From: an uncultured Gemmatimonadota bacterium
GTDB lineage: Bacteria; SM23-81; DAOVCL01
Direction: 5' to 3'
Assembly (NCBI GenBank): GCA_964626665.1
Contig: CAZVGK010000010.1
Coordinates: forward strand, 1 to 64,000
DNA: 64,000 bases
Position 1 is the stretch's first letter, and each line of letters begins with the position of its first letter. Of this stretch, positions 1 through 64,000 are shown piece after piece. The notes beneath the pieces were generated by a model, which saw only the letters and a list, made by a program, of their open reading frames with translations, was not told the origin of the DNA and searched no databases. Both the position numbers and the translations under genes were made by a program.

Positions 1-150
1 GGGCCATTTACATTAGCTATGGTGGTGAGAATGAGCTAAATTTATATTCATATCGTGGGATTCGTGTTCAAGGCCGTATTTCTATTAACATAAATAGTTC
101 TGGGGAAGAGGGCAAAATCTTGGACCCAACAAGTTGGGAAGGAGGGGACA

Positions 151-2427
151 ATGAGGAGGCATCATAAAGTATCTGTTTCCGTGGGCATAGAGGTGCTTCT
201 GTTGATAAGTTTGTTCTTTACAGCCTCCAAACTGGAGGCGGAGAACTTAACTATCACGGTCAATGCGGGTGATTATCAGATCACCGATGGGGATAGAGGG
301 CAGCGGATTGAGATGGAGGGGTTTGGCTATTTGATGGAACCAGGCAAGCCGTTGCTTCCGGCTAAGAACTTCTTGATTGCCCTGCCGCCAGGGAGCAGGG
401 TTCAATCGGTTCAAGTCGAAGGGATTGGGGCCCAGCAATTGCCCGGCACATACCGTATCGTTTCGGCCCCACCGATTATGCCTTTAGCTGATCCGGTCCA
501 ATACCCTAAGCTTGTTGAGAAGATGCAAGGTGAGTGGCAAAGAAACAAGGAAGCAGTTTACTCATCGGATCAGGCCTACCCTAAGGAAAGGGGAAAACTC
601 AGAGGTTCAGGCACATTGCGAAAATACTCCTATGCTTCCGTCTGCTTCTATCCTTTTAGCTATCATCCACAGTCAGGAAGGCTGATCCATTATAATTGTG
701 CCCAGATCAAAGTCAGATACCGTTTGCCCTCTCCGGGCAGCTTAGAAGCTCAGAGGGTGGAAGAGATGAAGTGGGATACCGTGGCCGATGAGCGAGCCTC
801 AAAGCTGTTTGTCAATTACCAGGAAGTGAAGGGGTTGTATCAGTTCAGAGGATCAAGGCCTAAGGCCTGGCAGCAGACCCACGACTATGTAATTATCACT
901 ACGAGTGAGCTATTGAACGCCATTGCCTCTTCCGACTTTGTCACCTGGAAGACTTCTCTGGGATATAATGTAAGAATAGTCCTCACTACTGACACCGAGA
1001 TTACCAGTCAACCCGGTGGTGATCTTGCCCAAAAGATCCGCAACTTTCTCAGAGCCTATTATGGGCTCTGGGGCATTGAGTATGTGCTCCTGGTTGGCGA
1101 TTATGCAACCGTTCCTATGCGCTACTGTTATCCAGATTCAACTAATCATCTGAATGGTGCTGGCGACGTGACAGCTTGGCCTTGGGCCGGTGATGTACCG
1201 ACTGATTATTACTATGCAGATTTATCATACGCTGATGAAGACTCTTGGGATTCCGATGGAGACGGATATCACGGTGAATACGGCCAGGATAGTCCTGATT
1301 TCTCAGCCGAGGTCTATGTAGGTCGAATTCCGACCAACGACACCACGCGGATAACCTATACTCTCAATAAACTGGTCACTTTTGAGCAGGATACCGGACC
1401 TTGGAAGAACCGGGCGCTACATGCTGGTGCAATCGCCTATTATGCTAATGAAGACCATAGTGGCCGGGAGTTGAAAGACCTCGCTACTTATATAGATCTG
1501 ATCGAGACCGACATTATGAGTGGTTGGACAATAAGCCACTACAGCGAGCAAGAGGGATTGGCACCCTCTGCGTATCCGTGGTCTGCACTGAGTGAGGTGG
1601 CATTTATTGGGGATTGGCGAAATGGACGATATGGGATAGTAAACTGGGGTGGCCACGGCTGGACAAATGGCGTACATCAAAGAATATGGTCCTGGGACGA
1701 TGGAGACAGTGTCCCGGAATCTAATGAGTTATCGGGGCCTCCCTTTATCAGTATTTATTCTAACCTGGACGATGATTACCCATCGATTGTTTTCGCTCTG
1801 TCCTGTGTGGTAGGTTACCCAGAACCTAATGACTGGGCAAATCTGGGGATTGACCTACTGACTAAGCCCTCGTTTGGCTCTTCGGTGGGGATTGTCAGCG
1901 GAACAAGGGTAGTCTGGGTATCAAAGGGCGGCGGAGAACTACACTGCTATGAATTCAATCATTACATGATCAATGGCCCCAGCGGACCAGAGAAGGTGGG
2001 CGATGCCCTCTATGATTCTGAATTATACATTAGTCAAACCTATAGCTGGGACCATTATGCTGAATACTGGGATCTGTTTACCTTCAACCTCTATGGCGAT
2101 CCGTCCCTGGTGAGAGAAGGAGTTTCCGTTGGCATAGAGACCGAAAGCCTGGTGGAATTACCCAGATCCTTTCTCTTAATGCAGAACTACCCTAACCCAT
2201 TTAACGCCACAACCGAGATGAGGTATGCTCTGCCCAAGGACTGCAATGTAAAGCTAACCATTTATAACATCTTAGGTCAGAGGGTGGCAAGCTTGGTTGA
2301 TGGCAACCAGAAAGCTGGATACAAGACCGCTAAGTGGGACGCTGGTTCCTTCTCCAGCGGGATCTATTTCTACAGGTTCCAGGCTGGTGACTTTATGCAG
2401 ACGAGAAAGATGGTGCTAATCAGATAG
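151..2427 (+). CDS. C25 (gingipain-like) cysteine peptidase with propeptide and T9SS type-A-like C-terminal domain
   Basis: Signal peptide. C25 motifs [16 protein letters not shown] and VGRIP; catalytic His-Gly (WGGHG) and Cys (LSCVVG); NLYGDP. CTD NYPNPFN...GIYFYR...RKMVLIR. RBS GGAGG upstream. Confidence 0.85.
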   Translation: MRRHHKVSVSVGIEVLLLISLFFTASKLEAENLTITVNAGDYQITDGDRGQRIEMEGFGYLMEPGKPLLPAKNFLIALPPGSRVQSVQVEGIGAQQLPGTYRIVSAPPIMPLADPVQYPKLVEKMQGEWQRNKEAVYSSDQAYPKERGKLRGSGTLRKYSYASVCFYPFSYHPQSGRLIHYNCAQIKVRYRLPSPGSLEAQRVEEMKWDTVADERASKLFVNYQEVKGLYQFRGSRPKAWQQTHDYVIITTSELLNAIASSDFVTWKTSLGYNVRIVLTTDTEITSQPGGDLAQKIRNFLRAYYGLWGIEYVLLVGDYATVPMRYCYPDSTNHLNGAGDVTAWPWAGDVPTDYYYADLSYADEDSWDSDGDGYHGEYGQDSPDFSAEVYVGRIPTNDTTRITYTLNKLVTFEQDTGPWKNRALHAGAIAYYANEDHSGRELKDLATYIDLIETDIMSGWTISHYSEQEGLAPSAYPWSALSEVAFIGDWRNGRYGIVNWGGHGWTNGVHQRIWSWDDGDSVPESNELSGPPFISIYSNLDDDYPSIVFALSCVVGYPEPNDWANLGIDLLTKPSFGSSVGIVSGTRVVWVSKGGGELHCYEFNHYMINGPSGPEKVGDALYDSELYISQTYSWDHYAEYWDLFTFNLYGDPSLVREGVSVGIETESLVELPRSFLLMQNYPNPFNATTEMRYALPKDCNVKLTIYNILGQRVASLVDGNQKAGYKTAKWDAGSFSSGIYFYRFQAGDFMQTRKMVLIR
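163..1133 (+). repeat. ~970-bp near-identical direct repeat, copy 1 (copy 2 at ~2740-3710)
   Basis: Nucleotide identity at a constant offset of 2577. The only differences I noticed are synonymous ones near 1089-1092 (ctcctg vs cttctt). Confidence 0.9.
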
Positions 2428-2560
2428 AGATGAGGGATAGAAACCACTCCACTTTGAGGCGGGTCCGTGCATTGTGATCGGCAAAGCCTTTAACCTGTTG
2501 AGACGAGATTATAGTCCCGTCCGAAGGGGGGACTAAACTTTCATACACTTAACAGCTATT

Positions 2561-2591
2561 AAGGGAGGAGAGAAGGGGCTCCTCCCTTTTT
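2561..2591 (+). terminator. Probable intrinsic terminator
   Basis: aagggaggag-loop-ctcctccctt stem followed by a T-run, downstream of the first peptidase gene. Confidence 0.6.
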
Positions 2592-2654
2592 GATTGGGCA
2601 GCTAAGACTGGTGAGCGTGTGCGGTTCCCAGCCACATGGATAATGAAAAATCAC

Positions 2655-2683
2655 TTGCCTAAAGGCATAAAAATAGTTAGATT
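2655..2683 (+). promoter_or_regulatory. Putative sigma70 promoter of the second C25 gene
   Basis: TTGCCT-17bp-TAGATT, ending about 45 nt upstream of the ATG at 2728. Confidence 0.45.
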
Positions 2684-2727
2684 CAAAGAGCAGAGATTAG
2701 AACTCCAACTACAGGAAGAGAGGAACA

Positions 2728-4998
2728 ATGAGGAAATACCATAAAGTATCTGTTTCCGTGGGCATAGAGGTGCTTCTGTTGATAAGTTTGTTCTTTACAG
2801 CCTCCAAACTGGAGGCGGAGAACTTAACTATCACGGTCAATGCGGGTGATTATCAGATCACCGATGGGGATAGAGGGCAGCGGATTGAGATGGAGGGGTT
2901 TGGCTATTTGATGGAACCAGGCAAGCCGTTGCTTCCGGCTAAGAACTTCTTGATTGCCCTGCCGCCAGGGAGCAGGGTTCAATCGGTTCAAGTCGAAGGG
3001 ATTGGGGCCCAGCAATTGCCCGGCACATACCGTATCGTTTCGGCCCCACCGATTATGCCTTTAGCTGATCCGGTCCAATACCCTAAGCTTGTTGAGAAGA
3101 TGCAAGGTGAGTGGCAAAGAAACAAGGAAGCAGTTTACTCATCGGATCAGGCCTACCCTAAGGAAAGGGGAAAACTCAGAGGTTCAGGCACATTGCGAAA
3201 ATACTCCTATGCTTCCGTCTGCTTCTATCCTTTTAGCTATCATCCACAGTCAGGAAGGCTGATCCATTATAATTGTGCCCAGATCAAAGTCAGATACCGT
3301 TTGCCCTCTCCGGGCAGCTTAGAAGCTCAGAGGGTGGAAGAGATGAAGTGGGATACCGTGGCCGATGAGCGAGCCTCAAAGCTGTTTGTCAATTACCAGG
3401 AAGTGAAGGGGTTGTATCAGTTCAGAGGATCAAGGCCTAAGGCCTGGCAGCAGACCCACGACTATGTAATTATCACTACGAGTGAGCTATTGAACGCCAT
3501 TGCCTCTTCCGACTTTGTCACCTGGAAGACTTCTCTGGGATATAATGTAAGAATAGTCCTCACTACTGACACCGAGATTACCAGTCAACCCGGTGGTGAT
3601 CTTGCCCAAAAGATCCGCAACTTTCTCAGAGCCTATTATGGGCTCTGGGGCATTGAGTATGTGCTTCTTGTTGGCGATTATGCAACCGTTCCTATGCGCT
3701 ACTGTTATCCGGCAACCTCTACTTCCGGTGGTGAGGTGCCTACTGACTATTACTATGCAGATTTGTCCAATGCAGACACTCTCTCCTGGGATTCAGATAG
3801 AGATGGGTTCTGCGGGGAGTACGGCCAGGATAATCCTGATTTCTCAGCCGAAGTTTATGTTGGCAGAGTTCCCACTAATGATGTCTCTCGGATAACATAT
3901 GCTCTTGATAAAATAGTGAATTTTGAACAGGATACAGGACCCTGGAAGGATAATGCTTTGCATGGTGGAGCGATTTTGTTTTATGCTAACGAAGACTCCA
4001 ACGGCCGGGATGTGATAGACGGAGCAAGTTGTCTTGATGCAATCGAAACCGACTTTATGAGTGGCTGGACAATAAGCCACTACAGCGAACAGGAAGGTCT
4101 GGCTCCATCTGCATATGATTGGAATGCACTGACTGAAGATACATTTACAAGTGATTGGCGAAATAGCCAATATGGTGTAGTAAACTGGGCTGCTCATGGT
4201 GCGCCAACATCAATCGGGCGGGTTATCTGGTCGTGGGACGATGGGGATAGCATCCCCGAACATGAGCCAGGTGAGTTAACTTGGGGAAGCTTCCTGAGTA
4301 CTTCCTCTTATCTAGAAGATGATTATCCGTCTATTGTCTTCGCTGTCTCCTGCAATGTCGGTCATCCGGAAGGAGACGGCCATCTTGGAATTGATTTGTT
4401 GACTAAACCTGGTTTTGGATCCTCGGTAGGAGTTCTCAGTGCGACTCGTGGGGCTGCTGTTTCAGTGGATTGGTCGGTCTATCATGCTGGTGCAGAGGCA
4501 ATGTGCTATGAATTCAATCATTACATGATCAATGGGCCAGGTGGATCTGAGAAGGTCGGCGAAGCCCTCTATAATTCAAAATCCTATGTTCATTATAATT
4601 TTGGTTGGGATCATTATTATGAATACCAGAATATGTTTGATTACAATCTTTATGGAGACCCGGCGCTGGTAAGAGGAGGAATCTCTGTTGGGGCAGAAAC
4701 CGAAAGGTTGGTGGAATTGCCCAGATCCTTTCTCTTAATGCAGAATTACCCGAATCCTTTCAACTCCACCACCCTGATCCGCTACGCCCTTCCAGCGGTT
4801 AGCGGTCAGCAGTCAGTCGTCAGGTTGGAGGTTTATAACATCCTGGGCCAGAAGGTAGCCACTCTGGCGGAAGGGAGACAGAAAGCCGGATACAAGACGG
4901 CCAGGTGGGACGCCAGTTCCTTCTCCAGCGGGATCTACTTTTATAGGCTTAAGGCTGGGGATTTTACAAAGACGAGGAAGATGATTTTGTTGAAGTAG
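2728..4998 (+). CDS. C25 (gingipain-like) cysteine peptidase paralog with T9SS type-A-like CTD
   Basis: Same architecture as 151..2427. Catalytic WAAHG and VSCNVG, NLYGDP, CTD. Confidence 0.85.
2740..3710 (+). repeat. ~970-bp near-identical direct repeat, copy 2
   Basis: Matches 163-1133. Confidence 0.9.
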
Positions 4999-5232
4999 CT
5001 CCAACTGAAAGGGGAAAGCTCTCCAAGACTCCTTCGTCTTTCAGGGGTAAACGAACCAGAGAGATGTTATGACAAAGTCTACCCAAATACCTGAGCAAAG
5101 ATCAGTTGACAGATGGCAAAGATCCGTTATACGTGTAAGGAAGTAGGAAAAGGCAGGAGAATTGAAGTGGGGAGTATGGGTGAAAGAAAACGATCGCCTG
5201 CCAAAACAAACGGAATGAAAGGGGTGAGTTAA

Positions 5233-5934
5233 ATGAGAAACTTTCGTTGGTATATGGTCTTCATTACCCTCTGTATCTTTTGGATTTTTTTGGGGTGCGA
5301 GAAGGCTGTTTCATGCATCTATTCCCTTTGGGTTGAGCCTCCACATCCCACTTCAACAGACAGTGTGCAGCTATGTGCGTCTGGGTGGCTTCCCAATACC
5401 TGTTGGAGTATTGATCACTACGAATCTTCGCGTGCCGATTCTATCTTTCTTCTCCATGTCTATGCACATGCTTCGGGATCATTTTGCTTGCACATAATCA
5501 TCGATTATCACCACACAGACTCAGTGGGAACATTGGCCCCTAACACCTATATGTTTCGGGCGGTTGTGCACCCTGAGTGGCTTCTTCCGGATTTGCCACA
5601 TTCTACCCAGATTGAATTTACTGTGGAGCCTGCATATGTTGAGCAGGTAGAGGATAATCGGCAGGTTCCAAGTAGGTTTTTTCTTCACAGCAATGTTCCA
5701 AACCCATTCAACGCCATCACCGAGATTAAATACGCTCTACCAAAGGCTTGCGATGTCGAGCTTACCGTTTATAACATCCTCGGCCAAAGGGTGGCAAGTT
5801 TGGTTGATGGGAAGCAGAAGGCCGGATACAAGACTGTCAGGTGGGATGCGAGTTCATTCTCCAGCGGGATCTATTTCTATAGATTACAGGCCGGAAGTTT
5901 TGTAGAGGCTAAGAGGATGCTTCTCCTCAAGTAA
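5233..5934 (+). CDS. Secreted protein with T9SS type-A-like CTD
   Basis: Signal peptide, a small Cys-containing beta domain, then PNPFN...GIYFYRL...KRMLLLK. Confidence 0.8.
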   Translation: MRNFRWYMVFITLCIFWIFLGCEKAVSCIYSLWVEPPHPTSTDSVQLCASGWLPNTCWSIDHYESSRADSIFLLHVYAHASGSFCLHIIIDYHHTDSVGTLAPNTYMFRAVVHPEWLLPDLPHSTQIEFTVEPAYVEQVEDNRQVPSRFFLHSNVPNPFNAITEIKYALPKACDVELTVYNILGQRVASLVDGKQKAGYKTVRWDASSFSSGIYFYRLQAGSFVEAKRMLLLK

Positions 5935-5959
5935 ACCTGAACCCGAAAAGGAACAACAC

Positions 5960-6002
5960 GAAATCGCCCTCTGGGCCCTTACCGGAGGGCGATTCCCTTT
6001 TT
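5960..6002 (+). terminator. Intrinsic terminator
   Basis: aatcgccctc...gagggcgatt stem followed by a T-run. Confidence 0.7.
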
Positions 6003-6193
6003 ACTACAAAGATCACCCTGATTTTTCATCCCTCCGAATAGCCAATCGATCGACGACTATCCAAATTTATTCCATAGACTTCCCGAAGAGTTTTTCTCAA
6101 TTCCTTATGCAGCTAAAGGTTCCCTATTCCCACAAATAACCCATATCAAAAGTTTTAGGGATAATTTATGCCAAAAGAGGGGTTGCTTTGACC

Positions 6194-6222
6194 TTGACCT
6201 TACCTCTTTGGGATGCTATATT
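6194..6222 (+). promoter_or_regulatory. Putative sigma70 promoter with extended -10 for the tricorn gene
   Basis: TTGACC-17bp-TATATT with TG at the extended -10 position. It supports a start at TTG 6254, which follows RBS AAGGAGG. Confidence 0.55.
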
Positions 6223-6253
6223 CGGTTTGAAGCTCATAAGAAAAGGAGGGATT

Positions 6254-9200
6254 TTGAGAACGAGGATAATTGGTTTTGTCGGAGGGGTGCTGATTGCCCT
6301 AATAGGCTCTTTCGCAGCTCAGGCAACCAATGAGCCTTTTGGTTTCTTTCGTTTTCCCGATGTAAGCAAGAACAAAGTTGTCTTTACCAGTGAGGGGGAC
6401 CTTTGGCAGGTTTCCTTAGGGGGTGGGATAGCCACCAGGCTGACGGTAAGCGAAGGGGAAGAGAGGTTTGCCCAGTTCTCCCCGGATGGACGGTGGATAA
6501 GCTTCACCGGCCAATATGATGGAAACTCCGATGTCTATATCATTCCCTCTACGGGAGGGCAACCCCGCAGGCTCACCTACCATCCGGATAGGGATCAGGT
6601 CATTGGCTGGACACCAGATGGGCAGATCCTTTTCCGCTCGATGAGGAATTCCCCGCTGCGGGACTGGCGGCTTTACACCGTGGGCATAGCTGGGGGCTAC
6701 CCGCAAGCTCTTCCCCTGACCAAGGCCAGCAGGGCCAGCTTTGAGCCGGGAGGAAAACGCATTGCCTTTAACCAGTATGCCTTAGAGTTTCGCAGGTGGA
6801 AGAGGTATAAGGGGGGATGGGCCCAGGACATCTGGATGGGCAACCTGCAGAAGCTGGAGTTTAAGAAGGTAACCAAGTATAAGGGGAATGACGGTTTTCC
6901 TATGTGGTATGGGGGGAAGATCTATTTCCTTTCCGACTCCACGGGTCGGGGAAACCTCTGGTCGATGAACCCAGATGGCAGCCAACTCCAGCAGCTCACT
7001 TTTCATAAGGATTACGATGTGCGATTCCCCTCGTTAGGGGATGGGAAAATCGTTTATCAATATGCAATGGATATCTGGGGCTTTGACATTGCTACCGGGA
7101 AAACCTGGAAGATAGATATCCGCCTTCCCTCAGATCGGCTCCAGGCCAGGGAGCAGTGGGTGGACCCCAAAAAGTTTGTCACCGGGTATGATCTTTCTCC
7201 AGATGGGAAGAGGCTGTTAATCAATTCCCGGGGGGGACTCTTCTCCTTGCCCACAGCCAGGGGAGGGCTGATCCGTCAGCTCACTTGGTCATCAGGAGCC
7301 AGGGTTTATGGGGGGGAGTTCTCCCCGGATGGTAAGTCGGTGGTGGGACTCTCCGACAGCACAGGGGAGATGGAGGTTTGGCTCTGGGATGCTCAGGGGG
7401 GAAAGCCGGCCAAGAGGATTACCTGGGATGGAAAGGTCTGGCGGTTTCCTCCGCGGTTTTCCCCTGATGGCCAGAAGCTTAGCTTCTCCGATAAGGACCT
7501 CATCCTCTACATCTTGGATCCAAAAAATGGAACATCTGCTGTCGTGGACACAGGTAGGTGGGAGATCCGTGATTGGAGTTGGTCTCCAGATAGCCGTTGG
7601 CTGGCCTACACCAGGCCAAACGAGCGGGGCAGCTCAGACATCTTTATTTACGACACCAAAACTGGAAAGAGACACCAGGTCACTACGGGGTTTTTCCGCA
7701 GCTTTAACCCCACCTGGGATCCGGAAGGCAAGTATCTTCTCTTCCTCTCCGATCGCACCTTCAACCCTTATCTAGACCGCTATGATGGCCGGTTTATCAA
7801 CCTTGGCTACACAAAGCCCTATCTTTTAGTGCTCCAGGAAGATGTTCAATCTCCCTTTGCTGTGCAGCCAGAGGGGCAGGCGGAGGAGGGACCTCCCGAT
7901 TCTAAGGGGGAAAAAGGCAAGGAAAAGGAAGAGGGCAAGGGGAAGAAGGTTAAGGTAGAGATAGATTGGGATGGGTTGGCTGGGAGGATTGTTGAATTTC
8001 CCCAGTCACCAGGAAATTACAGGAACCTGAGGGCGATCAAGGGAAAGGTCTATTGGCTCAGTCGGGAGGAGAAGGGGATGTTGGGGAGGGAGCTCTTTGA
8101 GGGGCCAAAATCCCCTTATAGCCTGCATCTCTATGATCTAAAGAAGAGGAAGGATAAGGTTGTTGTCGAACCCATAGACAGCTATGATCTCTCCGGTGAT
8201 CTGAAGAAGCTTGTGATTAGGAAGGGCACCACCTTCCGCCTGATGAAAGCAGGCCAGGTGGCCCCTCCTCAGGATAAGGGTGAAGAAAAGGGTGTAGTTC
8301 CTCTGGAGGGGTGGACCCTACGGATTAATCCCAAGGCCGAGTGGAAGCAGATGTTTGCCGAAGCCTGGAGGTTGCAGAGGGATTTCTTCTATGATCCGCA
8401 TATGCATGGCGTGGACTGGAAGGGGGTCTATAAGCAGTATGGTCAGTTTGTCCCCTGCATCTCCTCACGGGAGGAACTCAACGACCTTATCGGGGAGATG
8501 TTCTCCGAGCTGAGCGCCGGCCATACCTATGTTGGGGGAGGGGATTGGCGGCGGGCAGAGAGGGTAGGGGTGGGGCTTTTAGGGATCGATACAAAGCCCG
8601 ATCGGGCCTCCGGATATTACAAAATAACCAGGGTTCTGCGGGGAAACGAGTGGGATTCCCGGGTTGCCTCACCCCTGAGGGCTCCGGGGGTAGATGTGCA
8701 ACCGGGGATGTGGCTTCTGAGGATCGACGGCCGGAAGGTAGATGCCAACCGCAACTACCTAAGACTTTTGCAGAACAAGGCGGGTATTCCAGTGGAGATA
8801 ACTGTAAACTCCCAGCCCAGCTTAAAGGGGGCCAGGGAAGTGGTGGTTAAGACCTTAAAGAATGAACACCGGCTAAGGTATGAGGATTGGGTGAGGGAAA
8901 GAAGGGAGTATTCCCTGAGGAAATCGGGGGGAAAGATCGGCTATATCCACCTCCCCAATATGGGCTCTCGCGGGCTCTCCATATTTGGCCGGGACTATTA
9001 CCCTCAACATACCAAAGAGGGTCTGATTATGGATGTGCGGGAGAATGGCGGTGGCTTTGTGGCGGAAATGATCCTCTCCTACCTTGCTCGTCAGCTCTGG
9101 ACGGTGGGAGGAAGCCGTAACTCCCCTGTCATCTATCGCAACCCTGAGGCCTGTTTTTGGGGTTATATGGCCGCTCTCTGCGATGGGGAGACCGGCTCAG

Positions 9201-9544
9201 ATGGGGAGACATTCACCGAGGGATTTAAGAGGCTGAAGCTTGGACCGGTGATTGGTATGCGCACCTGGGGAGGATGGGTGGGCATAAGGGGGAACAAACC
9301 CCTTAAGGATAGAGGATTCCTCTCCGAGCCGGAGTTCCCTGGCTGGAGCTTGGATGGAAAATGGCTGATAGAGGGGTGGGGTTCTGTGCCAGATATTGAG
9401 GTGGAGAATGACCCATCCTCCACGGCCAGGGGCCTTGACCTCCAGCTTGATTATGCCATCAACTACCTCCTGCAGAGGATAGCAGCCAAGCCCAAGGTTA
9501 TCCCGTCCCACCCTCCGTATCCAGACAAGAGCCTGAAATGGTAA
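6254..9544 (+). CDS. Tricorn-like S41 protease (exported)
   Basis: PD40 beta-propeller repeats (FSPDG), a PDZ region, and S41 motifs GHTY, DVRENGGG, GSDGE and GMRTWGG. Start moved from 6188 to 6254 on RBS, promoter and signal-peptide evidence. Confidence 0.9.
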   Translation: MRTRIIGFVGGVLIALIGSFAAQATNEPFGFFRFPDVSKNKVVFTSEGDLWQVSLGGGIATRLTVSEGEERFAQFSPDGRWISFTGQYDGNSDVYIIPSTGGQPRRLTYHPDRDQVIGWTPDGQILFRSMRNSPLRDWRLYTVGIAGGYPQALPLTKASRASFEPGGKRIAFNQYALEFRRWKRYKGGWAQDIWMGNLQKLEFKKVTKYKGNDGFPMWYGGKIYFLSDSTGRGNLWSMNPDGSQLQQLTFHKDYDVRFPSLGDGKIVYQYAMDIWGFDIATGKTWKIDIRLPSDRLQAREQWVDPKKFVTGYDLSPDGKRLLINSRGGLFSLPTARGGLIRQLTWSSGARVYGGEFSPDGKSVVGLSDSTGEMEVWLWDAQGGKPAKRITWDGKVWRFPPRFSPDGQKLSFSDKDLILYILDPKNGTSAVVDTGRWEIRDWSWSPDSRWLAYTRPNERGSSDIFIYDTKTGKRHQVTTGFFRSFNPTWDPEGKYLLFLSDRTFNPYLDRYDGRFINLGYTKPYLLVLQEDVQSPFAVQPEGQAEEGPPDSKGEKGKEKEEGKGKKVKVEIDWDGLAGRIVEFPQSPGNYRNLRAIKGKVYWLSREEKGMLGRELFEGPKSPYSLHLYDLKKRKDKVVVEPIDSYDLSGDLKKLVIRKGTTFRLMKAGQVAPPQDKGEEKGVVPLEGWTLRINPKAEWKQMFAEAWRLQRDFFYDPHMHGVDWKGVYKQYGQFVPCISSREELNDLIGEMFSELSAGHTYVGGGDWRRAERVGVGLLGIDTKPDRASGYYKITRVLRGNEWDSRVASPLRAPGVDVQPGMWLLRIDGRKVDANRNYLRLLQNKAGIPVEITVNSQPSLKGAREVVVKTLKNEHRLRYEDWVRERREYSLRKSGGKIGYIHLPNMGSRGLSIFGRDYYPQHTKEGLIMDVRENGGGFVAEMILSYLARQLWTVGGSRNSPVIYRNPEACFWGYMAALCDGETGSDGETFTEGFKRLKLGPVIGMRTWGGWVGIRGNKPLKDRGFLSEPEFPGWSLDGKWLIEGWGSVPDIEVENDPSSTARGLDLQLDYAINYLLQRIAAKPKVIPSHPPYPDKSLKW

Positions 9545-9560
9545 TTTAGAGGCGAAGAAT

Positions 9561-10088
9561 TTGGCTAAGGGCAGACTAAAAGACACTCCTCACGGGATTA
9601 GCTATCACCTCTCCCATTGTTGTAATCCGCAGGTAGGGGATGCTATAGTCGGCTATTTCAGGGAAGATGGGATATTCTCCGTTCACAAGGCGGGCTGTCC
9701 CAACCTAAGAAGGGTTCCGCAGGAGAGGTTGGTGGAAATAACCTGGGAGGAGATTGAGGGACAGAAAGGCAAAGAATCCGTAGATAGTCTCTTTTATGAG
9801 CTGGAAGACCAGGACTACCGTATTCTCAAGCATCTCAAAGTTTATGGCCTGGACTATGCCTATCCTATCTCCCAGAAGACTGGAATCGGCCTGCAGGAGA
9901 CCTTTCGTCGGCTGAGAAGATTAAAGGAATGGGGAGCCATTAGCAGGGTCTCCAGGCTAATGATCCAATACAGAAAAGGGATTGTGCAAGGAAAATGGAT
10001 CAAACACCGCAACCACACCTACTACGATCTCGCCCCTCGGGGGGAGAGGATACTCGCCTATAGGGGAATAATAAGTGGCGGGAGCTAA
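9561..10088 (+). CDS. RelA/SpoT-like Cys-rich (zinc-finger/RIS) domain fused to a DUF2250-like winged HTH
   Basis: N-terminal CCNPQVGDAIVGY...VHKAGCPNL. C-terminal wHTH with KHRNHTYY. Confidence 0.65.
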   Translation: MAKGRLKDTPHGISYHLSHCCNPQVGDAIVGYFREDGIFSVHKAGCPNLRRVPQERLVEITWEEIEGQKGKESVDSLFYELEDQDYRILKHLKVYGLDYAYPISQKTGIGLQETFRRLRRLKEWGAISRVSRLMIQYRKGIVQGKWIKHRNHTYYDLAPRGERILAYRGIISGGS

Positions 10089-10287
10089 GGGCCTCTGGCC
10101 GATCCCTCCCGAAAAAACTTGACATTTTTAGCCAATTCGGTTAATTAAATAACAGAGGTGTTACCATTTTTGGACAGGATTGACCCAATGATCAGGATAA
10201 ATAAAACTCGTCCACCAATGCTTTCTTGTGTGGGTTACATTTAAGCGGGTTATTGGGTGTAGGGCAACGTACTACGAATTGTTGTGA

Positions 10288-10351
10288 ACCCCGTTAGAAG
10301 TAAGTCGTCAGAGACGACTGCCGCACCTTTGGTGCGGATTTCTAACGGGGT
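10288..10351. repeat. Branched palindromic (REP/MITE-like) element
   Basis: Outer IR accccgttagaa/ttctaacggggt encloses two perfect 7-bp hairpins (agtcgtc/gacgact and ccgcacc/ggtgcgg). Confidence 0.75.
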
Positions 10352-10577
10352 GAATCGTCAACTTTGTGTCAACTTTGCGTCAACCAACTTTTTACAGTGC
10401 AATTATAACTTTTGAGTTGTAACATATTGCCGAGAAATTGCCGAGAAATTGCCGAGAGAATTTATCTGTAGTGGTCGGATTTATCCGACCAGAAAGAAGC
10501 AATTTATAACTAAATGCTTGAAAGTCTGATAAATACAGGTATATTATCCCTTCTGAGATAAAGGATAAATTTAGGCT

Positions 10578-11561
10578 ATGAAAATTGATCCCTCCAAGAT
10601 AAGAGATGTGGAGAGACTACAGAGATACGAAAAGATCTTCAGGCTAATGCTTAAGTTTGATAGATTCTCAAGAGAGGACATCTGGCGGTGTAAAGAAAGT
10701 AAGCAACTTATAGGCAGAGCTATAAATCTCCTTGTAAAAGAGGGGTCACTTTGCAAAGAGCCTGGCAAAAATTTTAAATGGGAGCCTTCAAGAAAGCTAT
10801 TATACAAAAATGCTTGGGTAGATAGAGTCGTATCAACTCATCAATTAAAGAGATTAGATAAGTTAAGTAGGCCAAGGGAGAAACTTTTGACATTTGGGCC
10901 CGCGAAGCTTATGACCTCGGAACTTCTGGCTATTTTTCTAAGGGCGGGGATAAAGGGTAAAAGTGTTGTGAGTTTGGCCAGTGAGCTACTAAATAAATTT
11001 GGTGGAGTGCGGGGAATCTTTGAGGCATCCAATAAGGAGTTATTACAAGTTGAGGGGTTGGGAGTGGCAAAAGTTGCCCAGATTAAGGCTGTTCATGCCT
11101 TAGCTGAAGAATACTTAAAGGAAAAGACAAAAGCAAGGAGGGTTGTGAGAAACTCGAAGGAAATTTTTGACTATCTCTATCACACAATGCGTGATCTTAA
11201 AAGGGAAGTCTTTAAAGTTATTTTCTTAGATGGAGGAAATCAGATTATAGATATTAAAGATCTCTTTGAAGGCACACTGAATTCATCATCGATTTATCCG
11301 CGTGAAGTTATAAAAAATGCCATTGAGAATGACGCAGTTAATCTTGTTTTTGTCCATAACCATCCCTCAGGAAATCCAGAGCCCTCTCAGAGCGATAAGG
11401 ATATAACGGAGGAACTGGTCTTTGCTGGAAACCTTATGCAGATTAAGGTCTTGGATCATATCATCATAGGTGACAATAAATATTTTAGTTTTGCAGATGA
11501 GGGACTGATTGAAGAATATCATCTTAATTTTTTGAGTATGAAAAGAGGCAAGAATGTTTAA
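10578..11561 (+). CDS. radC: RadC/JAB-domain protein with N-terminal extension
   Basis: RPREKL, HhH motif GLGVAK, YPREV, HNHPSG..PS..D and LDHIIIG. Confidence 0.9.
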   Translation: MKIDPSKIRDVERLQRYEKIFRLMLKFDRFSREDIWRCKESKQLIGRAINLLVKEGSLCKEPGKNFKWEPSRKLLYKNAWVDRVVSTHQLKRLDKLSRPREKLLTFGPAKLMTSELLAIFLRAGIKGKSVVSLASELLNKFGGVRGIFEASNKELLQVEGLGVAKVAQIKAVHALAEEYLKEKTKARRVVRNSKEIFDYLYHTMRDLKREVFKVIFLDGGNQIIDIKDLFEGTLNSSSIYPREVIKNAIENDAVNLVFVHNHPSGNPEPSQSDKDITEELVFAGNLMQIKVLDHIIIGDNKYFSFADEGLIEEYHLNFLSMKRGKNV

Positions 11562-12383
11562 GCCAATATTTAGATATACAAATAGAATAGTACGGTTACT
11601 TACCAGGATTTCTGCAGCAAGAGAGGTAATCCTAAATTCACCTTTAATTCCCAGATGGGAAGTCGCTTTAAGGCGTGAAGCAATAATTCACAGTGCCCAT
11701 TCATCCACCAGCATTGAGGGAAACAGGTTATCTTTGGAACAGGTAAGCGACTTAGCCCAGGGAAGAGAGGTGATGGCTACCCGGAAGGATAAATTGGAGG
11801 TTTTGAACTATTTAAGGGTATTAGGGAATCTCGGTAAATTAACTAAGGGAGAGAAAATCACCGACCCATTTTTGAAGCAGGAATAGTCCATTATGAATTT
11901 GTCAGAATTCATCCCTTTGTTGACGGGAACGGCAGAACTGCAAGAGTCCTGGCAACTTTGATTCTGTATCTACGGGGCTTTGACACCAAACAGTTCTTTT
12001 GCCTTGACGATTATTATGACTCAGATAGGCCGGCTTATTACAGAGCATTACAAAGCGTTGACCAAGAAACTCTGGATCTGACCAACTGGTTGGAATATTT
12101 TGTCGAAGGGGTAAATATAAGCATTGAGGCAGTTAAAGAAAGAGTAATTAGACTCAGTAGTGAAAGGTTGAGGAAGGCGAAAAGAGGACAGATTGCTTTA
12201 ACTGAAAGACAGATGCAGATAGTAGAATTTATAAACCAGAACGGTAGAATAGCAATTGGTGATATCTCAAAGATGTTTAAAATCACCAGACAGGCTGCGC
12301 TAAAAGAAGTTTCCAAATTAGTGGATCTGGAAGTAGTTAAATTGAGTGGGAAAGGGAGAGGCGCCCACTACATATTGGCATGA
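11554..12383 (+). pseudogene. Fic-family protein (Fic + C-terminal HTH) broken by an internal deletion/frameshift near 11865
   Basis: The N-terminal part has STSIEGN. The Fic motif HPFVDGNGRTAR (~11910-11945) is in the frame of the 11958..12383 ORF. The central Fic region appears to be missing. Confidence 0.85.
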
Positions 12384-12425
12384 AATCGGTTGTCGTTTTG
12401 GTTGTCGTTTTTTGAGGGAGTAAGT

Positions 12426-14375
12426 ATGAATAAACTCAGCAATGAAGAAATTGCGCTTATAACCAAATGTCTGAAAGAAGGTAAGCCCCTTCCTGATAGT
12501 TACAGATATATTATCCCTTTCGAAACAAAGAAGGAGTATGAGCTTACTTATGACGGCAAAGAGCGAGAGGAGGACATCCTTGCAGACACAATGGCGGTTC
12601 CTCTGCAACCGGTAAAGACATTCGGCAATGGTAATAATGCTTGGACTAACAAACTGATATTTGGGGATAATCTTCAAGTTCTCAAAGCCCTAATGGATGA
12701 TCCTGAGGTTTATGATAAAAACACAGGTAGGGGAAAAGTAAGGCTAATTTATATTGATCCTCCTTTTGCTACAAAACAGGAATTCAGAGGAAGTCAGGAT
12801 CAGAAGGCTTATCAAGACAAGATCGTAGGTGCACAGTTCTTAGAATTTCTGAGAAAAAGGCTTGTCTTCTTAAGAGAGCTCTTGGCTGATGATGGAAGCA
12901 TTTATGTGCATTTGGATTGGAAGAAAGGACATTATGTAAAAACACTAATGGATGAGATGTTTGGAGAACACAAATTTTTGAACGAAGTTATTTGGTGTTA
13001 TCGGGAAAGAGAAACCTCTACACGCTTTTATAACCGCAAGCATGAAGTAATCTTTTTCTATTGTAAATCAGATAGTTATCCATTTAATTTTAATGAAATA
13101 AGAGACGAATATAGTCAAGTAACTAAAGCTAAGTTTAAATATAAAGATGAAGAGGGATACTATAGGATTCGAGCTAAAGATGGGAGAAGCGATGTAGAAG
13201 AAGGAGTCGATACATATAGGCAATATATAGGGAAAGGAGTACTACCTCGTGATTGGACAATTATTCCATTCATTAATCAAGCTTCGACTGAGCGCGTGGG
13301 TTTCCCTACTCAGAAACCAGAAAGACTCTTAGAACGTATCATCAAAGCTTCCTCCAATCCAGGTGACATTGTCCTCGATGCCTTTGCTGGTTCCGGCACA
13401 ACAGGAGCAGTAGCAGAAAAACTTGGTAGAAGATGGATAATGATTGATTGCGGTAAATTAGCCATTTATACTATGCAAAAGAGATTGCTCAATTTAAGAG
13501 AAGAAATTGGAAACCGTGGAAAACCCCTAAAGCCAAAGCCTTTCACCCTCTATAATGCTGGGCTTTATGATTACAAGATGGTCAAAGACCTGCCCTGGGA
13601 TAAATACAGGGAATTTGTGCTTAAACTTTTCCAATGCCGGGATGAACCACATAGGATTGCTGGAATAGAATTAGACGGCTATCTTGGAGCAGATTCTGTG
13701 ATGGTTTTCAACTATAAAAAGTATGAGGATGTTATTTTGGATCGGGGATTTATTGATGACCTTCATAACATCCTTGGTGACAAAGTAGGCTATAAGTTCT
13801 TTATTATTGCTCCAGCAGCAAGCGTTACATTCTTTGAGGATTATATTGAAAAGCCCCGACAAAGTCGGGGTAAAGTCCAGACAAAATATTTTGCCCTGAG
13901 GATTCCGTATTCTATAATTGATGAACTCCACCGGAAGGGATTTAGCCACATCAAACAACCTATAAGAGAAGCAGATGTCAACGATACGATTGATGCGGTG
14001 GGATTCGATTTTATCCAAATTCCCGATGTGGAATGCGACTACTTTGTTGAATCCAAAAAGGGACAACTTAAAATAGACAAAAGCAATAAGGAAGCAGTGA
14101 TCAAGATCAAGAAGTTTAAAAGCAACATCTTATCAAAGAAACCTCTTAAATTCGAGAACAGAGAAACTCTTTCAATGGTAATGGTGGATTATGATTATAA
14201 TGGCCGTGTATTTGATTTTGATGATGTCTTTTATGCTGAAGATTTAAAGAAACAAGACTGGGAAGTCCGTTTTGATGCTAATAAAATAAACGGCCAGATG
14301 ATGACTATCTATATCGATATTTTTGGGAACGAGAAAAGGGAAGTAAAAAAGCTAAAGGATTTTAGGAAAAAGTGA
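12426..14375 (+). CDS. mod: Type III restriction-modification methyltransferase (Mod)
   Basis: IFGDNL, YIDPPF (motif IV), [16 protein letters not shown] (beta-class order) and a long C-terminal extension. ATG 12426 follows RBS GAGGGAG. Confidence 0.88.
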
Positions 14376-14540
14376 TAAATGTCTAAATTTTGTGTGAAAC
14401 AATAAGTTCACAAATAACCGAGTTAATTTTGTCACGAAACAAAATGGTTCGTTGTTTAGATAACTATGTTGCTGGGCACATGGAATATTTAGATTTAAAG
14501 ACAAGCCATCTAAAAATTTAGGGTTAAGGAGGAATCTGCA

Positions 14541-16214
14541 ATGAAAAAGGATCTCCAAATACCAAGAGAAGGGACCTTACCTATAAAAGTTAGTAAAGAT
14601 GTAGTTAAGCACTTAAGTATTGGGTTATACAGAAATTTTGCTTTGGCTGTCAAGGAGCTTATTTCGAACTCATATGATGCAGGCGCTACAGAAGTCAAGA
14701 TAAAATTAGATTTGGAGAATAGAAGAATCATAATCAGGGATAATGGCAGGGGGATGGACTATAACGAATTTAAAGAGGAATATCTCCGAATTGGTTTTTA
14801 CAAAGAGCCAGCAAAATCTGCAGATGAATTGGGACGTATGCGAATAGGCACATTTGGGATAGGGTTTCTAGCTCCATTACCCTACTGCAAAATAATGCGG
14901 GTAATCACTAAGAAAAGAGGCAGTAATACAACCATTGAAGCTACTGTAAATGCTGAAAATTTCTTTAGAAAGGGGACTTGGGATATTAAAAAAGAGAAGG
15001 TTCCTTTTAAAACTTATGATAGTGATTTACCCAAAAAAGAGGGAGAGACTATAATAGTTCTTGAGGATATTGAACCTCAGGTTGCTGAAGAGTTAAAAAG
15101 AGACGTTAGGGGAAAAAGATCTATCGAGCACAGTGGATTTGGGAAATTTAGATGGACACTATGTCAATATGCGCCTATTCAATTTTCTTCTGATAGAAAG
15201 AATTTGAGAGATTTCTTTGATGTACCAAACAGAGTTCCGATGAGATTATGGCTTGATGGTGAAGAACTTTTTAGAAATGTACCGGAAGGAGTTAAAATTT
15301 TGGAAAGGGGTGAAGAAAAATTTGGTGACATCTTCCTGAGATATGTCATAATGAGCCCTTATGACCCAATTAAACCAGAAGAGGCTCGAGGTCTTCAAGT
15401 TAGATTAAGAGATGTGGCAATAGGTTTCCCAAGAGACTTTGATGTTACGAAATTAGGTAGAGTCCTTGGAAAGTTGAATATGATTTGTGGTGAAGTTCAT
15501 ATAGTGAAGGGATTGGATAGTGCTTTGATGGTGAATAGAGACCAGTTTAACTATACCCAAGAAGTTGCTAATATGTATAAATTTTTCCAAGGCAAACTGA
15601 CAAAATGGAATGATAGACTCTATAATCAAATAGAAGAAGATAGAAAGGTTTATGATGCCTTAGGGGATCTAAAAAATGATGATGAAATTGTAGAGGGGTT
15701 AAAAAAGGTAGAGATTATTCATTTCTCCAAAGAAAGATTAAGATTCCAAGAAAAACCTATCACTAAAACAAGAAAAACTAAAGCTGAGATACCGTCAAAA
15801 AAGATAGTTAAGGTCTTATCAGAAACTAAGAAAAAGGATTATAAGATAATTCCCAAAAAAGGCGAGATATCCTCTGAAGAATCACCTATAAGGATATTAC
15901 CCGAAAAGAAGTCGATAGAAGTATACGAAGACCACCCTGCTTTTGTTGAAACTATAAAGATAGGAGAAAGAGAATTTAGAGTTGAATATGATGAATGGGA
16001 CCATAGTAAAACACCATATTCAATTTGTAGATTGCATGATGGGGAAAATAAGGTAGTATTCAATACATCACATCCGCTATTTAAAAGCAAATTAAGTGAT
16101 GAGATCATAAAACAATTGTCGTTGGGTATAGTCCTTATCCTAAAAGATAAAGAAGATGGGGAAGAGCTAATAGAGAAACTTAACCACCTGCTTGAAGATA
16201 CATTTAAGGGATAG
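14541..16214 (+). CDS. GHKL (MORC/HSP90-like) ATPase
   Basis: Bergerat-fold motifs ELISNSYDA, DNGRGM and GTFGIGF; C-terminal N.SHPLF; RBS AAGGAGG. Confidence 0.8.
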   Translation: MKKDLQIPREGTLPIKVSKDVVKHLSIGLYRNFALAVKELISNSYDAGATEVKIKLDLENRRIIIRDNGRGMDYNEFKEEYLRIGFYKEPAKSADELGRMRIGTFGIGFLAPLPYCKIMRVITKKRGSNTTIEATVNAENFFRKGTWDIKKEKVPFKTYDSDLPKKEGETIIVLEDIEPQVAEELKRDVRGKRSIEHSGFGKFRWTLCQYAPIQFSSDRKNLRDFFDVPNRVPMRLWLDGEELFRNVPEGVKILERGEEKFGDIFLRYVIMSPYDPIKPEEARGLQVRLRDVAIGFPRDFDVTKLGRVLGKLNMICGEVHIVKGLDSALMVNRDQFNYTQEVANMYKFFQGKLTKWNDRLYNQIEEDRKVYDALGDLKNDDEIVEGLKKVEIIHFSKERLRFQEKPITKTRKTKAEIPSKKIVKVLSETKKKDYKIIPKKGEISSEESPIRILPEKKSIEVYEDHPAFVETIKIGEREFRVEYDEWDHSKTPYSICRLHDGENKVVFNTSHPLFKSKLSDEIIKQLSLGIVLILKDKEDGEELIEKLNHLLEDTFKG

Positions 16215-16220
16215 AGGATA

Positions 16221-16958
16221 ATGACCGAGATTGTTTTAATAAAAGACAGACTGATAGATAAGCTATGGATTCCAATTGCTATTGCTGGTGGTAAAATCTT
16301 ATACTCCCGCCGAAAGAAAAATAAAAGAATGAAAGTGCTGACACTTACACACCATAGTAATTGTCGAGAAACAGACGAATTTATAAAAAATAAACTAACA
16401 AATAAGGAATTAATAGTTGGGTGGAATAAAGGAACTACTGAAGCTATACGATTAGAGGGTGAAAGATTAGGATCAGTTGTTGGACCCTATGTTTATGAAG
16501 ATTCTATAATCGGGGGGATGCCCGATGTTCAGAATAAATTTCCTTTTGATATACTCAACTTAGATTTTTCTTCTCAAAATCCTGAATCAGAAGGTGAAAG
16601 AGGAGAAAGAGAAATCCTTAGTATAGAACATACAATTAATCTGCAAGCAGATAAGAGAAATGATGGAATGGTTTTGATATATACAACACTTTTGGATTCT
16701 AATCCATTGAATCTAAATGAGATAAAACAGAGTTCTGATAATATCGGAATTCAAGGATGGGGTGGATTATCTATTGATAGACTACCTTACAATACAACAG
16801 ATTATCGTGAGAAAATCAGATGCTTGAAAGAGATACTCCAGCAGATATTCTCCAAATATCAGTATGAAAACATTGAAGATTTTGATCCATTATGTATAGG
16901 ACTATCTAATGGTTCTGGATACGTTTTATCGATTGGGGTATTATTAATAAGGAGTTGA
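16221..16958 (+). CDS. Hypothetical protein, possibly a degenerate Rossmann/SAM-MTase-like fold
   Basis: 245-aa ORF with an RBS, in an operon. FPFDILNLDF resembles strand 4 of class I MTases (weak). Confidence 0.55.
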   Translation: MTEIVLIKDRLIDKLWIPIAIAGGKILYSRRKKNKRMKVLTLTHHSNCRETDEFIKNKLTNKELIVGWNKGTTEAIRLEGERLGSVVGPYVYEDSIIGGMPDVQNKFPFDILNLDFSSQNPESEGERGEREILSIEHTINLQADKRNDGMVLIYTTLLDSNPLNLNEIKQSSDNIGIQGWGGLSIDRLPYNTTDYREKIRCLKEILQQIFSKYQYENIEDFDPLCIGLSNGSGYVLSIGVLLIRS

Positions 16959-17734
16959 GTGATATGACAATCTTTAAGGTAAGTGATCTCCCAACTGAAA
17001 CAAGAACTACTCACGAAAGTCAGAACAAATGGCGCAGAGAAAATTGGCAAAAAACATTAAAAGAACATAAACAAGATATTGAAGGACTTTTAAAGAAAAT
17101 TAGCTTATTTGACATCTGGTCTAACAAGTTGCAACACAATGATGTTGCTGTAAAATTAATTCCAGAAATTTTTATGGATGCTTATATTTCGATTCATTTT
17201 GCTGGTTATGGTCTTTATAAATATGCTCACATGTGTTTACGTTCTGAAATGGAAACAGCACTACGCTTGGTATTTTTCTCAACCCATAAAATTGAGTTTG
17301 AATGGTGGTCTGAAGGGAATGAATGGTACCGAGAAGAACTAAATTGGCCAGATGTTTGGGGCAAAGGATACAACTATTTTAGACAATTGGATGAAATAAA
17401 GGAATTTGAAAAACTGTGTGAAGATAATAAGAAATTATTTGGTGGGAGTAAAGTAGGTGTAAGTCGAGTCCACAAAGAACTATCAAAATTTATACATAGT
17501 GGTGCTGGTCATTTCCAAACAAGGGCAGATAGAGTTTCACCAAAACACGATCCAGGTGAATTCAGGAGATGGTATAAAACTTATGAAAAAGTACAAGCTT
17601 ATATCCATACAATATTTGCATTAGGATTTGCAGATAAATTTAAAAATATGCCTACCACTCGAAAAAATAAGATTTTAGATACTGGCATGGACGAATATTA
17701 TAAAGAAAAAGTGAAACAAATCTTGGGGTTATAG
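16955..17734 (+). CDS. Hypothetical alpha-helical protein, possibly a divergent HEPN-like domain
   Basis: Translationally coupled to the upstream gene. LRSEMETAL and KELSKFIHS patterns (weak). Confidence 0.55.
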   Translation: MSDMTIFKVSDLPTETRTTHESQNKWRRENWQKTLKEHKQDIEGLLKKISLFDIWSNKLQHNDVAVKLIPEIFMDAYISIHFAGYGLYKYAHMCLRSEMETALRLVFFSTHKIEFEWWSEGNEWYREELNWPDVWGKGYNYFRQLDEIKEFEKLCEDNKKLFGGSKVGVSRVHKELSKFIHSGAGHFQTRADRVSPKHDPGEFRRWYKTYEKVQAYIHTIFALGFADKFKNMPTTRKNKILDTGMDEYYKEKVKQILGL

Positions 17735-17737
17735 ATT

Positions 17738-18856
17738 ATGAAAAACAATATTATCAAGAGTGTAGAACATGGTTCAAATTATAAAATAACAATGGATAAT
17801 CACATTAAAACAGCGCCTTCAACGAGATATCAGGGAAGTAAACGACGCATTCTACCTTGGTTATATGAAAATTTAAGAGATTTAAAATTTAAGGCTGTCT
17901 TGGATGGATTTGGCGGGACTGCAAGCGTCAGTTATTTATTTAAATTAATGGGTAAAAAAGTAACTTTTAATGATATACTTTTATCAAATTACCAAACGGG
18001 GATTGCGCTTGTCGAAAATGATTCAGTAAAATTAGATCAAAGCGATATAGAGTTTCTACTTCACGAAAGTGGATTTGAGTATCCGACATTCATACAGGAT
18101 ACATTTAAAGGAATTTATTATTTAGATATAGAGAATAGATGGCTCGATATGGTTTCATTAAATATAGAAAAGTTATCTGAAAAATATAAGGGAGAAATAT
18201 TAAGAAAGAAAAAGGCTTTAGCATATCACATTTTATTTCAAGCTTGTTTGTGTAAACGGCCTTTTAACCTATTTCACAGAAAAAATCTTTATTTAAGAAC
18301 AGCGAATATCAAAAGAAGTTTTGGAAATAAGAAGACGTGGGATACAAATTTTAAAATTTTGTTTCTTCGGGTTCACAATGAAATTTCACAAAAAATTTTT
18401 TCTAATGGTCTAAACAATAAAGCAGTATGCAAAGACATAATGAAGATAAAGAATCGAAACTTTGATCTTGTTTATTTAGATCCTCCATATACAAGACCTA
18501 ATGAAAAATTTCCAAAGGACTACCATTCTCTGTATCATTTTCTTGAGGGATTAGTTGTTTATCATAATTGGCCTAAAAAAATAGATTGGAATACCAAGAA
18601 TAGACGACTAATTAATGGGAAAAATGATTGGAACAAGGGTTCCTTAGAAAAAAACTTTAATCAGCTTTTTAAGAAATTTCAAGATTCTATAATCGTTCTC
18701 TCATATGGGGATCCTGGAACTCCATCTATACAAAAAATTAAAGAACTCCTACGACAGTACAAATCTAAAATAAATATCGTGAGAAGAGAATACAAATACA
18801 AACTAAATCATAATAATGGGGATGGAATGCACGAAGTCTTGATAATTGGAAGGTAA
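17738..18856 (+). CDS. DNA adenine methyltransferase (D12/Dam-FokI-like, alpha class)
   Basis: RYQGSK, then DGFGGTASVS (motif I) before YLDPPY (motif IV). Confidence 0.85.
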   Translation: MKNNIIKSVEHGSNYKITMDNHIKTAPSTRYQGSKRRILPWLYENLRDLKFKAVLDGFGGTASVSYLFKLMGKKVTFNDILLSNYQTGIALVENDSVKLDQSDIEFLLHESGFEYPTFIQDTFKGIYYLDIENRWLDMVSLNIEKLSEKYKGEILRKKKALAYHILFQACLCKRPFNLFHRKNLYLRTANIKRSFGNKKTWDTNFKILFLRVHNEISQKIFSNGLNNKAVCKDIMKIKNRNFDLVYLDPPYTRPNEKFPKDYHSLYHFLEGLVVYHNWPKKIDWNTKNRRLINGKNDWNKGSLEKNFNQLFKKFQDSIIVLSYGDPGTPSIQKIKELLRQYKSKINIVRREYKYKLNHNNGDGMHEVLIIGR

Positions 18857-19016
18857 AGATTAAGAGAAGAATTGATTTAGAACTAATTGAATCATATAAA
18901 TTTAAGTCTGAGTCCGAATTTAGCAAAGATTATATAATCTGTTTTAAATGGGTGATAAAACGCTAAAGAATTTAGGAATAGAGAGTAATAATCTTATTGT
19001 TTCACACAAAATTTAG

Positions 19017-19133
19017 GATCTCGTTTTGAAGGTTTCTCCAAAGATTGACCCTGAAAAATTTGATGTAAATAAGTATGAGCCTTTCTGGATGCCCTTTGTG
19101 GAGAGAAGGGGGGGCAGAAAATGGCTATAAGGG
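19017..19133 (+). pseudogene. Relic of a res gene 5' end
   Basis: Translates to DLVLKVSPKIDPEKFDVNKYEPF; the intact Res has DLVLRVSPNIDPEKFDINKYEPF. Then frameshifted and truncated. Confidence 0.85.
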
Positions 19134-19159
19134 AGTTGAGTCTTTATTAGGAGGTTGAA

Positions 19160-20320
19160 ATGGATAAAGAGGAATTAACAGAGATAATAGAAAAAGGGGA
19201 AGATTCGTTTACCGAATTCAAGGAGGAAAAGGTTCATCCTGATGATTTGGCTGCTGAGATGGTTGCTTTTGCCAATACTGAAGGCGGAAAAATACTATTG
19301 GGAGTTTCTGATAAAAAAGAGATTAAAGGTCTATCAATACCCGATAAAGAAATGCAGAGGGCTGAGAATATCTCTCATAATAATTGTGAACCGTCACTTG
19401 CTGTAAGTATAGAAAAAGTTAAGGTCAATAAAAAAATGATCTTATGTATTTACATATCCAAAGGGCCAGAAAGACCTTATAGGACAAATAGAGGCGTATA
19501 TTATATCAGGACAAGTTCTGGTAGAAGGCAAGCCACAAGAGAAGAACTTCTGAGGCTCTATCAGGCAACTCGTTCCATTTATTATGATGAACTGCCCGTG
19601 CCTGCAACTTCTGTTGATGAATTGGACATACTTTATTTCAGAAGATTTTTTGAAAGTTTTTACCAGACAAAGATTGAAGATATGAACGCTGACTTGAATA
19701 AGCTATTAGAGAACATGAAGGTTTTAACATGGATGGATGAGAAGTTAGTCTTTACTGTCGGGGGTTATCTTTTATTTGGATTAAATCCGCAGAAAGAGTT
19801 TCCGTTTGGCAAAATTACAATTGCGAAATTTGATGGTAATGAGATAGGAGAGGAATTTGAGAAAAAGGACTTGGAAGGAAAACTTGTTGAACAGATTGAT
19901 GGTGCAGACAGAGTCTTAAATCAATATCTTAAAACAAAGGTTAAGATTGAAGGATTTGGAAATGAATTAAAATTTGAAATTCCAAAGGGAGTATTGAGAG
20001 AAGCTGTAGTCAATGCCATTGCCCATCGTGATTATCATATCCCTTCTCAAATTCGCATCTTCATATTTGATAACAGATTGGAGATTATGAGCCCCGGAAA
20101 ATTACCCAACACAGTTACCCTGGAAAACATAAAGTTAGGTGTGCATTCAGAACGGAATCAACTCATTGTTTCCTATCTTGCAAAGATGGGCTATATGACC
20201 CAGATTGGAACTGGTGTTCCCAGAATGATCAGGCTTCTAAAAGAGCATACTGGCAAAGAACCTGAATTTGAAGAGCGAGACCATCAATTCACAGTGAGAA
20301 TCTGGAGACCGGATTTATGA
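19160..20320 (+). CDS. Schlafen/AlbA_2 domain protein with C-terminal HATPase_c_4-like domain
   Basis: GEDSFTEFKE, AFANTEGG.I.LGV, REAVVNAIAHRDY, SPGKLP and GTGVPR. Confidence 0.85.
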   Translation: MDKEELTEIIEKGEDSFTEFKEEKVHPDDLAAEMVAFANTEGGKILLGVSDKKEIKGLSIPDKEMQRAENISHNNCEPSLAVSIEKVKVNKKMILCIYISKGPERPYRTNRGVYYIRTSSGRRQATREELLRLYQATRSIYYDELPVPATSVDELDILYFRRFFESFYQTKIEDMNADLNKLLENMKVLTWMDEKLVFTVGGYLLFGLNPQKEFPFGKITIAKFDGNEIGEEFEKKDLEGKLVEQIDGADRVLNQYLKTKVKIEGFGNELKFEIPKGVLREAVVNAIAHRDYHIPSQIRIFIFDNRLEIMSPGKLPNTVTLENIKLGVHSERNQLIVSYLAKMGYMTQIGTGVPRMIRLLKEHTGKEPEFEERDHQFTVRIWRPDL

Positions 20321-22815
20321 TAGTAGATAAAAAGGTATTCAAAAATCAGGACCTTGTTCTTAGGGTTTCTCCAAATATTGATCCTGAGAAGTTTGATATA
20401 AATAAGTATGAGCCATTTATGGATGCTACTTGTAGGGAGAGGGAGTATCAGAAAGAGGCTATAAGGGTTACTTTGCGATACCTTTTGGGAGGTCAATATA
20501 ATGACCTTAAGGAATTGGCAGAAGAGAATTACCGCCAGAATCCAGTTCTGCAGGAAAGATACGGGTCATTAGAAGATTTTTATCAGCATTTACAGCTACC
20601 TGACAAGCTTTCCTGCACCATAGATTTAGCCACTGCCACTGGTAAGAGCTATGTTCTTTATGGGATTGCTCGAATTATGCTCGCCAAGGGAACCGTAGAT
20701 CAAGTATTGGTGCTTTGCCCTTCCAACACAATAGAAACAGGTTTAACCGAAAAATTCCGCTCATTATCAGCCGATGGGACTTTGAAGGATTTGCTATCAG
20801 ATTCTGCGGAGATTCTAAACCCCAGGATCATTAATGCCACTCAGACAATCCAGAAAGGCGATATTTGCATAGAAAATATCCATGCCACTTATCAACGGAC
20901 CAAATCTGCCATAGAAGATAGTCTTATAGGCAAAGGCGAAAGAACACTTGTGTTAAATGACGAAGTTCATCACATGGCCAATCCTCCCGCTCGTGATATG
21001 GCTATAAAGAAATGGAAAGAATTTTTGCTTAATCCTAAATACGATTTCAGATACATAGTCGGTGATTCAGGTACCTGTTATGTTGACAATGATTATTTTG
21101 CAGATGTGATTTATCGGTTTTCCTTGAGGGATTCGATTGAGAAAAAGTTTGTAAAAACGATTGACTATGTGGCTGAGGATGTTTCTCATTCAAAACCCGA
21201 AAAATTCCAAAAGATTTACGATAATCACATCCAGAATAAAATGGTGAAATATCGATTGATCAAACCCCTCACGATCTTAGTTACTAAAAATATCAGTGCT
21301 TGTAAAAAGCTAACAGAAGAGTTAATTGGATTCATAGCAGAGAAAGAGAGAATAAGCAAAGAGGTCGCCTCAAATAAGGTTTTGATTGTGACCTCAGCTC
21401 GTGAGCACAAAGATAATATAGCAAAGCTTAAGAACGTTGATGATAAGGACAATCCCATTGAATGGATTACATCAGTCAGCATGCTTTCCGAAGGATGGGA
21501 TGTGCAAAATGTGTGTCAGATTGTTCCCCACGAGGAAAGAGCTTTTAATTCCAAATTGCTCATTGCGCAAGTGCTGGGGAGAGGGTTGAGAATACCACCG
21601 AAATATAAAGGAGAACAACCTGTTGTTACTGTATTCAACCATGATAAGTGGTCAAGTAGCATCAAGCACTTGGTCAACGAAGTTCTTGAAATAGAGAAAA
21701 GGATTCATAGCCGCGTTATTGCTAAGGATGAGAATTACAATTTTAAGCTCCACAACATAAGGTATGACAAGACACCAGAAGTTTTAGAAACTCCAAAAGT
21801 TGCCGAGTATAAGTTTAGCAAGGGGTTTTCTCTAAGTAGCGAAGACCAAGTGAAAATAATAGAGGAGGAGACCATTTACGAAAGGGCAGTCGTAGAAAAA
21901 CAGCGTGAAAAGAAAACCCTCATTGAATTTAAAGTGTATTCAGCGGAGGAAATTGCTCAGGTTGTCCATAGCAGATATAGAAGTTGGGATATGGATGAAG
22001 GCACTGATTATGCGCGGAAGTATCCCTATGACAAAATCCTATCGATCATAAAAAACTCTCTGAGAGATAAGGGAAATTTGATTAACGATAAAGGCAGACA
22101 GAAGCTACTACAAGGGTTCGGAGTAACAAGAAGAAAAAAGAGTAAAAGGCTGAGATATAAAATTGAGGCCGAGGATCTCTCTTCGATTGATACTGCAGAT
22201 GTCAAGAAAAGTAGTTTGGGAATTGGGGCTTTAAGAAGAGATGGCAGTATTTTTTATGATGATTACTCTCTAAAAACTGGAGAAGATGAGGACAAAAAGT
22301 TATTAAAAAAGGTTATTGAAATGTTTGATGACGGACAACTGCACAGCGCTTCTTTAATTAAGGTTGAAAACTCATATAATTTTAAAACACCACTAAATAT
22401 TATTTTTGCCTCATATAAACCAGAGAGGGATTTCATTAAGAGGCTGGTTAAGGAAGAAAATGCCAGGGGAATTGATTCATGGATAAAATCTCCTGATGTT
22501 GGTTTCTATAGTGTGGAATATTCCTGGAGAAAAGGGGAACATCCCAAACAGGGGAGTTTTAATCCTGACTTTTTCATAAAGATTGGAGGAGACACATTGG
22601 TAGTTGAAATTAAGGCTGATTTAGATGTCTCTGATGAGAATAGGGCCAAATTAAGATATGCAGAAGAGCACTTCAATCGTCTAAATGCTTTACAGTCAAA
22701 ATGCAGATATTATTTCAAGTTCCTATCTCCGCGAAGTTTTGACCTCTTTTTTCAATGTTTAAGAGAGAGACAATATCAGAATTTCAAGTCTGAAATAGAG
22801 GCTTCTTTAGAATGA
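20317..22815 (+). CDS. res: Type III restriction enzyme Res subunit (SF2 helicase + PD-(D/E)xK nuclease)
   Basis: Walker A ATATGKS, DEVHH, LSEGWD, QVLGRGLR, and C-terminal PDF...VEIK. Confidence 0.88.
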   Translation: MIVDKKVFKNQDLVLRVSPNIDPEKFDINKYEPFMDATCREREYQKEAIRVTLRYLLGGQYNDLKELAEENYRQNPVLQERYGSLEDFYQHLQLPDKLSCTIDLATATGKSYVLYGIARIMLAKGTVDQVLVLCPSNTIETGLTEKFRSLSADGTLKDLLSDSAEILNPRIINATQTIQKGDICIENIHATYQRTKSAIEDSLIGKGERTLVLNDEVHHMANPPARDMAIKKWKEFLLNPKYDFRYIVGDSGTCYVDNDYFADVIYRFSLRDSIEKKFVKTIDYVAEDVSHSKPEKFQKIYDNHIQNKMVKYRLIKPLTILVTKNISACKKLTEELIGFIAEKERISKEVASNKVLIVTSAREHKDNIAKLKNVDDKDNPIEWITSVSMLSEGWDVQNVCQIVPHEERAFNSKLLIAQVLGRGLRIPPKYKGEQPVVTVFNHDKWSSSIKHLVNEVLEIEKRIHSRVIAKDENYNFKLHNIRYDKTPEVLETPKVAEYKFSKGFSLSSEDQVKIIEEETIYERAVVEKQREKKTLIEFKVYSAEEIAQVVHSRYRSWDMDEGTDYARKYPYDKILSIIKNSLRDKGNLINDKGRQKLLQGFGVTRRKKSKRLRYKIEAEDLSSIDTADVKKSSLGIGALRRDGSIFYDDYSLKTGEDEDKKLLKKVIEMFDDGQLHSASLIKVENSYNFKTPLNIIFASYKPERDFIKRLVKEENARGIDSWIKSPDVGFYSVEYSWRKGEHPKQGSFNPDFFIKIGGDTLVVEIKADLDVSDENRAKLRYAEEHFNRLNALQSKCRYYFKFLSPRSFDLFFQCLRERQYQNFKSEIEASLE

Positions 22816-23018
22816 TTAACTTTGCCGGGTAGTGGAAACCTGGATCCAGATACTGGGTTAGGGAGCTTAGATAAGCTCTATAATGCCGTAACCGTTTTTA
22901 CTTGCTGCCGATCCCAGAAGGCAAAGACGGTTATGGGGAGGGGAATGAGCACTGAAGATACATCCTTATTAAAAAAGCAAAGGCGTAGATGATTGCACTG
23001 CAAAAAGGCTGAAGGTTG

Positions 23019-23094
23019 GGTAGCCGCAACCTTCAGGTTGCGTAAGTAGTTGGTTTATCGAGCTCCTTTTCGCAGGCTAAAGCCTGCGGCTACC
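23019..23094. repeat. Inverted pair of GTAG-type REP palindromes
   Basis: ggtagccgcaaccttcaggttgcg ... cgcaggctaaagcctgcggctacc. The second unit recurs at ~44177-44198, and a shortened form occurs at ~42815-42850. Confidence 0.7.
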
Positions 23095-23119
23095 GATTTT
23101 AGTTTTTGTAGTAGAATAG

Positions 23120-23989
23120 ATGGCATTGAAAATTGAAAAGGGAATAACCTTAAAGATTATGGAATATAAGGTAATAACTCCGAATGATTCTGAATATCCG
23201 AAAAGGCTCGTTGAAAGGTTAGGAGACAAATCTCCTGAGAAGATATATTATAGCGGCCCATTAGAATTCCTTGACCGTTTCACTATGGCAGTGATTTCTG
23301 CTGATTCGATAACTGGGCAGGCACTGAATGAGACAAATCAGGTTCTGTTCACTGTAAGGGAATATGAGATGAATTATATTGGTGGTTGGCATTCGGTAAT
23401 GGAAACCGAGATTTTCCGGTTGGGGCTATTCAGAAGAAATACTACGGTAACTCTCTTTACTGCAAAAGGGTTGCAGGTTGAGACATTTGAATTTTTTCTG
23501 AAGGATAGGTTTTATCCCCCCTTGCACGAATTTCCGGAAAGGGATGAGTATTTCAGACGGGTCAAAACTGGTGAATTATTGATACTTTCTCTTAGTGACC
23601 CGGATGAGACGAGGCAGTTGCGAAAGAATATAATGGAGAGAAACTGGATATCTTGTGCTCTTGCCGATATTGTTTTTATCCCCTATGGTCCCAAAGGCTC
23701 AAAGACTTACACAATGGCGAAGAGAATTTCTTCCACGAATATACCGGCCTTTACACTTGATAGTGGCGAATGCAAGGACCTTCTTCAACTTGGCATTCCT
23801 GGATTTAAGCGAAAAACAGTGAAAGCCTTCCTTGAGGGCAACGGGGCAAAATTAGCAGTTCCACCGGATGAGATAAGGAAGTCTGTTGAAGCATATAAAA
23901 ATCCAACGAGTCAGCAACTATCATTTATAAAGGAGCCCACCCAGACGGAACTAGAGTTTAAGAAAAACAGCAAGGATAGTGAGCCATAA
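23120..23989 (+). CDS. DprA/Smf-like (SLOG Rossmann-fold) protein
   Basis: ITPNDSEYPKRL...P.KIYYSG at the N-terminus and RN..S.ALAD.VFI...GSKT. Alternative start at ATG 23159. Confidence 0.6.
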   Translation: MALKIEKGITLKIMEYKVITPNDSEYPKRLVERLGDKSPEKIYYSGPLEFLDRFTMAVISADSITGQALNETNQVLFTVREYEMNYIGGWHSVMETEIFRLGLFRRNTTVTLFTAKGLQVETFEFFLKDRFYPPLHEFPERDEYFRRVKTGELLILSLSDPDETRQLRKNIMERNWISCALADIVFIPYGPKGSKTYTMAKRISSTNIPAFTLDSGECKDLLQLGIPGFKRKTVKAFLEGNGAKLAVPPDEIRKSVEAYKNPTSQQLSFIKEPTQTELEFKKNSKDSEP

Positions 23990-24070
23990 GTATTGTTAGG
24001 GCTTATTGCTCTATAACCATCCTTGCCTGCCATCGACTTCAGAAAGTAAGGACAATTAGGGGGAAGGAGA

Positions 24071-26092
24071 ATGGAAAAAGACCTCTTTGAGAAAAAAGAA
24101 GCGCAGATGGTTAGCAAACACAACATTCTCGAAAACTATCTTGAGCCGTGGATAATAATCTTTTCCTCTGCGGGACAAAAATGGGCAAAGAAACTATATT
24201 ATGTGGATGCCTTTGCTGGAACGGGAAGATTTGCTACCGGAGAAGAGGGTTCTCCAGTAATTGGAGCAAGACTTTTGAGGCATTACTGGAAACCGCAAAT
24301 ATACTACTGTTGTATATGCATAGAAAAGGAAAGCAAACGAGTAAAGGAACTTGAAAGTGAATTAAATCAATTTCGAGATAAAGTGGATATAAAAATTTAC
24401 CCCGGTGAATTTGATGATAAAACGGATGAAGTGATTAACGAAATTGGTAATCATCCTGCCTTTTTCTTGATTGATCCTGAAGGGTTTTCAGGGATGAGCT
24501 TTTTGTCTATTGAAAAAATTCTTGAGTTACCGCATAAAGAAGTTCTAATTAACTTTCAATATAATGCAGTACAACGCTGGTTGAAAGCAAAAAAGGTGGG
24601 AAAAACAATTACTGATTTATTTGGAACTGACAAGTGGATAGAGATTCCCCGAAAGGGACTCCAGAAAAGCGAAAAGGAAAGAGCATTAGTCGAACTTTAT
24701 AAATCCCAGTTGAGAGCAAAGGGATATTATGTCTGGTACTTCAGGAATAAAATCCCAGCAAAGAATAGAACATTCTACTATCTTGTTTACGCTACCAGGA
24801 ACCTCACAGGTTTTAAGATAATGAAGGGAGTGATTTTTAAGGAAGAAAGTAGAAGATATTTTGAGCCAAATTTATTTGAGGAAGTAGATTTTACGGAGTT
24901 TCAAAACGAATTGTTAAGAAAGTATAAAGGAACTAAGGTTTTGTATAAAGAAGTTTTGGTGTATGTTTTACAGGAAACGAACTATCTGGCAGGGGACCTG
25001 GATTTAGTTATAAAAAATGTGAGAATTAAAAAGGAATATAACCCAAAAGAAAGGAATAACTTCTGGCTTGTTTTCCCTATGTCTTACGGAGCATTGAATA
25101 CTCGTAAATTCCATATTCGGGAGAGTGATATTTCTTTTGTATCTCCTAAAACTATTACAAGAGGGCCAAGAATCTTATACAATGAGGAAGATTTAGTAAG
25201 GCAGGTTGCTGATGGCTCCATCATTAAACGATTTGATAAAACTCCTTATCCAGTTAAGCCCACGGATGTTGTTTGTCCTCATTTCCTTGAGTTGAAATGG
25301 GCTTATGGGTGTCCGTTTAATTGTAGCTGGTGTTACTTGAAGGGCACTTTTCGTTTTAGGCCGGAGGGGATAAAACCTGCTTATAAACCTATGGAAAAGG
25401 TAAAATTGCATACGGAGACATTTCTTCAGAAAGTGAAGATTCCAGAGATTCTTAATACTGGTGAGATAGCCGATTCCTTAATGAAAGAGAATGGTGATAG
25501 TCCATTCTCTAAATTCATCATCCCCATCTTTGAAACTCAGAACATGCACAAGGTTTTGTTTGTTACCAAATCATCGAATATAAAGAACTTTTTAGAGATG
25601 CCCTCTCATAGGCAGGTTATAGTGAGTTTCAGTCTTAATGCTTTCCCGGTAGCAGAGAGGTGGGAGAAAGGGGCTCCCCCTGTTCCAAAACGAATCGAGG
25701 CGGCGAAGAAAGTCGCCGACGCAGGCTATGAAGTCAGGATAAGAATTGACCCAATGATACCAGTGGAAAACTGGAAGGAATATTATATCCAACTGATAGA
25801 CGAGATATTCACGAGATTTGTTCCTGAAAGAATTACCTTGGGTTCTTTAAGAGGGCTTCAGAGCACAATCAACGGCACTAATGACACCAGTTGGGTTAAA
25901 TATCTAAAAGAAAGCTCAAACTGGGGGAGAAAAATAGATTTTACCACAAGATGTAGAATCTACAAAACCATTATTGGGTATCTGAGTGACAAATACAATT
26001 ATTCCCATATAGCCTTGTGCAAGGAAACAAAGGCGATGTGGGAGAAATTAGGGATGGATTGGACCCAGATTAGATGTAATTGCGTATGGTAG
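24071..26092 (+). CDS. Fusion of a three-Cys-motif partner (TcmP-like, MTase fold) and a spore-photoproduct-lyase-like radical SAM domain
   Basis: N-half: KH.IL.NYL, YVDAFAGTG, GSP, FLIDP.G, EVLINF and YYLVYATRN..G..IMK. C-half: CPFNCSWC (CxxxCxxC), TGEIADS, FVTKS and IRIDPMIP. Confidence 0.75.
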   Translation: MEKDLFEKKEAQMVSKHNILENYLEPWIIIFSSAGQKWAKKLYYVDAFAGTGRFATGEEGSPVIGARLLRHYWKPQIYYCCICIEKESKRVKELESELNQFRDKVDIKIYPGEFDDKTDEVINEIGNHPAFFLIDPEGFSGMSFLSIEKILELPHKEVLINFQYNAVQRWLKAKKVGKTITDLFGTDKWIEIPRKGLQKSEKERALVELYKSQLRAKGYYVWYFRNKIPAKNRTFYYLVYATRNLTGFKIMKGVIFKEESRRYFEPNLFEEVDFTEFQNELLRKYKGTKVLYKEVLVYVLQETNYLAGDLDLVIKNVRIKKEYNPKERNNFWLVFPMSYGALNTRKFHIRESDISFVSPKTITRGPRILYNEEDLVRQVADGSIIKRFDKTPYPVKPTDVVCPHFLELKWAYGCPFNCSWCYLKGTFRFRPEGIKPAYKPMEKVKLHTETFLQKVKIPEILNTGEIADSLMKENGDSPFSKFIIPIFETQNMHKVLFVTKSSNIKNFLEMPSHRQVIVSFSLNAFPVAERWEKGAPPVPKRIEAAKKVADAGYEVRIRIDPMIPVENWKEYYIQLIDEIFTRFVPERITLGSLRGLQSTINGTNDTSWVKYLKESSNWGRKIDFTTRCRIYKTIIGYLSDKYNYSHIALCKETKAMWEKLGMDWTQIRCNCVW

Positions 26093-26257
26093 AATAATGG
26101 AGTTTCTGAATTAAAGGATTCGTCTTATGCTAAAAAACACCGAATGACACCGAAAAAAATAGCACTTCATTCTTGAGTGAAACTTTTGTTTTGGATTTGT
26201 TCAGTGATTTTCGGTGTTTAATGTCCAACCCGGGATTATTAGAGATGGTAAAAGCTG

Positions 26258-26596
26258 ATGGGTAAAAATACGAAAAATATACCGGATTTGGAGAGGCTGA
26301 TCAATTTTATATCCTCGAAATATCTTCCAGAGAAGATCATTCTCTTTGGCTCTTACGGAACCCCATCAAGACGAGATAATTCCGATATAGACCTGCTGAT
26401 CATAAAAAAGACAGATAAGAAGTTTGTAGATAGAGTAGTAGAACTGATGCAGCTCATCAGGAGTCAATTTGGGGTTGAATATCCTGTTGAGCCTCTTGTT
26501 TATACTCCAGCCGAATTTAGAGGAGCCGAAATGACAAGCAGTCTATTTATTCGGACAGTTTTGTCGAAAGGGGTTATTTTGTATGAAAAAAAATAA
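26258..26596 (+). CDS. Minimal nucleotidyltransferase (MNT antitoxin)
   Basis: ILFGSYG...SDIDLLII motif. Confidence 0.85.
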   Translation: MGKNTKNIPDLERLINFISSKYLPEKIILFGSYGTPSRRDNSDIDLLIIKKTDKKFVDRVVELMQLIRSQFGVEYPVEPLVYTPAEFRGAEMTSSLFIRTVLSKGVILYEKK

Positions 26597-26990
26597 ACCT
26601 GCAGCGGAGATTTGGCTGAGAAAAGCTAAGGAGGATCTTGCCTTTGCGGAGGCTGGTTGGAAGGAGAGCAAGATAGCATCAGTTACCTGCGTGCTTTGCC
26701 AGCAGGCGGTAGAGAAGGCCTTGAAATCTCTTCTGGAATTAGAAAATATCAGCATAGAAAGAACCCCGTCTCTTAAGACTCACAGATTGGTGGATATAAT
26801 TGAGGAATGTAGAGGATATTATCCTCAGGTAGAGATGTTCACCGATGATTGTGACAAATTAACGGTCTATTATTTTGATAGGTATCCAGCTGATATTCCC
26901 TTGAATTTGACCGAAGAAGATGCCGCATTTGCCCTGGAGACAGCGGAGAAGATCCTAAGTTCTGTAGAGGGGATAATATCAAAAGCCTGA
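26583..26990 (+). CDS. HEPN domain protein (partner of MNT)
   Basis: W..KA.EDL, CQQAVEKALK, KTH.L and RYP. Overlaps the MNT gene. Confidence 0.85.
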   Translation: MKKNKPAAEIWLRKAKEDLAFAEAGWKESKIASVTCVLCQQAVEKALKSLLELENISIERTPSLKTHRLVDIIEECRGYYPQVEMFTDDCDKLTVYYFDRYPADIPLNLTEEDAAFALETAEKILSSVEGIISKA

Positions 26991-27078
26991 AGGGATTGAG
27001 GAATCCTTCGCATGATGATGACATCCCCAAAGAGCGATTGGGGATATATCCAGAAGATTGTGATGTGAGGAGGTGTTT

Positions 27079-27621
27079 ATGAAAGTTGGCCTCTTAAGCG
27101 ACAGCCACGGTGAGTTGGAGAACCTGCGTCGGGCCGCCAAAGTTCTGGCCGATCAGGTGGAACTCATCGTCCACCTGGGGGACGATTGGGATGATTGCCG
27201 GGTGCTTGAGGAGATGGGTCTGAAATTCATCAGGGTGCCCGGGGTCTTCAGCAGTTACTATCAGGCCCCTCAGATCGCCAACCGCAGGATAGAGAAGTTC
27301 AACCACTGGAAGGTTCTTCTCTCCCATACCTCTACCTCCCATAAGAACGATCTTCCTCAGGATATGAAACCAGAGGTTGTTGTGGCCAGAAGGGAGGTAG
27401 ATGTTGTCCTCTATGGCCATACCCATATCCCTAAAATTGAGAAATCACAGGGGATCTTATGGGTCAACCCCGGCCATCTGAAACCGGAGGATAGGAAGGG
27501 ATACTCTCCCAGCTATGCCATCTTAGATTTTGGGCCCCAAGAGGTTTGGGTTAGAATCTTTGGCCTGGAGAAGGGGGAGATCTTGGCCGAGAGTGAAATT
27601 AGGGACACTTCCCATTTTTAA
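27079..27621 (+). CDS. Metallophosphoesterase (YfcE/MJ0936-like)
   Basis: SDSHG, HLGD, GHTH and NPG motifs; RBS GAGGAGG. Confidence 0.85.
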   Translation: MKVGLLSDSHGELENLRRAAKVLADQVELIVHLGDDWDDCRVLEEMGLKFIRVPGVFSSYYQAPQIANRRIEKFNHWKVLLSHTSTSHKNDLPQDMKPEVVVARREVDVVLYGHTHIPKIEKSQGILWVNPGHLKPEDRKGYSPSYAILDFGPQEVWVRIFGLEKGEILAESEIRDTSHF

Positions 27622-27847
27622 AAATAAACTTTAGATTAAGGTTGCATAAGTGCACACCCTCTATCAGACACTGGAAATCACTGAAACAATGAGAAACTCT
27701 GAGGAAGAATGTGCATTATAATTTTTGATTGGTTCGGTGTTATTCGGTATTTTCTTGAATAATTTGGAATAAAGGTCCTGTAAATCCTATTATCCGGTCA
27801 GAAAAGCCCGCTTGCAGGGCGCTTAGTAGAGTTTAACCCCGGTTTGG

Positions 27848-28438
27848 CTACCAGCCGAGTTCTACCTTGAGGGCGGCCCAGCTCTTTGCCCCATTTCTTT
27901 CCACGGGTTCATCCCTCCAGAAGCTTAGCCTCCAGAGGTTATCGTCCCCTAAGCTCAGCCTGAAACAGGCCAGGCCAGAGGCGGGATGGGATAAGGGGGC
28001 ATTGGCAGATCCCTCCACCACCAGATAGTAGCGTCGATATAGGGTTGCCTTCTTGGGGTAAGTCTCATCGGGGAGCAGGCTGTCTTCTTCCAGGGAGAGA
28101 AAGATGGAGACGGAATCCGGAATCACCTGGGAGAATATTCCCTGGGTGACCTTTACCTCCTTGGTCTTGTCCCAGTCCTGAAAAAGAGATGGGGAGCGGA
28201 GAGACTCCTCTGGTGCAGAGAAGGTAAAGGATTTCGCCAAGCAGTTGGCAAAGTTGACTAAGGATTCATCTCTGTAGGCCCTGGTCAGGTTGTTTATCAC
28301 CTCTTGGGGTCTGGTGGGGACCTCCCATCTACCTGCCTTTCCCTTTGGCTCTCCGCTTTTCCGTAAGGAAAAGGGGTTCTTGCAGGCTGTTCCCCAGATG
28401 AGGAGAAGTATAAAAAGTAAGAAGACCTTTTTATTCAT
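27848..28438 (-). CDS. Hypothetical lipoprotein (NTF2-like fold possible)
   Basis: Lipobox GTAC after a hydrophobic signal. Confidence 0.65.
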   Translation of the reverse strand: MNKKVFLLFILLLIWGTACKNPFSLRKSGEPKGKAGRWEVPTRPQEVINNLTRAYRDESLVNFANCLAKSFTFSAPEESLRSPSLFQDWDKTKEVKVTQGIFSQVIPDSVSIFLSLEEDSLLPDETYPKKATLYRRYYLVVEGSANAPLSHPASGLACFRLSLGDDNLWRLSFWRDEPVERNGAKSWAALKVELGW

Positions 28439-30180
28439 TAGTAGAACAGGTTAATGTTTAAATTGAGGTAATCGAAGCTCTCCCCACCAAGAATGACCCT
28501 GCGGCTGCCCCGGAACAGGATCAGACCCCCTCTGCCCAGGGAGAGGCTTCCCTCTAAGGATAAGCGTAGTCTTTTCTCCTTTGCCGAAAGACCCCACCCA
28601 CCTCCTAAGGGGGAGACCTCTGGGGTCCATTCCCTCTCTACCCTGTAGCTCAGGCCTGGGGCAAACCGCAGGCCCTTGTTGGGTAGATAACCGAAGGAGA
28701 AGCCCCATTGATTGGTTGTTCTCTTCCAGCTTAACCTTTCCACCCACTCGTCCTCCCACTTTAGTTTTCCATAATCCTCCCACCTATGGAGGTAGTTTAG
28801 TTTCCCATTGAGCCTACTGCTCAGCCTCCAGGAGAGCTCGCTCTTCGCCTCCAAGCCCCGCAAGAGATTATCCATCTGTTGGCTCTGGGCCCAGTCATAA
28901 GTCTGGTATCGGGCGTTTAGCCTGAATTTCTGCCAGAGGGATAACCATTTGCCTATCCTCCAGATCGTTGCCGGAGCCAGGGAGTAGTTAGTGATGGAGT
29001 TGTTGTCTGCCGATTTCTCCCCCTGGATATAAACCTGTCTCTTTATCTCCATCTCCCCCCTGACTTTGAGGTGGAGGTAGGGAGTCAAACGGTGGAATAT
29101 ATGCCCTCGCAGAAACCTGTTGGCCTCATCCCGATTGTCATAGTTAGTCTGGACCAGTGGTTTTATTGACCTCAACCCGGCGAAGCCCTCAAACTTTAGG
29201 GAATCAGCAGGGGATGGAATCCAACTGACCATCCCTCCTAACTCTCCGCTCTCCAGTTTCTCATCTCTGAGATCCTCCTCGTAATCGTCCTGCCCTCGTA
29301 GGTATCTGTAGAAGAGGGAGAGCCGATAGCGATTTCCCCAGGGGTGCTCAAGAGTGAGGGAGAATCCATCCCTGAGTTCCTTTACCACCTTGGCCCATTT
29401 TTCCTTCATCCAGCGGCGATGGGTGATCGCCTGGGAACGGAAGAGGAAGAGGTCTCCCCGAAAACCCTTAATCAGGCTAATCCGGGAGTTAAACCTTGCC
29501 TCTCTTACCCTTTCCCTTCTCCCTCCGGTGGAGTCTAAATTATCCCCCAAAAAGTAGTTCCTCTCCTGGGTGGAATCCAGAAGGGAAACCCCGTTCTTGA
29601 CCCCCCAGCTCTTCAGTCTTATTTGGAAGCCAAGGTTACTCCCTTTCTTGGGGACCAGGCTCAGGGCCTCTTTCCTCTGGCTAAACTTGAGGTTTGCTGT
29701 AATCTTTTGATCTAAGGGGAGTTTTATCCTTCCCTGCAAGCCATAAAGCAAACCGGATAGCGAGGACCCTTCGTCCCTTCTCAAGGAGATCCCGCCCCCT
29801 TGCAGGGAAAGAAAGAGATTGGGACCCTGTTGCAGCTCTATCCCTGACCCCACTTTGGCCTCCCTTCTTCCTTGGCCCCTCACTTCCATTTCTGTCCCGA
29901 CAAAGAAGGGGTTCCAAGAGAGGTTATTCCTTAGGGGCATAAAAAGGTTAAACCCTAAGAACCGATTCCTCTCCCTCCTCTCCAAGCCAGGGAGAGAGAA
30001 GAGGGAAGAGGTAGTGAGGCCCTTGAGGTTGACCCTCAGCCCGGGTAGGCTATCTTGATAAAGGATTGTGTTTCCCCACCTTTTCGTTCGACCATTTAGG
30101 TCATAGTCGAAGCGGTACTCTAAGGCTGAGGCGGTTATGGGTAAGCTAAGCAAAAAGATGGCTATAAATTTAAGTTTCAT
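28438..30180 (-). CDS. Hypothetical outer-membrane beta-barrel-like protein
   Basis: Signal peptide, amphipathic beta strands and an aromatic C-terminus (YLNLNINLFY). Confidence 0.55.
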   Translation of the reverse strand: MKLKFIAIFLLSLPITASALEYRFDYDLNGRTKRWGNTILYQDSLPGLRVNLKGLTTSSLFSLPGLERRERNRFLGFNLFMPLRNNLSWNPFFVGTEMEVRGQGRREAKVGSGIELQQGPNLFLSLQGGGISLRRDEGSSLSGLLYGLQGRIKLPLDQKITANLKFSQRKEALSLVPKKGSNLGFQIRLKSWGVKNGVSLLDSTQERNYFLGDNLDSTGGRRERVREARFNSRISLIKGFRGDLFLFRSQAITHRRWMKEKWAKVVKELRDGFSLTLEHPWGNRYRLSLFYRYLRGQDDYEEDLRDEKLESGELGGMVSWIPSPADSLKFEGFAGLRSIKPLVQTNYDNRDEANRFLRGHIFHRLTPYLHLKVRGEMEIKRQVYIQGEKSADNNSITNYSLAPATIWRIGKWLSLWQKFRLNARYQTYDWAQSQQMDNLLRGLEAKSELSWRLSSRLNGKLNYLHRWEDYGKLKWEDEWVERLSWKRTTNQWGFSFGYLPNKGLRFAPGLSYRVEREWTPEVSPLGGGWGLSAKEKRLRLSLEGSLSLGRGGLILFRGSRRVILGGESFDYLNLNINLFY

Positions 30181-30206
30181 CTTTGTGGATATATATATTC
30201 CCAGAG

Positions 30207-30352
30207 TAACAGTTCACCACGGACTCTCACGGAATGGACCACCAGCAATGGTCAATTAGCAATTAACAATTAGCAAGTTAAAATGAAATAAAGCCAGAAA
30301 ATCTGAGGTGTAAAGTTCCATTGATAATTGTCAATTGTTAATTGGTCATTTC
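30207..30352 (+). repeat. ~145-bp intergenic element with internal inverted heptamer arrays (second copy at 32000-32143)
   Basis: taacagttcaccacgg...aatggtcaatt(agcaatt/aacaatt)...cagaaaatc.tgaggtg...cattgataattg, shared with 32000-32143. Confidence 0.8.
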
Positions 30353-30369
30353 GTATCTGCTCAGGGTTA

Positions 30370-31203
30370 TCAGCTCTGAATTTTATGCAGATAATCCCAG
30401 AGAACCATACTCAAACGGGAGAAATCCTCCAGGCTGAGAACCTCCCCCCTCAGGGAAGGGTCAATCCCGGCCCGGGAGAAGACCTCATCCTCCTTCCCCG
30501 GGGGAAGGAGCTCCTTTAAAGCATTTTTGATAGTTTTTCTCCTCTTTCCAAATGCCCCCTTGACTAACTTCCTGAAGAAGAGCTCATCTGGAAGGGGAAC
30601 GGCTGGTTTTTCCCGCACCATTAACCTTAAGACAGTAGCTTCCACTTTGGGCCTGGGCCGGAAGGAGGAAGGGGAGAGGTCAAACAGCTTAGTGGGGCGG
30701 AAGTATAGTTGGGAGATAACCGATAGGGAGCTATAGTCCTTCCCTCCCGGAGGTGAAGTAACCCTCTTGGCCACTTCCTTCTGTAGGGTTAAGACAATTT
30801 GCTTGATCCTCTCCCTCTGAGTAATCAGCTTCTCTATAACCGGAGAGGTAAGATGATAGGGTATGTTTCCCACAAGCTTCAGATTTCTCCCCCAAGGGGA
30901 GAGATCAAATTTTAAGAAGTCCTCACAGAAGATGAGAAGCTTCTCAGACTTTAGGTATTCCTCGAGGATCTGATAGAGACGATGGTCTATCTCTACCCCG
31001 ATCACCTGAGCTCCATACTTAAGGAGTTCTCTGGTGAGGAGACCACTCCCCGGTCCGATCTCCACTACCACATCCTGGGGGACAAGTTGCAGGTTTTGCG
31101 CAATTTTTTGGGCGGCTGCCCGGTTGATGAGGAAATTCTGGCCTAAACTCCTTTTGGGGAGAAACCTTAGTCCCAGTGAGGGGAGCAGAATTCCCCTCCT
31201 CAT
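30370..31203 (-). CDS. rsmA: 16S rRNA m6(2)A1518/1519 dimethyltransferase
   Basis: KRSLGQNFL, VEIGPGSG, GNIPY, QKEVA and KRRKT. Confidence 0.95.
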   Translation of the reverse strand: MRRGILLPSLGLRFLPKRSLGQNFLINRAAAQKIAQNLQLVPQDVVVEIGPGSGLLTRELLKYGAQVIGVEIDHRLYQILEEYLKSEKLLIFCEDFLKFDLSPWGRNLKLVGNIPYHLTSPVIEKLITQRERIKQIVLTLQKEVAKRVTSPPGGKDYSSLSVISQLYFRPTKLFDLSPSSFRPRPKVEATVLRLMVREKPAVPLPDELFFRKLVKGAFGKRRKTIKNALKELLPPGKEDEVFSRAGIDPSLRGEVLSLEDFSRLSMVLWDYLHKIQS

Positions 31204-31982
31204 TTGGCCTTTACCTCCGAAAGAGCAAAGAGCCTAATTGCTGCTTGGGTGGTAGTGGTGACTAAGGTCTCTAGATCCATCCCTTTAGCCAGGGCGATCC
31301 TTTCAGCCACCAGTCTTACCCATTTCGGCTCGTTCCTCTCCCCTCGATGGGGAACCGGGGCCAGGTAGGGACTGTCCGTCTCCAATAGAAGCCTCTCCAA
31401 GGGGACTGACTTGGCTACCTCCAGGGCCTGGGATTTGGGAAAGGTAATCAGTCCGGTAAAGGAGATGTGCAGACCCATAGCCAGTGCCTTTTCCGCCTGT
31501 TCTCTGGTCCCCTCAAAGCAGTGGAGAACCCCTTTCCGCCCTCTGTTCTCCTCCTGGAGAACCCTTAGGGCCTCCTCAACAGCTCCTCTGGTATGCACCA
31601 CTATGGGGAGATTCAACTCCTGGGCCAATTCTACCTGGGCCCTAAATGCCACCACCTGATCTGATTTTGGGGAGAGGTTTCTGTAGAAGTCCAACCCTAT
31701 CTCCCCAATGGCCTTCACTTGAGGGCTCCGGGCAAGTTCCCTCAATTTAAGCAGGTCGCCCGGCTTAAACCCTTTGGCCTCATGGGGGTGAATACCTACG
31801 GCGGCAAAGAGGCCGGCAAACTTTTGGGCAAGCTCGATAGCCATCCGGCTGGAGGGAAAGTCTATTCCAGGGACGAGGATATGGCCTATTCCCACATCCT
31901 TTGCCCTTTGGATAACCTCTTCCCTGTCGGGATCGAACTCGGGGAGGTTAAGATGGGCGTGGGTATCTATGAAGGGTATCAT
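31200..31982 (-). CDS. tatD: TatD family hydrolase
   Basis: DTHAH, GIHPH, GEIGLDF, LHCF and ETDSPYLAP. Confidence 0.95.
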   Translation of the reverse strand: MIPFIDTHAHLNLPEFDPDREEVIQRAKDVGIGHILVPGIDFPSSRMAIELAQKFAGLFAAVGIHPHEAKGFKPGDLLKLRELARSPQVKAIGEIGLDFYRNLSPKSDQVVAFRAQVELAQELNLPIVVHTRGAVEEALRVLQEENRGRKGVLHCFEGTREQAEKALAMGLHISFTGLITFPKSQALEVAKSVPLERLLLETDSPYLAPVPHRGERNEPKWVRLVAERIALAKGMDLETLVTTTTQAAIRLFALSEVKAK

Positions 31983-31999
31983 CTTTCACCTCAAAAAGA

Positions 32000-32176
32000 T
32001 AACAGTCCACCACGGAATCTCACGGAGTGGACCAACATCAATGGTCAATTAACAATTAGCAAGTTAAAATGAAATGAAGTCAGAAAATCCTGAGGTGCAT
32101 GCCATTTTTCATTGATAATTGTTCATTAATCATTGACCATTTCTTCTTCTGTCCGTGGTTATAAGTTGTGAACTAT
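32000..32176 (+). repeat. Second copy of the 30207 element
   Basis: Direct repeat of 30207-30352, ending in ccgtggtt...gtgaacta. Confidence 0.8.
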
Positions 32177-32612
32177 CTGCAAAAAAAGTAAATTTGCCCC
32201 TCCTGTCAAGCTAAATAAAATGAACCGAGGGCGGGGAATAGCTGAACGGTCAGGTGCTCCAATGGTCTCCTCCCCTTTGAGTTCTATCAAATGAGGCACC
32301 AAAAAGGGGAAGCTACCGGAATCCTCCAGTGACTTCCCCTTTATGGAGTGAGGTTTTCAGATGTTTTAGATTCCAAACTTGGCCGTCTGCGGCGGGGTTT
32401 TTTTGACAGGATAACAGGATTTACATGATTTTTATCCCTTTCATCCTGTCAATCCTGTCCAAGAAGTGGGAATTCCTCTACATTCAAGCTGATAGCCGAC
32501 CGCTGACCTCAATCTACGATCCACGAGCAACGAACCCTGGCTGTGGACTTCCCCATTTTCCATTTTCTTACTTCCTGAATCAGGTGTTTGCTAACCGACC
32601 TTTGCTTCCTGC

Positions 32613-32792
32613 TCAGGATCTTTTTGCTTTTACGGATTCAATTCGTTTCGCCTGAAGCAAGATGAACTTCCGACCGCTCTTAACCTCTTGATCTTTGAGA
32701 TCACGGTATATGCTATCTATGTCATAATCAAATTGCTTGGCGTAGGCGTCCCGTATGGCCCGCACCTCTTCAACAATTGGGTCTCGCCACAT
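32613..32792 (-). CDS. 59-aa protein downstream of the PIN gene, probable TA partner (not in the ORF track)
   Basis: MWRDPIVEEVRAIRDAYAKQFDYDIDSIYRDLKDQEVKSGRKFILLQAKRIESVKAKRS. RBS GGAGG lies at the end of the PIN gene. Confidence 0.75.
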   Translation of the reverse strand: MWRDPIVEEVRAIRDAYAKQFDYDIDSIYRDLKDQEVKSGRKFILLQAKRIESVKAKRS

Positions 32793-32796
32793 AAGA

Positions 32797-33267
32797 TTAT
32801 TCCTCCATTAGCTCTTCGGGTGTACAAATCACCGGAGGCTCGTACCCCATTGAGCAGCAGACTGCCTCAATCATATGCCTCATCGCTGCATTAGCAATGT
32901 GCGTACAGTTCCAAGTTAGGAGATAATCCATACCGTTCACGACAGCAATTCCGATATGAAGGGCATCCACCGCCGCTTTCTCCGGTAAGGGGCCTTGGAT
33001 GATTAACTGCTTTGCAAGTGCCTGGGCTTCAGGACTCAATTCCAAGACTTGGATACCTTCCAGAGACTGTAGACGTAACGCCGCTGCTTTTGGATCACCT
33101 CCACCCGCTTCCTTGATGACAATTTGTGAGATGTACAGATCAAACCTATTACGCCCCTGCCACCATTCTCGTGTAATTTTCTGGTGTGCAGCTACGACGA
33201 GATCACTACTCGGCCAACCAGTGAGATAGCCTGCTATGGTTGTTTCAATATAGACCTTCGGTTTCAT
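32797..33267 (-). CDS. PIN/VapC-family toxin
   Basis: VYIETT, DALHI and LLTWNCTHIAN. Confidence 0.85.
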   Translation of the reverse strand: MKPKVYIETTIAGYLTGWPSSDLVVAAHQKITREWWQGRNRFDLYISQIVIKEAGGGDPKAAALRLQSLEGIQVLELSPEAQALAKQLIIQGPLPEKAAVDALHIGIAVVNGMDYLLTWNCTHIANAAMRHMIEAVCCSMGYEPPVICTPEELMEE

Positions 33268-33344
33268 ATCCTATAGCCCAAGATAAAAATATGAGGTATC
33301 GATTTACCAACCTCTACTATCCGATCTAACTGCATTCTAAAATC

Positions 33345-33374
33345 AGTATAAGGAAACATCTCGATGCCTGTCAA
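33345..33374 (-). promoter_or_regulatory. Putative sigma70 promoter of the PIN operon
   Basis: TTGACA-18bp-TATACT on the minus strand. Confidence 0.5.
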
Positions 33375-33826
33375 GCTATTTTTGTCCCTTTACCATATTA
33401 TTTGCCAGCTTAACAAAAACCGCCGAGGCTTTGGCCCCGGCGGTCCCAGAGCGATTAGACCCCTTAACAGCTTCCTCCCCTTGACGGGGGAGGACAGGAA
33501 TAACTCGCATATGCAAATGGCTCAAATCTCAATCAACGATTCTTGTAACAGTCACTAGGGATTAGTTTTTAGGGATGAAGAAAAAAAACATGAAACCGAC
33601 CCCTGACTACTGATCCCTGACTTCCAGCTCCGGCCCTGAAAGGAAGAAACAAGTAGGCAGAACCCTGCTCTGCCACCCACTGTCTACGTATCGGAAATTC
33701 TAAAATTTCCGATACGGTCATCAGGGGGGTTGGGGGAAAGGATGTGTTTTCCCCCATAGGGGCGATAGCCCCTTGGAAGTTAGTGAACGAATGAGCTAAC
33801 TTTCATCTCAAGGCAAATTTGAGGCA

Positions 33827-34084
33827 CTATGGTTTCTCTAAAACCTGGTGTGTCCCCACCCTTCTCAGGATATATATGTCTTCTACCTTTTGAAAGGTGA
33901 AACGATAGCTCCTTGTGACTTTGGCTTCCCAAATTTCTCTGGGGTCCTTCATTTTTTTACAACCTAATGAGGGATAGGAGGGATCTCTTAACAAAAACCC
34001 CAACTGCTTATCCACTCGTTTTTGGATTGGTTGGGGTAGTTTCTGGTAATCTCTTTTAAAAGAGGCAGTAAAATAGAATTTCAT
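33827..34084 (-). CDS. RelE/ParE-superfamily toxin
   Basis: T.SFKRDY.KL, PSYPSL, YRFTF, RRVGTH. Coupled to the upstream antitoxin. Confidence 0.8.
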   Translation of the reverse strand: MKFYFTASFKRDYQKLPQPIQKRVDKQLGFLLRDPSYPSLGCKKMKDPREIWEAKVTRSYRFTFQKVEDIYILRRVGTHQVLEKP

Positions 34085-34362
34085 GCTTGGCTCTTAAGGT
34101 CTTTAAGTAAATCCTTGATGCTATCATAGGGGCCACTTATCCGGCCTTCTTTAATATCCTTGTCTGCCTCTCTCTCCTTTGCCTGCCACTCTTTAGAGAA
34201 AAACCATGTTTGCTCTCTGGGAACCAATTTTTGCGGTAGCAAAAAGATCCCATCCCCCTTTTCCTCTACTCGGAGAATATCCCCTACATTTAAGTTGAGT
34301 TTCCGATAGATTTCCAAGGGGATGGTGACCTGATGTTTTGGTCCAAGCTTAACTATTGGCAT
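34081..34362 (-). CDS. AbrB/MazE-type antitoxin
   Basis: K.QVTIP.EI...L.L..GD swapped-hairpin motif and a Q.WF....WQ..E.EAD.D tail. Confidence 0.85.
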   Translation of the reverse strand: MPIVKLGPKHQVTIPLEIYRKLNLNVGDILRVEEKGDGIFLLPQKLVPREQTWFFSKEWQAKEREADKDIKEGRISGPYDSIKDLLKDLKSQA

Positions 34363-34374
34363 GACTTGCCTCCT

Positions 34375-34429
34375 TAAGGTGAAATTATTTCCTTACTGTA
34401 AGAATAATATGAGAAATTAAGGTTGTCAA
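34375..34429 (-). promoter_or_regulatory. Sigma70 promoter with palindromic operator-like sites
   Basis: TTGACA-17bp-TATTCT (34429-34401). Palindromes cttactgtaag and aaggtgaaattatttcctt lie between the -10 box and the RBS. Confidence 0.55.
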
Positions 34430-35212
34430 GTGAAATATGGAAGACGGAGTGGCCTCGGTGATGTAATTGGACATTACGCAATTCCTTGGAAAATCCGGTG
34501 ACCCCCCTTTCCTCATCAATGGAGGTAGACTCCTTATTCCATGCTGACAGGGCTCCTGCCCTGACAGCCTTCTATCATGATACACGAACCACGCCCCACG
34601 GCTCTGGGCTTCCCCAGTTTCTGATTTTCCAGTTTCTGATTTTCGTCTCTCGTCTCTCGTCTCTCGTCTCTCATTTCTATTTGAGCAGCATCGTCCTCTT
34701 GGGATAGGGCAAGCTTAAAATTTTATGAATGCCCCCTCTTTCCCGCCCTCCGCTTTGCCTTCGAGAGAGACTCCCATTGGTCGGTGTAAGTGAAAGCATA
34801 TTGGGTTGCAACAGAAAAATAGGAAGTGTCCCGAATTTAAAATGGATTGAGAGCGATCTCAGGGGATCGCTACAAATAAGAAGGGAGTTAGAGGCCCTAA
34901 AAACGAGAATATTGAGCAAGGGCTAAATTAGTAATTAGAGGTTTGACCCCAATCTTTGACTATGCTAAAATATCCCCCTTTTTCGAGGAGGGTGTCAACA
35001 AAAAACTTCCCACTTATCCCAAAGTAGGAGGTCCCGTAAAGTAGACAATTGAAACTGTATTTATTTGGCGAAGACGAAGTGGGTTTCCCTTAAAGCCTAT
35101 GATGGCGCCACAATTATGCAAGTCCTTATGCCTCGGGAATTAGTATAGGGCCTAACCTTATTTTATAGCTCGCTTCCATACATCTCAATACAATCCCTAT
35201 ATTCCTCCGTAA

Positions 35213-36730
35213 TCACTTTTCCTTAACCCAGTTTACTCCTCCATCTTTAGTGATAAAAAGCCCTTGTGAAGTTCCAACATAAACCTCGTTGCCGCTTTCT
35301 GGGTTGATAGCTAAGCAGAAAATCTGACCCCAGTTCAGGCCATCTATTATAACATTTGACCAGTTCATCCCATTATCGGTCGTTTTGTAAAGTTCTTCCT
35401 CTGTCGCAAGCCATAATGTCGTTGCCAATTTTGGGTCAATTACAAAATCTTGAACATTTTTGTTCAGGTTGGATAACAGAGTGAAATTGCGACCGTTGTC
35501 TATGCTAATATAAATTCCTCCCAGCAGAGTCACTGCTATTATCGCCTTGTCTGCTGTGGGCGAGATCCTGAGGTATTTCACCCTTGCTGGACTACCGTCG
35601 ATTTTCTCAGACTTTTGGCTGTTCAAGAGAAACCGATATACCGCCTTGTCGGTCGAGAAAAATGCACTATTGCCCTTGGACACTGCGTCATACACAACTT
35701 TGTCCTGAATCTTCACTTCCGGCCAGGTAATCCCACCATCCAGACTTGCCACAAAGACTCCCTTGCCCTCTCCAACTTCTCCTGCGGGGACTCCTGTGGC
35801 AGCGATAACTATCCTATCAGGATCGTTAACATCGAATTTAACCGCATTAAAATGAAGAGTATAAGAACACCCAGCCCAATCTTGAACACGTAAGCCCATT
35901 AACTCCGTTTCTTCCCAAGTCATACCCCCGGAATTTGAAAAAAGCAAGAACTTCTTATTTCTCATAGATGCAAAAGATACAAAAAGTTCTTGTGTGTCAT
36001 TAGGGTTAACCACTAAAAGAGAAATATTGTCCTTTGTCTGTCTGATAGGAATTCTTACATACTCTTCGGCAAGTTTTTTATATATACAACCTGTTGAGCC
36101 TAAAAAATATAGTTTTGGATTCCTAATGGAAAAATGTATCGCATAAATAGTCACTCCTTCGATTGAAGCCTTTTCAACTGCTTTCTCGAGCGCTCCACCC
36201 ACAGCAATAGGGTAAACTTGCGCATCAGTCTTTCCCACATAGGTTAATGGTTCAAGGTTGTGAAAATGTAGTACATACCCCCCTTTAGCAAGCGGCGCTA
36301 AAGGTTTAAGGATGAAAGCGTTGGGCATGTTTTCGATAATGCTGATAGTAAATTGGACCGCTGTATCCGGCAGCCACATATCAACTCTGAAGGGGTCCTT
36401 CCTTATCATTACATCCTGAAACCTATCGACATACTTGAGACAGCTTATTCTCCACTGGGTTGGAGGTTGGGGCTGCCCATAGATTATAAAATAGGCACTA
36501 TCTGAAACTATCACCGATTCGTTGACTTCTTTCAACCCAATAAGGCCTATGGTCATATAGCCAACTAGGTTTTTTTGGACAACCTCTTGTACTTTCAGCT
36601 CCCTTAGCTTTCCCCCATCAACCAAAAAAACACCAAAGTGGTCTGGCTTGGGCATGTCTGCATAAGATTGTGCGAAATAGAGCCACAGAAGTATTGTAAA
36701 TGTTATTAAGCGCCACAAATTTTTATACAT
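35213..36730 (-). CDS. Secreted protein with C-terminal BNR/Asp-box beta-propeller
   Basis: Signal peptide and repeated S.DGG.TW / TDNG.NW motifs. Confidence 0.7.
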   Translation of the reverse strand: MYKNLWRLITFTILLWLYFAQSYADMPKPDHFGVFLVDGGKLRELKVQEVVQKNLVGYMTIGLIGLKEVNESVIVSDSAYFIIYGQPQPPTQWRISCLKYVDRFQDVMIRKDPFRVDMWLPDTAVQFTISIIENMPNAFILKPLAPLAKGGYVLHFHNLEPLTYVGKTDAQVYPIAVGGALEKAVEKASIEGVTIYAIHFSIRNPKLYFLGSTGCIYKKLAEEYVRIPIRQTKDNISLLVVNPNDTQELFVSFASMRNKKFLLFSNSGGMTWEETELMGLRVQDWAGCSYTLHFNAVKFDVNDPDRIVIAATGVPAGEVGEGKGVFVASLDGGITWPEVKIQDKVVYDAVSKGNSAFFSTDKAVYRFLLNSQKSEKIDGSPARVKYLRISPTADKAIIAVTLLGGIYISIDNGRNFTLLSNLNKNVQDFVIDPKLATTLWLATEEELYKTTDNGMNWSNVIIDGLNWGQIFCLAINPESGNEVYVGTSQGLFITKDGGVNWVKEK

Positions 36731-36790
36731 AGTAAATCCTGGGGCGGAGCAACCTATCGGGAAACTCCGCCCCTTTGCTATGAGCCTCGC

Positions 36791-37471
36791 TTACTCTGTT
36801 TTGGTCTGGAGTTTCTTCCTGAAGTTGAACTCAAAACGAGATTTCTCCGTTGGGTTTCCAGCCGCATCGGTCTTCGTAGTGAGGTCGTAGATTGCAATCT
36901 TGAAGATCTCGGCTACCTCCTCCATTTTCATATTGAATGCAATATATCCAGTCCATGTCATATCAGGAAGCACTTCAGTGTTGGGAGTAAGGTACCTGAG
37001 TCTCCTCATATAGCGATGTAATGCTTCACTCTGACCAGCTATTACCTCTTGTTTAGTAAGTGCATTATACACATTTCCCATATCATCCATAAGTTTGATT
37101 ACACTCCCTGTGAATCTCAGAACGTGCCCAGTCCGATTAGTCACAGTAACTCTGGCCTGAACGTAAGGTACACCTCCTTCTGGGGTGGACTCCTGCAAGA
37201 GATATACTGGTACCTCTTTTTCCGTCGGGCCGAAAAGCCCTTTCTCCGTCACTTTAATCTTGGGACGAAGTTCAGGGAATTTGTTCAGGGTCGTTTCATC
37301 AAGCGGATTAACCTCAAACTTGACCCCACTCTTTTCCTGCACATTGCCATACTCACCAGCAGGAACAAACTGCATTAACTGCACTGTTTTGGTGGTAGAT
37401 GCACATCCTACAATACCCACCAGAGCAAGTAGGCAGCAAACAGCGGCGATCTTAAATATACTCCTGTCCAC
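36791..37471 (-). CDS. Hypothetical lipoprotein
   Basis: GTG at 37471 after RBS GGAGGT; lipobox IVGC. Confidence 0.7.
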   Translation of the reverse strand: MDRSIFKIAAVCCLLALVGIVGCASTTKTVQLMQFVPAGEYGNVQEKSGVKFEVNPLDETTLNKFPELRPKIKVTEKGLFGPTEKEVPVYLLQESTPEGGVPYVQARVTVTNRTGHVLRFTGSVIKLMDDMGNVYNALTKQEVIAGQSEALHRYMRRLRYLTPNTEVLPDMTWTGYIAFNMKMEEVAEIFKIAIYDLTTKTDAAGNPTEKSRFEFNFRKKLQTKTE

Positions 37472-37816
37472 TTTACCTCCTTCAGACGTTCTTAGGTTCT
37501 TCATTATGTGAAGTGTTCCCGGGCACACCTCAAAGCCCATATCCGCCATTCCCAAAATCTATCTTATTTCACACCTCCTTGGTTAGGGATTTATCGGTTA
37601 CTGTCACACTTAGAAATGGCAAAAGGTGTTCGATTCACCTCCTTTCTACAAGAATAACCCCCAGGCATTTTTCGCTAACAAAAACAAGTTCATACACACT
37701 TTTCAATTACAAATAAGTATGATACGAGGCGTCTGTCAAGCAAAAAATTTCGACTTTCTGATTGGCAGAAACTCTAGAAAATTACCCCTCCAGCAGTCTG
37801 AAAACTGCAGGTAAGA

Positions 37817-40800
37817 TTATCTCAGCAAGATCATCTTCCTTGTAGCAGTAAAATCCCCTGCCTTTAATCTGCAAAAGTAGATCCCACTGACCACAGCATT
37901 GCCTGATTGGCTACTTGAGTCCCAGCGGACCATCTTATATCCCGCCGTCTGTTTCTCATCCACCAAGGTAATCACCCTTTGGCCGAGGATGTTATAGATG
38001 GTAAGCTCCACATAGTAATCCTTGGGAAGAGCATATCTGATCGTCGTCACCGGATTAAAGGGGTTGGGGTAGTTTTGACTCAGAGAGAAGGTTAGTGGTA
38101 ATCCAGACAAATGTGCGGAAGGCACCGCAACAGGAGGATCCAGCACAATTGTGCTATCTATGCTGCCATCATTACCCACATCAATCTCAAGGACAACCTG
38201 ACTACCACTTAAAGAGTCCCAATTCTGTGGGGTGAACTTATGAGTGGTGCTTTCACCAAGAGAGAAATTAAAATAGAAAGTGGAGTCAACATGAGCCCCT
38301 ATTTTTTGTTCGATCTTAAGATCATAGGTTTTGGGTCCACCCCAATTGATGTAAGAGAAAGAGGCAAGGTCAGGACTGACCACAAAGTTCACGCTATCGC
38401 CAATCGAGATGGAAGTATTGAGCACACTAAAAATGCGCTCACCAGATGTGTCGGGTAATGCCTTAATTAAGCAGGAAGAGTAACTTTTTATCGAATCAGA
38501 GGTAGTGTAACTTGCTGTGCTGATGCTGTCAATATAGGAAACGTAGTCAACCGTAGTGGTATCAACGGATGCCTCCTTGATTTGGAACAGACTCTGATTG
38601 GTAAACTTGCCATACTCATAGTGGCCCGCTGTATCAACGCCAGTTATCTTGGTCGTATAATCAATATCTGATGGCAGCCAAAAGCATTTTGCATAGGTGT
38701 GAACCTCTACAATAGAATCCTGACTCACAAAAGGTACAGCGCTTGCACCAGGAATTTCTTCTACAATCTCGCCATCTCCAAATCCAAGGTGTCTTCCCAA
38801 TTCATCCGTAAAGAGAATATGGGAAGGACCCAAAATATACGCAGTTACATGATCTGGCGAATCTAAATTCAAATCATCAGACTTATCCGCCGCTTTCACT
38901 TTAGAATAGGGTATAAGTTTCAAGGTCTTGCCGTGCCAGTCGAGATCCCCAGGCTTTGCGTAGTCCCATTCGTTGTCTGTAAGGTTTATGATGACTTTTT
39001 GCTCAGACCCATTTGGATATGGATAATTAGGGTCATATACAGATATTTCGCCCGTGTTGCCATTCTGTGTCGCCGCCAAAACGATTACTGCGTGCCCCGC
39101 ACTTAGTACTTTTCCAGTTTTATCAAACCACCAAACGAAGCCTTTATACTTGAAGTCAAACATCTCTAAAATGAAGGGGTCGTAATTGCCATAATTCAAT
39201 TCTTCTTTCACAAAATCGAATACACTAGCAGGTCCTGGCAGGCCTTCCTGCCAGAACCGTCCTACTTGGTACCAGTGATATTTCTCGATTAGATGGTCTA
39301 ATTCTGGAATAAGATCTAGCTCATAGGTGGAATTAGCTTCTTGCCCGACCAAGGACTCATCAGTGACATCAAGATATTCTGTAAAGAAGAAAACACTAGT
39401 CAGACACATGCCAAAGCAGTTACCCAGCGCGTTATTATCCTTAAATTTCTCGAAGAATTCCTGAATTCTCCTTGGAGCTTCCTCTTTGGTAGAATATGGA
39501 AAACCAAAGGCATCCTTAAATTGATCCCAATCATCATCAGGGTTTGGATCACTGTAATTCTCGAAGCTATACCCGTCTCGATTCAGCACAAACTCGCCAA
39601 ATCCCAGAGTGAACATGTGTTCATCCGAGTCCCAAATATAGTCATCGATAGCTTCAGCATAAGCTCGAGCCACAACGGTTCGACAGCCTATCCGAGGTGT
39701 TTCCCAAGAGAACGATCCATCATCAGGAGTACCCTCAGTAATTGACATCCAGTTAGAGCCGTCAGTTGTGTAGTCCAGTCTTATATGGTCTATACCGGTA
39801 CCTTCAGTAGTCCAGGTGATGAAGTAAGTATAGCCACCAACCCAGACTTCTCCACTTTCGGGCGAGATAAGGGTAATGTTGGCCGTTGGTAACTGAAAAT
39901 CCACAGTCGTGGTTTCGTCCTCTACAACAATAACGTCTGCCTCAGTCTCCGTTACATAACCCAACTTTGATGCCCGAACACTGTAAGTTCCTGTGTTGAC
40001 CTCAAGGCTATAGGTTCCCTCTTCTGAGGTTGTTGTAGTATCAACGAGTGTCTCGCCTTGCAGAACTTCAATCAACACATCTGGTATAGGAGGTGCTGGA
40101 GGGAGACGAACTTCTGTAACAGTGCCAGCGATAGTACCTAAACCTAATCCTACTCTATCAAAATAGATTTCCCAATTTCCATCCCTGTTGTCCTGCCACA
40201 CGATGAGCCATCCCTTTTCACCAATAATCGAGATGTCTGGGCTCTTGGAGTCTTCCAGGCCATCGGTTATGGGGATATTTTCCCCAACCACAATATCAGG
40301 GTCATCTACCTCCTGCAGGTAAATGTCCCAGTTGCCATTACGGTTGTCCTGCCAGACGGTAAAGCTATGTGAGCTGGTATCCACTACAATTTTGGGATAG
40401 TAGGAGTGACCTGCCGATCCGATCGAGATTGCATCGTTGACGTCCCTGAGCCATTTAATCTGAGCGTTCTCCTGGAAGGCAACCCAGAAGGCTGTGGTGT
40501 CGGCATAAATAGACGGCCATACGGCATCATCGGAATCATAGATATAACCGTGATGAGTTATGCTTCCAGTGGTGTCTATTCTGCACCAAGTTAACCGGTA
40601 ATCAAACCAGCCAGCATCCCGGCGATAGACCACATTGCTAAATCCATAATTATCGACACAAACATCGGCCTCTATATCTATGGGGTAAACGGTGTCCCAG
40701 ATGTCTAAATTCCCACCTATCTTCTCCCCACTGCTGTCCATTCGGCAGAAGTAAAGAGTTCGTGTGCTTATTTGAAGTTTCTTCCAAACAATGCTGCTGA

Positions 40801-41233
40801 TCCCAATTGGTGAGGTTGAAATTGCTGGAGCCTCTTCGGTGCTTCCAACCGATTTTGGGCCTGCCACAACATTGCCAGATTGATTTAGCTTACAGAAGTA
40901 TACAGAGCCCCCTTCACGCCAGGTAAGGTAGCTGTTGCCCAATGAGTCAATGGAAATGTCGGGATTAGTAGAGGAACCAGAGGTGTTGGAAACATTTGTG
41001 TCATCAACAAGTTTGTTTCCATTATTGTCCGCCTTACAGAAATAAATTTCCCAGTTTCCATCCCTATTATCCTGCCAGGCAACATAAGAGATACCGTTTT
41101 CGTCGGTGGCAATGGTCGGATTTTCTGAGCTGGCAGAGTTGTCTGTCAGGCGGATATTGGTAGCCTGAACCACTTGATAGCAAAAAACTACAAAAAGAAA
41201 GGAAAGAAATAGAGCAAAACCTTTTTTGAACAT
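37817..41233 (-). CDS. Large secreted multidomain protein: beta-propeller repeats, carboxypeptidase-regulatory-like domain, putative papain-like domain, T9SS type-A-like CTD
   Basis: WQDNRDGNWEIY repeats, GTIAGTVT...GTYSVRASKLGY, GNCFGM/GHAV/YDPN, and NYPNPFN...RKMILLR. Confidence 0.75.
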   Translation of the reverse strand: MFKKGFALFLSFLFVVFCYQVVQATNIRLTDNSASSENPTIATDENGISYVAWQDNRDGNWEIYFCKADNNGNKLVDDTNVSNTSGSSTNPDISIDSLGNSYLTWREGGSVYFCKLNQSGNVVAGPKSVGSTEEAPAISTSPIGISSIVWKKLQISTRTLYFCRMDSSGEKIGGNLDIWDTVYPIDIEADVCVDNYGFSNVVYRRDAGWFDYRLTWCRIDTTGSITHHGYIYDSDDAVWPSIYADTTAFWVAFQENAQIKWLRDVNDAISIGSAGHSYYPKIVVDTSSHSFTVWQDNRNGNWDIYLQEVDDPDIVVGENIPITDGLEDSKSPDISIIGEKGWLIVWQDNRDGNWEIYFDRVGLGLGTIAGTVTEVRLPPAPPIPDVLIEVLQGETLVDTTTTSEEGTYSLEVNTGTYSVRASKLGYVTETEADVIVVEDETTTVDFQLPTANITLISPESGEVWVGGYTYFITWTTEGTGIDHIRLDYTTDGSNWMSITEGTPDDGSFSWETPRIGCRTVVARAYAEAIDDYIWDSDEHMFTLGFGEFVLNRDGYSFENYSDPNPDDDWDQFKDAFGFPYSTKEEAPRRIQEFFEKFKDNNALGNCFGMCLTSVFFFTEYLDVTDESLVGQEANSTYELDLIPELDHLIEKYHWYQVGRFWQEGLPGPASVFDFVKEELNYGNYDPFILEMFDFKYKGFVWWFDKTGKVLSAGHAVIVLAATQNGNTGEISVYDPNYPYPNGSEQKVIINLTDNEWDYAKPGDLDWHGKTLKLIPYSKVKAADKSDDLNLDSPDHVTAYILGPSHILFTDELGRHLGFGDGEIVEEIPGASAVPFVSQDSIVEVHTYAKCFWLPSDIDYTTKITGVDTAGHYEYGKFTNQSLFQIKEASVDTTTVDYVSYIDSISTASYTTSDSIKSYSSCLIKALPDTSGERIFSVLNTSISIGDSVNFVVSPDLASFSYINWGGPKTYDLKIEQKIGAHVDSTFYFNFSLGESTTHKFTPQNWDSLSGSQVVLEIDVGNDGSIDSTIVLDPPVAVPSAHLSGLPLTFSLSQNYPNPFNPVTTIRYALPKDYYVELTIYNILGQRVITLVDEKQTAGYKMVRWDSSSQSGNAVVSGIYFCRLKAGDFTATRKMILLR

Positions 41234-41450
41234 GTTAACCTCCCAGTTTGAAGGTTAGAAACCAATTTTCTGCCTAACTATCTTCCACAATAAGCCTCAC
41301 CTCCTTTATCCTGGGAAAATCTACCCCATCTCCCTGATCGAGCTTGCCCAGCATAATCCTGCCCTGCTGGATCTTGAGACCCTGAGCCTCTATACCCAGA
41401 GCGGGAATGAAGATGCTCGGCCTCTCTTTGCTTTGGGAATTTGAGATTTT

Positions 41451-41876
41451 CTATCTTTGTTTCACCAGTTTTAAAATCTCTTCCGTCTGCCAAACCTTGA
41501 CCACTTTCTGTTGTTGAAAGTGCTTATCATTTGTCCAAACGCCATCGTTAGGAATGGCTAAAGCCAAAGCCAAAGCGATAAAGGGGACATCATTTTCATC
41601 TATATGCCCGATTATCCTATGAGCTTCTTTTAGGAAGGGTTGGATCTTTTCCGCTGTGACAATACTTATGTTTTCAACAAGCAGATTCAACAAAACATTA
41701 ATCTCAGCTCTACTGAGACCGCTTTTCTCCACTATTGTAGGGATGTGTTTACGAATCTCCTCCAGGGAATATTCGGGAAGAAAGAACTCAAACAAGGGGT
41801 GTAGAAGTAAACTCCTTGTAGACGAATCTTTAATTAGAGAGGCCACCAGAATATTTGTATCTAACACAAGCCGCAT
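41451..41876 (-). CDS. PIN-domain toxin
   Basis: LVLDTNI, D.ND.PF.ALAL and WTNDKHF. Confidence 0.85.
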   Translation of the reverse strand: MRLVLDTNILVASLIKDSSTRSLLLHPLFEFFLPEYSLEEIRKHIPTIVEKSGLSRAEINVLLNLLVENISIVTAEKIQPFLKEAHRIIGHIDENDVPFIALALALAIPNDGVWTNDKHFQQQKVVKVWQTEEILKLVKQR

Positions 41877-42100
41877 CAGAGCTCCTTGTACTTTTTAGCA
41901 ATTCCCTCTTTTATTCTGGTGCCAATGTCCTCAGCGGTGCTCTCGGTGAGTTCGCTTTTCGTAGCGATCTCTTCGGATAGTTCTATCTTCTTTGCATATT
42001 CCCAGATTGACCTACGAGCTATCTCATCCCAACTGACTTCACTATGAAGCCTCATAACCCTTTTTAACTCCTCTGGCACCGATATTACAAGCTTTGGCAT
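41876..42100 (-). CDS. Ribbon-helix-helix-type antitoxin
   Basis: ISVPEELK..M..H.EV.W.EIAR; coupled to the PIN gene. Confidence 0.75.
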   Translation of the reverse strand: MPKLVISVPEELKRVMRLHSEVSWDEIARRSIWEYAKKIELSEEIATKSELTESTAEDIGTRIKEGIAKKYKEL

Positions 42101-42229
42101 TTCAGGTCACTCCTTGTTTAACCCCTTAGATAGCCTTTTATCATTTCGTGGAGTCCATCTTAAATTAACCATAATGATTAGAGATGTCAAGGCCTTTAGG
42201 TTTGGTAGCTTGATAATATAGAAATCCCA

Positions 42230-43225
42230 ATTTTTAGACAGGACTGACAGGATAGATAAAAATCCTGTTATTCCATCAGAGAAGCCCGGCAGCAGGCGGC
42301 TAAGGTTTTGGCTCCGATTTTTTAGTCTGGTGGGTTTTCAGTCCTCCGCACAAAGCCACGGGAGAAAAACGGAAGCTTACTCACCCACCACAAAACTTCA
42401 ATTAAGAATTAAGAATGTAGAATTAAGAATGAAAAAGGTCTTGAACACGAATCCCCCGAATAAACGAATCTACACGAATAGATTTATTTACCACGGAACT
42501 ACAAAGCTTACCACGGAAACTCACGGGAAAAAGCAATTAAGAATTAAGAATGGAGAATTAAGAATGAACAAGGTATTCTGCTATCTCAATTGAATTTAAC
42601 CGCAGATGAACGCAGATTTTCACAGATTATACAAGAATCTTCAAGAATATAGGCTTTCACCTTTTAGGTGAAAGAGGGGCTAAACTCAATTTTTATGAGT
42701 TTTTTATTTTGACTATCTTGTGATAATCTTGTGAAATCTCGTGGTTTCCTAACGCATAATTCGGGTTCAATAGTTCTGTTGAGAATAGAGCAGTGCTGAT
42801 TTATCAAGCAACTTTTCGCAGGCTACCGATTCTAGAGTGTTTGCAGTAGATTCATTTGTGGCTTTGTGCAGAGAACTTTTCATTCGTCCTTCTCGTGGCT
42901 TCCAAATAATATAATTGAAGATGGGGCCTCAATCTTACCTGAGAAATTTTATTTTTTCCATTTTAGACAGGATTGACGGGATGAACAGGATAAATAAAAA
43001 TCATGTAAGTCCTGTTATCCCGTCAGGGAAGTTCAGCCATAGGCGACTAAGTCCATCAAATTTCGGATCATCATGTCAACTAATTTTAGAATAGTGCAGG
43101 TTAAAAACAAAACCCCCTTGCCGTTGAGGCAAGAGGGTAACTGTCAGGATTAGGCGGGACTATAAGAGGGTGGCAGAATCAGGGTTTTGCCACCTCAGTT
43201 TTCCCGTCAGGGCAGGAGCCCTACC
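42230..43225. repeat. Mosaic of short-repeat and REP-like elements
   Basis: gacaggat/atcctgt arrays, aattaag heptamers, cacgga/cacgaat arrays and ggtggg...cccacc hairpins; copies occur elsewhere in the window. Confidence 0.7.
43103..43138 (-). terminator. Probable intrinsic terminator after the anti-sigma gene
   Basis: ccc(c)cttgcc...ggcaagaggg stem with an A-run on its left, giving a U-tract on the minus strand. Confidence 0.55.
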
Positions 43226-43232
43226 AGCACGA

Positions 43233-44093
43233 CTACCGGATAATGTCATGAACAATCGTCAAGAGGGAATCGGCTTGGGTGGCATATGTCCTTCTCTGAT
43301 CTCTGATCCCTTCCAGTAGGGGGACAGCCCTATCCGCATCCCCCTGTAATAGATATGCTTGGGCCAGATACCAGCGGCTTTTGGCATTGAGAGAGTATTG
43401 GGTCAAGCCATCTGCTTTGGTCAATGCTTCGATTGCCCGTTCGGCTTGGCGATCAAGATAATAGCATATCCCCAGGTATAACCACCACGATCCGTTATCC
43501 GGAGCTTTTTCCACCGCATTTTTCAGATTGGCAATGGCGTCTTTGTAATCCTCTACTAAGTAATCATTCATCCCCTCGTGGAATAGATGCTCCGCCTCGG
43601 TTACCATTTCACCTCGCAGTTTTTGAGGTCGGTAGGGCAGCTTTTCAAAGGAGAGATAGGTTAGGTAGGGGTTATCAGGATGGTGGAAAAGGGGCAGTAT
43701 TGCGAATAGAAGTAACGCAGTTACCACTACTACGGCAGGTGCCAAAATCCGGGGTTTACTGAATGCCTTAAGCCCTTGTAGAATCTTCTCCCAAACGTTT
43801 TTTGGGGAAGTCTTTTGAATCCGGTCGGGTCGAGACAGAGCCAACAGCCGTTCCCTGAGGGACTCAAGACTGATTCCCTCGACGTGTAATCCTTGGGCGA
43901 TCTCTGCCTTATGTCTTCGCATAGTGGAAATAGTTGGAAGCATCTCTTCAAGCTCGTGACGGCAGAAATCGCACTCCATAAGGTGTTCCTCAAAGCGATC
44001 ACGTTCCTCATCCCCCAATTGTCCCATCTCATACTGGGTAATGAACGCTCCCACTTGGGGATCTATACATTCGTTCATTTTGTTACTTTTCAT
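43233..44093 (-). CDS. Membrane-anchored anti-sigma factor (zf-HC2/ZAS) with extracytoplasmic TPR domain
   Basis: FEEHLMECDFC (HxxxCxxC), one TM helix and C-terminal TPR-like helices. Confidence 0.8.
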   Translation of the reverse strand: MKSNKMNECIDPQVGAFITQYEMGQLGDEERDRFEEHLMECDFCRHELEEMLPTISTMRRHKAEIAQGLHVEGISLESLRERLLALSRPDRIQKTSPKNVWEKILQGLKAFSKPRILAPAVVVVTALLLFAILPLFHHPDNPYLTYLSFEKLPYRPQKLRGEMVTEAEHLFHEGMNDYLVEDYKDAIANLKNAVEKAPDNGSWWLYLGICYYLDRQAERAIEALTKADGLTQYSLNAKSRWYLAQAYLLQGDADRAVPLLEGIRDQRRTYATQADSLLTIVHDIIR

Positions 44094-44342
44094 CCTTAAA
44101 ATGCGTCTATGTTTTTCTTTGCTCCAAGCGCTAAAGGATTCCGTCAGGGCAGGAGCCCTGACGGCACAGGGCGCTGCAGGCTAAAGCCTGCGGCTACCTA
44201 CTGGAACCGGTTTGAGGGAAGCAGACCTAAGAGTCCTTCCTTACGGAATGTTTTTCCTCTCTTGTCGTCAGGTGAGGACACCTGACGGCTCGTGGAGGGT
44301 ACTTTGTGCCTTAGTGCCTTCGTGGCATATGAATTATTCAGG

Positions 44343-44975
44343 TTAGATCTGATCTTTTACTAATTTTCTCAGTCTCCGGCGACAATCGAATACCCTTTTG
44401 TCAAAAGTCGATCGGTGTAAGTCTGGTTCCACCTCCCGGGAAAGATGCCACACCTCTCCAATGGTTTGGTCTTCCAAAATGGCGAGAAAGAAAGTCTGGC
44501 AAAAGAGTGAGAGTTTCTTTATAACCTTACGGATATAATCTGCTAAGTCTTTGGTTTCCAAATCATCGGTGAAGTTTCCCCCCGCTTGGGCTATGTTGCC
44601 ACCCGTCTCTTCTCCAGATACCTCTTCAATGGGAACCTGCCCTTCGCTTGATCCTACTGCTATCACTCTTTTATGGGTCCTCAGCGCGTCCCCGATCTTG
44701 TGTCGCAGGACCTCCAGGGTGTAGAGGTGGGGATTGGACTTGATCTGATCCAGCTTTTGTAGGAACACAACCAGCGTATCCTGTAGGATATCTTCAAGCT
44801 CCTCGGAAGACCATCCCCATAATCTATATTGCAGAATGGGACCTAATCTTACCTTGATTTTTCCACAGAGATCATTTCGAGACCCCCGATCTCCATCTTG
44901 TGCCCTCTTCAAGAGCCCATCCCAGTCAATGAGTTCCACATCAGCCAATGGTTTTTCTTCACTAGCCGTCTTCAT
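44343..44975 (-). CDS. ECF-type sigma-70 factor
   Basis: Region 2 (EDILQDTL.VF) and region 4 (IKKLS..CQ...R...CRRRLRKL); adjacent to the anti-sigma. Confidence 0.75.
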   Translation of the reverse strand: MKTASEEKPLADVELIDWDGLLKRAQDGDRGSRNDLCGKIKVRLGPILQYRLWGWSSEELEDILQDTLVVFLQKLDQIKSNPHLYTLEVLRHKIGDALRTHKRVIAVGSSEGQVPIEEVSGEETGGNIAQAGGNFTDDLETKDLADYIRKVIKKLSLFCQTFFLAILEDQTIGEVWHLSREVEPDLHRSTFDKRVFDCRRRLRKLVKDQI

Positions 44976-45215
44976 AACGCAAGGACTTAAAATTTATGTG
45001 ACTTCTTTGACAGGATAACAGGATTTTCACGATTTAAACTACTCAAGAAAACGCCGAATGACACCGAAACCACCGAGTAAAGAACACAAACCCAATTTAA
45101 CAGGCATTTTTAGGTGGGATTCCCCTTTTGATTTCTTGTCATACTGGTGATTAATGCATAGTGTAGCTTATTTATCCTGTTTATCCTGTCAATCCTGTCC
45201 AAATTTGCCTCTCCG

Positions 45216-48200
45216 TTACTCAATCCTCCAATCCCCTAAGGCGATGAAGGCTCCCCAGCTATAGGGATGGTCGGATTGACCCTTCTTTCTCAGCTCTTTT
45301 ATTCGATCCACTGCCATCTTTTGCATTAGCTGCGATATGTTCCCCCTCTTGGCACCGTAGAGCTTCCCCATCAACTCAGCGGTGGCCTGGTCCGATACGG
45401 GCCAAAGTGCACTGATCACCGTGCGTGTACCGGCCATCTGGAAGGCACGTCTCAATCCATACACACCCTCTCCTGATTTTACCTCCCCCAAACCAGTCTC
45501 GCAGGCGGAAAGCACCACCAGCTCGGTTCCCTCCAGGTTCATCCCAGCTACCTCTTCTGCAGTCAATACCCCATCCTCACAACCGAGGCTGTCTGCTCCC
45601 TTCCCATGAAGGTTAGAACCGGCCAAAAACAGACCAGAGTGAAGCAGGGGGTTCTCCCCCACAAAGGTTTCCAATGGATCGATACTTCTCCGCTGGGGCC
45701 TCTGTAAATACTCCGGAGAGATGAAATAACCATGGGTGGCCAGATGGATTATCCTTGAGCCAGGAGCATCGGCCTTGAAGGTTTCCTCACTGGCTTGTGC
45801 ACCCAGATAGACCTTCTCTGATTCTTTGCTTTCTTCTTTCCATTTCTTCGCTATCAATTCAACCTCTTGTCGGGTTTGGGGCAGACGGGAAACTCTCGTA
45901 TCGCTCAGTTTTTTACAGCCGGAGCGGACATTGCGAACAATGGGGAAAACGGAGGCAAGGAGGGTATCAGCAGGAGCTTGTATCGGTTTTGTTGATAGGC
46001 GTGCCGAAGCCGGGGCATCGTAATCCGGGTCACCCAATGCCAACAGCCCAAATCCACGGGGAGGCCTCTCCTTCAGTCTGAGCAGATCACGTCCCGAGGA
46101 AAGATAGTGGATAGGATATTTCTCGATTAAGTATTTCCCTGTAGCATCCATTAAACCGGCAAAGGAGACCAGATTCAAGGCGCCATCCGGGGCGATGAAA
46201 ACGATCTTTGCCCCACTCAGCCTCCCTTCGATGGGCTTCCAAACCAGACTGTATATCTCATCTGATATTCTCTTAAAGTCCCTTTCATCGATCATCTTCG
46301 GGAACTGGAAGTGGGATCGATACCAAGAAACAGATGAATCTATCTTTGCTGCCTGCCCCAGGTCAAGGGTGAATACTTCATTCTCGCTGTTCAGCACTAC
46401 GGCAAGGTAATGGGACTCCGTCTTTCCTCTGGGCTTGCTGTAGCTGTATTTCATATATTCAACCAAGGCAGAGCCGGTTGGAAGACATCGGGAGACTTTT
46501 CTGGAATCTACCTCCCAGACCTCCAGTTCCCTTCTAAAGCTGGCGCTCCTCCGGGCCAACTCCGACTCCAACCGCTCCTTCTCTGCATTTGCTTGGGCAA
46601 GTTTATCTTTATAACCTTCGGGATGTTCCTCGTCTGGACCCTTAACCCACAGCTTCGCTAAAGTGAAGCGGGCAAGCCTCAGCGAATCTGCCAATGACAT
46701 AAGGCTGCTATCCGTCTCTTGGAAAAGGGCCCTTTGACGGGCGAAGATCCCATCTGAGACCTGTCCCTTGGAGGAGAGGGCTACATTAGCTATCTCCCTC
46801 GAACAGCTTGAGCCCGTATCAGGGGAATCACACAGGATGGATAGGTAAGTTCCGGCCTCATCCCTCATAAATTTTGAGTAGAGGAGGACGTTTTTTTCGG
46901 AGAGGACCTCAAAGCCGTCCCGGAAATTTTTGCGGCGGATACCATAGGCTCTCTTTGCCAATCTTCTCGCATCAAACCATCTTCTCTGATCCTTGTAAAG
47001 AACTGTCGATCCACTCAGACACGCTGCCACCTCTGGGTGATCAGGACCGAAGGTTTTCTCAAGGATCCCCAGCGCCCGGTTGCAAAGCGTGTCAGCCTCG
47101 GCGTATTTGCTCTGATTGACATATAGAACTGCCAAGTTGGTTAGACCCCTAGCTACTCTCAGATGATCAGGGCCAAGGGCTTTCTCCCAGATCTTCAGCG
47201 CCCGTTTATAAAGCACCTCAGCCTCGGCGTATCTACCTTGATCGTTATATAGAGTCCCCAGGCTGAATAGGCTTCCAGCCACTAACGGGTGATCAGCCCC
47301 GTGGGTCTCCTCCCGAATCTTCAGCGCCCGCTTATAAAGCGGCTCAGCCTCGGCGTATCTGTCCTGATTGACATATAAATTCCCCAGGTTGTTTAGGCTT
47401 ATAGCCACGCTCGGATGATCAGGGCCGTCGGACTTCTCCTTAATCGCAAGTGCCTGCTTGTAAAGCAACTCAGCAGCAGCATATCTACCCCAGCTGTGAT
47501 ATAGTCTCCCTAAGTCACTTAGGCTTCCACCCACGTACGGATGATCAGGGCCAAGGGCCTTCTCCCAAATCTTCAGCGCCCGCTTATAAAGCGGCTCAGC
47601 CTCGGCGTATCTACCCTCATTGACATATAGAGCCCCCAGGTTGTGTAGGCTTACAGCCACCTTCGGATGATCAGGGCCAAGGGCTTTCTCCCAGATCTTC
47701 AGCGCCCGTTTATGAATCGGTTCAATATCGGCATATCTGCCCTGATCGCTATATAGAAGCGCCAAGTTGTTCAGACCCACAGCCACCTTCGGATGATCAG
47801 GGCCAAGGGCCTTTTCCCAAATCTTCAGCCCCCGTTTGTAAAGCGGCTCAGCCTCGGCGTATCTGCCCTGCTTAGCCTGTAGAATCGCCAGACTGTTCAA
47901 ACTCCCAGCCAGATATGGGTGGTTAGGGTCGAGAGTTTTCTCCCGAATATCTAGCGCTCCTTCATGAAGCGATTCAGCCTCGGCGTATCTACCCTGATCC
48001 TCATATAGATTCGCCAGGTTGTATAGGATTATAGCCACCTCCGGGTGATTAGTGCTGAAGGTTTTCTCCCGAATATCTAGTGCTCGTTTATAAAGCGGTT
48101 CAGCCTCGGCGTATCTACCTTGCGTTCTGAACAATATCCCCAGGCCGTTCAGGACTGTAGCCACCTTAGGGTGATCAGGACCCAGGGCTTTCTCACAGAT

Positions 48201-48497
48201 CTCCAGCGCTCGTCTCCAAAACGACTCGGCATCGGCGTACCCGGCCTGATAGTAATGGAGTTTTCCCAAGCTGTGCAACACAGATGCCACAGTCGTATCT
48301 GACTTCCCAAATTGTACTTCGGCCTTTTGGAGGGCAGCTTCAGCTATCACAACCGCTGAGTCCAGATTCCCAGCTTCCGAAAGCGAGTCCGCCTGGCCCA
48401 TCAAATCCTTCCAGGTCTGCCCAGAAGCAGAATAGCCGGATAAAAGGAGAATGAGAACGCCCAAGCCGAATATGACGACCAACAATCTCTTCATCAT
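45216..48497 (-). CDS. Exported TPR-repeat CHAT (caspase-like) protease
   Basis: Signal peptide, about 10-11 kinesin-light-chain-like 42-aa TPRs, and a CHAT domain with IHLATHG, VLSACETG and HPYSWGAF. Confidence 0.9.
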   Translation of the reverse strand: MMKRLLVVIFGLGVLILLLSGYSASGQTWKDLMGQADSLSEAGNLDSAVVIAEAALQKAEVQFGKSDTTVASVLHSLGKLHYYQAGYADAESFWRRALEICEKALGPDHPKVATVLNGLGILFRTQGRYAEAEPLYKRALDIREKTFSTNHPEVAIILYNLANLYEDQGRYAEAESLHEGALDIREKTLDPNHPYLAGSLNSLAILQAKQGRYAEAEPLYKRGLKIWEKALGPDHPKVAVGLNNLALLYSDQGRYADIEPIHKRALKIWEKALGPDHPKVAVSLHNLGALYVNEGRYAEAEPLYKRALKIWEKALGPDHPYVGGSLSDLGRLYHSWGRYAAAELLYKQALAIKEKSDGPDHPSVAISLNNLGNLYVNQDRYAEAEPLYKRALKIREETHGADHPLVAGSLFSLGTLYNDQGRYAEAEVLYKRALKIWEKALGPDHLRVARGLTNLAVLYVNQSKYAEADTLCNRALGILEKTFGPDHPEVAACLSGSTVLYKDQRRWFDARRLAKRAYGIRRKNFRDGFEVLSEKNVLLYSKFMRDEAGTYLSILCDSPDTGSSCSREIANVALSSKGQVSDGIFARQRALFQETDSSLMSLADSLRLARFTLAKLWVKGPDEEHPEGYKDKLAQANAEKERLESELARRSASFRRELEVWEVDSRKVSRCLPTGSALVEYMKYSYSKPRGKTESHYLAVVLNSENEVFTLDLGQAAKIDSSVSWYRSHFQFPKMIDERDFKRISDEIYSLVWKPIEGRLSGAKIVFIAPDGALNLVSFAGLMDATGKYLIEKYPIHYLSSGRDLLRLKERPPRGFGLLALGDPDYDAPASARLSTKPIQAPADTLLASVFPIVRNVRSGCKKLSDTRVSRLPQTRQEVELIAKKWKEESKESEKVYLGAQASEETFKADAPGSRIIHLATHGYFISPEYLQRPQRRSIDPLETFVGENPLLHSGLFLAGSNLHGKGADSLGCEDGVLTAEEVAGMNLEGTELVVLSACETGLGEVKSGEGVYGLRRAFQMAGTRTVISALWPVSDQATAELMGKLYGAKRGNISQLMQKMAVDRIKELRKKGQSDHPYSWGAFIALGDWRIE
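47030..48290 (-). repeat. Intragenic 126-bp tandem repeats encoding the TPRs
   Basis: gcctcggcgtatct recurs at multiples of 126 bp (e.g. 47221 and 47347). Confidence 0.85.
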
Positions 48498-48900
48498 ATT
48501 CCCTCCTTCTCAAGGAAACATTTACTGATCACAACTTATACCTGCTGATTAATATGGTGACACTTCACCACGGAATCTCACGGAATTACATAGCGCGGCA
48601 AAGCCGCAACCAAACAAGGGCCACAGATTACACGGATTTCACTGAATTTCTGGAACACGAATGACACGAATAAACGAATCTACACGAATAGATAAGAAAA
48701 TCATAACGATTCACCACGGAATCTCACGGAATTACACTGAGATCCTTTGTCAATGAATTCTTTGTGAAGCAACTTGCTTGGTTCTAATCCCCCGCTCGTG
48801 TGCATGTTATCATCTACAAAATGATTTCTCTCGTCAGGGCAGGAGCCCTGACGGCACAGGAAATTTTATGGCTTCATACTTTCTTCCTGTGTATAGGGGA

Positions 48901-48929
48901 AATATAACTTGGTTGGGATGGGGAGTCAA
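48901..48929 (-). promoter_or_regulatory. Putative sigma70 promoter upstream of the CHAT-sigma locus
   Basis: TTGACT-17bp-TATATT on the minus strand. Confidence 0.45.
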
Positions 48930-49158
48930 GCTTCAAATTTCCTTCGAAGCATGGAAACAAGACCACTGATGTATGCTGAGGAGATCGGACAGACCTGAAG
49001 GTCTGTCCCTACAGAACTATATCAATTGAGCGGTCAGATCCCCTGATCTGATCAGAGGGAGGGTGGCAGAACAGGGTTCTACCACCTCGGTATCAACTAT
49101 GCTTAGCTTTGGAATGATTAAAAGAAATAGGAGATGTTCCAAAGAGCCATCTTTCCCC

Positions 49159-49187
49159 TTGACAGGTGAGGGTAGCTTCATTAAATT
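49159..49187 (+). promoter_or_regulatory. Putative sigma70 promoter
   Basis: TTGACA-17bp-TAAATT upstream of the 66-aa ORF. Confidence 0.55.
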
Positions 49188-49244
49188 AAGTAGGCAAATT
49201 AGTTATGTGGATAGTGAAAAATCTTTTTGAAGTGAGGTAGAGGA

Positions 49245-49445
49245 ATGGCCAAGAAAGATAGAAGTTTTGCTGCCAAGATGGCCAGGAGCACAGCGGTAAA
49301 GGGGGAGATCTGTCCGGTGTGTGGAGGGGCAATTCAGCCCGTGATTTACATCAAATCTGAGAGGTCACCTCTAACAGGGGCGTGGAGGTTCAAACGGAGC
49401 ACGGTGAAGGTTTGTAAATGTAACCATAAGGAGATATATGGATAG
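49245..49445 (+). CDS. Small basic zinc-ribbon-like protein
   Basis: RBS GAGG; MAKKDRSFAAK, CPVC...CKC and S.LTGAWRF. Confidence 0.75.
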   Translation: MAKKDRSFAAKMARSTAVKGEICPVCGGAIQPVIYIKSERSPLTGAWRFKRSTVKVCKCNHKEIYG

Positions 49446-49559
49446 AAAATGAAGAATTAAGAATGGAGAATTAAGAATTAAAAATGAGGGAAACTGTTGG
49501 TCTTGGGTGGTTTGGGCGAGGGGGGTGGAGTTGAGCTAAGGGAGATTAGGTTTGAACTC

Positions 49560-49588
49560 AACCAAGGTTTGTGCCTTGGTTTTTTTTG
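49560..49588 (+). terminator. Intrinsic terminator
   Basis: aaccaagg-loop-ccttggtt followed by a T-run. Confidence 0.65.
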
Positions 49589-49654
49589 TGAAAAAAATAA
49601 CTTGCCAACCCCAAAATTTTCTTTAGATTGATAGGGAAATGGAAAGGAGCCTCT

Positions 49655-49918
49655 ATGGTAGAGCAGGTTATTGAGGGGACGCTTCCTCGGATAGAGATTT
49701 TGGAGGAGGAGTGTAAGGGTTGTGGGCTGTGTATCCAAGATTGTCCCGTAAAAGTGATTGAGGTCTCTCCCTCCCTGAACAGTCACGGGTATCATCCGGC
49801 TCGTTACAAGGGGGAAGGGTGTATTGGGTGTGGTATCTGTTTTTATGTCTGTCCTGAACCAGGGGCGATAACGGTTTATATGAAGGGGTATAAACCGCCA
49901 AAGAAAGAGGAGGAATAG
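49655..49918 (+). CDS. 2[4Fe-4S] ferredoxin-type delta subunit of 2-oxoacid oxidoreductase
   Basis: Two CxxCxxCxxxCP motifs; ATG 49655 after AAGGAG. Confidence 0.9.
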
Positions 49919-50986
49919 ATGGCCAGGGAGTTGATCAAGGGGAACGAGGCAGTGGTAAAGGGGGCCATCTTAGCCGGGTGCCGGGCCTATTTCGGTTATC
50001 CAATTACCCCGGCCAGTGAGATCGCCCATGCTGCTGCTCGGTATCTCCCCTTGGTGGGGGGGACATTTATTCAGGGAGAAAGTGAGGTGGCCTCCATTCA
50101 GATGGTCTATGGAGCAGCCTCGGCAGGCCAAAGGGCGTTGACGGCATCCTCCGGCCCGGGAATCAGCTTGAAACAGGAGGGGGTCTCCTATATGGCTGGC
50201 TCTGAGCTTCCCTGTGTGATTGTTGATGTGATGAGGGGAGGGCCCGGTTTGGGGAATATTGCCCCTGAACAGGGTGATTATCATCAAGTGGTCAAAGGCG
50301 GTGGCCATGGGAACTACAAGACAATCGTCTTGGCCCCAAACTCCGCTCAGGAGATGTGTGATCTCACTATGTTGGCCTTCGATCTTGCTGACAAATATAG
50401 AAATCCGGCTGTTGTTTTGGCAGATGGCTTTGTGGGACAGATGATGGAGCCTGTGGAGTTTCCCAAGCCAAAACCGATCAAAGGGGAGAAACCTTGGGTT
50501 GTCAATGGGACTAAAGAGATGAGCAAGAACCTGATCACCTCCATCTATCTTTCCCCTGAGGAGTTAGAGGAGCATGTAATGAAGTTGGCCCGCAAATATG
50601 CGGAGGTGGAGGAAAAGGAGCAGCGGTTTGAGGCCTACCAATTAGAGGGGGCAGAGATTGTCACCATAGGCTATGGCATAGTCTCTCGGATACTCCATAC
50701 TGTTGTGGATAGGGCAAGGAAGGAAGGGATGAAGATAGGGTTACTGCGGCCGATTACCCTTTGGCCTTTTCCCAGGAAGAAGATGAAGGAACTAGCCGAG
50801 AGCGTGAAGAGTTTCCTGGTGGTGGAGATGAGCACTGGCCAAATGGTTGACGATGTGAGGTTGGCCACCGAGGAAAGGAAGCCCGTGCACTTTTATGGAA
50901 GGAGTGGGGGAATGGTTCCCTCCGTGGATGAGATTTGGCAAAAGATTAAAGAGATCACAAATGTAACCGCAGATGAATCTGGATAG
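49919..50986 (+). CDS. vorB: 2-oxoisovalerate/2-oxoacid:ferredoxin oxidoreductase alpha subunit (VorB-type)
   Basis: [23 protein letters not shown] and RGGPGLG. Confidence 0.88.
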
Positions 50987-51278
50987 GCAAAGCCGCAACC
51001 GAATAATTCACCGCAGAGTCGCAAAGAACGCAAAGTTTAAAGATTATTAACCAATCGTTTTATTTCATTTCTCTTTTGCTTTTTATCTCCTCTGCGCTTT
51101 TTGCGGTAAAAAAACTTTGCCCAAAAAACAAGATCTTGCAAAATTGTAGCACAGAAAAACAGGGTTCAGTCTTCAGGGATTGGGAATAGCCAGCATAGGT
51201 TTCATTCTAAATTCTAAATTCTAAATTCTTAATTGCTTTTTTCCGTGGTGAACCATTAAAAGATGAGAGAAAACTGAG

Positions 51279-52706
51279 ATGAGTGGGAGAATACTAAAGA
51301 AGGCGGATTCTTTTTACGATGTTTATGAAAGGAAACCAGGGGCAGACAAGCTTACAACGCATTACTGCCCTGGTTGTGGCCATGGCACCCTGCACAAGAT
51401 CATTGCCGAGGCCATAGACGATTTTGGCATAAGGGATAGGACTATCATCATCAGCCCTGTCGGCTGTAGCGTCTTCGCTTATTATTACTTTGACTGTGGC
51501 AATGTGCAGGTGGCTCATGGGAGGGCACCGGCGGTGGCCACCGGTTTGAAGAGGGCCAATCCAGAGAGCATTGTGATCAGCTACCAAGGGGATGGGGATA
51601 TCGCCGCCATCGGGGGGAACAACATCCTCCAGGCGGCCAACCGGGGGGAGAATATAACAGTCATCTTTGTGAACAATGCCATCTACGGAATGACAGGTGG
51701 GCAGATGGCCCCCACTACTCTGGTGGGGCAGAGGACTATGACCACCCCCAGAGGCCGCGATCCCCACAACGAGGGTTATCCCTTAAGGCTTTCTGAGCTA
51801 CTTGCCACCCTGGAGTCACCGGTCTATATTGAGAGGGTAGCCCTCACCGATGCTAAGAATGTGATGAAGGCCAGGAAGGCAGTGCGCAAGGCCATTCAGT
51901 GTCAGATGGAGAACAAGGGTTTCTCTATGGTGGAGGCCCTCTCCCCCTGTCCCAGTGGCTGGAGGGTCACTCCTGTAGAGGCCAGGGATTGGATAAAGGA
52001 GAGGATGTTGCCCTATTTTAAGCTTGGCATCTACAAGGATATCATCCAGGAGAGGGAATCCTATGTCCCTTCCAAGGAGGAGTTCACTCCCAGTCAGATA
52101 GAGGAGATATTGGGAAGAGCTGAGGCAGGAGTGAAAGAGGAGGGGTGGGTGGAACGGCCCGAGCCCAAGTATCGCAACCCGAGGATCAAGATAGCCGGCT
52201 TTGGAGGGCAGGGGGTCTTGCTCTTGGGGGAGGCCTTGGCCGAAAGTGGCATGAAGGCTGGCTATCAAGTGACTTGGCTACCATCTTATGGCCCGGAGAT
52301 GAGGGGAGGGACAGCTAATTGTCAGGTGATTATCAATGATGATCGCATAGGCTCCCCCCTGGTTTCCACCCCTGATGTGTTGATCGCGATGAACAGGCCT
52401 TCCTTGGAGAGGTTTGAGCCAGAGGTGCGGGAAGGGGGACTGATCATCTACAATAGCTCCCTCATAGACATCGAGCCACGAAGGGAAGATGTGGAGGTTA
52501 TCGCTATCCCGGCCACGGAGATCGCCGATAAATTGGGAAATACCAGGGTGGCCAATATGGTAATCCTGGGAAGCTATGTGGCCAAGACAGGGATTCTCAC
52601 CAAGGAGGCCATAACCTCTGCCTTCCCCGTTTTCATTAAGAGGAGTGACCTTATTCCTTTAAATGAGGAGGCTTTGCAGAAGGGGATGGACTGGGTGAAG
52701 GGTTAA
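51279..52706 (+). CDS. vorA: 2-oxoacid:ferredoxin oxidoreductase fused beta+gamma subunit (VorA-type)
   Basis: HYCPGCGH, TPP motif GDGD...NN and YGMTGGQ; gamma part AGFGGQG and SYGPEMRGG. Confidence 0.85.
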   Translation: MSGRILKKADSFYDVYERKPGADKLTTHYCPGCGHGTLHKIIAEAIDDFGIRDRTIIISPVGCSVFAYYYFDCGNVQVAHGRAPAVATGLKRANPESIVISYQGDGDIAAIGGNNILQAANRGENITVIFVNNAIYGMTGGQMAPTTLVGQRTMTTPRGRDPHNEGYPLRLSELLATLESPVYIERVALTDAKNVMKARKAVRKAIQCQMENKGFSMVEALSPCPSGWRVTPVEARDWIKERMLPYFKLGIYKDIIQERESYVPSKEEFTPSQIEEILGRAEAGVKEEGWVERPEPKYRNPRIKIAGFGGQGVLLLGEALAESGMKAGYQVTWLPSYGPEMRGGTANCQVIINDDRIGSPLVSTPDVLIAMNRPSLERFEPEVREGGLIIYNSSLIDIEPRREDVEVIAIPATEIADKLGNTRVANMVILGSYVAKTGILTKEAITSAFPVFIKRSDLIPLNEEALQKGMDWVKG

Positions 52707-52711
52707 CTTTT

Positions 52712-52745
52712 TGGGGCGATGCCCGCAGGCATCGCCCCCTTTTTG
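52712..52745 (+). terminator. Intrinsic terminator
   Basis: ggggcgatgcc-cgca-ggcatcgcccc followed by a T-run. Confidence 0.85.
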
Positions 52746-53441
52746 TTATAGTAGCCCCAACCAAAACCTGACAGAATTGTTGCTATCTCGGTGATAGGCT
52801 TCCTATAGCACGAAAATTGGGACCTTTCCTTATTTGACATTTATCTTCTCTACTTTTTCTTTAGAAGAAAAAGTAGCAAAAAGAAGCGTGCTTTTCGCCA
52901 ATCTTTTCCCAGGCCTCTTGCAAACTTAGTGGGTAGGGAAACTCCCTTCTCCTTCGCTCTCCGATCCCCATAAATGGGGAGCGAAGAATTGCCCACCCCT
53001 TGATAGGCTCTGGATACTCTTTTGCCAAATCCTGCGGCGAAAAGCACAATCCCCCCACCTGGAGAGAGTATCCCTGATAGGTCGGGATGCCAAACATAGA
53101 TTATACGAGCAATGGATGGTTGCTCCGCATGTTAAAGTCCAGAAGCGGATCACTTTTTTTCCCAAAAGTGAAGGTGGGCCTTCAGCCTCCACACAAAGCC
53201 ACGGGAGAAATGCGGAAACATCCAGCCCACCAGAAAAGTCAATTAAGAATTGAGAATTGAGAATGAAAGAAACTCCCCTAAGTGGCAGAATCGGGGTTCT
53301 GCCACCTCTTCTTTGCAATAATTTCCTCTCCCTTCGATGGCGAGGGGGAAAACCAAAAAATTACTCACCCTCTCCTTAGTCCTCCCCCATCAAGGGGGGA
53401 GGAAATCGTTTATGCGCGTCGCTCGCCGGGGATTATCCCCG

Positions 53442-54593
53442 CTAATCCATCTGTTTTCTTAAGAAGGTAGGAACCTCCAGATCGTCGAGGCTGAATGAGC
53501 CGAAGGACTCCTTTTTTAACTCTTTCCCTTCCTGCGGGGGTTTTCTCCTTAAGAAGGTGGGCCTCTCTAAGTAGTTGAGCTTGGAGCTATGGAAATCCAC
53601 TACCTTAGGCTCTGGTTTGGCAGGGAAGTGGGCCTGGTTCAAACCGGTGGCGATGACCGTTACCCTGACCTCCTCGGTGACATCCTCCTCAATGACGGCC
53701 CCAAATATTATGTTGGCCTCGGGGCCAGCCGCTTCATGAATGACCGAGGTGGCCTCGCTCACCTCATTTAGAGAGAGATCCAGGCCTCCGGTTATGTTTA
53801 TAAGCAACCCTTTGGCCCCGGAGATGGAGGCCTCATCCAGGAGAGGGCAGGAGATGGCCGCCTGGGCTGCCTCCCTTGATCTTCCCTCCCCGCTGCCCGA
53901 GCCTGTTCCCATCAGGGCGTCCCCCATCTCGGCCATAACCATCTTTACATCGGCAAAGTCAAGGTTAATCAGGCCAGGAACGGTGATCAAATCGGAGATC
54001 CCTTTGGTAGCCCGCAGGAGGACCTCATCGGCTAACTTGAAGGCATCCAAAAGGGAGGTCTCCTTGGATACCAAGGTGATCAACCTCTGATTAGGGATGA
54101 CGATCAGGGTGTCTACCTTTTCCTTTAGCTCCTCAATCCCCCTCTCCGCCCTCTCCATTCTCTTCTTCCCCTCGAATTGGAACGGTTTGGTGACTACCCC
54201 TACCGTGAGGGAACCCAACTGTTTGGAGATTTCGGCGATAACCGGACTGGCCCCGGTTCCCGTTCCTCCCCCTATACCGGCGGTGATGAATACCATATCC
54301 GCCCCGGAGAGGGCTTCCTCCACCAGCTCCCGTTCCTCCTCGATGGCCTTCCTCCCTATCTCCGGATCTGAACCAGCCCCTAAGCCCTTGGTTAGCTTGG
54401 CCCCGAGTTGAATCCTATGCGGGGCCTTTGTCCTCTCCAAGACCTGGAGATCTGTGTTTGCAGTGATGAATTCTACCCCTTGCAGATCGGAGTCTATCAT
54501 CCTGTTTACGGCATTTCCTCCCGCTCCTCCTACCCCAATCACCTTCATCTTGGCTCCGCCGCTGCTTACTTCTTCATCAAATTGGAAATTCAT
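53442..54593 (-). CDS. ftsZ: Cell division protein FtsZ
   Basis: [23 protein letters not shown] and C-terminal [12 protein letters not shown]. Confidence 0.98.
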
Positions 54594-54784
54594 CTTTTCT
54601 TCTCCCCTCCTTTAAGATGTTTTGGCTTTCAATTTAAATATGTTATACTATCGGTGTTGATCCCTTCACCAAGGATGGGATCTGTCTTCATCTGGTTTCT
54701 CACTCCAGAGCTGGGAGCGAGGAATCGCCTTCCCCTGGTTGTCTCCGGATACTATTTTGTTAAACCTTGCTTAGGATCTTGAGC

Positions 54785-56020
54785 TCAGAAGAAGTCCTTA
54801 AACCAGCCCTTCATAACCTTCAGGATCTTTTCGAAGATACCGTTATTGGCCAGGGATAACTTTTTCTTTCCCTGAGGGGGTTGGAGGGCATATTTTATCA
54901 ATCCCAGCCCGGTGGCATGGATGGGGCTGGAGACCAAATCGGTCAACCCTCCGGGAGTGATGGGGATCCCCACCTTTGCCGGCATATCAAAGACCTGTTC
55001 GGCCAGTTCGGCCATTCCCTCCATCATTGAGGCCCCTCCGGTGAGGACCACCCCGGCAGCAAGGAGGTCAGCGAAATCGCTTCTTTTCATCTCCCTCAAG
55101 GCCATCATGAAAATCTCCTCCACCCGAGGCTCTATTATCTGGGCCAGGATCCTCCTGGAGACCGGCCTTGGTTCCCTTCCCCCTACTCCGGGCACCTTTA
55201 TCTGTTCATCTGGCTCCACCATTGAGGGAAGGGCACAGCCATAATTTACCTTTATCCTCTCCGCCTCTTTTAGGGGGCTCCTCAGCCCTATGGCTATATC
55301 CTTGGTGATGTTCTCTCCTCCCCAGCCAACTACTGCCGTGTGCCTGATGCTGCCGTCATAGAACATAGCTATGTCCGTCGTGCCGCCGCCAATGTCCAGG
55401 AGGACAACTCCCAACTTCTTTTCGTCCGGGGTGAGAACTGTATAGCTGGAGGCCAGGGGCTGCAGGACTAAATCATTGACCTTCAGATCTGCCCTTCTTA
55501 TGCTGCGGCAGATGTTCTGTGCGGAGGTTACCGCCCCGGTTACTATGTGCACCTCCACTTCTAATCTTACTCCCATCATCCCCACCGGGTCCTTTATCCC
55601 CGGTTGATCATCAACCCAGAACTCCAGGGGAAGGACATGGAGGACCTCCCTGTCCATAGGGATGGCCACCGCCTTGGCGGCCTCTATTACCCTATCCACA
55701 TCCCTTTTAGTTACCTCCTTGTGGGGCTCGGAGATGGCGATGACCCCCTTGCTGTTCAGGCTCCTGATGTGATCTCCGGCAATTCCAGCATACACCGCAC
55801 TTGCCTTGAGCCCAGCCATAAGCTCGGCATCCTGCACCGCCCTTTTAATGGACTCTACAGTTTTCTCCAAATTGACCACCACCCCCTTCTTCAACCCCTC
55901 CGAAGGGGAGGTGCCCACCCCAATTACATTAAACTCCCCTTGCCCAAGATCCTTGGCTATAATTGCTTCTACCTTTGTTGTTCCAATGTCCAGGCCGACA
56001 ACCGTTTCCTCTTCTTCCAT
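54785..56020 (-). CDS. ftsA: Cell division protein FtsA
   Basis: GLDIGTTK, DIGGGTTD, VLTGG and a C-terminal amphipathic helix ending WFKDFF. Confidence 0.97.
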   Translation of the reverse strand: MEEEETVVGLDIGTTKVEAIIAKDLGQGEFNVIGVGTSPSEGLKKGVVVNLEKTVESIKRAVQDAELMAGLKASAVYAGIAGDHIRSLNSKGVIAISEPHKEVTKRDVDRVIEAAKAVAIPMDREVLHVLPLEFWVDDQPGIKDPVGMMGVRLEVEVHIVTGAVTSAQNICRSIRRADLKVNDLVLQPLASSYTVLTPDEKKLGVVLLDIGGGTTDIAMFYDGSIRHTAVVGWGGENITKDIAIGLRSPLKEAERIKVNYGCALPSMVEPDEQIKVPGVGGREPRPVSRRILAQIIEPRVEEIFMMALREMKRSDFADLLAAGVVLTGGASMMEGMAELAEQVFDMPAKVGIPITPGGLTDLVSSPIHATGLGLIKYALQPPQGKKKLSLANNGIFEKILKVMKGWFKDFF

Positions 56021-56710
56021 CTATAGTTTTCTCCCTTTGCTGACCACCGCCTGATCTCTAAACTGGAGATCTATGAACCCTGGGTTATCCCCAGCCTCCT
56101 TTAAAAGGGGTAAAAGTTCCCGCAGATGGGAGACCTTTTCCCTGAAGTTTCCTTCCCCAAATGCAACCTGGCATCCGTTCTGCAGCCAGAGGGTAATCCC
56201 CTTCTCCCACTTTATCTGGGAGACCATATCCAAGAGGGTGGGATCCTCCCTCTTCATCTGGAGGACAAGCTCCTCAGCGTATCTTTTCCCTATTTCATCC
56301 CCCCCGCTGAAGATGGGAAGATCAAGCGGAGAAGGGGGATCAACTATGAAACCATTCCCTTGCACCAAAAGGTTTCCCTCCCTGTTTACCAAGAAGAGAG
56401 GTTGTTTCTCCTCTATTCTGATCTCTATCAGGTGAGGGAGCCTCTTTATCACCTTCGCCCCCTGCACGATGGGGTTGGCCTCCAACTCCTTTATAAGCTG
56501 GCAGCCATTAAACCTGAAGATGTTCACCCCTTTGGCTGGTTGGGCAAGCTGCAGGACCTCCTTCTGGTCTAAAAGTCTGTTCCCCTTCACCCTGATTCGC
56601 TCGATGCAAAAGTAGGGGGAACACCAGGCCCAATCCCTAAGCAGCCAACCAAGAAGAAGGATGAAACCAAGGCTGAGAATGCCTTTTATCATTAATCCCC
56701 CTCTGCTCAT
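56021..56710 (-). CDS. ftsQ: Cell division protein FtsQ/DivIB
   Basis: N-terminal TM, POTRA domain, C-terminal IDLQF..Q; synteny. Confidence 0.88.
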   Translation of the reverse strand: MSRGGLMIKGILSLGFILLLGWLLRDWAWCSPYFCIERIRVKGNRLLDQKEVLQLAQPAKGVNIFRFNGCQLIKELEANPIVQGAKVIKRLPHLIEIRIEEKQPLFLVNREGNLLVQGNGFIVDPPSPLDLPIFSGGDEIGKRYAEELVLQMKREDPTLLDMVSQIKWEKGITLWLQNGCQVAFGEGNFREKVSHLRELLPLLKEAGDNPGFIDLQFRDQAVVSKGRKL

Positions 56711-57606
56711 TCTTCCTCTCCCACGATCTCCACCTCCAACTCCAAGGTTACCCCGAAGGCCCGGCTCACCTTCTCCTTGATCTGGTCAATAAGCCTGAGA
56801 ACCTGAGAGGCGGTGGCCCCTCCCAAGTTTACGATGAAATTGGCATGGATAGGGGAGACCATAGCTTCTCCCACCCTCATCCCCTTTCCTCCAGCCTTCT
56901 CGATGAGCTCCCCGGCCGGGGCTAAGGGTGGGTTCTTGAAGATGCAGCCAGCGCTTTTTTGGGAGAGGGGTTGGGTCCTGGCCTTGGTCTTTAGGTTCTT
57001 GGAGATTAACCTCTTGATCTCCTCCCTATTCCCTTTCTGTAATTTAAGCCAGACCTGGGTGATCAGGAACCCAGCAGGTAGGTGGGATGATCTGTAGCCA
57101 AAGCCGAGTCCACCCCCCTTCAATTCCCGCCACTTTTTGTTTAGGTTTATCCCTCTGATTTTAAGCACCAGGTCTCCTATTCTTCCACCAAAGGCCCCGG
57201 CATTAGTCTTGATCATTCCCCCGATGCTTCCCGGGATGCCCGCGGCAAATTCCATTCCACTGAGGCCTTGCTCGAGACAGTAGTCCAGGAGATCCTTTCC
57301 CCCTGTCCCGGCAACGACCTCTATCCCCTCTGGGGTAGGGTGGATACCCGTAAACCTGTCGGTTAACCTGATCACCACCCCGGGGAAACCCCCATCCTTC
57401 ACTAAGAGGTTTGTCCCCTTTCCCAGCACCAGAACCTCTTTTCCCTCCTGGCGGACAAATTCAAGGATATTCTCCACATCCTCCTCATCGGCCGGTTCGA
57501 TTAGGGTGTCTATCCACCCTCCCAGGCCGAAGGAAGTGTAGGAGGAGAGGGAGGCCCCGCTGATGATGCTTCCCCTTAATCGCTCGCTCAGTTCCCCTAA
57601 TTCCAT
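56707..57606 (-). CDS. murB: UDP-N-acetylmuramate dehydrogenase
   Basis: GKGTNLL, GIPGSIGG, NAGA, SAGCIFKNP and HANFIVN. Confidence 0.95.
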   Translation of the reverse strand: MELGELSERLRGSIISGASLSSYTSFGLGGWIDTLIEPADEEDVENILEFVRQEGKEVLVLGKGTNLLVKDGGFPGVVIRLTDRFTGIHPTPEGIEVVAGTGGKDLLDYCLEQGLSGMEFAAGIPGSIGGMIKTNAGAFGGRIGDLVLKIRGINLNKKWRELKGGGLGFGYRSSHLPAGFLITQVWLKLQKGNREEIKRLISKNLKTKARTQPLSQKSAGCIFKNPPLAPAGELIEKAGGKGMRVGEAMVSPIHANFIVNLGGATASQVLRLIDQIKEKVSRAFGVTLELEVEIVGEEE

Positions 57607-57693
57607 CGTTTACAGTGATAAATACTTGGACCGTCTATGCCTTGCTCCGTGCAGAGGGGGTAATACCTGACCCCTGCTCCCCGGAGGCTGATC

Positions 57694-59073
57694 TTACTTG
57701 AGCAACGTCAGAAGCTTCTCTCCCACAGTCCAGATGTCCCCGGCCCCCATAGTGACGACCATATCCCCCTGGCGGACAAGTTTGCTGAGGAAAAGGGGGA
57801 GGTCCTCCTTCCGCGGGACCCAGTGGACGGCGGGATGGCCATATTCCTCTGCGGCCTGGGCCACCAACTCCCCGGACACCCCGGGGATCGGTTCCTCCCG
57901 GGCCGGATAGATCTCGGTGACCACCAGCAGGTCCGAGGAACTTAGAGCCTTCCCAAAGTGGCGGCAGAAGTCCCTGGTGCGGGTGTAGAGATGGGGTTGG
58001 AAAACAGCCACTATCCTCCTCTCCCATCCCGCTCTGGCTGCCTGCAGGGTGGCTTCTATCTCCGTGGGATGGTGGGCGTAGTCGTCAACTACCATTACCC
58101 CCTGGTTCTCCCCCTTGATCTCAAACCTGCGGTGCACCCCCCGAAATCCCTGCAGGGAGGAAGCTATCTGCGGGAAGGGGATCTCCAGCTCCAGGCCCAG
58201 GGTAATGGCAGCCAAGGCGTTCTTTACATTGTGTTCCCCGGGGACCTGTAGCTTCACCTCCCCCAAGGTCTCTTCCCCCCTGAGGACCACAAAGCGGCTC
58301 TCCGTCCCCTGGAAGCGGAGGCCATCCCCGCGGATGTCCGCCCCCTTCGTCAGGCCATAGGTGATGAGTTCCCTCTCCACCTGGGGGATGATGGCCTGGA
58401 GGCTGGGTTCATCCAGGCAGAGGATCACCGAACCATAGAAGGGGACCTTGTTGGCAAATTCCACGAAGGCGGATTTCAGATCACCCAAACTGGTGTAACA
58501 GTCCATATGTTCCGCCTCTAAGGTGGTGATGATGGCAATTGTAGGGATGAGCCTGAGGAAGGAGCGGTCGAACTCGTCGGCCTCAGCCACCAGGTAATTC
58601 CCCTTGCCTAAGAGAGCGTTCGTGCCCAAGGCTATCACCCTTCCCCCTACCACGATGGTGGGATCGAAGCCCCCGCTGGTCATCACCTCACCGATCATCG
58701 AGGTGGTCGTTGTCTTGCCATGGGTGCCAGCGATGGCAATGCCAAACTTCATTCTCATCAGCTCCCCTAACATCTCCGCCCTTCTAATCAGGGGTATCCT
58801 TAGGGAGCGGGCTGCCGCCGCCTCGGGGTTTGACTCCTTGATGGCCGAGGAAATGACGACCACATCTGCCCCCTCTACATTCTGTCCCCGATGCTCATAG
58901 TCTATCTTTGCCCCTAAACGAGAGAGCCTCTGGGTAAGGGGGGAGGTCCTTAGGTCGGAACCCGTTACCTGGTATCCCATATCAAGCAGAATCTCGGCAA
59001 TTCCGCTCATCCCAATCCCCCCGATTCCCACTAAGTGAAGCCTCTTAACCTTTCTGAATGGCCTATTTAACAT
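57694..59073 (-). CDS. murC: UDP-N-acetylmuramate--L-alanine ligase
   Basis: GIGGIGMSG, GTHGKTTT, EADE, DDYAHHPTE and FQPH. Confidence 0.97.
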   Translation of the reverse strand: MLNRPFRKVKRLHLVGIGGIGMSGIAEILLDMGYQVTGSDLRTSPLTQRLSRLGAKIDYEHRGQNVEGADVVVISSAIKESNPEAAAARSLRIPLIRRAEMLGELMRMKFGIAIAGTHGKTTTTSMIGEVMTSGGFDPTIVVGGRVIALGTNALLGKGNYLVAEADEFDRSFLRLIPTIAIITTLEAEHMDCYTSLGDLKSAFVEFANKVPFYGSVILCLDEPSLQAIIPQVERELITYGLTKGADIRGDGLRFQGTESRFVVLRGEETLGEVKLQVPGEHNVKNALAAITLGLELEIPFPQIASSLQGFRGVHRRFEIKGENQGVMVVDDYAHHPTEIEATLQAARAGWERRIVAVFQPHLYTRTRDFCRHFGKALSSSDLLVVTEIYPAREEPIPGVSGELVAQAAEEYGHPAVHWVPRKEDLPLFLSKLVRQGDMVVTMGAGDIWTVGEKLLTLLK

Positions 59074-60139
59074 GGGCCAACCTTATAATGGAGGTTGTGA
59101 GGGCCTCAGCGGCTTGGGGTTGGCCGAGCCGAGCTGAGGCGGTGGCCATCCTTTGTAACCTCTCCCCATCCCGCAGAAGGGGGATGGCCGCAGCTATGAG
59201 GGATTTGCCGTTTAGGTCAGCATCGGCTATGACCAAAGCTGCTCCCCTCTGCTGGAAGGCTTGCGCATTCAACCTCTGATGGCCCCCGGTGGCAAAAGGA
59301 TAGGGGATGAGAATTGAAGGCTTTCCCAGGAGGGTGAGCTCGGCGATGGTGGAGCCACCTGCCCTGCTGATCACCAGGTCCGCAGCGGAATAGACCAGGC
59401 CCATATCCTCAAAGAATGAGGCCACCTTTACCCCTGGTTGGGCCATTTTGCTCGCCCATTGCTGATCCCCTTTGCCCGTCTGCCAGATAAGATTTATTCC
59501 TTCCTGGAGAAGGGTTTTTAGGCCGTCCCTCAGGGCCAGGTTCAGGGAGTGGGCCCCCTGACTTCCCCCCAAAAGGAGGATTACCTTTCCCTTTTCCACC
59601 AAACCCAGCATCTTGCGAGCCGTGGCCTTCTCCCATCTCCGCAACCTGCGCACCGGGTTCCCCGGCACAGTAACCAGCTTCCCCCTCAAATAGGCCTTGG
59701 ATGCGGGGAAGCTCAGGCAGACCTCCACAGCAAGAGGAGCCAGCAACCTGTTGGCCAATCCAGGTAAGAGGTTCTGCTCCTGGAGGAGGATGGGGATCCC
59801 CTTGGCTTTGGCTGCCAGGACAACGGGGAGACTAACATATCCGCCAGTCCCCACCACCACCTGGGGGTGGAACCTCCGAAAGAGGAGGAAGGACTCCCAC
59901 ACTCCCTTCGCCACGATAAGGGGAAGGATAAAGTTGGCCAAGGAGAAACCTCTTTTAAAGCCCGCTGAGCTAATTTCCTCCACTGCAAACCCCTTTTCCC
60001 TTAAAATCTTGGCCTCCATTCCGCCCTTTCTTCCAGCGAAGAGGATCTTCACTCCCTTCTCCCGCAGCTTCTCTGCCAGGGCCAGGGCAGGGAAGAGGTG
60101 GCCACCTGTCCCCCCGGCGGCGATTATCGTCCTCACCAC
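59063..60139 (-). CDS. murG: Undecaprenyl-PP-MurNAc-pentapeptide GlcNAc transferase
   Basis: GGTGGH, GGYVS, EQN, GNPVR, GGSQGA and HQ..NA. Confidence 0.97.
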   Translation of the reverse strand: MVRTIIAAGGTGGHLFPALALAEKLREKGVKILFAGRKGGMEAKILREKGFAVEEISSAGFKRGFSLANFILPLIVAKGVWESFLLFRRFHPQVVVGTGGYVSLPVVLAAKAKGIPILLQEQNLLPGLANRLLAPLAVEVCLSFPASKAYLRGKLVTVPGNPVRRLRRWEKATARKMLGLVEKGKVILLLGGSQGAHSLNLALRDGLKTLLQEGINLIWQTGKGDQQWASKMAQPGVKVASFFEDMGLVYSAADLVISRAGGSTIAELTLLGKPSILIPYPFATGGHQRLNAQAFQQRGAALVIADADLNGKSLIAAAIPLLRDGERLQRMATASARLGQPQAAEALTTSIIRLAHVK

Positions 60140-60150
60140 GCCTCCCTGAG

Positions 60151-60320
60151 TAACAGCTCACCACGGAATCTCACGGAATGACACACCTCTTTTCTCTACC
60201 GTTAGAACTCCTCTCCTGACGGCTTGAAAATAGAAATTGGAAAATTGCAATTCCCTCTGCCATCATCTGACGGCAGATCGATGTCCGAAGGCATCTCCTG
60301 CAACCCTCCCTGGTGAACTA
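60151..60320. repeat. Intergenic element with inverted ends between ftsW and murG
   Basis: taacagctcaccacgg ... tggtgaacta; the right end contains the ftsW stop codon. Confidence 0.65.
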
Positions 60321-61430
60321 TTGCTCCCCCTTAAACCGGGGGAACCCTCCCCTTCCTTCCCTTTTGGAAAGTTGCAGGAGGATCCCACTCCCCAACAGGT
60401 AGAAGAGGAGGGAGGAACCGCCATAGCTGATAAAGGGAAGGGGAAGACCCGTGGTAGGCAAGCGACCACAGGCTACCCCCACATTGAGAAGGAACCCCAG
60501 GCCGATCATGGCCAACAGCCCCAGCCCCAGGAATGAACCGTACAGATCTGGGGCCTGGAGGGAAGAACGTATCCCCCGCAACAGGAAGAAGAGAAAGAGG
60601 AGGAAAATGGTCACAATCCCCAAGAAGCCCAACTCCTCCCCCAGAGAGGAGAGGATAAAATCTGTGTGGGGTTGGGGAAGGAAGAAAAGCTTCTCCCTTC
60701 CCTCTCCTATCCCCGTCCCCAAGAGTCCACCAGAGCCCAGGGAGATGAGGGATTGATGTAGCTGATAGCCCAACTTTTTTGTGTCCTCCAAGGGGTGGAG
60801 AAATGCCCAGATCCTGTCTGTTCTGTAATGGACCTTCTGGATGAAGAAGAAGAGGATGGGTAGGGAGGAGAGGCCAATGAACAGAAGATGGCGCATCCTC
60901 ACCCCACCCAAGAACAGCATTATCCCGGCCAGGCAGAGGATGACAAAGGCTGTGCTGAAATCCGGTTCTAAGGCCACAAGGACAAATGTTATACTTACCA
61001 CTAGGAGGGGGGGGAGCAGTCCCCGGTTGAACTTCTTTATTACCTCCCTCTTTCTCTCCAGGAAATCTGCCAGGTAGAGGATAATGGAGAACTTAGCCAA
61101 CTCAGAGGGTTGAAAGGAGATAAACCCCAACCTCAGCCACCTCCCTTTTTTGAGAATTATCATTAAGGCCAAGAGGGTGAAGCTAACCAACAGAAACCAA
61201 GGGGTGGGCTTCCTGAGCCAACGGTAGTCCAGGCGCAAGGTGAACATCAGGGCGCAGAGGCCGATAAATAGCTTGAAGATGTGACGCCGGAGGAAGTAAG
61301 TGGAGTCATAACCAAACCTCTTCTGTTGAGTGAGGGGGGAACTGGAACTGTAGACGACGATGGTCCCGATGGCCAAGAGCAGGGCCAAGGAGATAACCAA
61401 TCCCAGATCAACTTTCCCCTCCTTGAACAT
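60318..61430 (-). CDS. ftsW: SEDS peptidoglycan polymerase FtsW
   Basis: RW..LG..SFQPSE.AK, PDF, HTDFI and LPFISYGGSS. Confidence 0.95.
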   Translation of the reverse strand: MFKEGKVDLGLVISLALLLAIGTIVVYSSSSPLTQQKRFGYDSTYFLRRHIFKLFIGLCALMFTLRLDYRWLRKPTPWFLLVSFTLLALMIILKKGRWLRLGFISFQPSELAKFSIILYLADFLERKREVIKKFNRGLLPPLLVVSITFVLVALEPDFSTAFVILCLAGIMLFLGGVRMRHLLFIGLSSLPILFFFIQKVHYRTDRIWAFLHPLEDTKKLGYQLHQSLISLGSGGLLGTGIGEGREKLFFLPQPHTDFILSSLGEELGFLGIVTIFLLFLFFLLRGIRSSLQAPDLYGSFLGLGLLAMIGLGFLLNVGVACGRLPTTGLPLPFISYGGSSLLFYLLGSGILLQLSKREGRGGFPRFKGEQ

Positions 61431-61449
61431 TTAGGTCTCCTTACATTAT

Positions 61450-61775
61450 TAACAGTTCACCACGGAATCTCACGGAGAAAAGCAATTATGAATTGAGAAT
61501 TAAGAATGAGGTTCATGCTGATCCCCGTTTTTCTGTACTATAATTTTGCAAGCCCTCATTTTTTTTAACAAAGTTTTTCAGGCTACCTTAAGTGGATAAC
61601 TTCTACCGCACTTTAGTGCGGGTTCAGGGCCTTTAGACCCCTTGGGTTTGAGTCCAGTCAACGGGCTAAAGCCCTGTCAACCCTCGGCTAAAGCCGGGTA
61701 GAAGAACACTTGACGTTAAGTAGTTTTTTTCTGTCTATGAAATCCGTGTAATCCGTGGTTATCTGTGGTGAACTA
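61450..61775. repeat. Intergenic element with inverted ends between murD and ftsW
   Basis: agttcaccac (61454) ... gtggtgaact (61774); the right end contains the murD stop codon. Confidence 0.7.
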
Positions 61776-63146
61776 TTGGTTTAGTCTCACATCTTGAATT
61801 TGCAGCTTTCTTACCTCTTCCTTGAATACCCTTCCCCTCTCCTCGAAGTCCGTGAACATATCGTAACTAGCACAGGCAGGGGAGAGGAGAACGGTTTCCC
61901 CTGGTTTGGCCAGTTTGTAAGCAGCCTTTACCGCCTGGGAGAGTGTAGCCACTTTGGTGATCGGGGCCAGGCCTTGCCAGCTGGTGGCCAGCTTTTCCTG
62001 GGTTTCCCCTAAAAGAATTAGACCCCTCACCCTTTCCTTGATCAGCTCTCCCAAGCTGTGGAAGTCAGAGCCTTTGTCCCTTCCCCCGGCAATAAGGATA
62101 ATGGAGGAAGGGAAGCTCAGGAGCGCATAGCGGGTGGCATCAACATTGGTCCCCTTGGAGTCGTTGATGAACCTCACCCCTCCAATGGTGTCCACCACCT
62201 CCAGCCTATGCTCCAGGCCTGGAAATGAGATTAGATGGGGAACGATCTTCTCCTTTTTTAGGCCCCAACCAAGGCAGGCGGCCACTGTGGCTAAGTAGTT
62301 GGAGAGGTTGTGCGGGCCGGGAAGGGGGAGCTCCCTGAGGCTAACAACCTTCTCCTGATGGCCGGAGAGCGAACTCACCACCCAGCCATCCTTCACCCCT
62401 ACCTCTGAACCAATCCCCTCCTGCCGGGAGAAGGTAATCACTCTGGGTTTTAACCCCTTGCTGAGAGGGGAGACTAAGGGGTCATCCCGGTTGAGGATGG
62501 CCAGATCATCCTCCCCTTGCTGGGCGAATATCCTTTGCTTTGCTTGGGCATACTCCGCAAAACTTGCGTATCTGTCCAAATGATCTGGGGTGATGTTCAG
62601 GAGGATGGCCAACTGAGGGGAGAAATCCCTTACGGTATCCAATTGAAAGCTGGATATCTCCGCCACTATGATCCCCTTCTCCGAGACCCCCCTCACCACC
62701 CCGGAGAGTGGCTGCCCAATGTTCCCAGCGACCTCTGCCTCATGGCCGGAGGATCTGAGGATGTGGCCCAAAAGCGATGTGGTGGTTGACTTTCCGTTGG
62801 ATCCGGTAACCGCCCAGAGGGGGGCTCTGGCGAACCACCAGGCCACCTCCACCTCAGATAGGATTTCAATGTCCCTCCTGCGCGCTTCCTGTAGTAGTGG
62901 CAGGGAGAGAGGGACACCAGGGGAGAGAACGATGAGCTCCGTCCCTTTCAGGGCCCTTTCAGTATGTCCTTCAGTCTCCAGTTCAATTCCTTGCAACCTC
63001 TCGACGCCTGGGGGGGAATTTATGTCTGAGCCAAACACCTGGGCTCCGGTCTCCTTTAGAAGCCTGGCCACAGCCTGGCCACTGCGAGAAAGCCCCACTA
63101 TGGTGACCCTTTTCCCTTTAAGTCCCTTTATCCTCTGGCCCTGCAA
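61773..63146 (-). CDS. murD: UDP-N-acetylmuramoyl-L-alanine--D-glutamate ligase
   Basis: VTGSNGKSTT, GNIG, SSFQL, DHLDRY, NDSKGTN and LLSPACASYD. Confidence 0.97.
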   Translation of the reverse strand: MQGQRIKGLKGKRVTIVGLSRSGQAVARLLKETGAQVFGSDINSPPGVERLQGIELETEGHTERALKGTELIVLSPGVPLSLPLLQEARRRDIEILSEVEVAWWFARAPLWAVTGSNGKSTTTSLLGHILRSSGHEAEVAGNIGQPLSGVVRGVSEKGIIVAEISSFQLDTVRDFSPQLAILLNITPDHLDRYASFAEYAQAKQRIFAQQGEDDLAILNRDDPLVSPLSKGLKPRVITFSRQEGIGSEVGVKDGWVVSSLSGHQEKVVSLRELPLPGPHNLSNYLATVAACLGWGLKKEKIVPHLISFPGLEHRLEVVDTIGGVRFINDSKGTNVDATRYALLSFPSSIILIAGGRDKGSDFHSLGELIKERVRGLILLGETQEKLATSWQGLAPITKVATLSQAVKAAYKLAKPGETVLLSPACASYDMFTDFEERGRVFKEEVRKLQIQDVRLNQ

Positions 63147-63215
63147 CTTGCTCCTTGTGCTGGCAGGTTCCCTGCCCTAAAGGTGAATATGGAAATTCGG
63201 ATTCTCCCACTGTCC

Positions 63216-64000
63216 CTATTCCTTCCGGATGATCACATCTTTTCCTTTGAGGATCAATGGTTTGCCGATTGTTAGTGTGGGAGCAGAGAAGGTGTTGTCA
63301 GACCCAGCCTTGAATATCAGTGTCGCATTATCAGGAACCTCGGCGATTGCCTCTTCAATATCTTCATACGGATCATCCGGACTGCCATCGCCGGGATTGG
63401 AGTCGCCGACAAACTTCACCACATTTAACGGAGCTATACGGGTGACATGGTGCTGTTTTAGGTTAAAAAATTCTGGGACATTGTCACAGGAGTACCAGCC
63501 ATCCCAAAATCCGCCCCACCCTAAGTTCATCTTGAACTGCCTGTCCGGATCGGTTGTCTTATTATAACCGAATACAACCCAGGCGTGTCCTCCCCCACCC
63601 AAGGTGTCCGCCCGATAACCAGAGAACTCCATAGGCCGCAGCCATTGAATTTCCTCGGTCATCGTATTTATGTTCCTTGTTCCATAGGTGGCATCGTAGT
63701 CGTACCTGAAGTGATCCTCGAGAGCATCGTCGACATCTGATGGATATGCCCCAGAACTCTTAATCCCATAATTCATTCCAACGGCAATACCGGCGTGATA
63801 GCACAGCTTGGCCACCTCGGCATCTCCATTATCAGGTGGATCTGAATGCGTATCCTCTATGATACTCCAGTTGTAGTTTGTGGCCCCAAAATTGGCATTA
63901 CAGTTAGTTGAAGCTTGCGTGAGCCTGTTCCAGAGGGTTTCGAGGGCATTTAAATAATCCGCATCGTCACTTATATTTTGTGCCCCCCCATAGAGGGAAT
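63216..64000 (-). CDS. C10 (SpeB/streptopain-like) cysteine peptidase, 5'-truncated by the window edge
   Basis: The frame stays open to 64000. ANFGATNYNW, VAKLCYHAG.AV.MNYG, GHAWVVFGY and MNLGWGG..DGWY. Confidence 0.8.
   Translation of the reverse strand, partial: SLYGGAQNISDDADYLNALETLWNRLTQASTNCNANFGATNYNWSIIEDTHSDPPDNGDAEVAKLCYHAGIAVGMNYGIKSSGAYPSDVDDALEDHFRYDYDATYGTRNINTMTEEIQWLRPMEFSGYRADTLGGGGHAWVVFGYNKTTDPDRQFKMNLGWGGFWDGWYSCDNVPEFFNLKQHHVTRIAPLNVVKFVGDSNPGDGSPDDPYEDIEEAIAEVPDNATLIFKAGSDNTFSAPTLTIGKPLILKGKDVIIRKE

Follow-up and report, generated by a model that had tools for sequence, protein, structure and literature searches.

A four-gene restriction-modification-like cassette between two inward-facing insertion sequence ends in a Type III-like mod-res locus, and how it may have arrived

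Systems that resemble the locus

Tn6330 is the ISApl1-mcr-1-ISApl1 transposon. In the part of its description on which we draw (PMC5821093), it loses one or both flanking insertion sequences (ISs), and this leaves vestiges and a stabilised cargo. The locus considered here is similar to the 'double-deletion' forms described in the same portion of that paper. There the cargo lay between two IS copies, the copies were lost, vestiges of their ends remain and the cargo is immobile. There are differences, again as far as that portion goes. Tn6330 carries a resistance gene between directly oriented copies of ISApl1, an IS30 family element. The stubs at our locus imply inverted copies of an IS3-family element around a defence module, and no intermediate forms were seen. 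Since the family and the orientation of the copies both differ, we use Tn6330 as a precedent for the process only.

MITE-like and other cargo transposons bounded by terminal inverted repeats (TIRs) are a second point of comparison. Like them, our locus has inverted repeats derived from an IS on either side of a group of genes that encodes no transposase. It is unlike them because its termini face inward, and no target duplication, second copy or empty site was found. The cargo has its own relatives. The part of Iyer, Abhiman and Aravind 2008 (PMC2292703) used here describes paraMORC/MORC GHKL ATPases in predicted restriction-modification (R-M) operons. Our cassette also pairs a GHKL ATPase with a DNA adenine methylase, and it is compact, laterally mobile and found in a defence neighbourhood. 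However, it has no helicase and no recognisable restriction-fold nuclease, and its fixed partners are a methyltransferase-fold protein and a HEPN-like protein.

The window is the whole stretch of 64,000 nucleotides that was analysed from an uncultured Gemmatimonadota bacterium. Its features are given in Table 1. We argue that the locus is most likely not a new class of transposase-less element.

Table 1. Coordinates of the features of the locus, counted from the first letter of the window
Feature	Position	Strand	Evidence or remark
Type III-like mod, 661 aa, N6_N4_Mtase	12390..14375	+	PF01555 E 1.3e-48; PADLOC MTase_III, MTase_II
GTG ATA, probable start of the res relic, over the mod stop TGA (14373-14375)	14372..14377	+	intact res starts ATG ATA
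Left stub	14377..14406	+	last 30 nt of an IS3-family right end (IRR); includes the left arm 14383-14406
Degenerate IS-end-like motif	14425..14445	+	also near-palindrome ATTTTGT-N5-ACAAAAT
GHKL (MutL/MORC-like) ATPase, 557 aa	14541..16214	+	PF13589 HATPase_c_3 E 2.6e-22
245-aa Rossmann, class-I methyltransferase-like fold protein, PP_RS20740-like	16221..16958	+	Atlas clusters and structure rows
259-aa all-helical HEPN-like protein	16955..17734	+	invariant R104-x6-H111
Dam-type (D12 class) N6-adenine DNA methyltransferase, 372 aa	17738..18856	+	PF02086 E 9.6e-16; PADLOC MTase_II E 1.9e-51
Right stub	18993..19016	-	final 24 nt of that IS right end; terminus at 18992|18993
5' relic of a res paralogue, codons ~12-50	19017..19140	+	frameshifted after ...KYEPF
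Schlafen/AlbA_2 + HATPase_c_4 protein, 386 aa	19160..20320	+	PF04326 E 4.3e-26, PF13749 E 3.9e-24
Intact Type III-like res, 832 aa	20317..22815	+	PF04851 ResIII E 8.6e-13; PADLOC REase_III

The terminal repeat and its parent insertion sequence

The 24-nt sequence CTAAATTTTGTGTGAAACAATAAG occupies 14383-14406 and recurs at 18993-19016 as an exact reverse complement. An inverted-repeat search gives the arms as 100% complementary over 24 nt with a spacing of 4586 nt. When up to 3 mismatches are allowed the 24-mer has two matches in the window, which are the two arms, and 0.00 are expected (100 shuffles). The perfect 24-bp inverted repeat claimed in a sequence-only reading of this DNA is therefore sound. 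That reading also described a degenerate inner copy. The copy is real, since the pattern AATTTTGT-N3/4-AAACAA occurs three times in the window, once in each arm and once at 14425-14442, where 0 are expected, but it lies at 14425-14445 and not at ~14421-14441. The core ATTT..GAAACA is common to this motif and both ends of the IS described below. By hand count 12 of the 24 positions of the 24-mer equal its own reverse complement, so it is partly self-complementary. The bases just outside the arms are T and G. Rfam found nothing at any of three repeat loci; its only match was a tRNA-Asn near the copy on contig C4 of the source genome.

The metagenome contigs show where an IS stops. A 23-mer scan of them matched nine stretches. 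Three (L018, L021, L024) are the source genome's own DNA, being 100% identical to it. In the other six (L016, L017, L019, L020, L022, L023) there are 63 conserved nt that end ...CAATAAG, and then six unrelated flanks. The IS is thus multi-copy in close relatives. With unrelated sequence starting directly after ...CAATAAG in all six, the termini cut by the transposase must be at 14406|14407 and 18992|18993, not at 14383 and 19016. Upstream of ...CAATAAG, four of these six copies are identical to the IS of L017 all the way to their contig ends (99-126 of 99-126 nt).

A complete IS is present in L017 and L023, with OrfA (HTH_Tnp_1) and OrfB (rve). The L017 copy (L017:736-2184) is ~1449 bp and has imperfect terminal inverted repeats. 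Its two ends share TGTCTA-ATTT...TGAAACA and TTTTAGGTTAGG, and the similarity between them spans ~50 nt. In four contexts the left end reads (C)TATCGTA(C/G)TGTTTCAG..., which is unlike the 24-mer, so both arms are of the IRR type.

We assign the IS to the IS3 family. OrfA of L017 matches PF01527 (E 6.4e-8) and OrfB matches PF00665 (E 1.6e-21). On its own the L017 OrfB scores 151.9 bits on the NCBIfam IS3 model NF033516, under the cutoff of 160. The 390-aa product of the copy on contig C46 of the source genome scores 178.1 bits and covers positions 2-366 of 369. The IS630 model gives only 42-44 bits against a cutoff of 100. An IS630/Tc1 or IS5 origin had been suggested and is not what these scores and the HTH_Tnp_1 and rve domains indicate; for an IS3-family parent the TA/CTAG target logic is inapplicable. 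The rve DDE core of OrfB, the HTH_Tnp_1 of OrfA, the length of ~1.45 kb, inside a family range of about 1.2-1.6 kb, and the imperfect terminal repeats are all as in the family. IS3-family tips are usually 5'-TG...CA-3', with a 3-4-bp target duplication. The tips of the parent IS read CT(A/T)T...ATAAG (CTAT.../...ATAAG, the exact left tip being uncertain by a few nt), and no target duplication was recognised around the full copies in L017 and L023. The closest plasmid-borne IS3 transposases are only ~33% identical.

The 24-bp arms are remnants of the outermost part of the right end (IRR) of this ~1.45-kb IS3-family element. The left stub is 29/30 identical to a solo end at C4:35546-35575 in the same genome, and 97% identical to the L017 IS (query positions 1426-1455). 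It is longer than the right arm, with 6 more nt on the outward, mod side (AAATGT) that match the IS interior. The ...CAATAAG termini of both stubs abut the cassette, and the former IS-interior sides face mod and res. The sequence-only reading had left it to be checked whether the repeat is the end of an autonomous IS elsewhere. It is, and there is a truncated copy in the same genome as well. Searching with the IS gave four matches in the source genome and none in relatives G001 and G002. The four are the C46 copy, which lacks the right ~220 nt, an 80-nt solo left end on C21, a 63-nt solo right end on C4, and the left stub of the window. The IS has decayed in the source genome to one truncated copy and solo ends.

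Possible origins of the arrangement

The sequence-only reading placed the module inside an R-M locus, and this is correct: the res relic overlaps the mod stop, and the module sits no further than ~12 codons into it. Window positions 19007-19133 share ~80% identity with 20340-20467, where the intact res has its 5' end. The stubs sit exactly at the junctions of cargo and host, no more than 5 nt from the mod stop on one side and directly against codon 12 of the res relic on the other. The gene for the 386-aa Schlafen/AlbA_2 protein sits between the relic and the intact res.

The reading we prefer, whose chances we judge to be even, is a decayed composite-transposon-like unit whose two inverted IS copies later disappeared. 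The four-gene R-M-like module would have become flanked by two inverted copies of the IS in a related bacterium. The unit would then have inserted among the ~12 opening codons of a res gene that overlapped the mod stop. Both IS bodies would have been deleted afterwards, taking their outer ends and a small number of host bases with them, and the cargo would be left fixed between two inward-facing stubs. The perfect 24-bp 'IR' would in that case be just the shorter of the two stubs. In this scenario the pair of full IS copies, their transposition with the cargo and the later deletions are inferred, and several points count against them. Two separate deletions are required, each inside the inner end of an IS and near its former outer end. 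The window lacks the outer ends of the ISs and keeps only inner-end stubs of 30 nt and 24 nt. The motif at 14425-14445 is unaccounted for. The parent's unusual tips, and the failure to find target duplications around its copies in L017 and L023, also count against this scenario. Neither an intact IS-cassette-IS form nor a locus with one full IS beside the cassette was seen. A Tn6330-like loss in which the excised length equals the IS length was considered and set aside as a poor fit, since it predicts that ~50 nt of host sequence were lost and the res paralogue suggests ~27 nt.

If the composite-like scenario is right, this is a natural example, from an uncultured sediment bacterium, of ISs carrying a defence module into an R-M operon and of IS decay locking the module in. 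The same course of birth and demise is documented for the mcr-1 transposon in the portion of PMC5821093 cited above. There is also a caution here. Genes enclosed by a perfect terminal inverted repeat are not necessarily a mobile unit, so the orientation of the ends needs to be checked against the parent IS.

The sequence-only reading took the element to be a non-autonomous cargo transposon that inserted at TA/CTAG, is mobilised in trans and has outward 24-bp TIRs with their tips at 14383 and 19016. In its favour, the repeat has no mismatch and coincides with the edges of the cargo, the cognate transposase family is present in the genome, and the partial self-complementarity of the 24-mer means that its use in reverse is not strictly impossible. 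However, all six independent IS copies end at the opposite side of the 24-mer, which puts the termini on the cassette side. The left match also continues 6 nt past the supposed tip, and the IS3 family does not target TA/CTAG. The letters C-TA...TA-G that were read as a CTAG target are IS sequence, as ...GTCTAAATTT is found in every IS copy. The proposed empty site, GTG ATA AAT GTC TAG GAT CTC, is in frame but includes a TAG stop in that frame. Between 'ATG ATA' and 'GAC CTT' the intact res paralogue has 9 codons, and the proposed site has only 3 in the corresponding place. With a stop and 6 codons fewer it does not restore the 5' end of res. Exact or near-exact matching, by which diverged copies would be missed, found no second copy of the element in 60 relatives, no exact one in the genome contigs and none in viral contigs, and the metagenome matches to the repeat are the same locus or IS ends. 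The mod-res locus was not found in relatives G001-G004 and G006, where there is only 71-72% identity over ~100 nt. We disfavour outward ends and consider a cargo transposon of this kind very unlikely.

One can also imagine that the arms are bound by a recombinase or a regulator which flips or controls the cassette, and hence mod-to-res read-through. The arms are inverted, their core ATTTTGT-N5-ACAA is near-palindromic, and the first cassette gene is preceded, at a distance of 100 nt, by a better palindrome. Against this, the cassette and the 10-27 kb island hold no recombinase, integrase or small HTH regulator, the motif is absent from homologous cassettes, and the sequence of the arms is already explained as an IS end. 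The stretch is contained in 24 public runs, and assembler contigs from four of them were compared. All four cross both junctions in the window arrangement only, so neither empty-site nor inverted alleles were seen, though this is weak evidence because contigs drop rare variants. An invertible segment had been offered as the alternative to a transposon; it finds no support here and is the least probable of the readings we consider, as is an operator pair. X22 (0.25 share) was examined as an empty-site allele and rejected. Its depth is low and it has pieces within the cassette too (for instance 14359-14620 and 17053-17335). Its joint 13768->20436 has only 24 letters on the short side and a different depth, and we take it to be from another organism or a chance match.

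Two further explanations accept the arms as IS ends facing inward. Two independent IS insertions in inverted orientation, either side of a cassette already in the res 5' region, could both have decayed to stubs. The IS was active in the lineage, with six different insertion sites in relatives, the genome is full of remnants, and the IS-end-like motif at 14425-14445 hints at repeated strikes here. But it gives no reason for both stubs to fall within 0-5 nt of the points where low-GC cargo meets res or mod sequence, and it takes two insertions plus two deletions, four events in all, at two exact positions. We regard it as unlikely. A lower probability still goes to inward-facing ends that are live. 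IS3-type elements move via reactive abutted-end junctions. An IRR pair could be a substrate for an IS3 transposase acting in trans (such as that of C46), so that an abutted IRR-IRR junction integrated a circular cassette, or so that the ends promote precise deletion. The termini are oriented as expected of a junction that integrated a circle, and the genome still encodes the 390-aa transposase, which matches nearly the whole family model. Yet the cassette starts TTC and ends AAT, and the expected 3-4-bp direct duplication is absent. Each end keeps only 24-30 nt, whereas the similarity between the two IS ends runs to ~50 nt. Contigs from the four runs, which cannot reveal rare variants, contain no deletion junction. 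The most novel version would make the IRR pair more than a scar, a working 'docking junction' where an IS3-type transposase in trans joins or separates the termini and a circular defence cassette is captured into or dropped from the R-M operon. If true, this would be transposase-driven exchange of a cassette without the usual transposon ends at a fixed chromosomal site, but we think it highly improbable.

The cassette and its spread

Exactly four co-oriented ORFs are bracketed by the arms (Table 1). Their GC content is 32.8%, whereas mod and res stand at ~38% and the genome as a whole at 48.9%, and the sequence-only description of four AT-rich co-oriented genes inside the repeat agrees with this. 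A scan for promoters and terminators in the cassette gave counts that are not above shuffles.

The N-terminus of the GHKL ATPase resembles the BbrUII/HgiDII restriction-enzyme model, but at 92 bits against a cutoff of 550. It is the only part of the protein matched by that model and by the PADLOC and NCBIfam MzaB models, and the two NCBIfam matches are far under their cutoffs. The AF2 model of the 245-aa protein (pLDDT 79) has weak Foldseek matches to SAM methyltransferases (E 4e-4, TM ~0.3-0.4). The 259-aa protein has 109 homologue clusters, every one of them unnamed. Its AF2 model (pLDDT 92) has HEPN domains as its best VIA matches (2hsb Z 8.1, 3o10 Z 8.0, 1ufb Z 7.4). These Z scores are modest for a helical bundle, and the HEPN lead comes solely from the wide VIA search; Foldseek with the same model gave nothing at E <= 0.001. 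A DUF5677 label for this protein was rejected, as only the relative P0093 matches that family, and it does so below the cutoff (25.1 vs 27.1 bits). No restriction-fold nuclease match was found in the cassette. The HEPN-like protein is a candidate nuclease partner, which its predicted structure and its invariant Rx6H suggest but do not demonstrate.

The same four genes occur complete and in the same order in five of the eight loci in the genome contigs, from bacteria and archaea. Of the remainder, L011 is cut by a contig end and two have the methylase on the opposite strand. No exact inverted repeat >13 nt lies within 500 nt of both ends in the five complete loci. Conserved flanking repeats and a conserved upstream operator were also looked for in the homologous cassettes and not found, with little sequence available downstream of L009 (211 nt) and L010 (439 nt). 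The cassette travels without such repeats. Relatives of the 259-aa protein were found on no plasmid, phage or viral contig. We conclude that the cassette is an R-M-like, defence-type module that is laterally mobile and has no transposase, and this part of the sequence-only reading is supported.

The cargo is worth testing in its own right, as a widespread four-gene GHKL-ATPase/Dam module without a described mechanism. It has what marks the paraMORC type, an operon conserved between distant lineages in which a GHKL ATPase accompanies a DNA methylase. Closer relatives of this cassette exist too, with proteins that are 71-78% identical.

Source of the inverted repeat

The cassette has as its arms CTAAATTTTGTGTGAAACAATAAG (14383-14406) and the exact reverse complement of this sequence (18993-19016). 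No inverted pair that a repeat search finds in the region is longer; the arms are 24 nt each, 100% complementary, and separated by 4586 nt. When as many as 3 mismatches are allowed, the window holds 2 copies of the 24-mer, both of them arms, against 0.00 expected from 100 shuffles. The repeat and ORF searches bear out the claim, first made in a sequence-only reading, that a perfect 24-bp inverted repeat brackets exactly four co-oriented ORFs. That reading was right that there is a degenerate inner copy and wrong about its place, which is 14425-14445. The motif AATTTTGT-N3/4-AAACAA occurs 3 times in the window, in the two arms and at this site, against 0 expected. The inner site could be an older remnant of an IS end or an operator.

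There is a third copy of the repeat in this genome. Positions 35546-35575 of another contig, C4, are 29/30 identical to 14377-14406, so the match at the left arm reaches 6 nt further outward (AAATGT). A search of 60 other genomes did not find the repeat; 2 of these belong to the same genus, 4 to the same phylum, and 54 have only the domain in common with this one. No exact match was found to a 23-mer in the genome contigs or to a 21-mer in the viral contigs. The exact 23-mer does occur in 9 metagenome stretches. Three of these are this genome's own DNA at 100% identity (L018 and L021 from the window locus, L024 from C4). The other six (L016, L017, L019, L020, L022 and L023) come from three data sets and share 63 conserved nt ending ...GTGTGAAACAATAAG, past which the sequence differs in 6/6. 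The genes in their flanks are ordinary ones from the same clade, with 84-94% identity to this genome wherever the two can be compared. Upstream, identity to L017 runs up to the contig ends (L016 107/107, L019 99/99, L020 126/126, L022 126/126). Identity of this kind, up to the contig ends, marks an element of many copies at which the assembly breaks.

The sequence-only reading proposed a search for an IS with matching ends, and there is one. It is complete in L017 (~1449 bp) and L023 (~1436 bp), and encodes OrfA (HTH_Tnp_1) and OrfB (rve, rve_3). A related 390-aa product on contig C46 of this genome passes the NCBIfam IS3-family model (178.1 bits, cutoff 160), and the nearest plasmid-borne relatives, at ~33% identity, are annotated as IS3 family. 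Since the metagenome stretches hold IS ends and the related C46 product matches the IS3 model, the 24-mer is, going by sequence, the outermost piece of an IS3-family IS at its right end (IRR). It must be noted that IS3-family tips are usually TG...CA, and these are not. No target duplication was seen around the full copies in L017 and L023. The L017 copy lies within a 210-aa ORF (127-759, plus strand) with cysteine pairs and no Pfam hit. By eye this ORF looks like part of another transposase gene, in which case L017 would be a nest of IS insertions.

Orientation of the arms and history of the locus

All IS copies have the element on the 5' side of the 24-mer, and their flank starts past ...AATAAG. 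By this rule the IS terminus in the left arm is at 14406|14407 and the IS interior faces mod, which is confirmed by the extra AAATGT match on the mod side. In the right arm the terminus is at 18992|18993 and the interior faces the res relic. This places the cassette outside both IS ends. The left ends of the IS, seen in four contexts (L017, L023, C46 and C21), read (C)TATCGTA(C/G)TGTTTCAG(C/T)AAAATATAG... and are clearly unlike the 24-mer. Thus both arms are of the right-end type, in inverted orientation.

The left stub lies 5 nt past the mod stop, and the right stub sits directly against codon 12 of the res relic. This relic, proposed from the sequence alone, is real. Window positions 19007-19133 share ~80% identity with the 5' end of the intact res (20340-20467) and translate in frame as DLVLKVSPKIDPEKFDVNKYEPF, up to a deletion of one base that puts the rest out of frame. 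Over its last 10 nt the right arm is similar to res at the matching place (CAAAATTTAG vs CAAAAATCAG), a mere hint, which would suit either a deletion mediated by microhomology or an IS that prefers end-like targets. Directly after mod, the host locus repeats the 5' end of res in a diverged (~80% nt) and frameshifted form (19007-19140 vs 20340-20470), then come the Schlafen/AlbA_2-HATPase_c_4 gene and the complete res. Judging by this layout, the original res seems to have been replaced, in an earlier recombination, by the Schlafen-like gene and a res from another lineage.

We give about an even chance to a history in which a composite-transposon-like unit with two inverted IS copies landed in res and later lost both IS bodies. 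The two copies would have surrounded the cargo with their right ends facing inward. The landing site would have been within codons 1 to ~12 of a res that started with a GTG overlapping the mod stop, and both IS bodies would have been lost after landing. Stubs exactly at the cargo/host junctions are what two cargo-flanking IS copies would leave. The architecture is nearest to a decayed composite transposon. As documented in PMC5821093, Tn6330 (ISApl1-mcr-1-ISApl1) loses one or both flanking IS, which leaves vestiges and a stabilised cargo. The weak points are that two deletions are needed and that the outer IS ends are gone from the locus, leaving no target duplication to read. No intermediate forms were found.

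One can imagine that IS copies inserted independently beside a cassette that had arrived otherwise. This requires more events and leaves the coincidence of the stubs with the cargo/host junctions unexplained, so we consider it unlikely. The orientation of the arms also fits a live inward-facing junction, one that captured a circular cassette or can delete the cassette, and C46 still encodes a near-complete IS3 transposase. Such a junction predicts a 3-4-bp direct duplication that is missing at the cassette ends (TTC... vs ...AAT), and the deletion junction is not seen in the contigs of 4 runs. We regard this as distinctly unlikely.

The sequence-only reading had instead proposed a non-autonomous cargo transposon of the IS630/Tc1 or IS5 type, with outward 24-bp TIRs ending at 14383 and 19016. 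Orientation, IS family, duplication and copy number all speak against this model, which is very unlikely. Its TIRs are inside-out, as the IS termini face the cassette, and the IS that the repeat belongs to is of the IS3 family. The C-TA...TA-G taken for a TA duplication is IS sequence, ...GTCTAAATTT in all copies. The proposed empty site has a TAG in frame and, compared with the res paralogue, lacks six codons. Inversion of the segment, which that reading offered as its alternative, or an operator function of the arms is highly improbable. There is no recombinase, and contigs of 4/4 public runs cross both junctions only in the window arrangement, although contigs cannot exclude rare variants.

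Features of the locus, remains of the IS, and run contigs over the junctions
Feature	Position	Detail
mod, N6_N4 methylase	12390-14375	
Left window stub of the IS	14377-14406	30 nt
GHKL ATPase	14541-16214	HATPase_c_3 E 2.6e-22
245-aa protein	16221-16958	Rossmann / class-I methyltransferase-like fold, PP_RS20740-like
259-aa all-helical protein	16955-17734	AF2 pLDDT 92
D12-class Dam-type methylase	17738-18856	
Schlafen/AlbA_2 + HATPase_c_4 protein	19160-20320	
res (ResIII)	20317-22815	
Truncated IS copy	C46:9604-10832	without last ~220 nt
Solo left end of the IS	C21:54358-54437	80 nt
Solo right end of the IS	C4:35513-35575 (L003 1459-1521)	63 nt
Run contig X21	14257-14848 and 18791-19265	
Run contig X20	18138-19197	
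Run contig X22	14359-14620	
Run contig X1	whole stretch	

The cassette and its homologues

The earlier label "transposase-less" is correct, because none of the four cassette products (0/4) has a transposase or recombinase fold. The GHKL ATPase resembles BbrUII/HgiDII- and MzaB-type models in its N-terminus only, and its NCBIfam BbrUII and MzaB scores are far under the cutoffs. The top structural matches of the 259-aa protein are HEPN domains, with Z of 8.1, 8.0 and 7.4, which are modest values for a helical bundle. Its R104-x6-H111 is invariant in 36/36 aligned sequences. The cargo is closest to the GHKL (paraMORC) R-M operons, but HEPN-like and methyltransferase-fold partners replace the helicase and nuclease. 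These operons were predicted by Iyer, Abhiman and Aravind (PMC2292703).

GC is 32.8% in the four cassette ORFs, ~38% in mod, res and the Schlafen-like gene, and 48.9% in the genome, which occurs in salt-marsh samples. The cassette sits within a low-GC island at roughly 10.1-27 kb. The remaining island genes encode RadC, an HTH protein, a DprA-like protein, a radical-SAM/SPL-like protein and a HEPN protein, with no recombinase among them. Dispersed intergenic repeats of ~100-190 nt lie at 22989-23115, 30207-30389 and 32000-32181, one of them within the island between res and the DprA-like gene. Each has 16-29 BLAST hits over the contigs of the genome, counting the match to itself. At 151-4998 are two C25-type peptidase genes in tandem, paralogues of 758 and 756 aa with type IX secretion sorting tails.

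Metagenomes contain 109 clusters of homologues of the 259-aa protein. None of them is named, and identity reaches 78% at best, the closest proteins (P0005-P0015) being 71-78% identical. Scanning 185,579 species genomes with a profile gave 8 cassette loci (L008-L015), from Pseudomonadota, Desulfobacteraceae, Aenigmatarchaeota, Methanophagales, Thorarchaeota, Woesearchaeota, Micrarchaeota and Methanoperedens. In 5/8 (L008, L009, L010, L013 and L014) all four genes are complete and their order is unchanged. L011 keeps the order with the block cut by the contig end, and L012 and L015 have the methylase on the opposite strand. Within 500 nt of both block ends, L008, L009 and L010 have no exact inverted repeat of at least 10 nt; L013 has repeats of 13 and 10 nt and L014 one of 12 nt, all shorter than the 24 nt of the window. 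The five complete blocks share no upstream motif. The cassette is a portable unit, normally without such repeats.

The neighbours of the homologous cassettes are R-M-type genes (N6_N4 methylases, HNH, ResIII/SNF2, GmrSD, D12 methylase) or housekeeping genes, with no transposases among them. A search of plasmids, phages and viral contigs did not find the cassette. Homologous cassettes adjoin other methylase or restriction genes at L014 2-5573, L010 2688-4356, L012 6911-9177 and L013 11959-14727. In L014 the cassette starts 10 nt past a mod-like and ResIII/SNF2 pair. An N6_N4 methylase lies at most ~5 kb from the cassette in the window and in 4/8 loci (L010, L012, L013 and L014). In the Woesearchaeota contig, a 26%-identical relative (L013 287-1216) of the 673-aa radical-SAM/SPL-like protein (window 24071-26092) lies ~4 kb from the cassette.

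Remains of the IS in this genome

Searched with the whole IS, this genome shows four matches, a list that leaves out the 24-nt right stub because of its short length. The same search gave no match in the two same-genus genomes. The single variable position of the 24-mer is T in both window arms, G in the C4 copy and C in the six metagenome copies. Because the arms have T in common, they come from the same IS lineage or copy.

The IS3-family transposase gene on C46 (9564-10736, L025) is a single frame of 390 aa, in an IS whose missing last ~220 nt include the right end. By its sequence the protein may still be made, and the element itself would be unable to move since its right end is lost. The C4 solo right end stops 2 nt short of the start codon (ATG) of a 509-aa gene. 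Its spacer, in which it is ~0.9 kb downstream from a tRNA-Asn gene, also holds, by eye, a putative GatB/YqeY-type C-terminal gene fragment.

Follow-up and report, generated by a model that had tools for sequence, protein, structure and literature searches.

A four-gene cassette with a GHKL ATPase and a DNA adenine methylase as a candidate restriction-modification-like defence unit

A cassette of four co-directional genes on the + strand, at positions 14541–18856 of the window (the entire 64,000 nt stretch of DNA that was analysed), is interpreted here, with a probability of about one half, as a self-contained, horizontally mobile, restriction-modification-like defence unit in which a GHKL ATPase would serve as a clamp, the gene 2 product as an adaptor and the gene 3 product as the effector. 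If this interpretation is true, the cassette probably represents restriction-modification-like immunity without a recognisable DNA-cutting enzyme.

Composition of the cassette

In the list of open reading frames, the four genes are placed as follows.

14541..16214, + strand: gene 1, paraMORC-type GHKL ATPase, 557 aa
16221..16958, + strand: gene 2, protein with a predicted class I (Rossmann) methyltransferase fold, 245 aa
16955..17734, + strand: gene 3, predicted all-helical protein with an HEPN-like four-helix core, 259 aa, TTG start
17738..18856, + strand: gene 4, alpha-class D12 N6-adenine DNA methyltransferase, 372 aa

The annotated starts give intergenic gaps of 6, -4 and 3 nt, in order, and the tight packing described in the initial annotation was thus borne out. 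An AAGGAGG sequence is present upstream of the gene 1 ATG. The true start of gene 3 is more likely the ATG at 16964, predicting a product of 256 aa, because AAGGAG is found 9 nt upstream and the N-terminus then matches those of orthologs. With this start the second spacer is +5 nt, not -4, and the packing is tight either way. The GC content of the cassette is 0.331 compared with 0.494 outside the island, and the cassette lies within a low-GC defence island that also encodes a Type III-like mod gene, a Schlafen-type protein, a ResIII helicase, PDC-M30A and an MNT-HEPN pair.

The gene 1 product matched Pfam HATPase_c_3 (E 2.6e-22) and was found to carry the Bergerat motifs E39/N43/D46, D67xGxG71, G98-R99...G103xF105-G106xG108 and G168-E-T170. 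All four ATP-binding motifs show conservation of at least 95% across 30 orthologs, confirming the GHKL assignment made earlier. However, the protein had also been called a MORC ATPase, and this did not hold, as the MORC S5 motif, taken from the portion of Iyer et al. 2008 (PMC2292703) that was available, was carried by 0 of the 30 orthologs; 'paraMORC-type' is therefore the better label. The N-terminal ATP-binding domain is followed by a conserved middle and a less conserved C-terminal region, and a weak match to the sacsin ATP-binding model (E 2.4e-8) was also detected.

The gene 4 product scored 58.7 bits with Pfam MethyltransfD12 (PF02086; cut-off 22) and also matched PADLOC MTase_II (E 1.9e-51). 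Its FxGxG (F58-G59-G60) and DPPY (D248-Y251) motifs are invariant or nearly so in 25–41 orthologs, and as FxGxG is N-terminal to DPPY the order is alpha, in agreement with the alpha-class m6A methyltransferase motifs noted originally. Mean column identity, with the region between the motifs included, is 61% across 25 orthologs. Searches of the four proteins with Pfam, PADLOC, NCBIfam and PHROGs detected no PD-(D/E)xK, HNH or other nuclease family, as the initial annotation had also found for the first two, and no PADLOC v2.0.0 model matched the products of genes 2 and 3.

The methyltransferase-like fold suggested for gene 2 was supported by structure prediction. The model (pLDDT 81.9) retrieved methyltransferases from the PDB using Foldseek (E 4e-4, probability 0.98–0.99, TM 0.3–0.44), and the best 50 VIA-align rows were all methyltransferase-fold chains, led by Trm1 (3axt_A; Z 12.6, rmsd 3.6, 188 aligned). 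In the ESM Atlas the model matched PP_RS20740-like clusters (TM 0.72–0.77) and a weak NF047698 match was found in 34 of 38 family members; gene 2 is remotely related to the PP_RS20740 family, which is uncharacterised. The FPFDILNLDF segment picked out in the initial annotation is present, and here an NLDF(S/T)SQ motif follows strand 4, with D115 invariant and N113, L114 and F116 conserved to 90% or more among 38 sequences. W16, W68, Q119 and S237 are also invariant in this set.

The model of the gene 3 product (pLDDT 92.8) was searched widely using VIA-align, and HEPN-annotated chains were recovered at ranks 1, 2, 3, 5 and 6 (2hsb, Z 8.5; 3o10, 7.9; 1ufb, 7.5; 1wol, 7.1; 4nqf, 6.9), noting that by the tool's own caveat Z values below ~13, which include the best value here, may reflect only a common helical-bundle arrangement. 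LsoA, AbiA, SO_3166 and RnlA were within the top 22 matches, and Foldseek returned nothing at E<=0.001. Helix 2 bears R96, E100 and R104, and S177x3H181 is located at the end of helix 3. The LRSEME...ELSKFIH residues highlighted previously are present, and R96, S177 and H181 are invariant across the superfamily, as judged from 40 sequences sharing 16–47% identity. A weak DUF5677 match was found in 17 of 39 family members.

The earlier proposal that gene 3 is HEPN-like stood for the fold and the placement of the motifs, but the defining Rx4-6H arginine is missing, with Sx3H instead, and hhalign linked the superfamily neither to the Pfam HEPN protein encoded in the same window nor to a 9-sequence Ymh alignment. 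An HEPN-like assignment by predicted fold and motif layout is nevertheless supported, with middling scores. It agrees with the HEPN description in the available part of Anantharaman et al. 2013 (PMC3710099), according to which some HEPN families keep the H without the R. A lone DUF5677 gene has been assayed in E. faecalis, and it did not number among the defences found active there in the available part of PMC12632615.

Linkage, distribution and mobility

Linkage was examined at 55 loci carrying a close gene 3 relative, 8 from species genomes and 47 from a set of 69 metagenome loci; the contig of the window itself (L009) is one of them, and three pairs of loci (L012/13, L029/30 and L042/44) are identical. 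Wherever enough DNA was present to judge, the four genes formed a fixed unit, and the co-occurrence in other genomes on which the initial annotation depended was thus observed. Gene 2 was beside gene 3 at 43/43 loci, gene 1 was present at 29/29 and gene 4 at 40/40, 3 of them with gene 4 inverted (L005, L008 and L049). Genes 1-2-3 remain one block in L005 and L049, while the L008 sequence begins inside gene 3. Restriction and modification halves usually split in this manner. The pairwise identities of the four proteins also co-vary (Mantel r 0.62–0.83 over 26 loci; the observed values were reached in 0 of 999 permutations).

The named hosts belong to Pseudomonadota and Desulfobacteraceae (two bacterial phyla) and to six archaeal lineages, and a search of 40 related genomes, 2 of them of the same genus, did not recover gene 3. 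A Thorarchaeota copy and the bacterial copies nest together in the tree of gene 3 (support 98/96). A defence setting is also seen elsewhere, as 27 of 104 flanking ORFs, in 14 of 18 other loci, had PADLOC matches at E<=1e-8 (raw count), and the flanking defence systems vary between loci.

Proposed mechanism and alternative explanations

The initial annotation proposed that the ATPase detects unmodified DNA and that one of the two unrecognised proteins is the effector, and this idea is carried over here as a hypothesis. In the proposed mechanism, gene 4 is predicted from its sequence to methylate adenines in host DNA. Genes 1–3 would constitute the attacking half because they are strictly linked. 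The gene 1 product may form an ATP-driven dimeric clamp on nucleic acid, and the Trm1-like gene 2 product, having lost the cofactor loop, would be a nucleic-acid-binding or base-reading adaptor, not a methylase. The gene 3 product would be the effector, with a variant catalytic set of R96 and E100 in helix 2 together with S177 and H181 where helix 3 ends, activated once the complex meets DNA without the gene 4 mark. If it behaves like other HEPN proteins, it could be a metal-independent RNase that leads to translation arrest or abortive infection, but its activity may instead be directed at DNA.

An unlikely alternative is that gene 1 encodes a restriction endonuclease of the ATP-dependent BbrUII/HgiDII kind, its unassigned C-terminal domain cutting DNA, with gene 4 as the cognate methylase and genes 2 and 3 as accessory or back-up components. 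BbrUII/HgiDII (NCBIfam NF050001) is the top-scoring named family for gene 1 (E 3e-26), PADLOC REase_II models also matched (E 2.2e-14 and 3e-10), and R.HgiDII is described as a GHKL N-terminus with a C-terminal domain of no known fold (Orlowski & Bujnicki 2008, PMC2441816). Residues 191–549 of gene 1 align to a 660-aa HATPase_c_3 cluster (TM 0.56) in an ESM Atlas structure search, and N508 and H511 are conserved within the C-terminal region in the 30 orthologs. However, the NF050001 match is confined to the GHKL part (model positions 3–178 of 659; 92 bits against a cut-off of 550), and the C-terminal third is the least conserved section of the protein. All 120 matches listed for residues 190–557 were ~555-aa orthologs named 'ATP-binding' or 'hypothetical', with no named restriction enzyme among them, and the constant presence of genes 2 and 3 at judgeable loci would be left unexplained. 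That gene 2 encodes an active RNA or DNA methyltransferase, giving two modifying enzymes with the key mark perhaps on RNA such as tRNA, is very doubtful. RNA methyltransferases solved with their cofactor make up most of the top structural matches (Trm1, RlmO, TYW2, FtsJ and RsmD-like; Z 10–12.6), position 50 is acidic (E or D) in the 43 orthologs with one exception when the alignment is read by eye, and conservation is strong in the motif after strand 4. Against this, the glycine-rich motif I (the cofactor loop after strand 1) and the (D/N/S)PP(Y/F/W) catalytic motif are absent, NLDF occupying the place of the latter, no Pfam methyltransferase family matched, and gene 2 evolves faster than the other three genes (mean pairwise identity 0.36).

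It is rather improbable that the cassette is a methylase-stabilised toxin acting in addiction or abortive infection, in which genes 1 and 2 restrain the gene 3 toxin, phage proteins or stress and not DNA methylation are the trigger, and the methylase provides regulation or protection from neighbouring systems. Most of the wider gene 3 superfamily is not linked to a methylase, a point against the defence reading, and in at least 7 loci distant relatives lie in a methylase-free operon with a ParA-type ATPase and a ~175-aa protein, resembling the HEPN-ParA pairs predicted to be toxin-antitoxin systems in the available part of Anantharaman et al. 2013 (PMC3710099), where GHKL-Ymh fusions are also proposed to function in the manner of the anticodon nucleases PrrC and RloC. 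However, the presence of gene 4 at every judgeable locus and its divergence in step with genes 1–3 are hard to explain unless methylation belongs to the mechanism. A role outside immunity, in methyl-directed DNA repair or as a chromatin-type module with a MutL-like ATPase and a Dam-like methylase, is highly improbable. Among solved sequences, MutL and PMS2 N-terminal domains lie nearest to gene 1 (E 7e-5 to 4e-3), and gene 4 belongs to the Dam (D12) class, but the distribution is patchy and extends across domains, the GC content is low, gene 3 was not recovered from the 40 related genomes, and the cassette sits among defence genes that vary by locus.

Relationship to known systems

The restriction-modification-like unit proposed here shares an Hsp90/MutL-like ATPase, an effector and frequent adenine methylase neighbours with Tiamat and Tiamat-like GHL proteins, and such ATPase domains are joined to an HEPN domain in sacsin (bioRxiv 10.64898/2026.09.30.754977, available in part). 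However, according to the same source, Tiamat has a fused PD-(D/E)xK nuclease, and its methylases co-occur only alongside a helicase; the cassette has neither such a nuclease nor a helicase. PrrC and RloC offer a functional analogy, drawn from the available part of PMC3710099, in that an HEPN RNase is coupled to an NTPase and a DNA-methylation-based system, but there the ATPase is of the ABC type and fused to HEPN, and a complete Type I restriction-modification system is present and keeps the nuclease latent. The BbrUII/HgiDII Type II enzymes likewise combine a GHKL N-terminal domain with a methylase partner; they are, however, single polypeptides, and gene 1 matches 176 of the 659 model positions, far below the family cut-off.

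MORC and paraMORC1-5 GHKL ATPases are found in predicted restriction-modification operons (Iyer, Abhiman & Aravind 2008, PMC2292703). As described in the available part of that paper, these operons also pair a GHKL ATPase with intact motifs with a DNA methylase and are sporadic and laterally mobile in bacteria and archaea. The cassette differs in that its gene 1 family lacks the MORC S5 motif, it contains none of the SF2 helicase, Vsr, REase-fold, HNH or TIR partners, and its methylase is an adenine methylase, whereas those operons mostly carry cytosine methylases. Partners of the gene 2 and gene 3 types are not mentioned in that part of the paper.

The nearest known kind is the methylase-linked paraMORC-Ymh HEPN fusion. 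Computational predictions of this kind include the R.NmeAIP type, a REBASE putative enzyme (Orlowski & Bujnicki 2008, PMC2441816), and paraMORC-Ymh fusions in restriction-modification neighbourhoods (Anantharaman et al. 2013, PMC3710099), as given in the available parts of both papers. In an unrelated genome, only 3 nt separate a C5 methylase gene from a downstream gene for a 545-aa protein that fuses HATPase_c_3 to Ymh; between the GHKL domain of this fusion and gene 1, identity is 38% over residues 21–127 (E 3e-18). The initial view that the gene combination matches no named system is upheld by the lack of PADLOC models for genes 2 and 3, but methylase-linked GHKL-HEPN fusions had been described computationally in 2008 and 2013, and the kind is not wholly unknown. 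Both arrangements bring together a GHKL ATPase, a helical domain of the HEPN type and a neighbouring DNA methylase, without a classical DNA nuclease. In the cassette, however, the helical protein is encoded by a separate DUF5677-related gene with Sx3H and no profile link to Ymh, an extra methyltransferase-fold subunit (gene 2) is present at all judgeable loci, and the methylase is an m6A D12 enzyme in place of the C5 methylase beside the GHKL-Ymh fusion. We read the cassette as a split and expanded relative of the two-gene modules composed of a DNA methylase and a GHKL-Ymh HEPN fusion.

Layout, linkage and mobility of the cassette

The cassette comprises four closely spaced genes, located as follows in the ORF list:

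14541-16214, + strand, gene 1, GHKL ATPase; a strong ribosome-binding site (AAGGAGG) precedes the start
16221-16958, + strand, gene 2, methyltransferase-fold protein
16955-17734, + strand, gene 3, HEPN-like helical protein; probable ATG start at 16964
17738-18856, + strand, gene 4, D12 N6-adenine methylase

For gene 3, the probable start is the ATG at 16964, preceded by AAGGAG at a distance of 9 nt; with this start, the spacers measure 6, 5 and 3 nt rather than 6, -4 and 3 nt. The GC content of the cassette is 0.331, compared with 0.377 for the surrounding 17.5-kb island and 0.494 for the rest of the window. The bacterial host has a genome of 3.17 Mb that is 99.65% complete; the 24 sequencing runs on record are all DNA metagenomes, with none of RNA. 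The features of the island and its edge are:

10100-27650, low-GC defence island (GC 0.377 against 0.494)
10578-11561, RadC, in the island
11554-11886, match to the N-terminal part of the SoFic model (positions 35-115 of 361)
11958-12383, match to the C-terminal part of the SoFic model (positions 211-350 of 361)
12390-14375, Type III-like N6_N4 mod gene, in the island
19160-20320, Schlafen/AlbA_2 + HATPase_c_4 protein, in the island
20317-22815, ResIII helicase, overlapping the Schlafen/AlbA_2 gene by 4 nt
23120-23989, DprA-like protein with weak PsyrA/ShosA matches
24071-26092, fusion of TcmP and a spore-photoproduct-lyase-like radical SAM protein, matching PDC-M30A
26258-26990, MNT-HEPN pair, in the island
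30370-31982, RsmA/KsgA and TatD, housekeeping genes beyond the island

The Fic gene at 11554-12383 looks broken or split, with the Fic core absent between both ORFs. Insertion of the cassette into a Type III R-M system, with its mod gene at 12390 and its res gene at 20317, was considered; other loci do not share the flanks of the cassette. The 165-nt gap upstream of gene 1 includes two similar, imperfect short inverted repeats seen by eye (14390-14450; arms of ~6 bp, spacer of 6-9 nt) that could be a candidate operator, and there is no controller protein gene within the cassette. Elsewhere on the same contig, outside the window, lies a gene for a Ymh (HEPN) protein of ~270 aa that stands alone (C10:83164-83535).

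Pattern scanning recovered 8 loci from 185,579 species genomes and 69 from metagenome contigs, 47 of the latter having a close gene 3 relative. The resulting linkage set of 55 loci (8 + 47), which includes the window's own contig and three identical pairs, was probed by tblastn with the window proteins. The four genes had been proposed in the initial annotation to form one defence module, and they do occur together elsewhere: gene 2 was present in 43/43 loci with >800 nt upstream of gene 3, gene 1 in 29/29 with >2500 nt upstream, and gene 4 in 40/40 with >1200 nt downstream. The order 1-2-3 is constant and gene 4 follows directly, the exceptions being L005, L008 and L049, in which it is inverted. 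The four proteins co-vary in pairwise identity (Mantel r 0.62-0.83, 0/999 permutations), in a type of test that related copies inflate.

The other island genes of the window were not found in the other loci, barring weak matches (26-46% identity) that include different N6_N4 methylases in L003, L005, L006 and L053. When the flanks of 18 other loci were searched, 27 of 104 ORFs, in 14 loci, matched PADLOC models at E<=1e-8, a count made without a background control. Among the models matched were TmtA, NsnA, Type I, II and III R-M, PDC-M30A, PDC-S04, PDC-S19 and HEC-06/Orf5-like, and the matches vary between loci. In L010 (positions 29-3454 of a 243-kb metagenome contig), the sequence directly upstream of the cassette encodes a methylase, a 605-aa GHKL protein that differs from gene 1 and matches PADLOC REase_II (PDLC03419, residues 1-136), and another REase_II.

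Named bacterial hosts belong to the Pseudomonadota and Desulfobacteraceae, and named archaeal hosts to the Aenigmatarchaeota, Methanophagales, Thorarchaeota, Woesearchaeota, Micrarchaeota and Methanoperedens. A tree built on gene 3 has the bacterial copies nested with that of the Thorarchaeota (support 98/96); the copies of the two named bacterial hosts, which belong to different phyla, are sister to each other with branch lengths of ~0.1. A search of 40 genomes related to the host, 2 of them of the same genus, did not find gene 3. As the cassette is carried by poorly studied archaea (DPANN, Asgard and ANME-type lineages) as well as bacteria, it bears on the exchange of immune genes between domains.

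No PHROGs family was found for gene 3, nor any gene 3 relative on viral contigs. Among plasmids, there was no relative of gene 2 and only two of gene 3, 20% identical, in Clostridium butyricum and beside a recombinase. In the C. butyricum megaplasmid NZ_CP073278.1 (locus L080; coordinates 532292-534674), the gene 3 relative lies between a recombinase family gene and a gene for a 559-aa hypothetical protein.

Families and folds of the four proteins

Gene 4 is identified by its sequence as a D12-class N6-adenine DNA methyltransferase, in agreement with the initial annotation. Pfam PF02086 matches at 58.7 bits (cut-off 22), and an FxGxG motif precedes DPPY, both being conserved in 25-41 orthologs. 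Of the four proteins it is the best conserved, with a mean column identity of 61% (25 orthologs) that includes the region between the motifs, which hints at one shared specificity.

The gene 1 product was likewise assigned to the GHKL ATPase superfamily. Pfam HATPase_c_3 matches at 79.7 bits (cut-off 25, E 2.6e-22), and Bergerat-fold ATP-binding motifs I-IV are all present (E39/N43/D46, D67xGxG71, G98-R99..G103xFGxG108 and G168-E-T170) and at least 95% conserved across 30 orthologs. However, the earlier description of this protein as a MORC ATPase had to be dropped, while its identity as a GHKL ATPase stands. A regular-expression search with the MORC S5 motif GhXhhpXXRhl, as printed in Iyer et al. 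2008 (PMC2292703), found it in 0/30 orthologs, and Morc6_S5 gave no Pfam match on gene 1. Lacking the S5 motif, the protein is better labelled a putative paraMORC-type GHKL ATPase; paraMORCs are defined by a GHKL domain followed by an S5-fold domain in an R-M-type neighbourhood, and of these features the GHKL domain and the methylase neighbourhood are present.

Residues 191-549 of gene 1 resemble other HATPase_c_3 proteins (TM 0.40-0.56, ESM Atlas search), and the nearest solved sequences are the N-terminal domains of MutL and PMS2. Residues 190-557 have 223 relatives at 90% clustering; among the 120 listed, nearly all are ~555 aa, the few shorter ones are probably truncated, and the names are 'ATP-binding' or 'hypothetical'. 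The last third of the protein is the least conserved, barring a handful of positions such as N508 and H511. The best named family is the NCBIfam BbrUII/HgiDII restriction enzyme (NF050001), matched at 92.2 bits over the GHKL part only (model positions 3-178 of 659). Membership of that family was rejected, as the curated cut-off is 550 bits and the match is not full-length.

No Pfam, PADLOC or PHROGs family matches gene 2. Its AlphaFold model (pLDDT 81.9) has a class I methyltransferase fold, and Foldseek matched it to methyltransferases at a probability of 0.98-0.99 (TM 0.3-0.44). All 50 listed rows of a VIA-align search share that fold, most of them being RNA methyltransferases, and the best match was Trm1 (3axt_A; Z 12.6, rmsd 3.6, 188 residues aligned). 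As the initial annotation had suggested, gene 2 is thus predicted to have the Rossmann-type seven-strand fold of class I SAM-dependent methyltransferases.

The glycine-rich motif I and the motif IV of such enzymes are missing from gene 2. None of the 43 orthologs has a conserved glycine after strand 1, where motif I would lie; they read LTLT plus polar residues. A (D/N/S)PP(Y/F/W)-type motif IV is also absent from the orthologs, with NLDF(S/T)SQ in its place. In the ESM Atlas, gene 2 lies beside PP_RS20740-like clusters (TM 0.72-0.77). The model of that family (NF047698 / PF28273) scored 19.1 bits over residues 103-161 against a cut-off of 200, and weakly matched 34/38 gene 2 orthologs, the best at 6e-7 and far under the cut-off. 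Gene 2 is therefore a distant relative of the PP_RS20740 family and not a member. In its text on the family, the sole paper naming it terms the product a hypothetical protein. A BFVD fold search with gene 2 returned only generic methyltransferases, a profile search of its alignment against PDB sequences gave no meaningful match, and hhalign found no relationship with the TcmP domain at 24071-24940 or with gene 4. Gene 2 evolves fastest of the four, with a mean pairwise identity of 0.36.

The gene 3 protein of the window has no direct family match. Its model (pLDDT 92.8) is all-helical, with core helices at residues 63-84, 88-110, 168-180 and 200-224 and helical inserts at 112-154. In a wide VIA-align search, HEPN chains took ranks 1, 2, 3, 5 and 6 with 116-130 residues aligned (2hsb, Z 8.5; the sacsin HEPN domain 3o10, 7.9; 1ufb, 7.5; 1wol, 7.1; 4nqf, 6.9), and LsoA, AbiA, SO_3166 and RnlA appeared by rank 22. 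Taken alone, Z values of 8.5-6.9 are a lead only, this range being common for helical bundles. Foldseek found nothing in the PDB at E<=0.001, and a profile search of the gene 3 alignment against PDB sequences gave no meaningful match.

Only R96, S177 and H181 are invariant in 40 sequences of the superfamily sharing 16-47% identity with the window protein, and W55, E71, E100, E114 and Y173 reach 90% in the same alignment. The second core helix (88-110) carries R96-x3-E100-x3-R104, with E100 conserved in at least 90% of the 40 distant sequences and R104 in all of 39 closer ones; E100-x3-R104 supplies the acidic residue of the Ex3[KR] feature of HEPN helix 2. S177-x3-H181 closes the third core helix, separated from helix 2 by the helical inserts. 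This is the HEPN layout described by Anantharaman et al. 2013 (PMC3710099), but the arginine of Rx4-6H is absent, as positions -4 to -6 from H181 are S177, L176 and a variable residue. According to the same paper, some HEPN families keep the H without the R.

No Pfam HEPN family was detected among 39 gene 3 members at E<=1, and hhalign probabilities, each with a small comparator, were 0.2 against the window's own PF05168 HEPN protein and 0.1 against a 9-sequence Ymh alignment. Of the HEPN-like label in the initial annotation, the fold ranks and motif layout can be kept, but the Rx4-6H arginine and a profile link to HEPN or Ymh are missing, so the modelled protein is termed HEPN-like and not filed as a proven HEPN member. 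DUF5677 (PF18928) does not match the window protein, but was detected in 17/39 relatives at E<=1 (best 2.2e-5) and in 11 of 30 distant superfamily members at E<=0.01, 2 of them above the 27.1-bit gathering score. A preprint (PMC12632615) describes DUF5677 genes as enriched beside serine recombinases.

Among 1.84 billion representatives, a profile search found 717 gene 3 relatives (E<=1e-3), of which the 150 best are stand-alone proteins of 65-339 aa, with no GHKL fusion. Distant relatives (25-36% identity over the core) are encoded by the last gene of a recurring three-gene operon (L062:4408-6525, L063:734-2845, L066:250-2296, L076:61-2177, L070:653-2838, L059 and L064), following genes for a ParA/AAA_31 ATPase and a ~160-190-aa protein of no family. 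This operon, with its middle protein of ~175 aa, has no methylase and could represent a distinct module of toxin-antitoxin-like or defence type, recalling the HEPN-ParA pairs predicted as toxin-antitoxin systems in Anantharaman et al. 2013 (PMC3710099). The occurrence of gene 3 relatives in operons of this kind suggests a portable effector role for the helical protein, with different NTPases as partners.

Possible mechanism

The families and modelled folds of the parts, their strict linkage, their mobility and their defence context are established. In the proposed mechanism, gene 4 would mark self DNA, and the products of genes 1-3 would form one complex, with gene 1 acting as an ATP-driven clamp and gene 2 binding or reading nucleic acid without methylating it. 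Gene 3 would be the effector, most likely an RNase. In a more novel and tentative reading, the probability of which is put at about 0.3, the cassette would be an R-M system with either a non-DNase weapon or the first DNA-cutting HEPN, in which a GHKL clamp and a pseudo-methyltransferase reader detect missing m6A and unleash a non-canonical HEPN-fold nuclease. The putative nuclease set is made up of R/E on helix 2 and Sx3H on helix 3. Once unleashed, the nuclease would cut RNA, leading to aborted infection, or else cut DNA. If this is correct, a degenerate Trm1-like fold would couple a new effector chemistry to the methylation state of DNA.

As the main alternative, DNA could be cut by gene 1 itself, in the way required of HgiDII-type enzymes. 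A DNA-cutting gene 1 leaves genes 2 and 3, which are obligatory, unexplained.

A role in restriction was predicted for methylase-linked GHKL ATPases as early as 2008, and no experiment on a methylase-linked GHKL-HEPN module was found in the literature searched. The cassette, with its parts split between four small genes that constantly occur as a set, would be a convenient model for how such modules discriminate self from non-self and what they destroy. It could show whether a HEPN-fold protein can be the effector of a methylation-based system, what role a methyltransferase fold lacking the cofactor loop plays in it, and how the ATPase couples these two proteins.

Comparison with known systems

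PADLOC-DB v2.0.0 has no models for genes 2 and 3, which gave no match at E<=0.01; gene 1 was matched via its GHKL domain only and gene 4 only as a generic MTase_II. This accords with the initial view that the combination is not a named system. No description of the four-gene combination was found in the passages of literature searched; supplementary tables may list it. The cassette is rated as a variant of a computationally predicted kind, the methylase-linked GHKL-HEPN module, in a new four-gene form.

Among REBASE entries, R.HgiDII is described as an N-terminal GHKL domain with an unassigned C-terminus and R.NmeAIP as the same domain with a Ymh C-terminus (Orlowski & Bujnicki 2008, PMC2441816). 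In Anantharaman et al. 2013 (PMC3710099), Ymh is classed as HEPN, and paraMORC-Ymh fusions in R-M neighbourhoods are proposed to work like PrrC and RloC. An example was found in an unrelated genome (L096:6581-12129), where a C5 DNA methylase gene is followed after 3 nt by a gene for a 545-aa HATPase_c_3 + Hypoth_Ymh fusion, whose GHKL domain shares 38% identity with gene 1 (E 3e-18). An Eco29kI-type R-M pair adjoins these two genes.

The cassette and the GHKL-Ymh modules have in common a methylase, a GHKL ATPase and a helical domain of HEPN type, HEPN-like in the cassette, without a classical DNase. However, the helical protein of the cassette is encoded by a separate gene, belongs to another family and has a variant motif, and a methyltransferase-fold subunit is always added. 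A further difference is that the cassette has no helicase, and its methylase is of the m6A type whereas that in L096 is a C5 enzyme. The pairing of GHKL and HEPN-like proteins in the cassette echoes human sacsin.

Follow-up and report, generated by a model that had tools for sequence, protein, structure and literature searches.

A recurrent fusion of a TcmP methyltransferase-fold domain and an SPL-like radical-SAM domain, a candidate accessory module for DNA base modification

The window analysed here, a stretch of 64,000 nucleotides from an uncultured Gemmatimonadota bacterium, carries downstream of a Res-like helicase and a DprA-like gene an ORF of 673 amino acids (P0001, 24071..26092) that encodes a TcmP domain, a winged helix, a linker and a radical-SAM domain with the fold of spore photoproduct lyase (SPL). 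All the window genes discussed lie on the forward (+) strand. The original prediction described one uninterrupted ORF, and the ORF list indeed shows it unbroken. The motifs named at the time are all present in the translation: YVDAFAGTG, GSP, FLIDPEG, YYLVYATRN, CPFNCSWC and a terminal CNC (followed by VW). A strong Shine-Dalgarno-like sequence, GGGGGAAGGAGA, lies 5' of the ATG at 24071.

It is hardly credible that an assembly chimera or a recent deletion joined two genes in this assembly only. The one observation found in favour of such an event is that the assembly graph of runs X18 and X19 branches at 25063-25092, close to the domain border. A dispersed intergenic repeat of about 115 nt with two hairpins (23000..23120), located outside the module, explains the assembly-graph branches. 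Records from the same two runs that start at 25063 cross the linker (25097-25187), and run X1, possibly the source sample, yields a 7213-nt contig that spans 23069-26300 with zero differences, so the junction withstood the check by spanning sequence. Moreover, among the 580 homologues of the fusion protein, 118 of the best 120 are full-length, covering at least 95% of it, and the fused gene recurs at 28 loci in species genomes of many phyla. An artefactual origin is thus refuted, and the fusion is not unique to this assembly, an outcome that would have undermined the prediction.

The N-terminal half (aa 15-255; 24113..24835) is TcmP, as had been proposed. It matches TIGR04474 over positions 5-259 of the 263-position model (8.9e-51; 173.3 bits against a cut-off of 53; 176 bits in the genome-wide profile search), and its predicted structure (pLDDT 92) is a class I SAM methyltransferase fold. 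Motif I reads YVDAFAGTG and is followed by GSP, and IDPEG occupies the position of motif IV. Across 57 sequences, D46, S61, D135, P136 and Y236 are invariant, and F48, G50 and G52 are kept in at least 90%. The structures closest to the predicted model (VIA-align) are those of RlmJ/DUF519, the 23S rRNA m6A2030 methyltransferase (6qe5_A, Z 18.3; 2oo3, Z 18.0; rmsd 2.7-2.9 over about 205 residues), with the next family at 14.0. By eye, both families have KH in the first helix, (Y/L)-D-x-(F/H)-A-G-x-G-R-(F/Y), GSP and IDP; in RlmJ these read KH, YLDTHAGAGRY, GSP and IDPPY. However, the likeness in sequence is marginal (hhalign probability 56.6% over 20 columns, motif I only), and motif IV is DPEG or DPFG in TcmP (IDPEG in the window, DPFG in the consensus) instead of IDPPY. 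TcmP therefore groups with RlmJ/DUF519 by fold and not by sequence, and the replacement of DPPY by DP(E/F)G suggests that it may not be an ordinary amino-methyltransferase. It differs from RlmJ, a universal rRNA enzyme, also in being an accessory gene product that precedes a winged helix and is tied to a radical-SAM enzyme. The nearest structural relative of TcmP methylates rRNA, not DNA, a point against the DNA-modification reading considered below.

The same half matches two PADLOC defence candidates, PDC-M30A (5.1e-25) and PDC-M41A (7e-11); it is the A gene of the PDC-M30 models that is matched, and the C-terminal half matched none of them. The PDC entries are candidate systems that are not known to have been tested.

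Between the two halves, residues of about 259-340 (24845..25090) are predicted to form a winged helix. Its elements follow the order helix-strand-helix-helix-strand-strand at aa 274-334, with a mean pLDDT of 88-97 in 10-residue blocks. A Pfam search gave no match for this region in the window protein itself; in homologues it is matched by the GMT-like wHTH family PF22560 (8.7e-7 in P0077). A disordered linker follows (aa 343-363; 25097..25159; pLDDT <50).

The C-terminal half (aa 373-673; 25187..26089) is the conserved core of the module, with 65-84% identity between phyla. It belongs to the radical SAM superfamily by its partial TIM-barrel fold and by its CX3CX2C motif for the [4Fe-4S]/SAM cluster (C414, C418 and C421, followed by Y422; 25310..25333). 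All 102 rSAM domains have the three cysteines, radical-SAM structures fill the fold-search list, and PF04055 scores 21.6 bits on the fusion protein, below its cut-off of 29.5. The SPL-like character claimed for this half was borne out. The broad family PF20903 matches aa 410-582 (1.7e-18; 67 bits against a cut-off of 27), SPL (SplB; PDB 4fhc, 4rh0) is the best structural match in a Foldseek search (E 1.5e-9), and comparison with 4fhc_A gives Z 19.4 and rmsd 3.1 over 250 residues, the next structure being LIAS at 15.1. The segment CPFNCSWCY aligns with the SPL cluster motif CMGHCHYCY, and Y422 (Tyr in 80 and Phe in 20 of the 102 domains) with the radical-relay residue Tyr98.

The domain is not a true SPL, however. 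The H-donor Cys140 of the Geobacillus enzyme aligns with A467 in the HMM alignment, a variable column (A 31, S 29, C 14 and G 9 of 102), and the PF20903 match is limited to positions 83-254 of the 338-position SPL model. Scores stay far below the cut-offs for the SPL equivalog TIGR04070 (76.9 against 400 bits) and for TIGR03886 (39.6 against 437.55 bits). There are four extra conserved cysteines: C402 (codon at 25274-25276), found in all 102 domains, and a C-terminal triad of C650, C669 and C671 (26018..26083), found in 102, 100 and 99. SPL is not known to have these additional residues. A second metal might be bound by the four. Counted by offset alone, C402, which is invariant, would fall about two residues from S76, the alternative position probed in PDB 4rh0. 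Unlike SPL, the rSAM domain comes with methyltransferase, HsdS or ParB modules, either fused or linked, and is found in restriction-modification (RM) neighbourhoods, not in a sporulation context. An ordinary SPL-family paralogue is encoded elsewhere in the same genome (C9:76750-77613; 122 bits). Nor is the C-terminal half a DUF5131 protein (PF07505): it gave no Pfam match to that family at E <= 0.1, and a profile of 22 DUF5131 neighbours aligned to the rSAM profile with an hhalign probability of 0.4%. Clustering with either family would have told against the original prediction, and neither was found.

TcmP had been said to pair normally with a separate DUF5131 gene. This proved correct for 22 of the 30 best TcmP loci from 301 sampled Chloroflexota genomes, 58 of which contain TcmP, and all five partners tested are PF07505. 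It also holds that the partner in the window is a different radical-SAM family, and that it is fused; the fusion is recurrent. A profile search found PF07505 neither in the fusion protein nor in the whole 99.65%-complete genome. A third type of partner, an SPL-like rSAM protein of roughly 400 aa, is present at 7 of the 30 loci. The TcmP/DUF5131 pair ("phage Gp37/Gp68", uncharacterised; PDC-M30/M41) likewise has a cysteine-motif partner from the radical-SAM superfamily, but the partner here has the SPL fold, a CX3CX2C motif plus the four extra cysteines, and is fused through a winged helix. In the classification of RadicalSAM.org, DUF5131 (Megacluster-5-2) stands next to SPL (Megacluster-5-3) (PMC9477430). 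TcmP has the appearance of an RlmJ-type methyltransferase whose constant companion is a radical-SAM enzyme from a single megacluster.

In 80 species genomes of many phyla, TcmP and rSAM are fused at 28 loci, adjacent in one order at 27 and in the other at 2-3, and rSAM stands alone at 14; on the rSAM tree, the fused state requires at least 12 changes. We take this as evidence that the two halves are functionally linked. In 12 of the 14 genomes with stand-alone rSAM, TcmP was not found anywhere in the genome. The rSAM core occurs by itself or joined, as a fusion or as a neighbour, to TcmP-wHTH, to wHTH alone, to ParB_N plus ParB HTH, or to HsdS. Among ten rSAM proteins scanned, four have ParB_N at the N-terminus, with or without HTH_ParB, one (P0142) has HTH_ParB alone, one more has a C-terminal ParB_N, and one is fused to HsdS. 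A library clustered at 50% identity contains 156 representative clusters at E <= 1e-30 and 1707 at E <= 1e-3. Viral occurrence is rare, with four loci in IMG/VR and one weak match in GenBank phages, and most carriers belong to taxa that the record titles label as anaerobes.

At the core of the gene family stands the radical-SAM domain; the family is widespread, accessory and passed on horizontally. Its accessory status shows in the strong matches, which are limited to 5 of 151 genomes of a Dehalococcoidia-type class and absent from the two genomes that share the genus of the window's organism, and in the location of the window's fusion gene within a low-GC island. Conserved positions amid housekeeping genes are seen for the module in Dehalococcoidia and Ignavibacteria. 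The 114 immediate neighbours include MtnA (8), MTA phosphorylase (7), RecX (4), MnmA (3), TrmO (3) and MnmE (2). No published description of the module was found in the literature.

The module is often the last gene of an RM operon. Counted from BLAST families only and with no random-gene control, RM genes lie within four genes of it in 26 of 81 loci, and 27 of those 31 RM genes are upstream and on the same strand; no RM gene was recognised by the BLAST families within four genes in the other 55 loci. The RM types that precede it are unrelated (Type I, IIG, III and CfrBI). Stand-alone rSAM copies have HsdS, a CfrBI endonuclease or a Res helicase directly upstream, and Eco57I-type RM genes are inserted beside the module in the syntenic Dehalococcoidia loci L007, L055, L064 and L066. 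The claim that the fusion gene lies directly downstream of a Type III RM system stands in part. A ResIII-family, Type III Res-like helicase of 832 aa (20317..22815; ResIII 8.6e-13, REase_III 4e-11) is indeed upstream, but the Type III Mod-like N6_N4 DNA methyltransferase of 661 aa (12390..14375; PADLOC MTase_III 2.2e-57) is another 6 kb upstream, and five genes separate the two. A similar order of Mod, Res and rSAM recurs in L029, L041 and L059, all of which have homologues of the Mod-like gene. In L041 and L059 a weakly similar Res-like helicase (22-29% identity over 28-46% of its length) is directly 5' of rSAM.

The DprA-like (SLOG-type) gene P0002 (23120..23989; 289 aa) matches the broad family PF02481 (DNA_processg_A; 37.1 bits against a cut-off of 29.6). 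With 33.4 bits against the 191.15 of the DprA equivalog TIGR00732, it is not DprA proper. Its homologues have about 276 aa and begin at the invariant M14, so that its true start is probably nt 23159 and not 23120. The proposal that this gene is an accessory of the module found no support: a relative occurs with the rSAM gene in only 2 of 81 rSAM loci and, in reverse, rSAM is present at 6 of 82 DprA-like loci, all from the closest relatives. The constant neighbour of the DprA-like family is an upstream Eco57I-type Type IIG RM gene (58 of 82 loci). The gene goes with the upstream RM genes rather than with the fusion and is not a specific partner. P0002 resembles the DprA-like antitoxin or accessory proteins PsyrA (1.1e-9) and ShosA (5.4e-5) of PADLOC. 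In Shosta and Psyrex, the partner of the DprA-like protein is a phosphoribosyltransferase toxin; the constant neighbour in the family of P0002 is an Eco57I-type Type IIG enzyme.

It is probable that the module acts chemically on DNA. DNA is suggested as the target by the winged helix between the halves, by the ParB and HsdS fusions elsewhere, by the RM neighbours and by the fact that the closest structure to the rSAM domain is a DNA enzyme. We propose, with a probability of roughly 0.45, an accessory two-enzyme, SAM-dependent module that acts on DNA bases and writes a non-canonical base modification. By analogy with SPL, the rSAM domain would bind DNA with a base exposed to the active site. 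It is predicted to cleave SAM to a 5'-deoxyadenosyl radical, which would abstract a hydrogen atom from the base or from a group already on it. The TcmP domain, with a second SAM, would methylate the same site before or after the radical step. The product would be a post-replicative, non-canonical base modification that might supplement the neighbouring RM system or be read together with it. Because TcmP is missing from 12 of the 14 genomes with stand-alone rSAM, this two-step scheme cannot be general; and because the module follows many unrelated RM types with their own methyltransferases, it cannot be the cognate modifier of each.

A functional precedent for DNA modification is gp53 of Pseudomonas phage M6. 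[quoted passage not shown] Its relationship to the rSAM family is distant (hhalign probability 52%, E 1.5e-4, 24% identity over 142 columns) and, unlike that family, it is phage-encoded and next to a PLP enzyme, with no TcmP. A more detailed proposal, which we offer as a long shot, is that cells use this radical-SAM family to write, on DNA bases, a mark that no known system makes. The CX3CX2C cluster would generate the radical and the four extra cysteines would hold a second iron-sulfur cluster, which might insert sulfur or form a carbon-carbon bond at the base. A methyl group added last by TcmP would complete the product, for instance as a methylthio or C-methyl purine or pyrimidine within the DNA. 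Which sequence is targeted would depend on the HsdS, ParB or winged-helix modules, and the mark could serve as a second, radical-made layer of self-identity beside RM methylation.

Three other functions were weighed against DNA base modification. As its nearest structure is a repair enzyme, the rSAM domain might work without oxygen as a lyase that undoes a DNA lesion, in the way SPL acts on the spore photoproduct. The lesion could be an aberrant alkylation or cross-link left on host DNA by methyltransferases or restriction enzymes, and TcmP and the DNA-binding modules would only help to find it. The tyrosine or phenylalanine at the SPL relay position fits this role, as do the many genomes with rSAM and no TcmP and the predominance of carriers labelled as anaerobes; O2-dependent AlkB-type repair is not expected to work in anaerobes. 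We nevertheless consider repair somewhat unlikely, given the variable Cys140 position, the partial match to the SPL model and the SPL-family paralogue already present in the genome. In addition, fusion to HsdS, a sequence-specificity subunit, suits a writer more than a lesion scanner, and for a repair enzyme one would expect a more even distribution than 5 of 151 genomes. A role in defence, in which the rSAM domain damages foreign DNA or strips or alters phage base modifications so that modified phage DNA regains sensitivity to the adjacent restriction enzyme, appears quite unlikely. The module lacks toxin-like regulation, a sensor and an immunity partner, many copies lie amid housekeeping genes without an RM gene, and an intact SAM-binding methyltransferase domain would have no obvious task. 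Such a role would agree with the position at the 3' end of unrelated RM types, as befits a generic helper, with the PDC-M30A and PDC-M41A matches of the N-terminal half and with the patchy, horizontal spread. A validated radical-SAM defence system with other partners, Ophion, is described in a preprint (bioRxiv 10.1101/2025.09.30.679545).

The kinship of TcmP with the rRNA m6A methyltransferase RlmJ also raises the question of RNA. An RlmJ-like m6A step could be combined with a radical step on rRNA or tRNA (compare RlmN and MiaB), the RM genes being island clutter. The tRNA-modification genes MnmA, TrmO and MnmE among the immediate neighbours and the conserved housekeeping positions in Dehalococcoidia and Ignavibacteria are consistent with this, but those tRNA-gene neighbours come from a few related taxa, and Eco57I-type RM genes lie beside the module even in the four syntenic loci. 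A housekeeping enzyme should also be widely kept, in contrast to the few strong matches within the class and none in the two same-genus genomes, and the HsdS, ParB and wHTH fusions are DNA modules. An RNA substrate is accordingly very doubtful.

Besides SPL, the only radical-SAM enzyme we found reported to act on DNA bases is gp53 (PMC8989533), a list that may be incomplete. If modification of DNA is the correct reading, the rSAM family would add a widespread cellular group whose members carry ready-made targeting modules and have a clear link to RM cassettes. The link also offers a first clue to the function of TcmP, a family that has a name but has so far not been characterised. A new DNA mark would change how the epigenomes of anaerobes are read and could give a sequence-directed DNA-modifying tool.

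Other genes of the island recur near the module as well, and co-location in an island alone is no proof of shared function. A RadC-like JAB gene (10578..11561) lies on the 5' side of the low-GC island, and RadC is upstream of the module in eight loci. A Schlafen AlbA_2 + HATPase_c_4 gene (19160..20320) overlaps the start of the helicase gene by 4 nt. Direct BLAST found its homologues near the module in L019 and L060, and clustering added L042, which has the same two Pfam domains. Just downstream of the fusion is a pair of MNT (nucleotidyltransferase) and HEPN genes (26258..26990), and the MNT family is found near the module in seven loci, the window included.

The fusion of a TcmP domain to a radical-SAM (rSAM) domain is real and recurrent. 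As the original prediction had stated, the ORF listing of the window and the translation give a single unbroken frame of 673 aa at 24071–26092 (+), with all of the motifs that had been quoted for it. The junction also held at the level of reads: one contig of sequencing run X1 covers 23069–26300 without a difference, and records of runs X18 and X19 traverse the linker. An assembly artefact is very improbable. A cassette-less variant, suggested by a 3039-nt joint (23094>26134) among the mapped contigs, was rejected, since the joint has sides of only 22 nt and is accounted for by a dispersed repeat at 23000–23120. Together with the DprA-like gene, the fusion is housed in a low-GC stretch (about 10–27 kb of the window; GC 0.33–0.40 compared to about 0.5 outside).

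At E ≤ 1e-3 a homologue search with the fusion yielded 580 proteins, some labelled TcmP at NCBI and some "spore photoproduct lyase" at JGI; at least 95% of the query is spanned by 118 of the best 120. A single-protein search of species genomes gave no match. When an alignment was used to scan one genome for each species, 194 relatives emerged, the best 80 loci of which were kept and classified with HMMs built from the three parts of the protein. The TcmP and rSAM domains are fused in 28 of these 80 loci, and a TcmP gene is followed by an rSAM gene in 27. The reverse gene order occurs in two loci, both archaeal; a third case, L078, has a partial TcmP and is counted among the seven loci where the rSAM gene is alone at a contig edge. 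In 14 loci rSAM is alone with room upstream. The remaining two are L031, a fusion truncated by the contig end, and L020 (187–1236), which encodes a 349-aa derivative joining fusion residues 1–25 to residue 351 onward; this is an internal deletion taking out TcmP and the winged helix. Architectures interleave and phyla mix in a quick maximum-likelihood tree built from the rSAM domain, with at least 12 changes of the fused state and at least eight of the stand-alone state on well-supported branches. The row closest to the window, from a WOR-3 genome, is a stand-alone copy.

The rSAM half most resembles spore photoproduct lyase (SPL). Pfam PF20903 ("SPL") covers aa 410–582 with 67 bits (cut-off 27). 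SPL was the best structural match both in Foldseek (E 1.5e-9; next radical-SAM enzyme 3e-5) and in VIA-align, where 4fhc_A reached Z 19.4 (residues 380–651 against 68–341), above LIAS (15.1), LipA (14.8) and MqnE (14.8). An SPL orthologue is ruled out by the score for the SPL equivalog TIGR04070, 76.9 bits against a cut-off of 400, and by the alignment to PF20903, which spans only model positions 83–254 of 338. In addition, the hydrogen-donor Cys140 of SPL aligns with A467 of the fusion, in a column that is variable among 102 rSAM domains (the window and 101 representatives of clusters at 50% identity). In this set C402, C414, C418, C421 and C650 are present in all 102 domains, C669 in 100 and C671 in 99. 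The four extra ones (C402, C650, C669 and C671) may form a second metal site. The window's genome carries, apart from the fusion, an ordinary SPL-family paralogue on contig C9 (76750–77613, in a 369-aa frame), which matches PF20903 with 122.5 bits over model positions 1–288 of 338.

The rSAM domain is the core of the module. When aa 373–673 were searched against 1.84 billion representatives, 1707 matches were obtained at E ≤ 1e-3, 849 at ≤ 1e-10 and 156 at ≤ 1e-30. Among the best 150, 118 have at most 90 residues N-terminal of the domain and 32 are longer, seven of which carry TcmP. A Pfam scan of 10 other longer proteins found ParB_N at the N-terminus of four (one of these also with HTH_ParB) and at the C-terminus of one, an HsdS specificity domain in one, and LAGLIDADG inteins inside the rSAM domain of three (P0134, P0147 and P0150); a further protein, P0142, showed HTH_ParB but no ParB_N. 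In three viral contigs (L090–L092) the 301-residue query segment is matched over about 2050 nt, a span that might reflect a similar insertion. A genome-wide search for TcmP came up empty in 12 of the 14 genomes that carry stand-alone rSAM (metagenome-assembled, completeness not given), and an iterated TcmP profile detected none hidden beside the stand-alone genes. The former result argues that the rSAM enzyme is independent of TcmP: TcmP requires a radical-SAM partner, and the fusion-type rSAM does not require TcmP. The family is patchy, with strong matches in five of 151 genomes of the Dehalococcoidia-type class; two genomes of the same genus gave matches of only 27–29%, of the type given by the ordinary SPL paralogue. 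It is also rare in viruses (four IMG/VR loci and one 26% match among GenBank phages).

The whole-protein AlphaFold model (pLDDT 78.9) has two folded halves separated by a disordered linker (aa 343–363). Modeled alone from a 57-sequence alignment, the N-terminal part (pLDDT 92, pTM 0.91) adopts a Rossmann-type methyltransferase fold followed at aa 274–334 by a winged helix (helix-strand-helix-helix-strand-strand); the middle part of some homologues matches PF22560, "GMT-like wHTH". In a structural search against representatives, the TcmP part was closest to Escherichia coli RlmJ (6qe5_A, Z 18.3, rmsd 2.9 over 206 residues) and to the DUF519 protein 2oo3 (Z 18.0), other methyltransferases being clearly lower (next Z 14.0). 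By eye, KH, YLDTHAGAGRY, GSP and IDPPY of RlmJ correspond to SKH, YVDAFAGTGRF, GSP and IDPEG of the window protein, although hhalign confirmed only the motif I stretch (probability 56.6%). PF04378, named RsmJ, gave no match, which is uninformative on RlmJ, and the TcmP profile found nothing meaningful among the sequences of solved structures (best E 1.3, a designed protein). Every one of 57 TcmP domains has D46, S61, D135, P136 and Y236, and conservation reaches at least 90% for K16, F48, G50, G52, G60 and P62. Even though motif IV is DP(E/F)G instead of the DPPY of RlmJ, this conservation argues that the SAM pocket is under selection.

TcmP had been expected to pair normally with a separate DUF5131 gene, and this proved correct. 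TcmP scored over its cut-off in 58 of 301 Chloroflexota genomes, and 22 of the 30 best loci there have an adjoining protein that is about 260 aa long and bears a C-x5-C-x2-C motif; it was PF07505 (DUF5131) in all five genomes tested. At seven of the 30 the adjoining protein is instead a radical-SAM enzyme, about 400 aa long and akin to the window's domain (hhalign 97.9%), and one has neither. No DUF5131 was found in a search of the window's genome. In the RadicalSAM.org listing, DUF5131 is Megacluster-5-2 and SPL is Megacluster-5-3 (PMC9477430). TcmP therefore has related radical-SAM partners of at least three types, the window's among them. The 400-aa proteins form a second SPL-like family (CPxECxFCY ... 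MPCAC; L176–L178, L187, L188, L194 and L195), which shares with the window's family both the C-terminal CxC and the cysteine of PCK.

Restriction-modification (RM) genes are common neighbors of the module in our census of BLAST families, which took their names from Pfam matches of representatives. Of 81 rSAM loci, 26 have one or more RM-family genes within four genes, a count that misses singletons and has no random-gene control, and the same is true of 20 of the 48 loci with more than 3 kb upstream; 27 of 31 such genes lie upstream and share the strand of the module. Eighteen loci have an Eco57I/MmeI-type Type IIG enzyme, mostly directly upstream. Other neighbors are Res-like helicases with an endonuclease domain (L029, L030, L041, L059 and the window), HsdS (L019, L028, L056 and L061), a CfrBI endonuclease (L070), Schlafen-type ATPases, and RadC at eight loci. 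Other loci are flanked by housekeeping genes, in the order RecX, module, AlaRS in Ignavibacteria and MtnA, module, MTA phosphorylase in Dehalococcoidia (L045, L057, L064, L068, L069, L076 and relatives). MtnA (IF-2B family) and the MTA/5'-deoxyadenosine-type phosphorylase (PNP_UDP_1) salvage by-products of SAM enzymes, and this flanking may be functionally meaningful or may mark a hot spot for insertion. Some Dehalococcoidia genomes have Eco57I-type genes inserted at the same site.

The proposal that the DprA-like gene is an accessory of the fusion did not stand. This ORF (23120–23989 (+), 289 aa) matches the DprA domain PF02481 (37.1 bits, cut-off 29.6) and scores 33.4 bits against the DprA equivalog, far below its cut-off of 191. 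Because homologues begin at the invariant M14, nt 23159 is the likelier start. The family, large and strongly conserved, gave 458 matches, the best 120 being 60–100% identical (the query's own entry included). The gene is present at two of the 81 rSAM loci, the window and L062, and jackhmmer over the rSAM loci found no copy beyond that of L062. In the reverse test on 82 DprA-like loci (80 from metagenomes, L062 and the window), rSAM follows in six: L062, the window, L094 (the window's own contig) and L095–L097. These are only the closest relatives of the window's gene. A protein of about 1090 aa with Eco57I, N6_Mtase and TaqI_C domains lies directly upstream on the same strand in 58 of the 82; at other loci the gene comes after an N6_N4 methylase with a BglII endonuclease. 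The DprA-like gene is therefore a restriction-gene add-on, here of the Res-like helicase, rather than a partner specific to the fusion. A predicted complex with the rSAM domain scored 0.01, which weighs neither for nor against binding. Across metagenomes (L098–L173) the family (about 276 aa, 60–90% identical) lies directly 3' of the Type IIG enzyme at these 58 of 82 loci, and the pair may be an unrecognised two-gene restriction system. ORFs of 193 and 249 aa are among the neighbors at L062, and the segment 16221–17734 is among those in the window.

A DNA substrate is favored by the winged helix, by fusions to HsdS and ParB, by a fold shared with a DNA enzyme and by the location within RM operons. 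The evidence also favors an accessory, horizontally spread role. At a probability of roughly 45%, our main reading is a DNA-base-modifying module, in which the rSAM domain would perform the key hydrogen abstraction and TcmP would add the methyl group. Phage M6 gp53, described as an SPL-like enzyme acting on a DNA base modification (PMC8989533), is a precedent, but its kinship to the fusion rSAM is distant. An oxygen-independent repair lyase might be read from the SPL fold; given the variable Cys140 column, we regard it as unlikely.

A role as effector or anti-modification helper of restriction is consistent with the RM neighbors and less so with the Dehalococcoidia and Ignavibacteria gene orders, and seems to us less likely again. 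RNA modification, which the resemblance of TcmP to RlmJ could invite and the pointers to DNA oppose, ranks lowest of these three rivals as an improbable reading. A literature search found no published description of the fusion or its radical-SAM family; supplementary candidate lists, outside that search, may mention the module. For TcmP, this search yielded only incidental gene-table mentions and the RadicalSAM.org listing.

The intergenic element at 23000–23120 is about 115 nt long, with two hairpins (arms 23019–23045 and 23068–23094). It is dispersed, with 28 BLAST matches in the genome, a partial second window copy at 44175–44198 and 11 copies of at least 90 nt on other contigs (77–87% identical). 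No Rfam family matched the window or the intergenic repeat (22800–23130), and the element may represent a repeat of the REP or MITE type or a family of small RNAs. Just 3' of the fusion, a hairpin with 24-nt arms (26135–26219) shows raised depth and many short joints in mapped contigs, and is probably a further repeated element. The stretch 14541–18856, which separates the Type III-like Mod gene from the Res gene, encodes a 557-aa HATPase_c_3 protein with weak PADLOC matches to MzaB and Type II REase models, a Dam-like D12 methyltransferase of 372 aa, and two ORFs of 245 and 259 aa without family; these genes may constitute a separate defence system.
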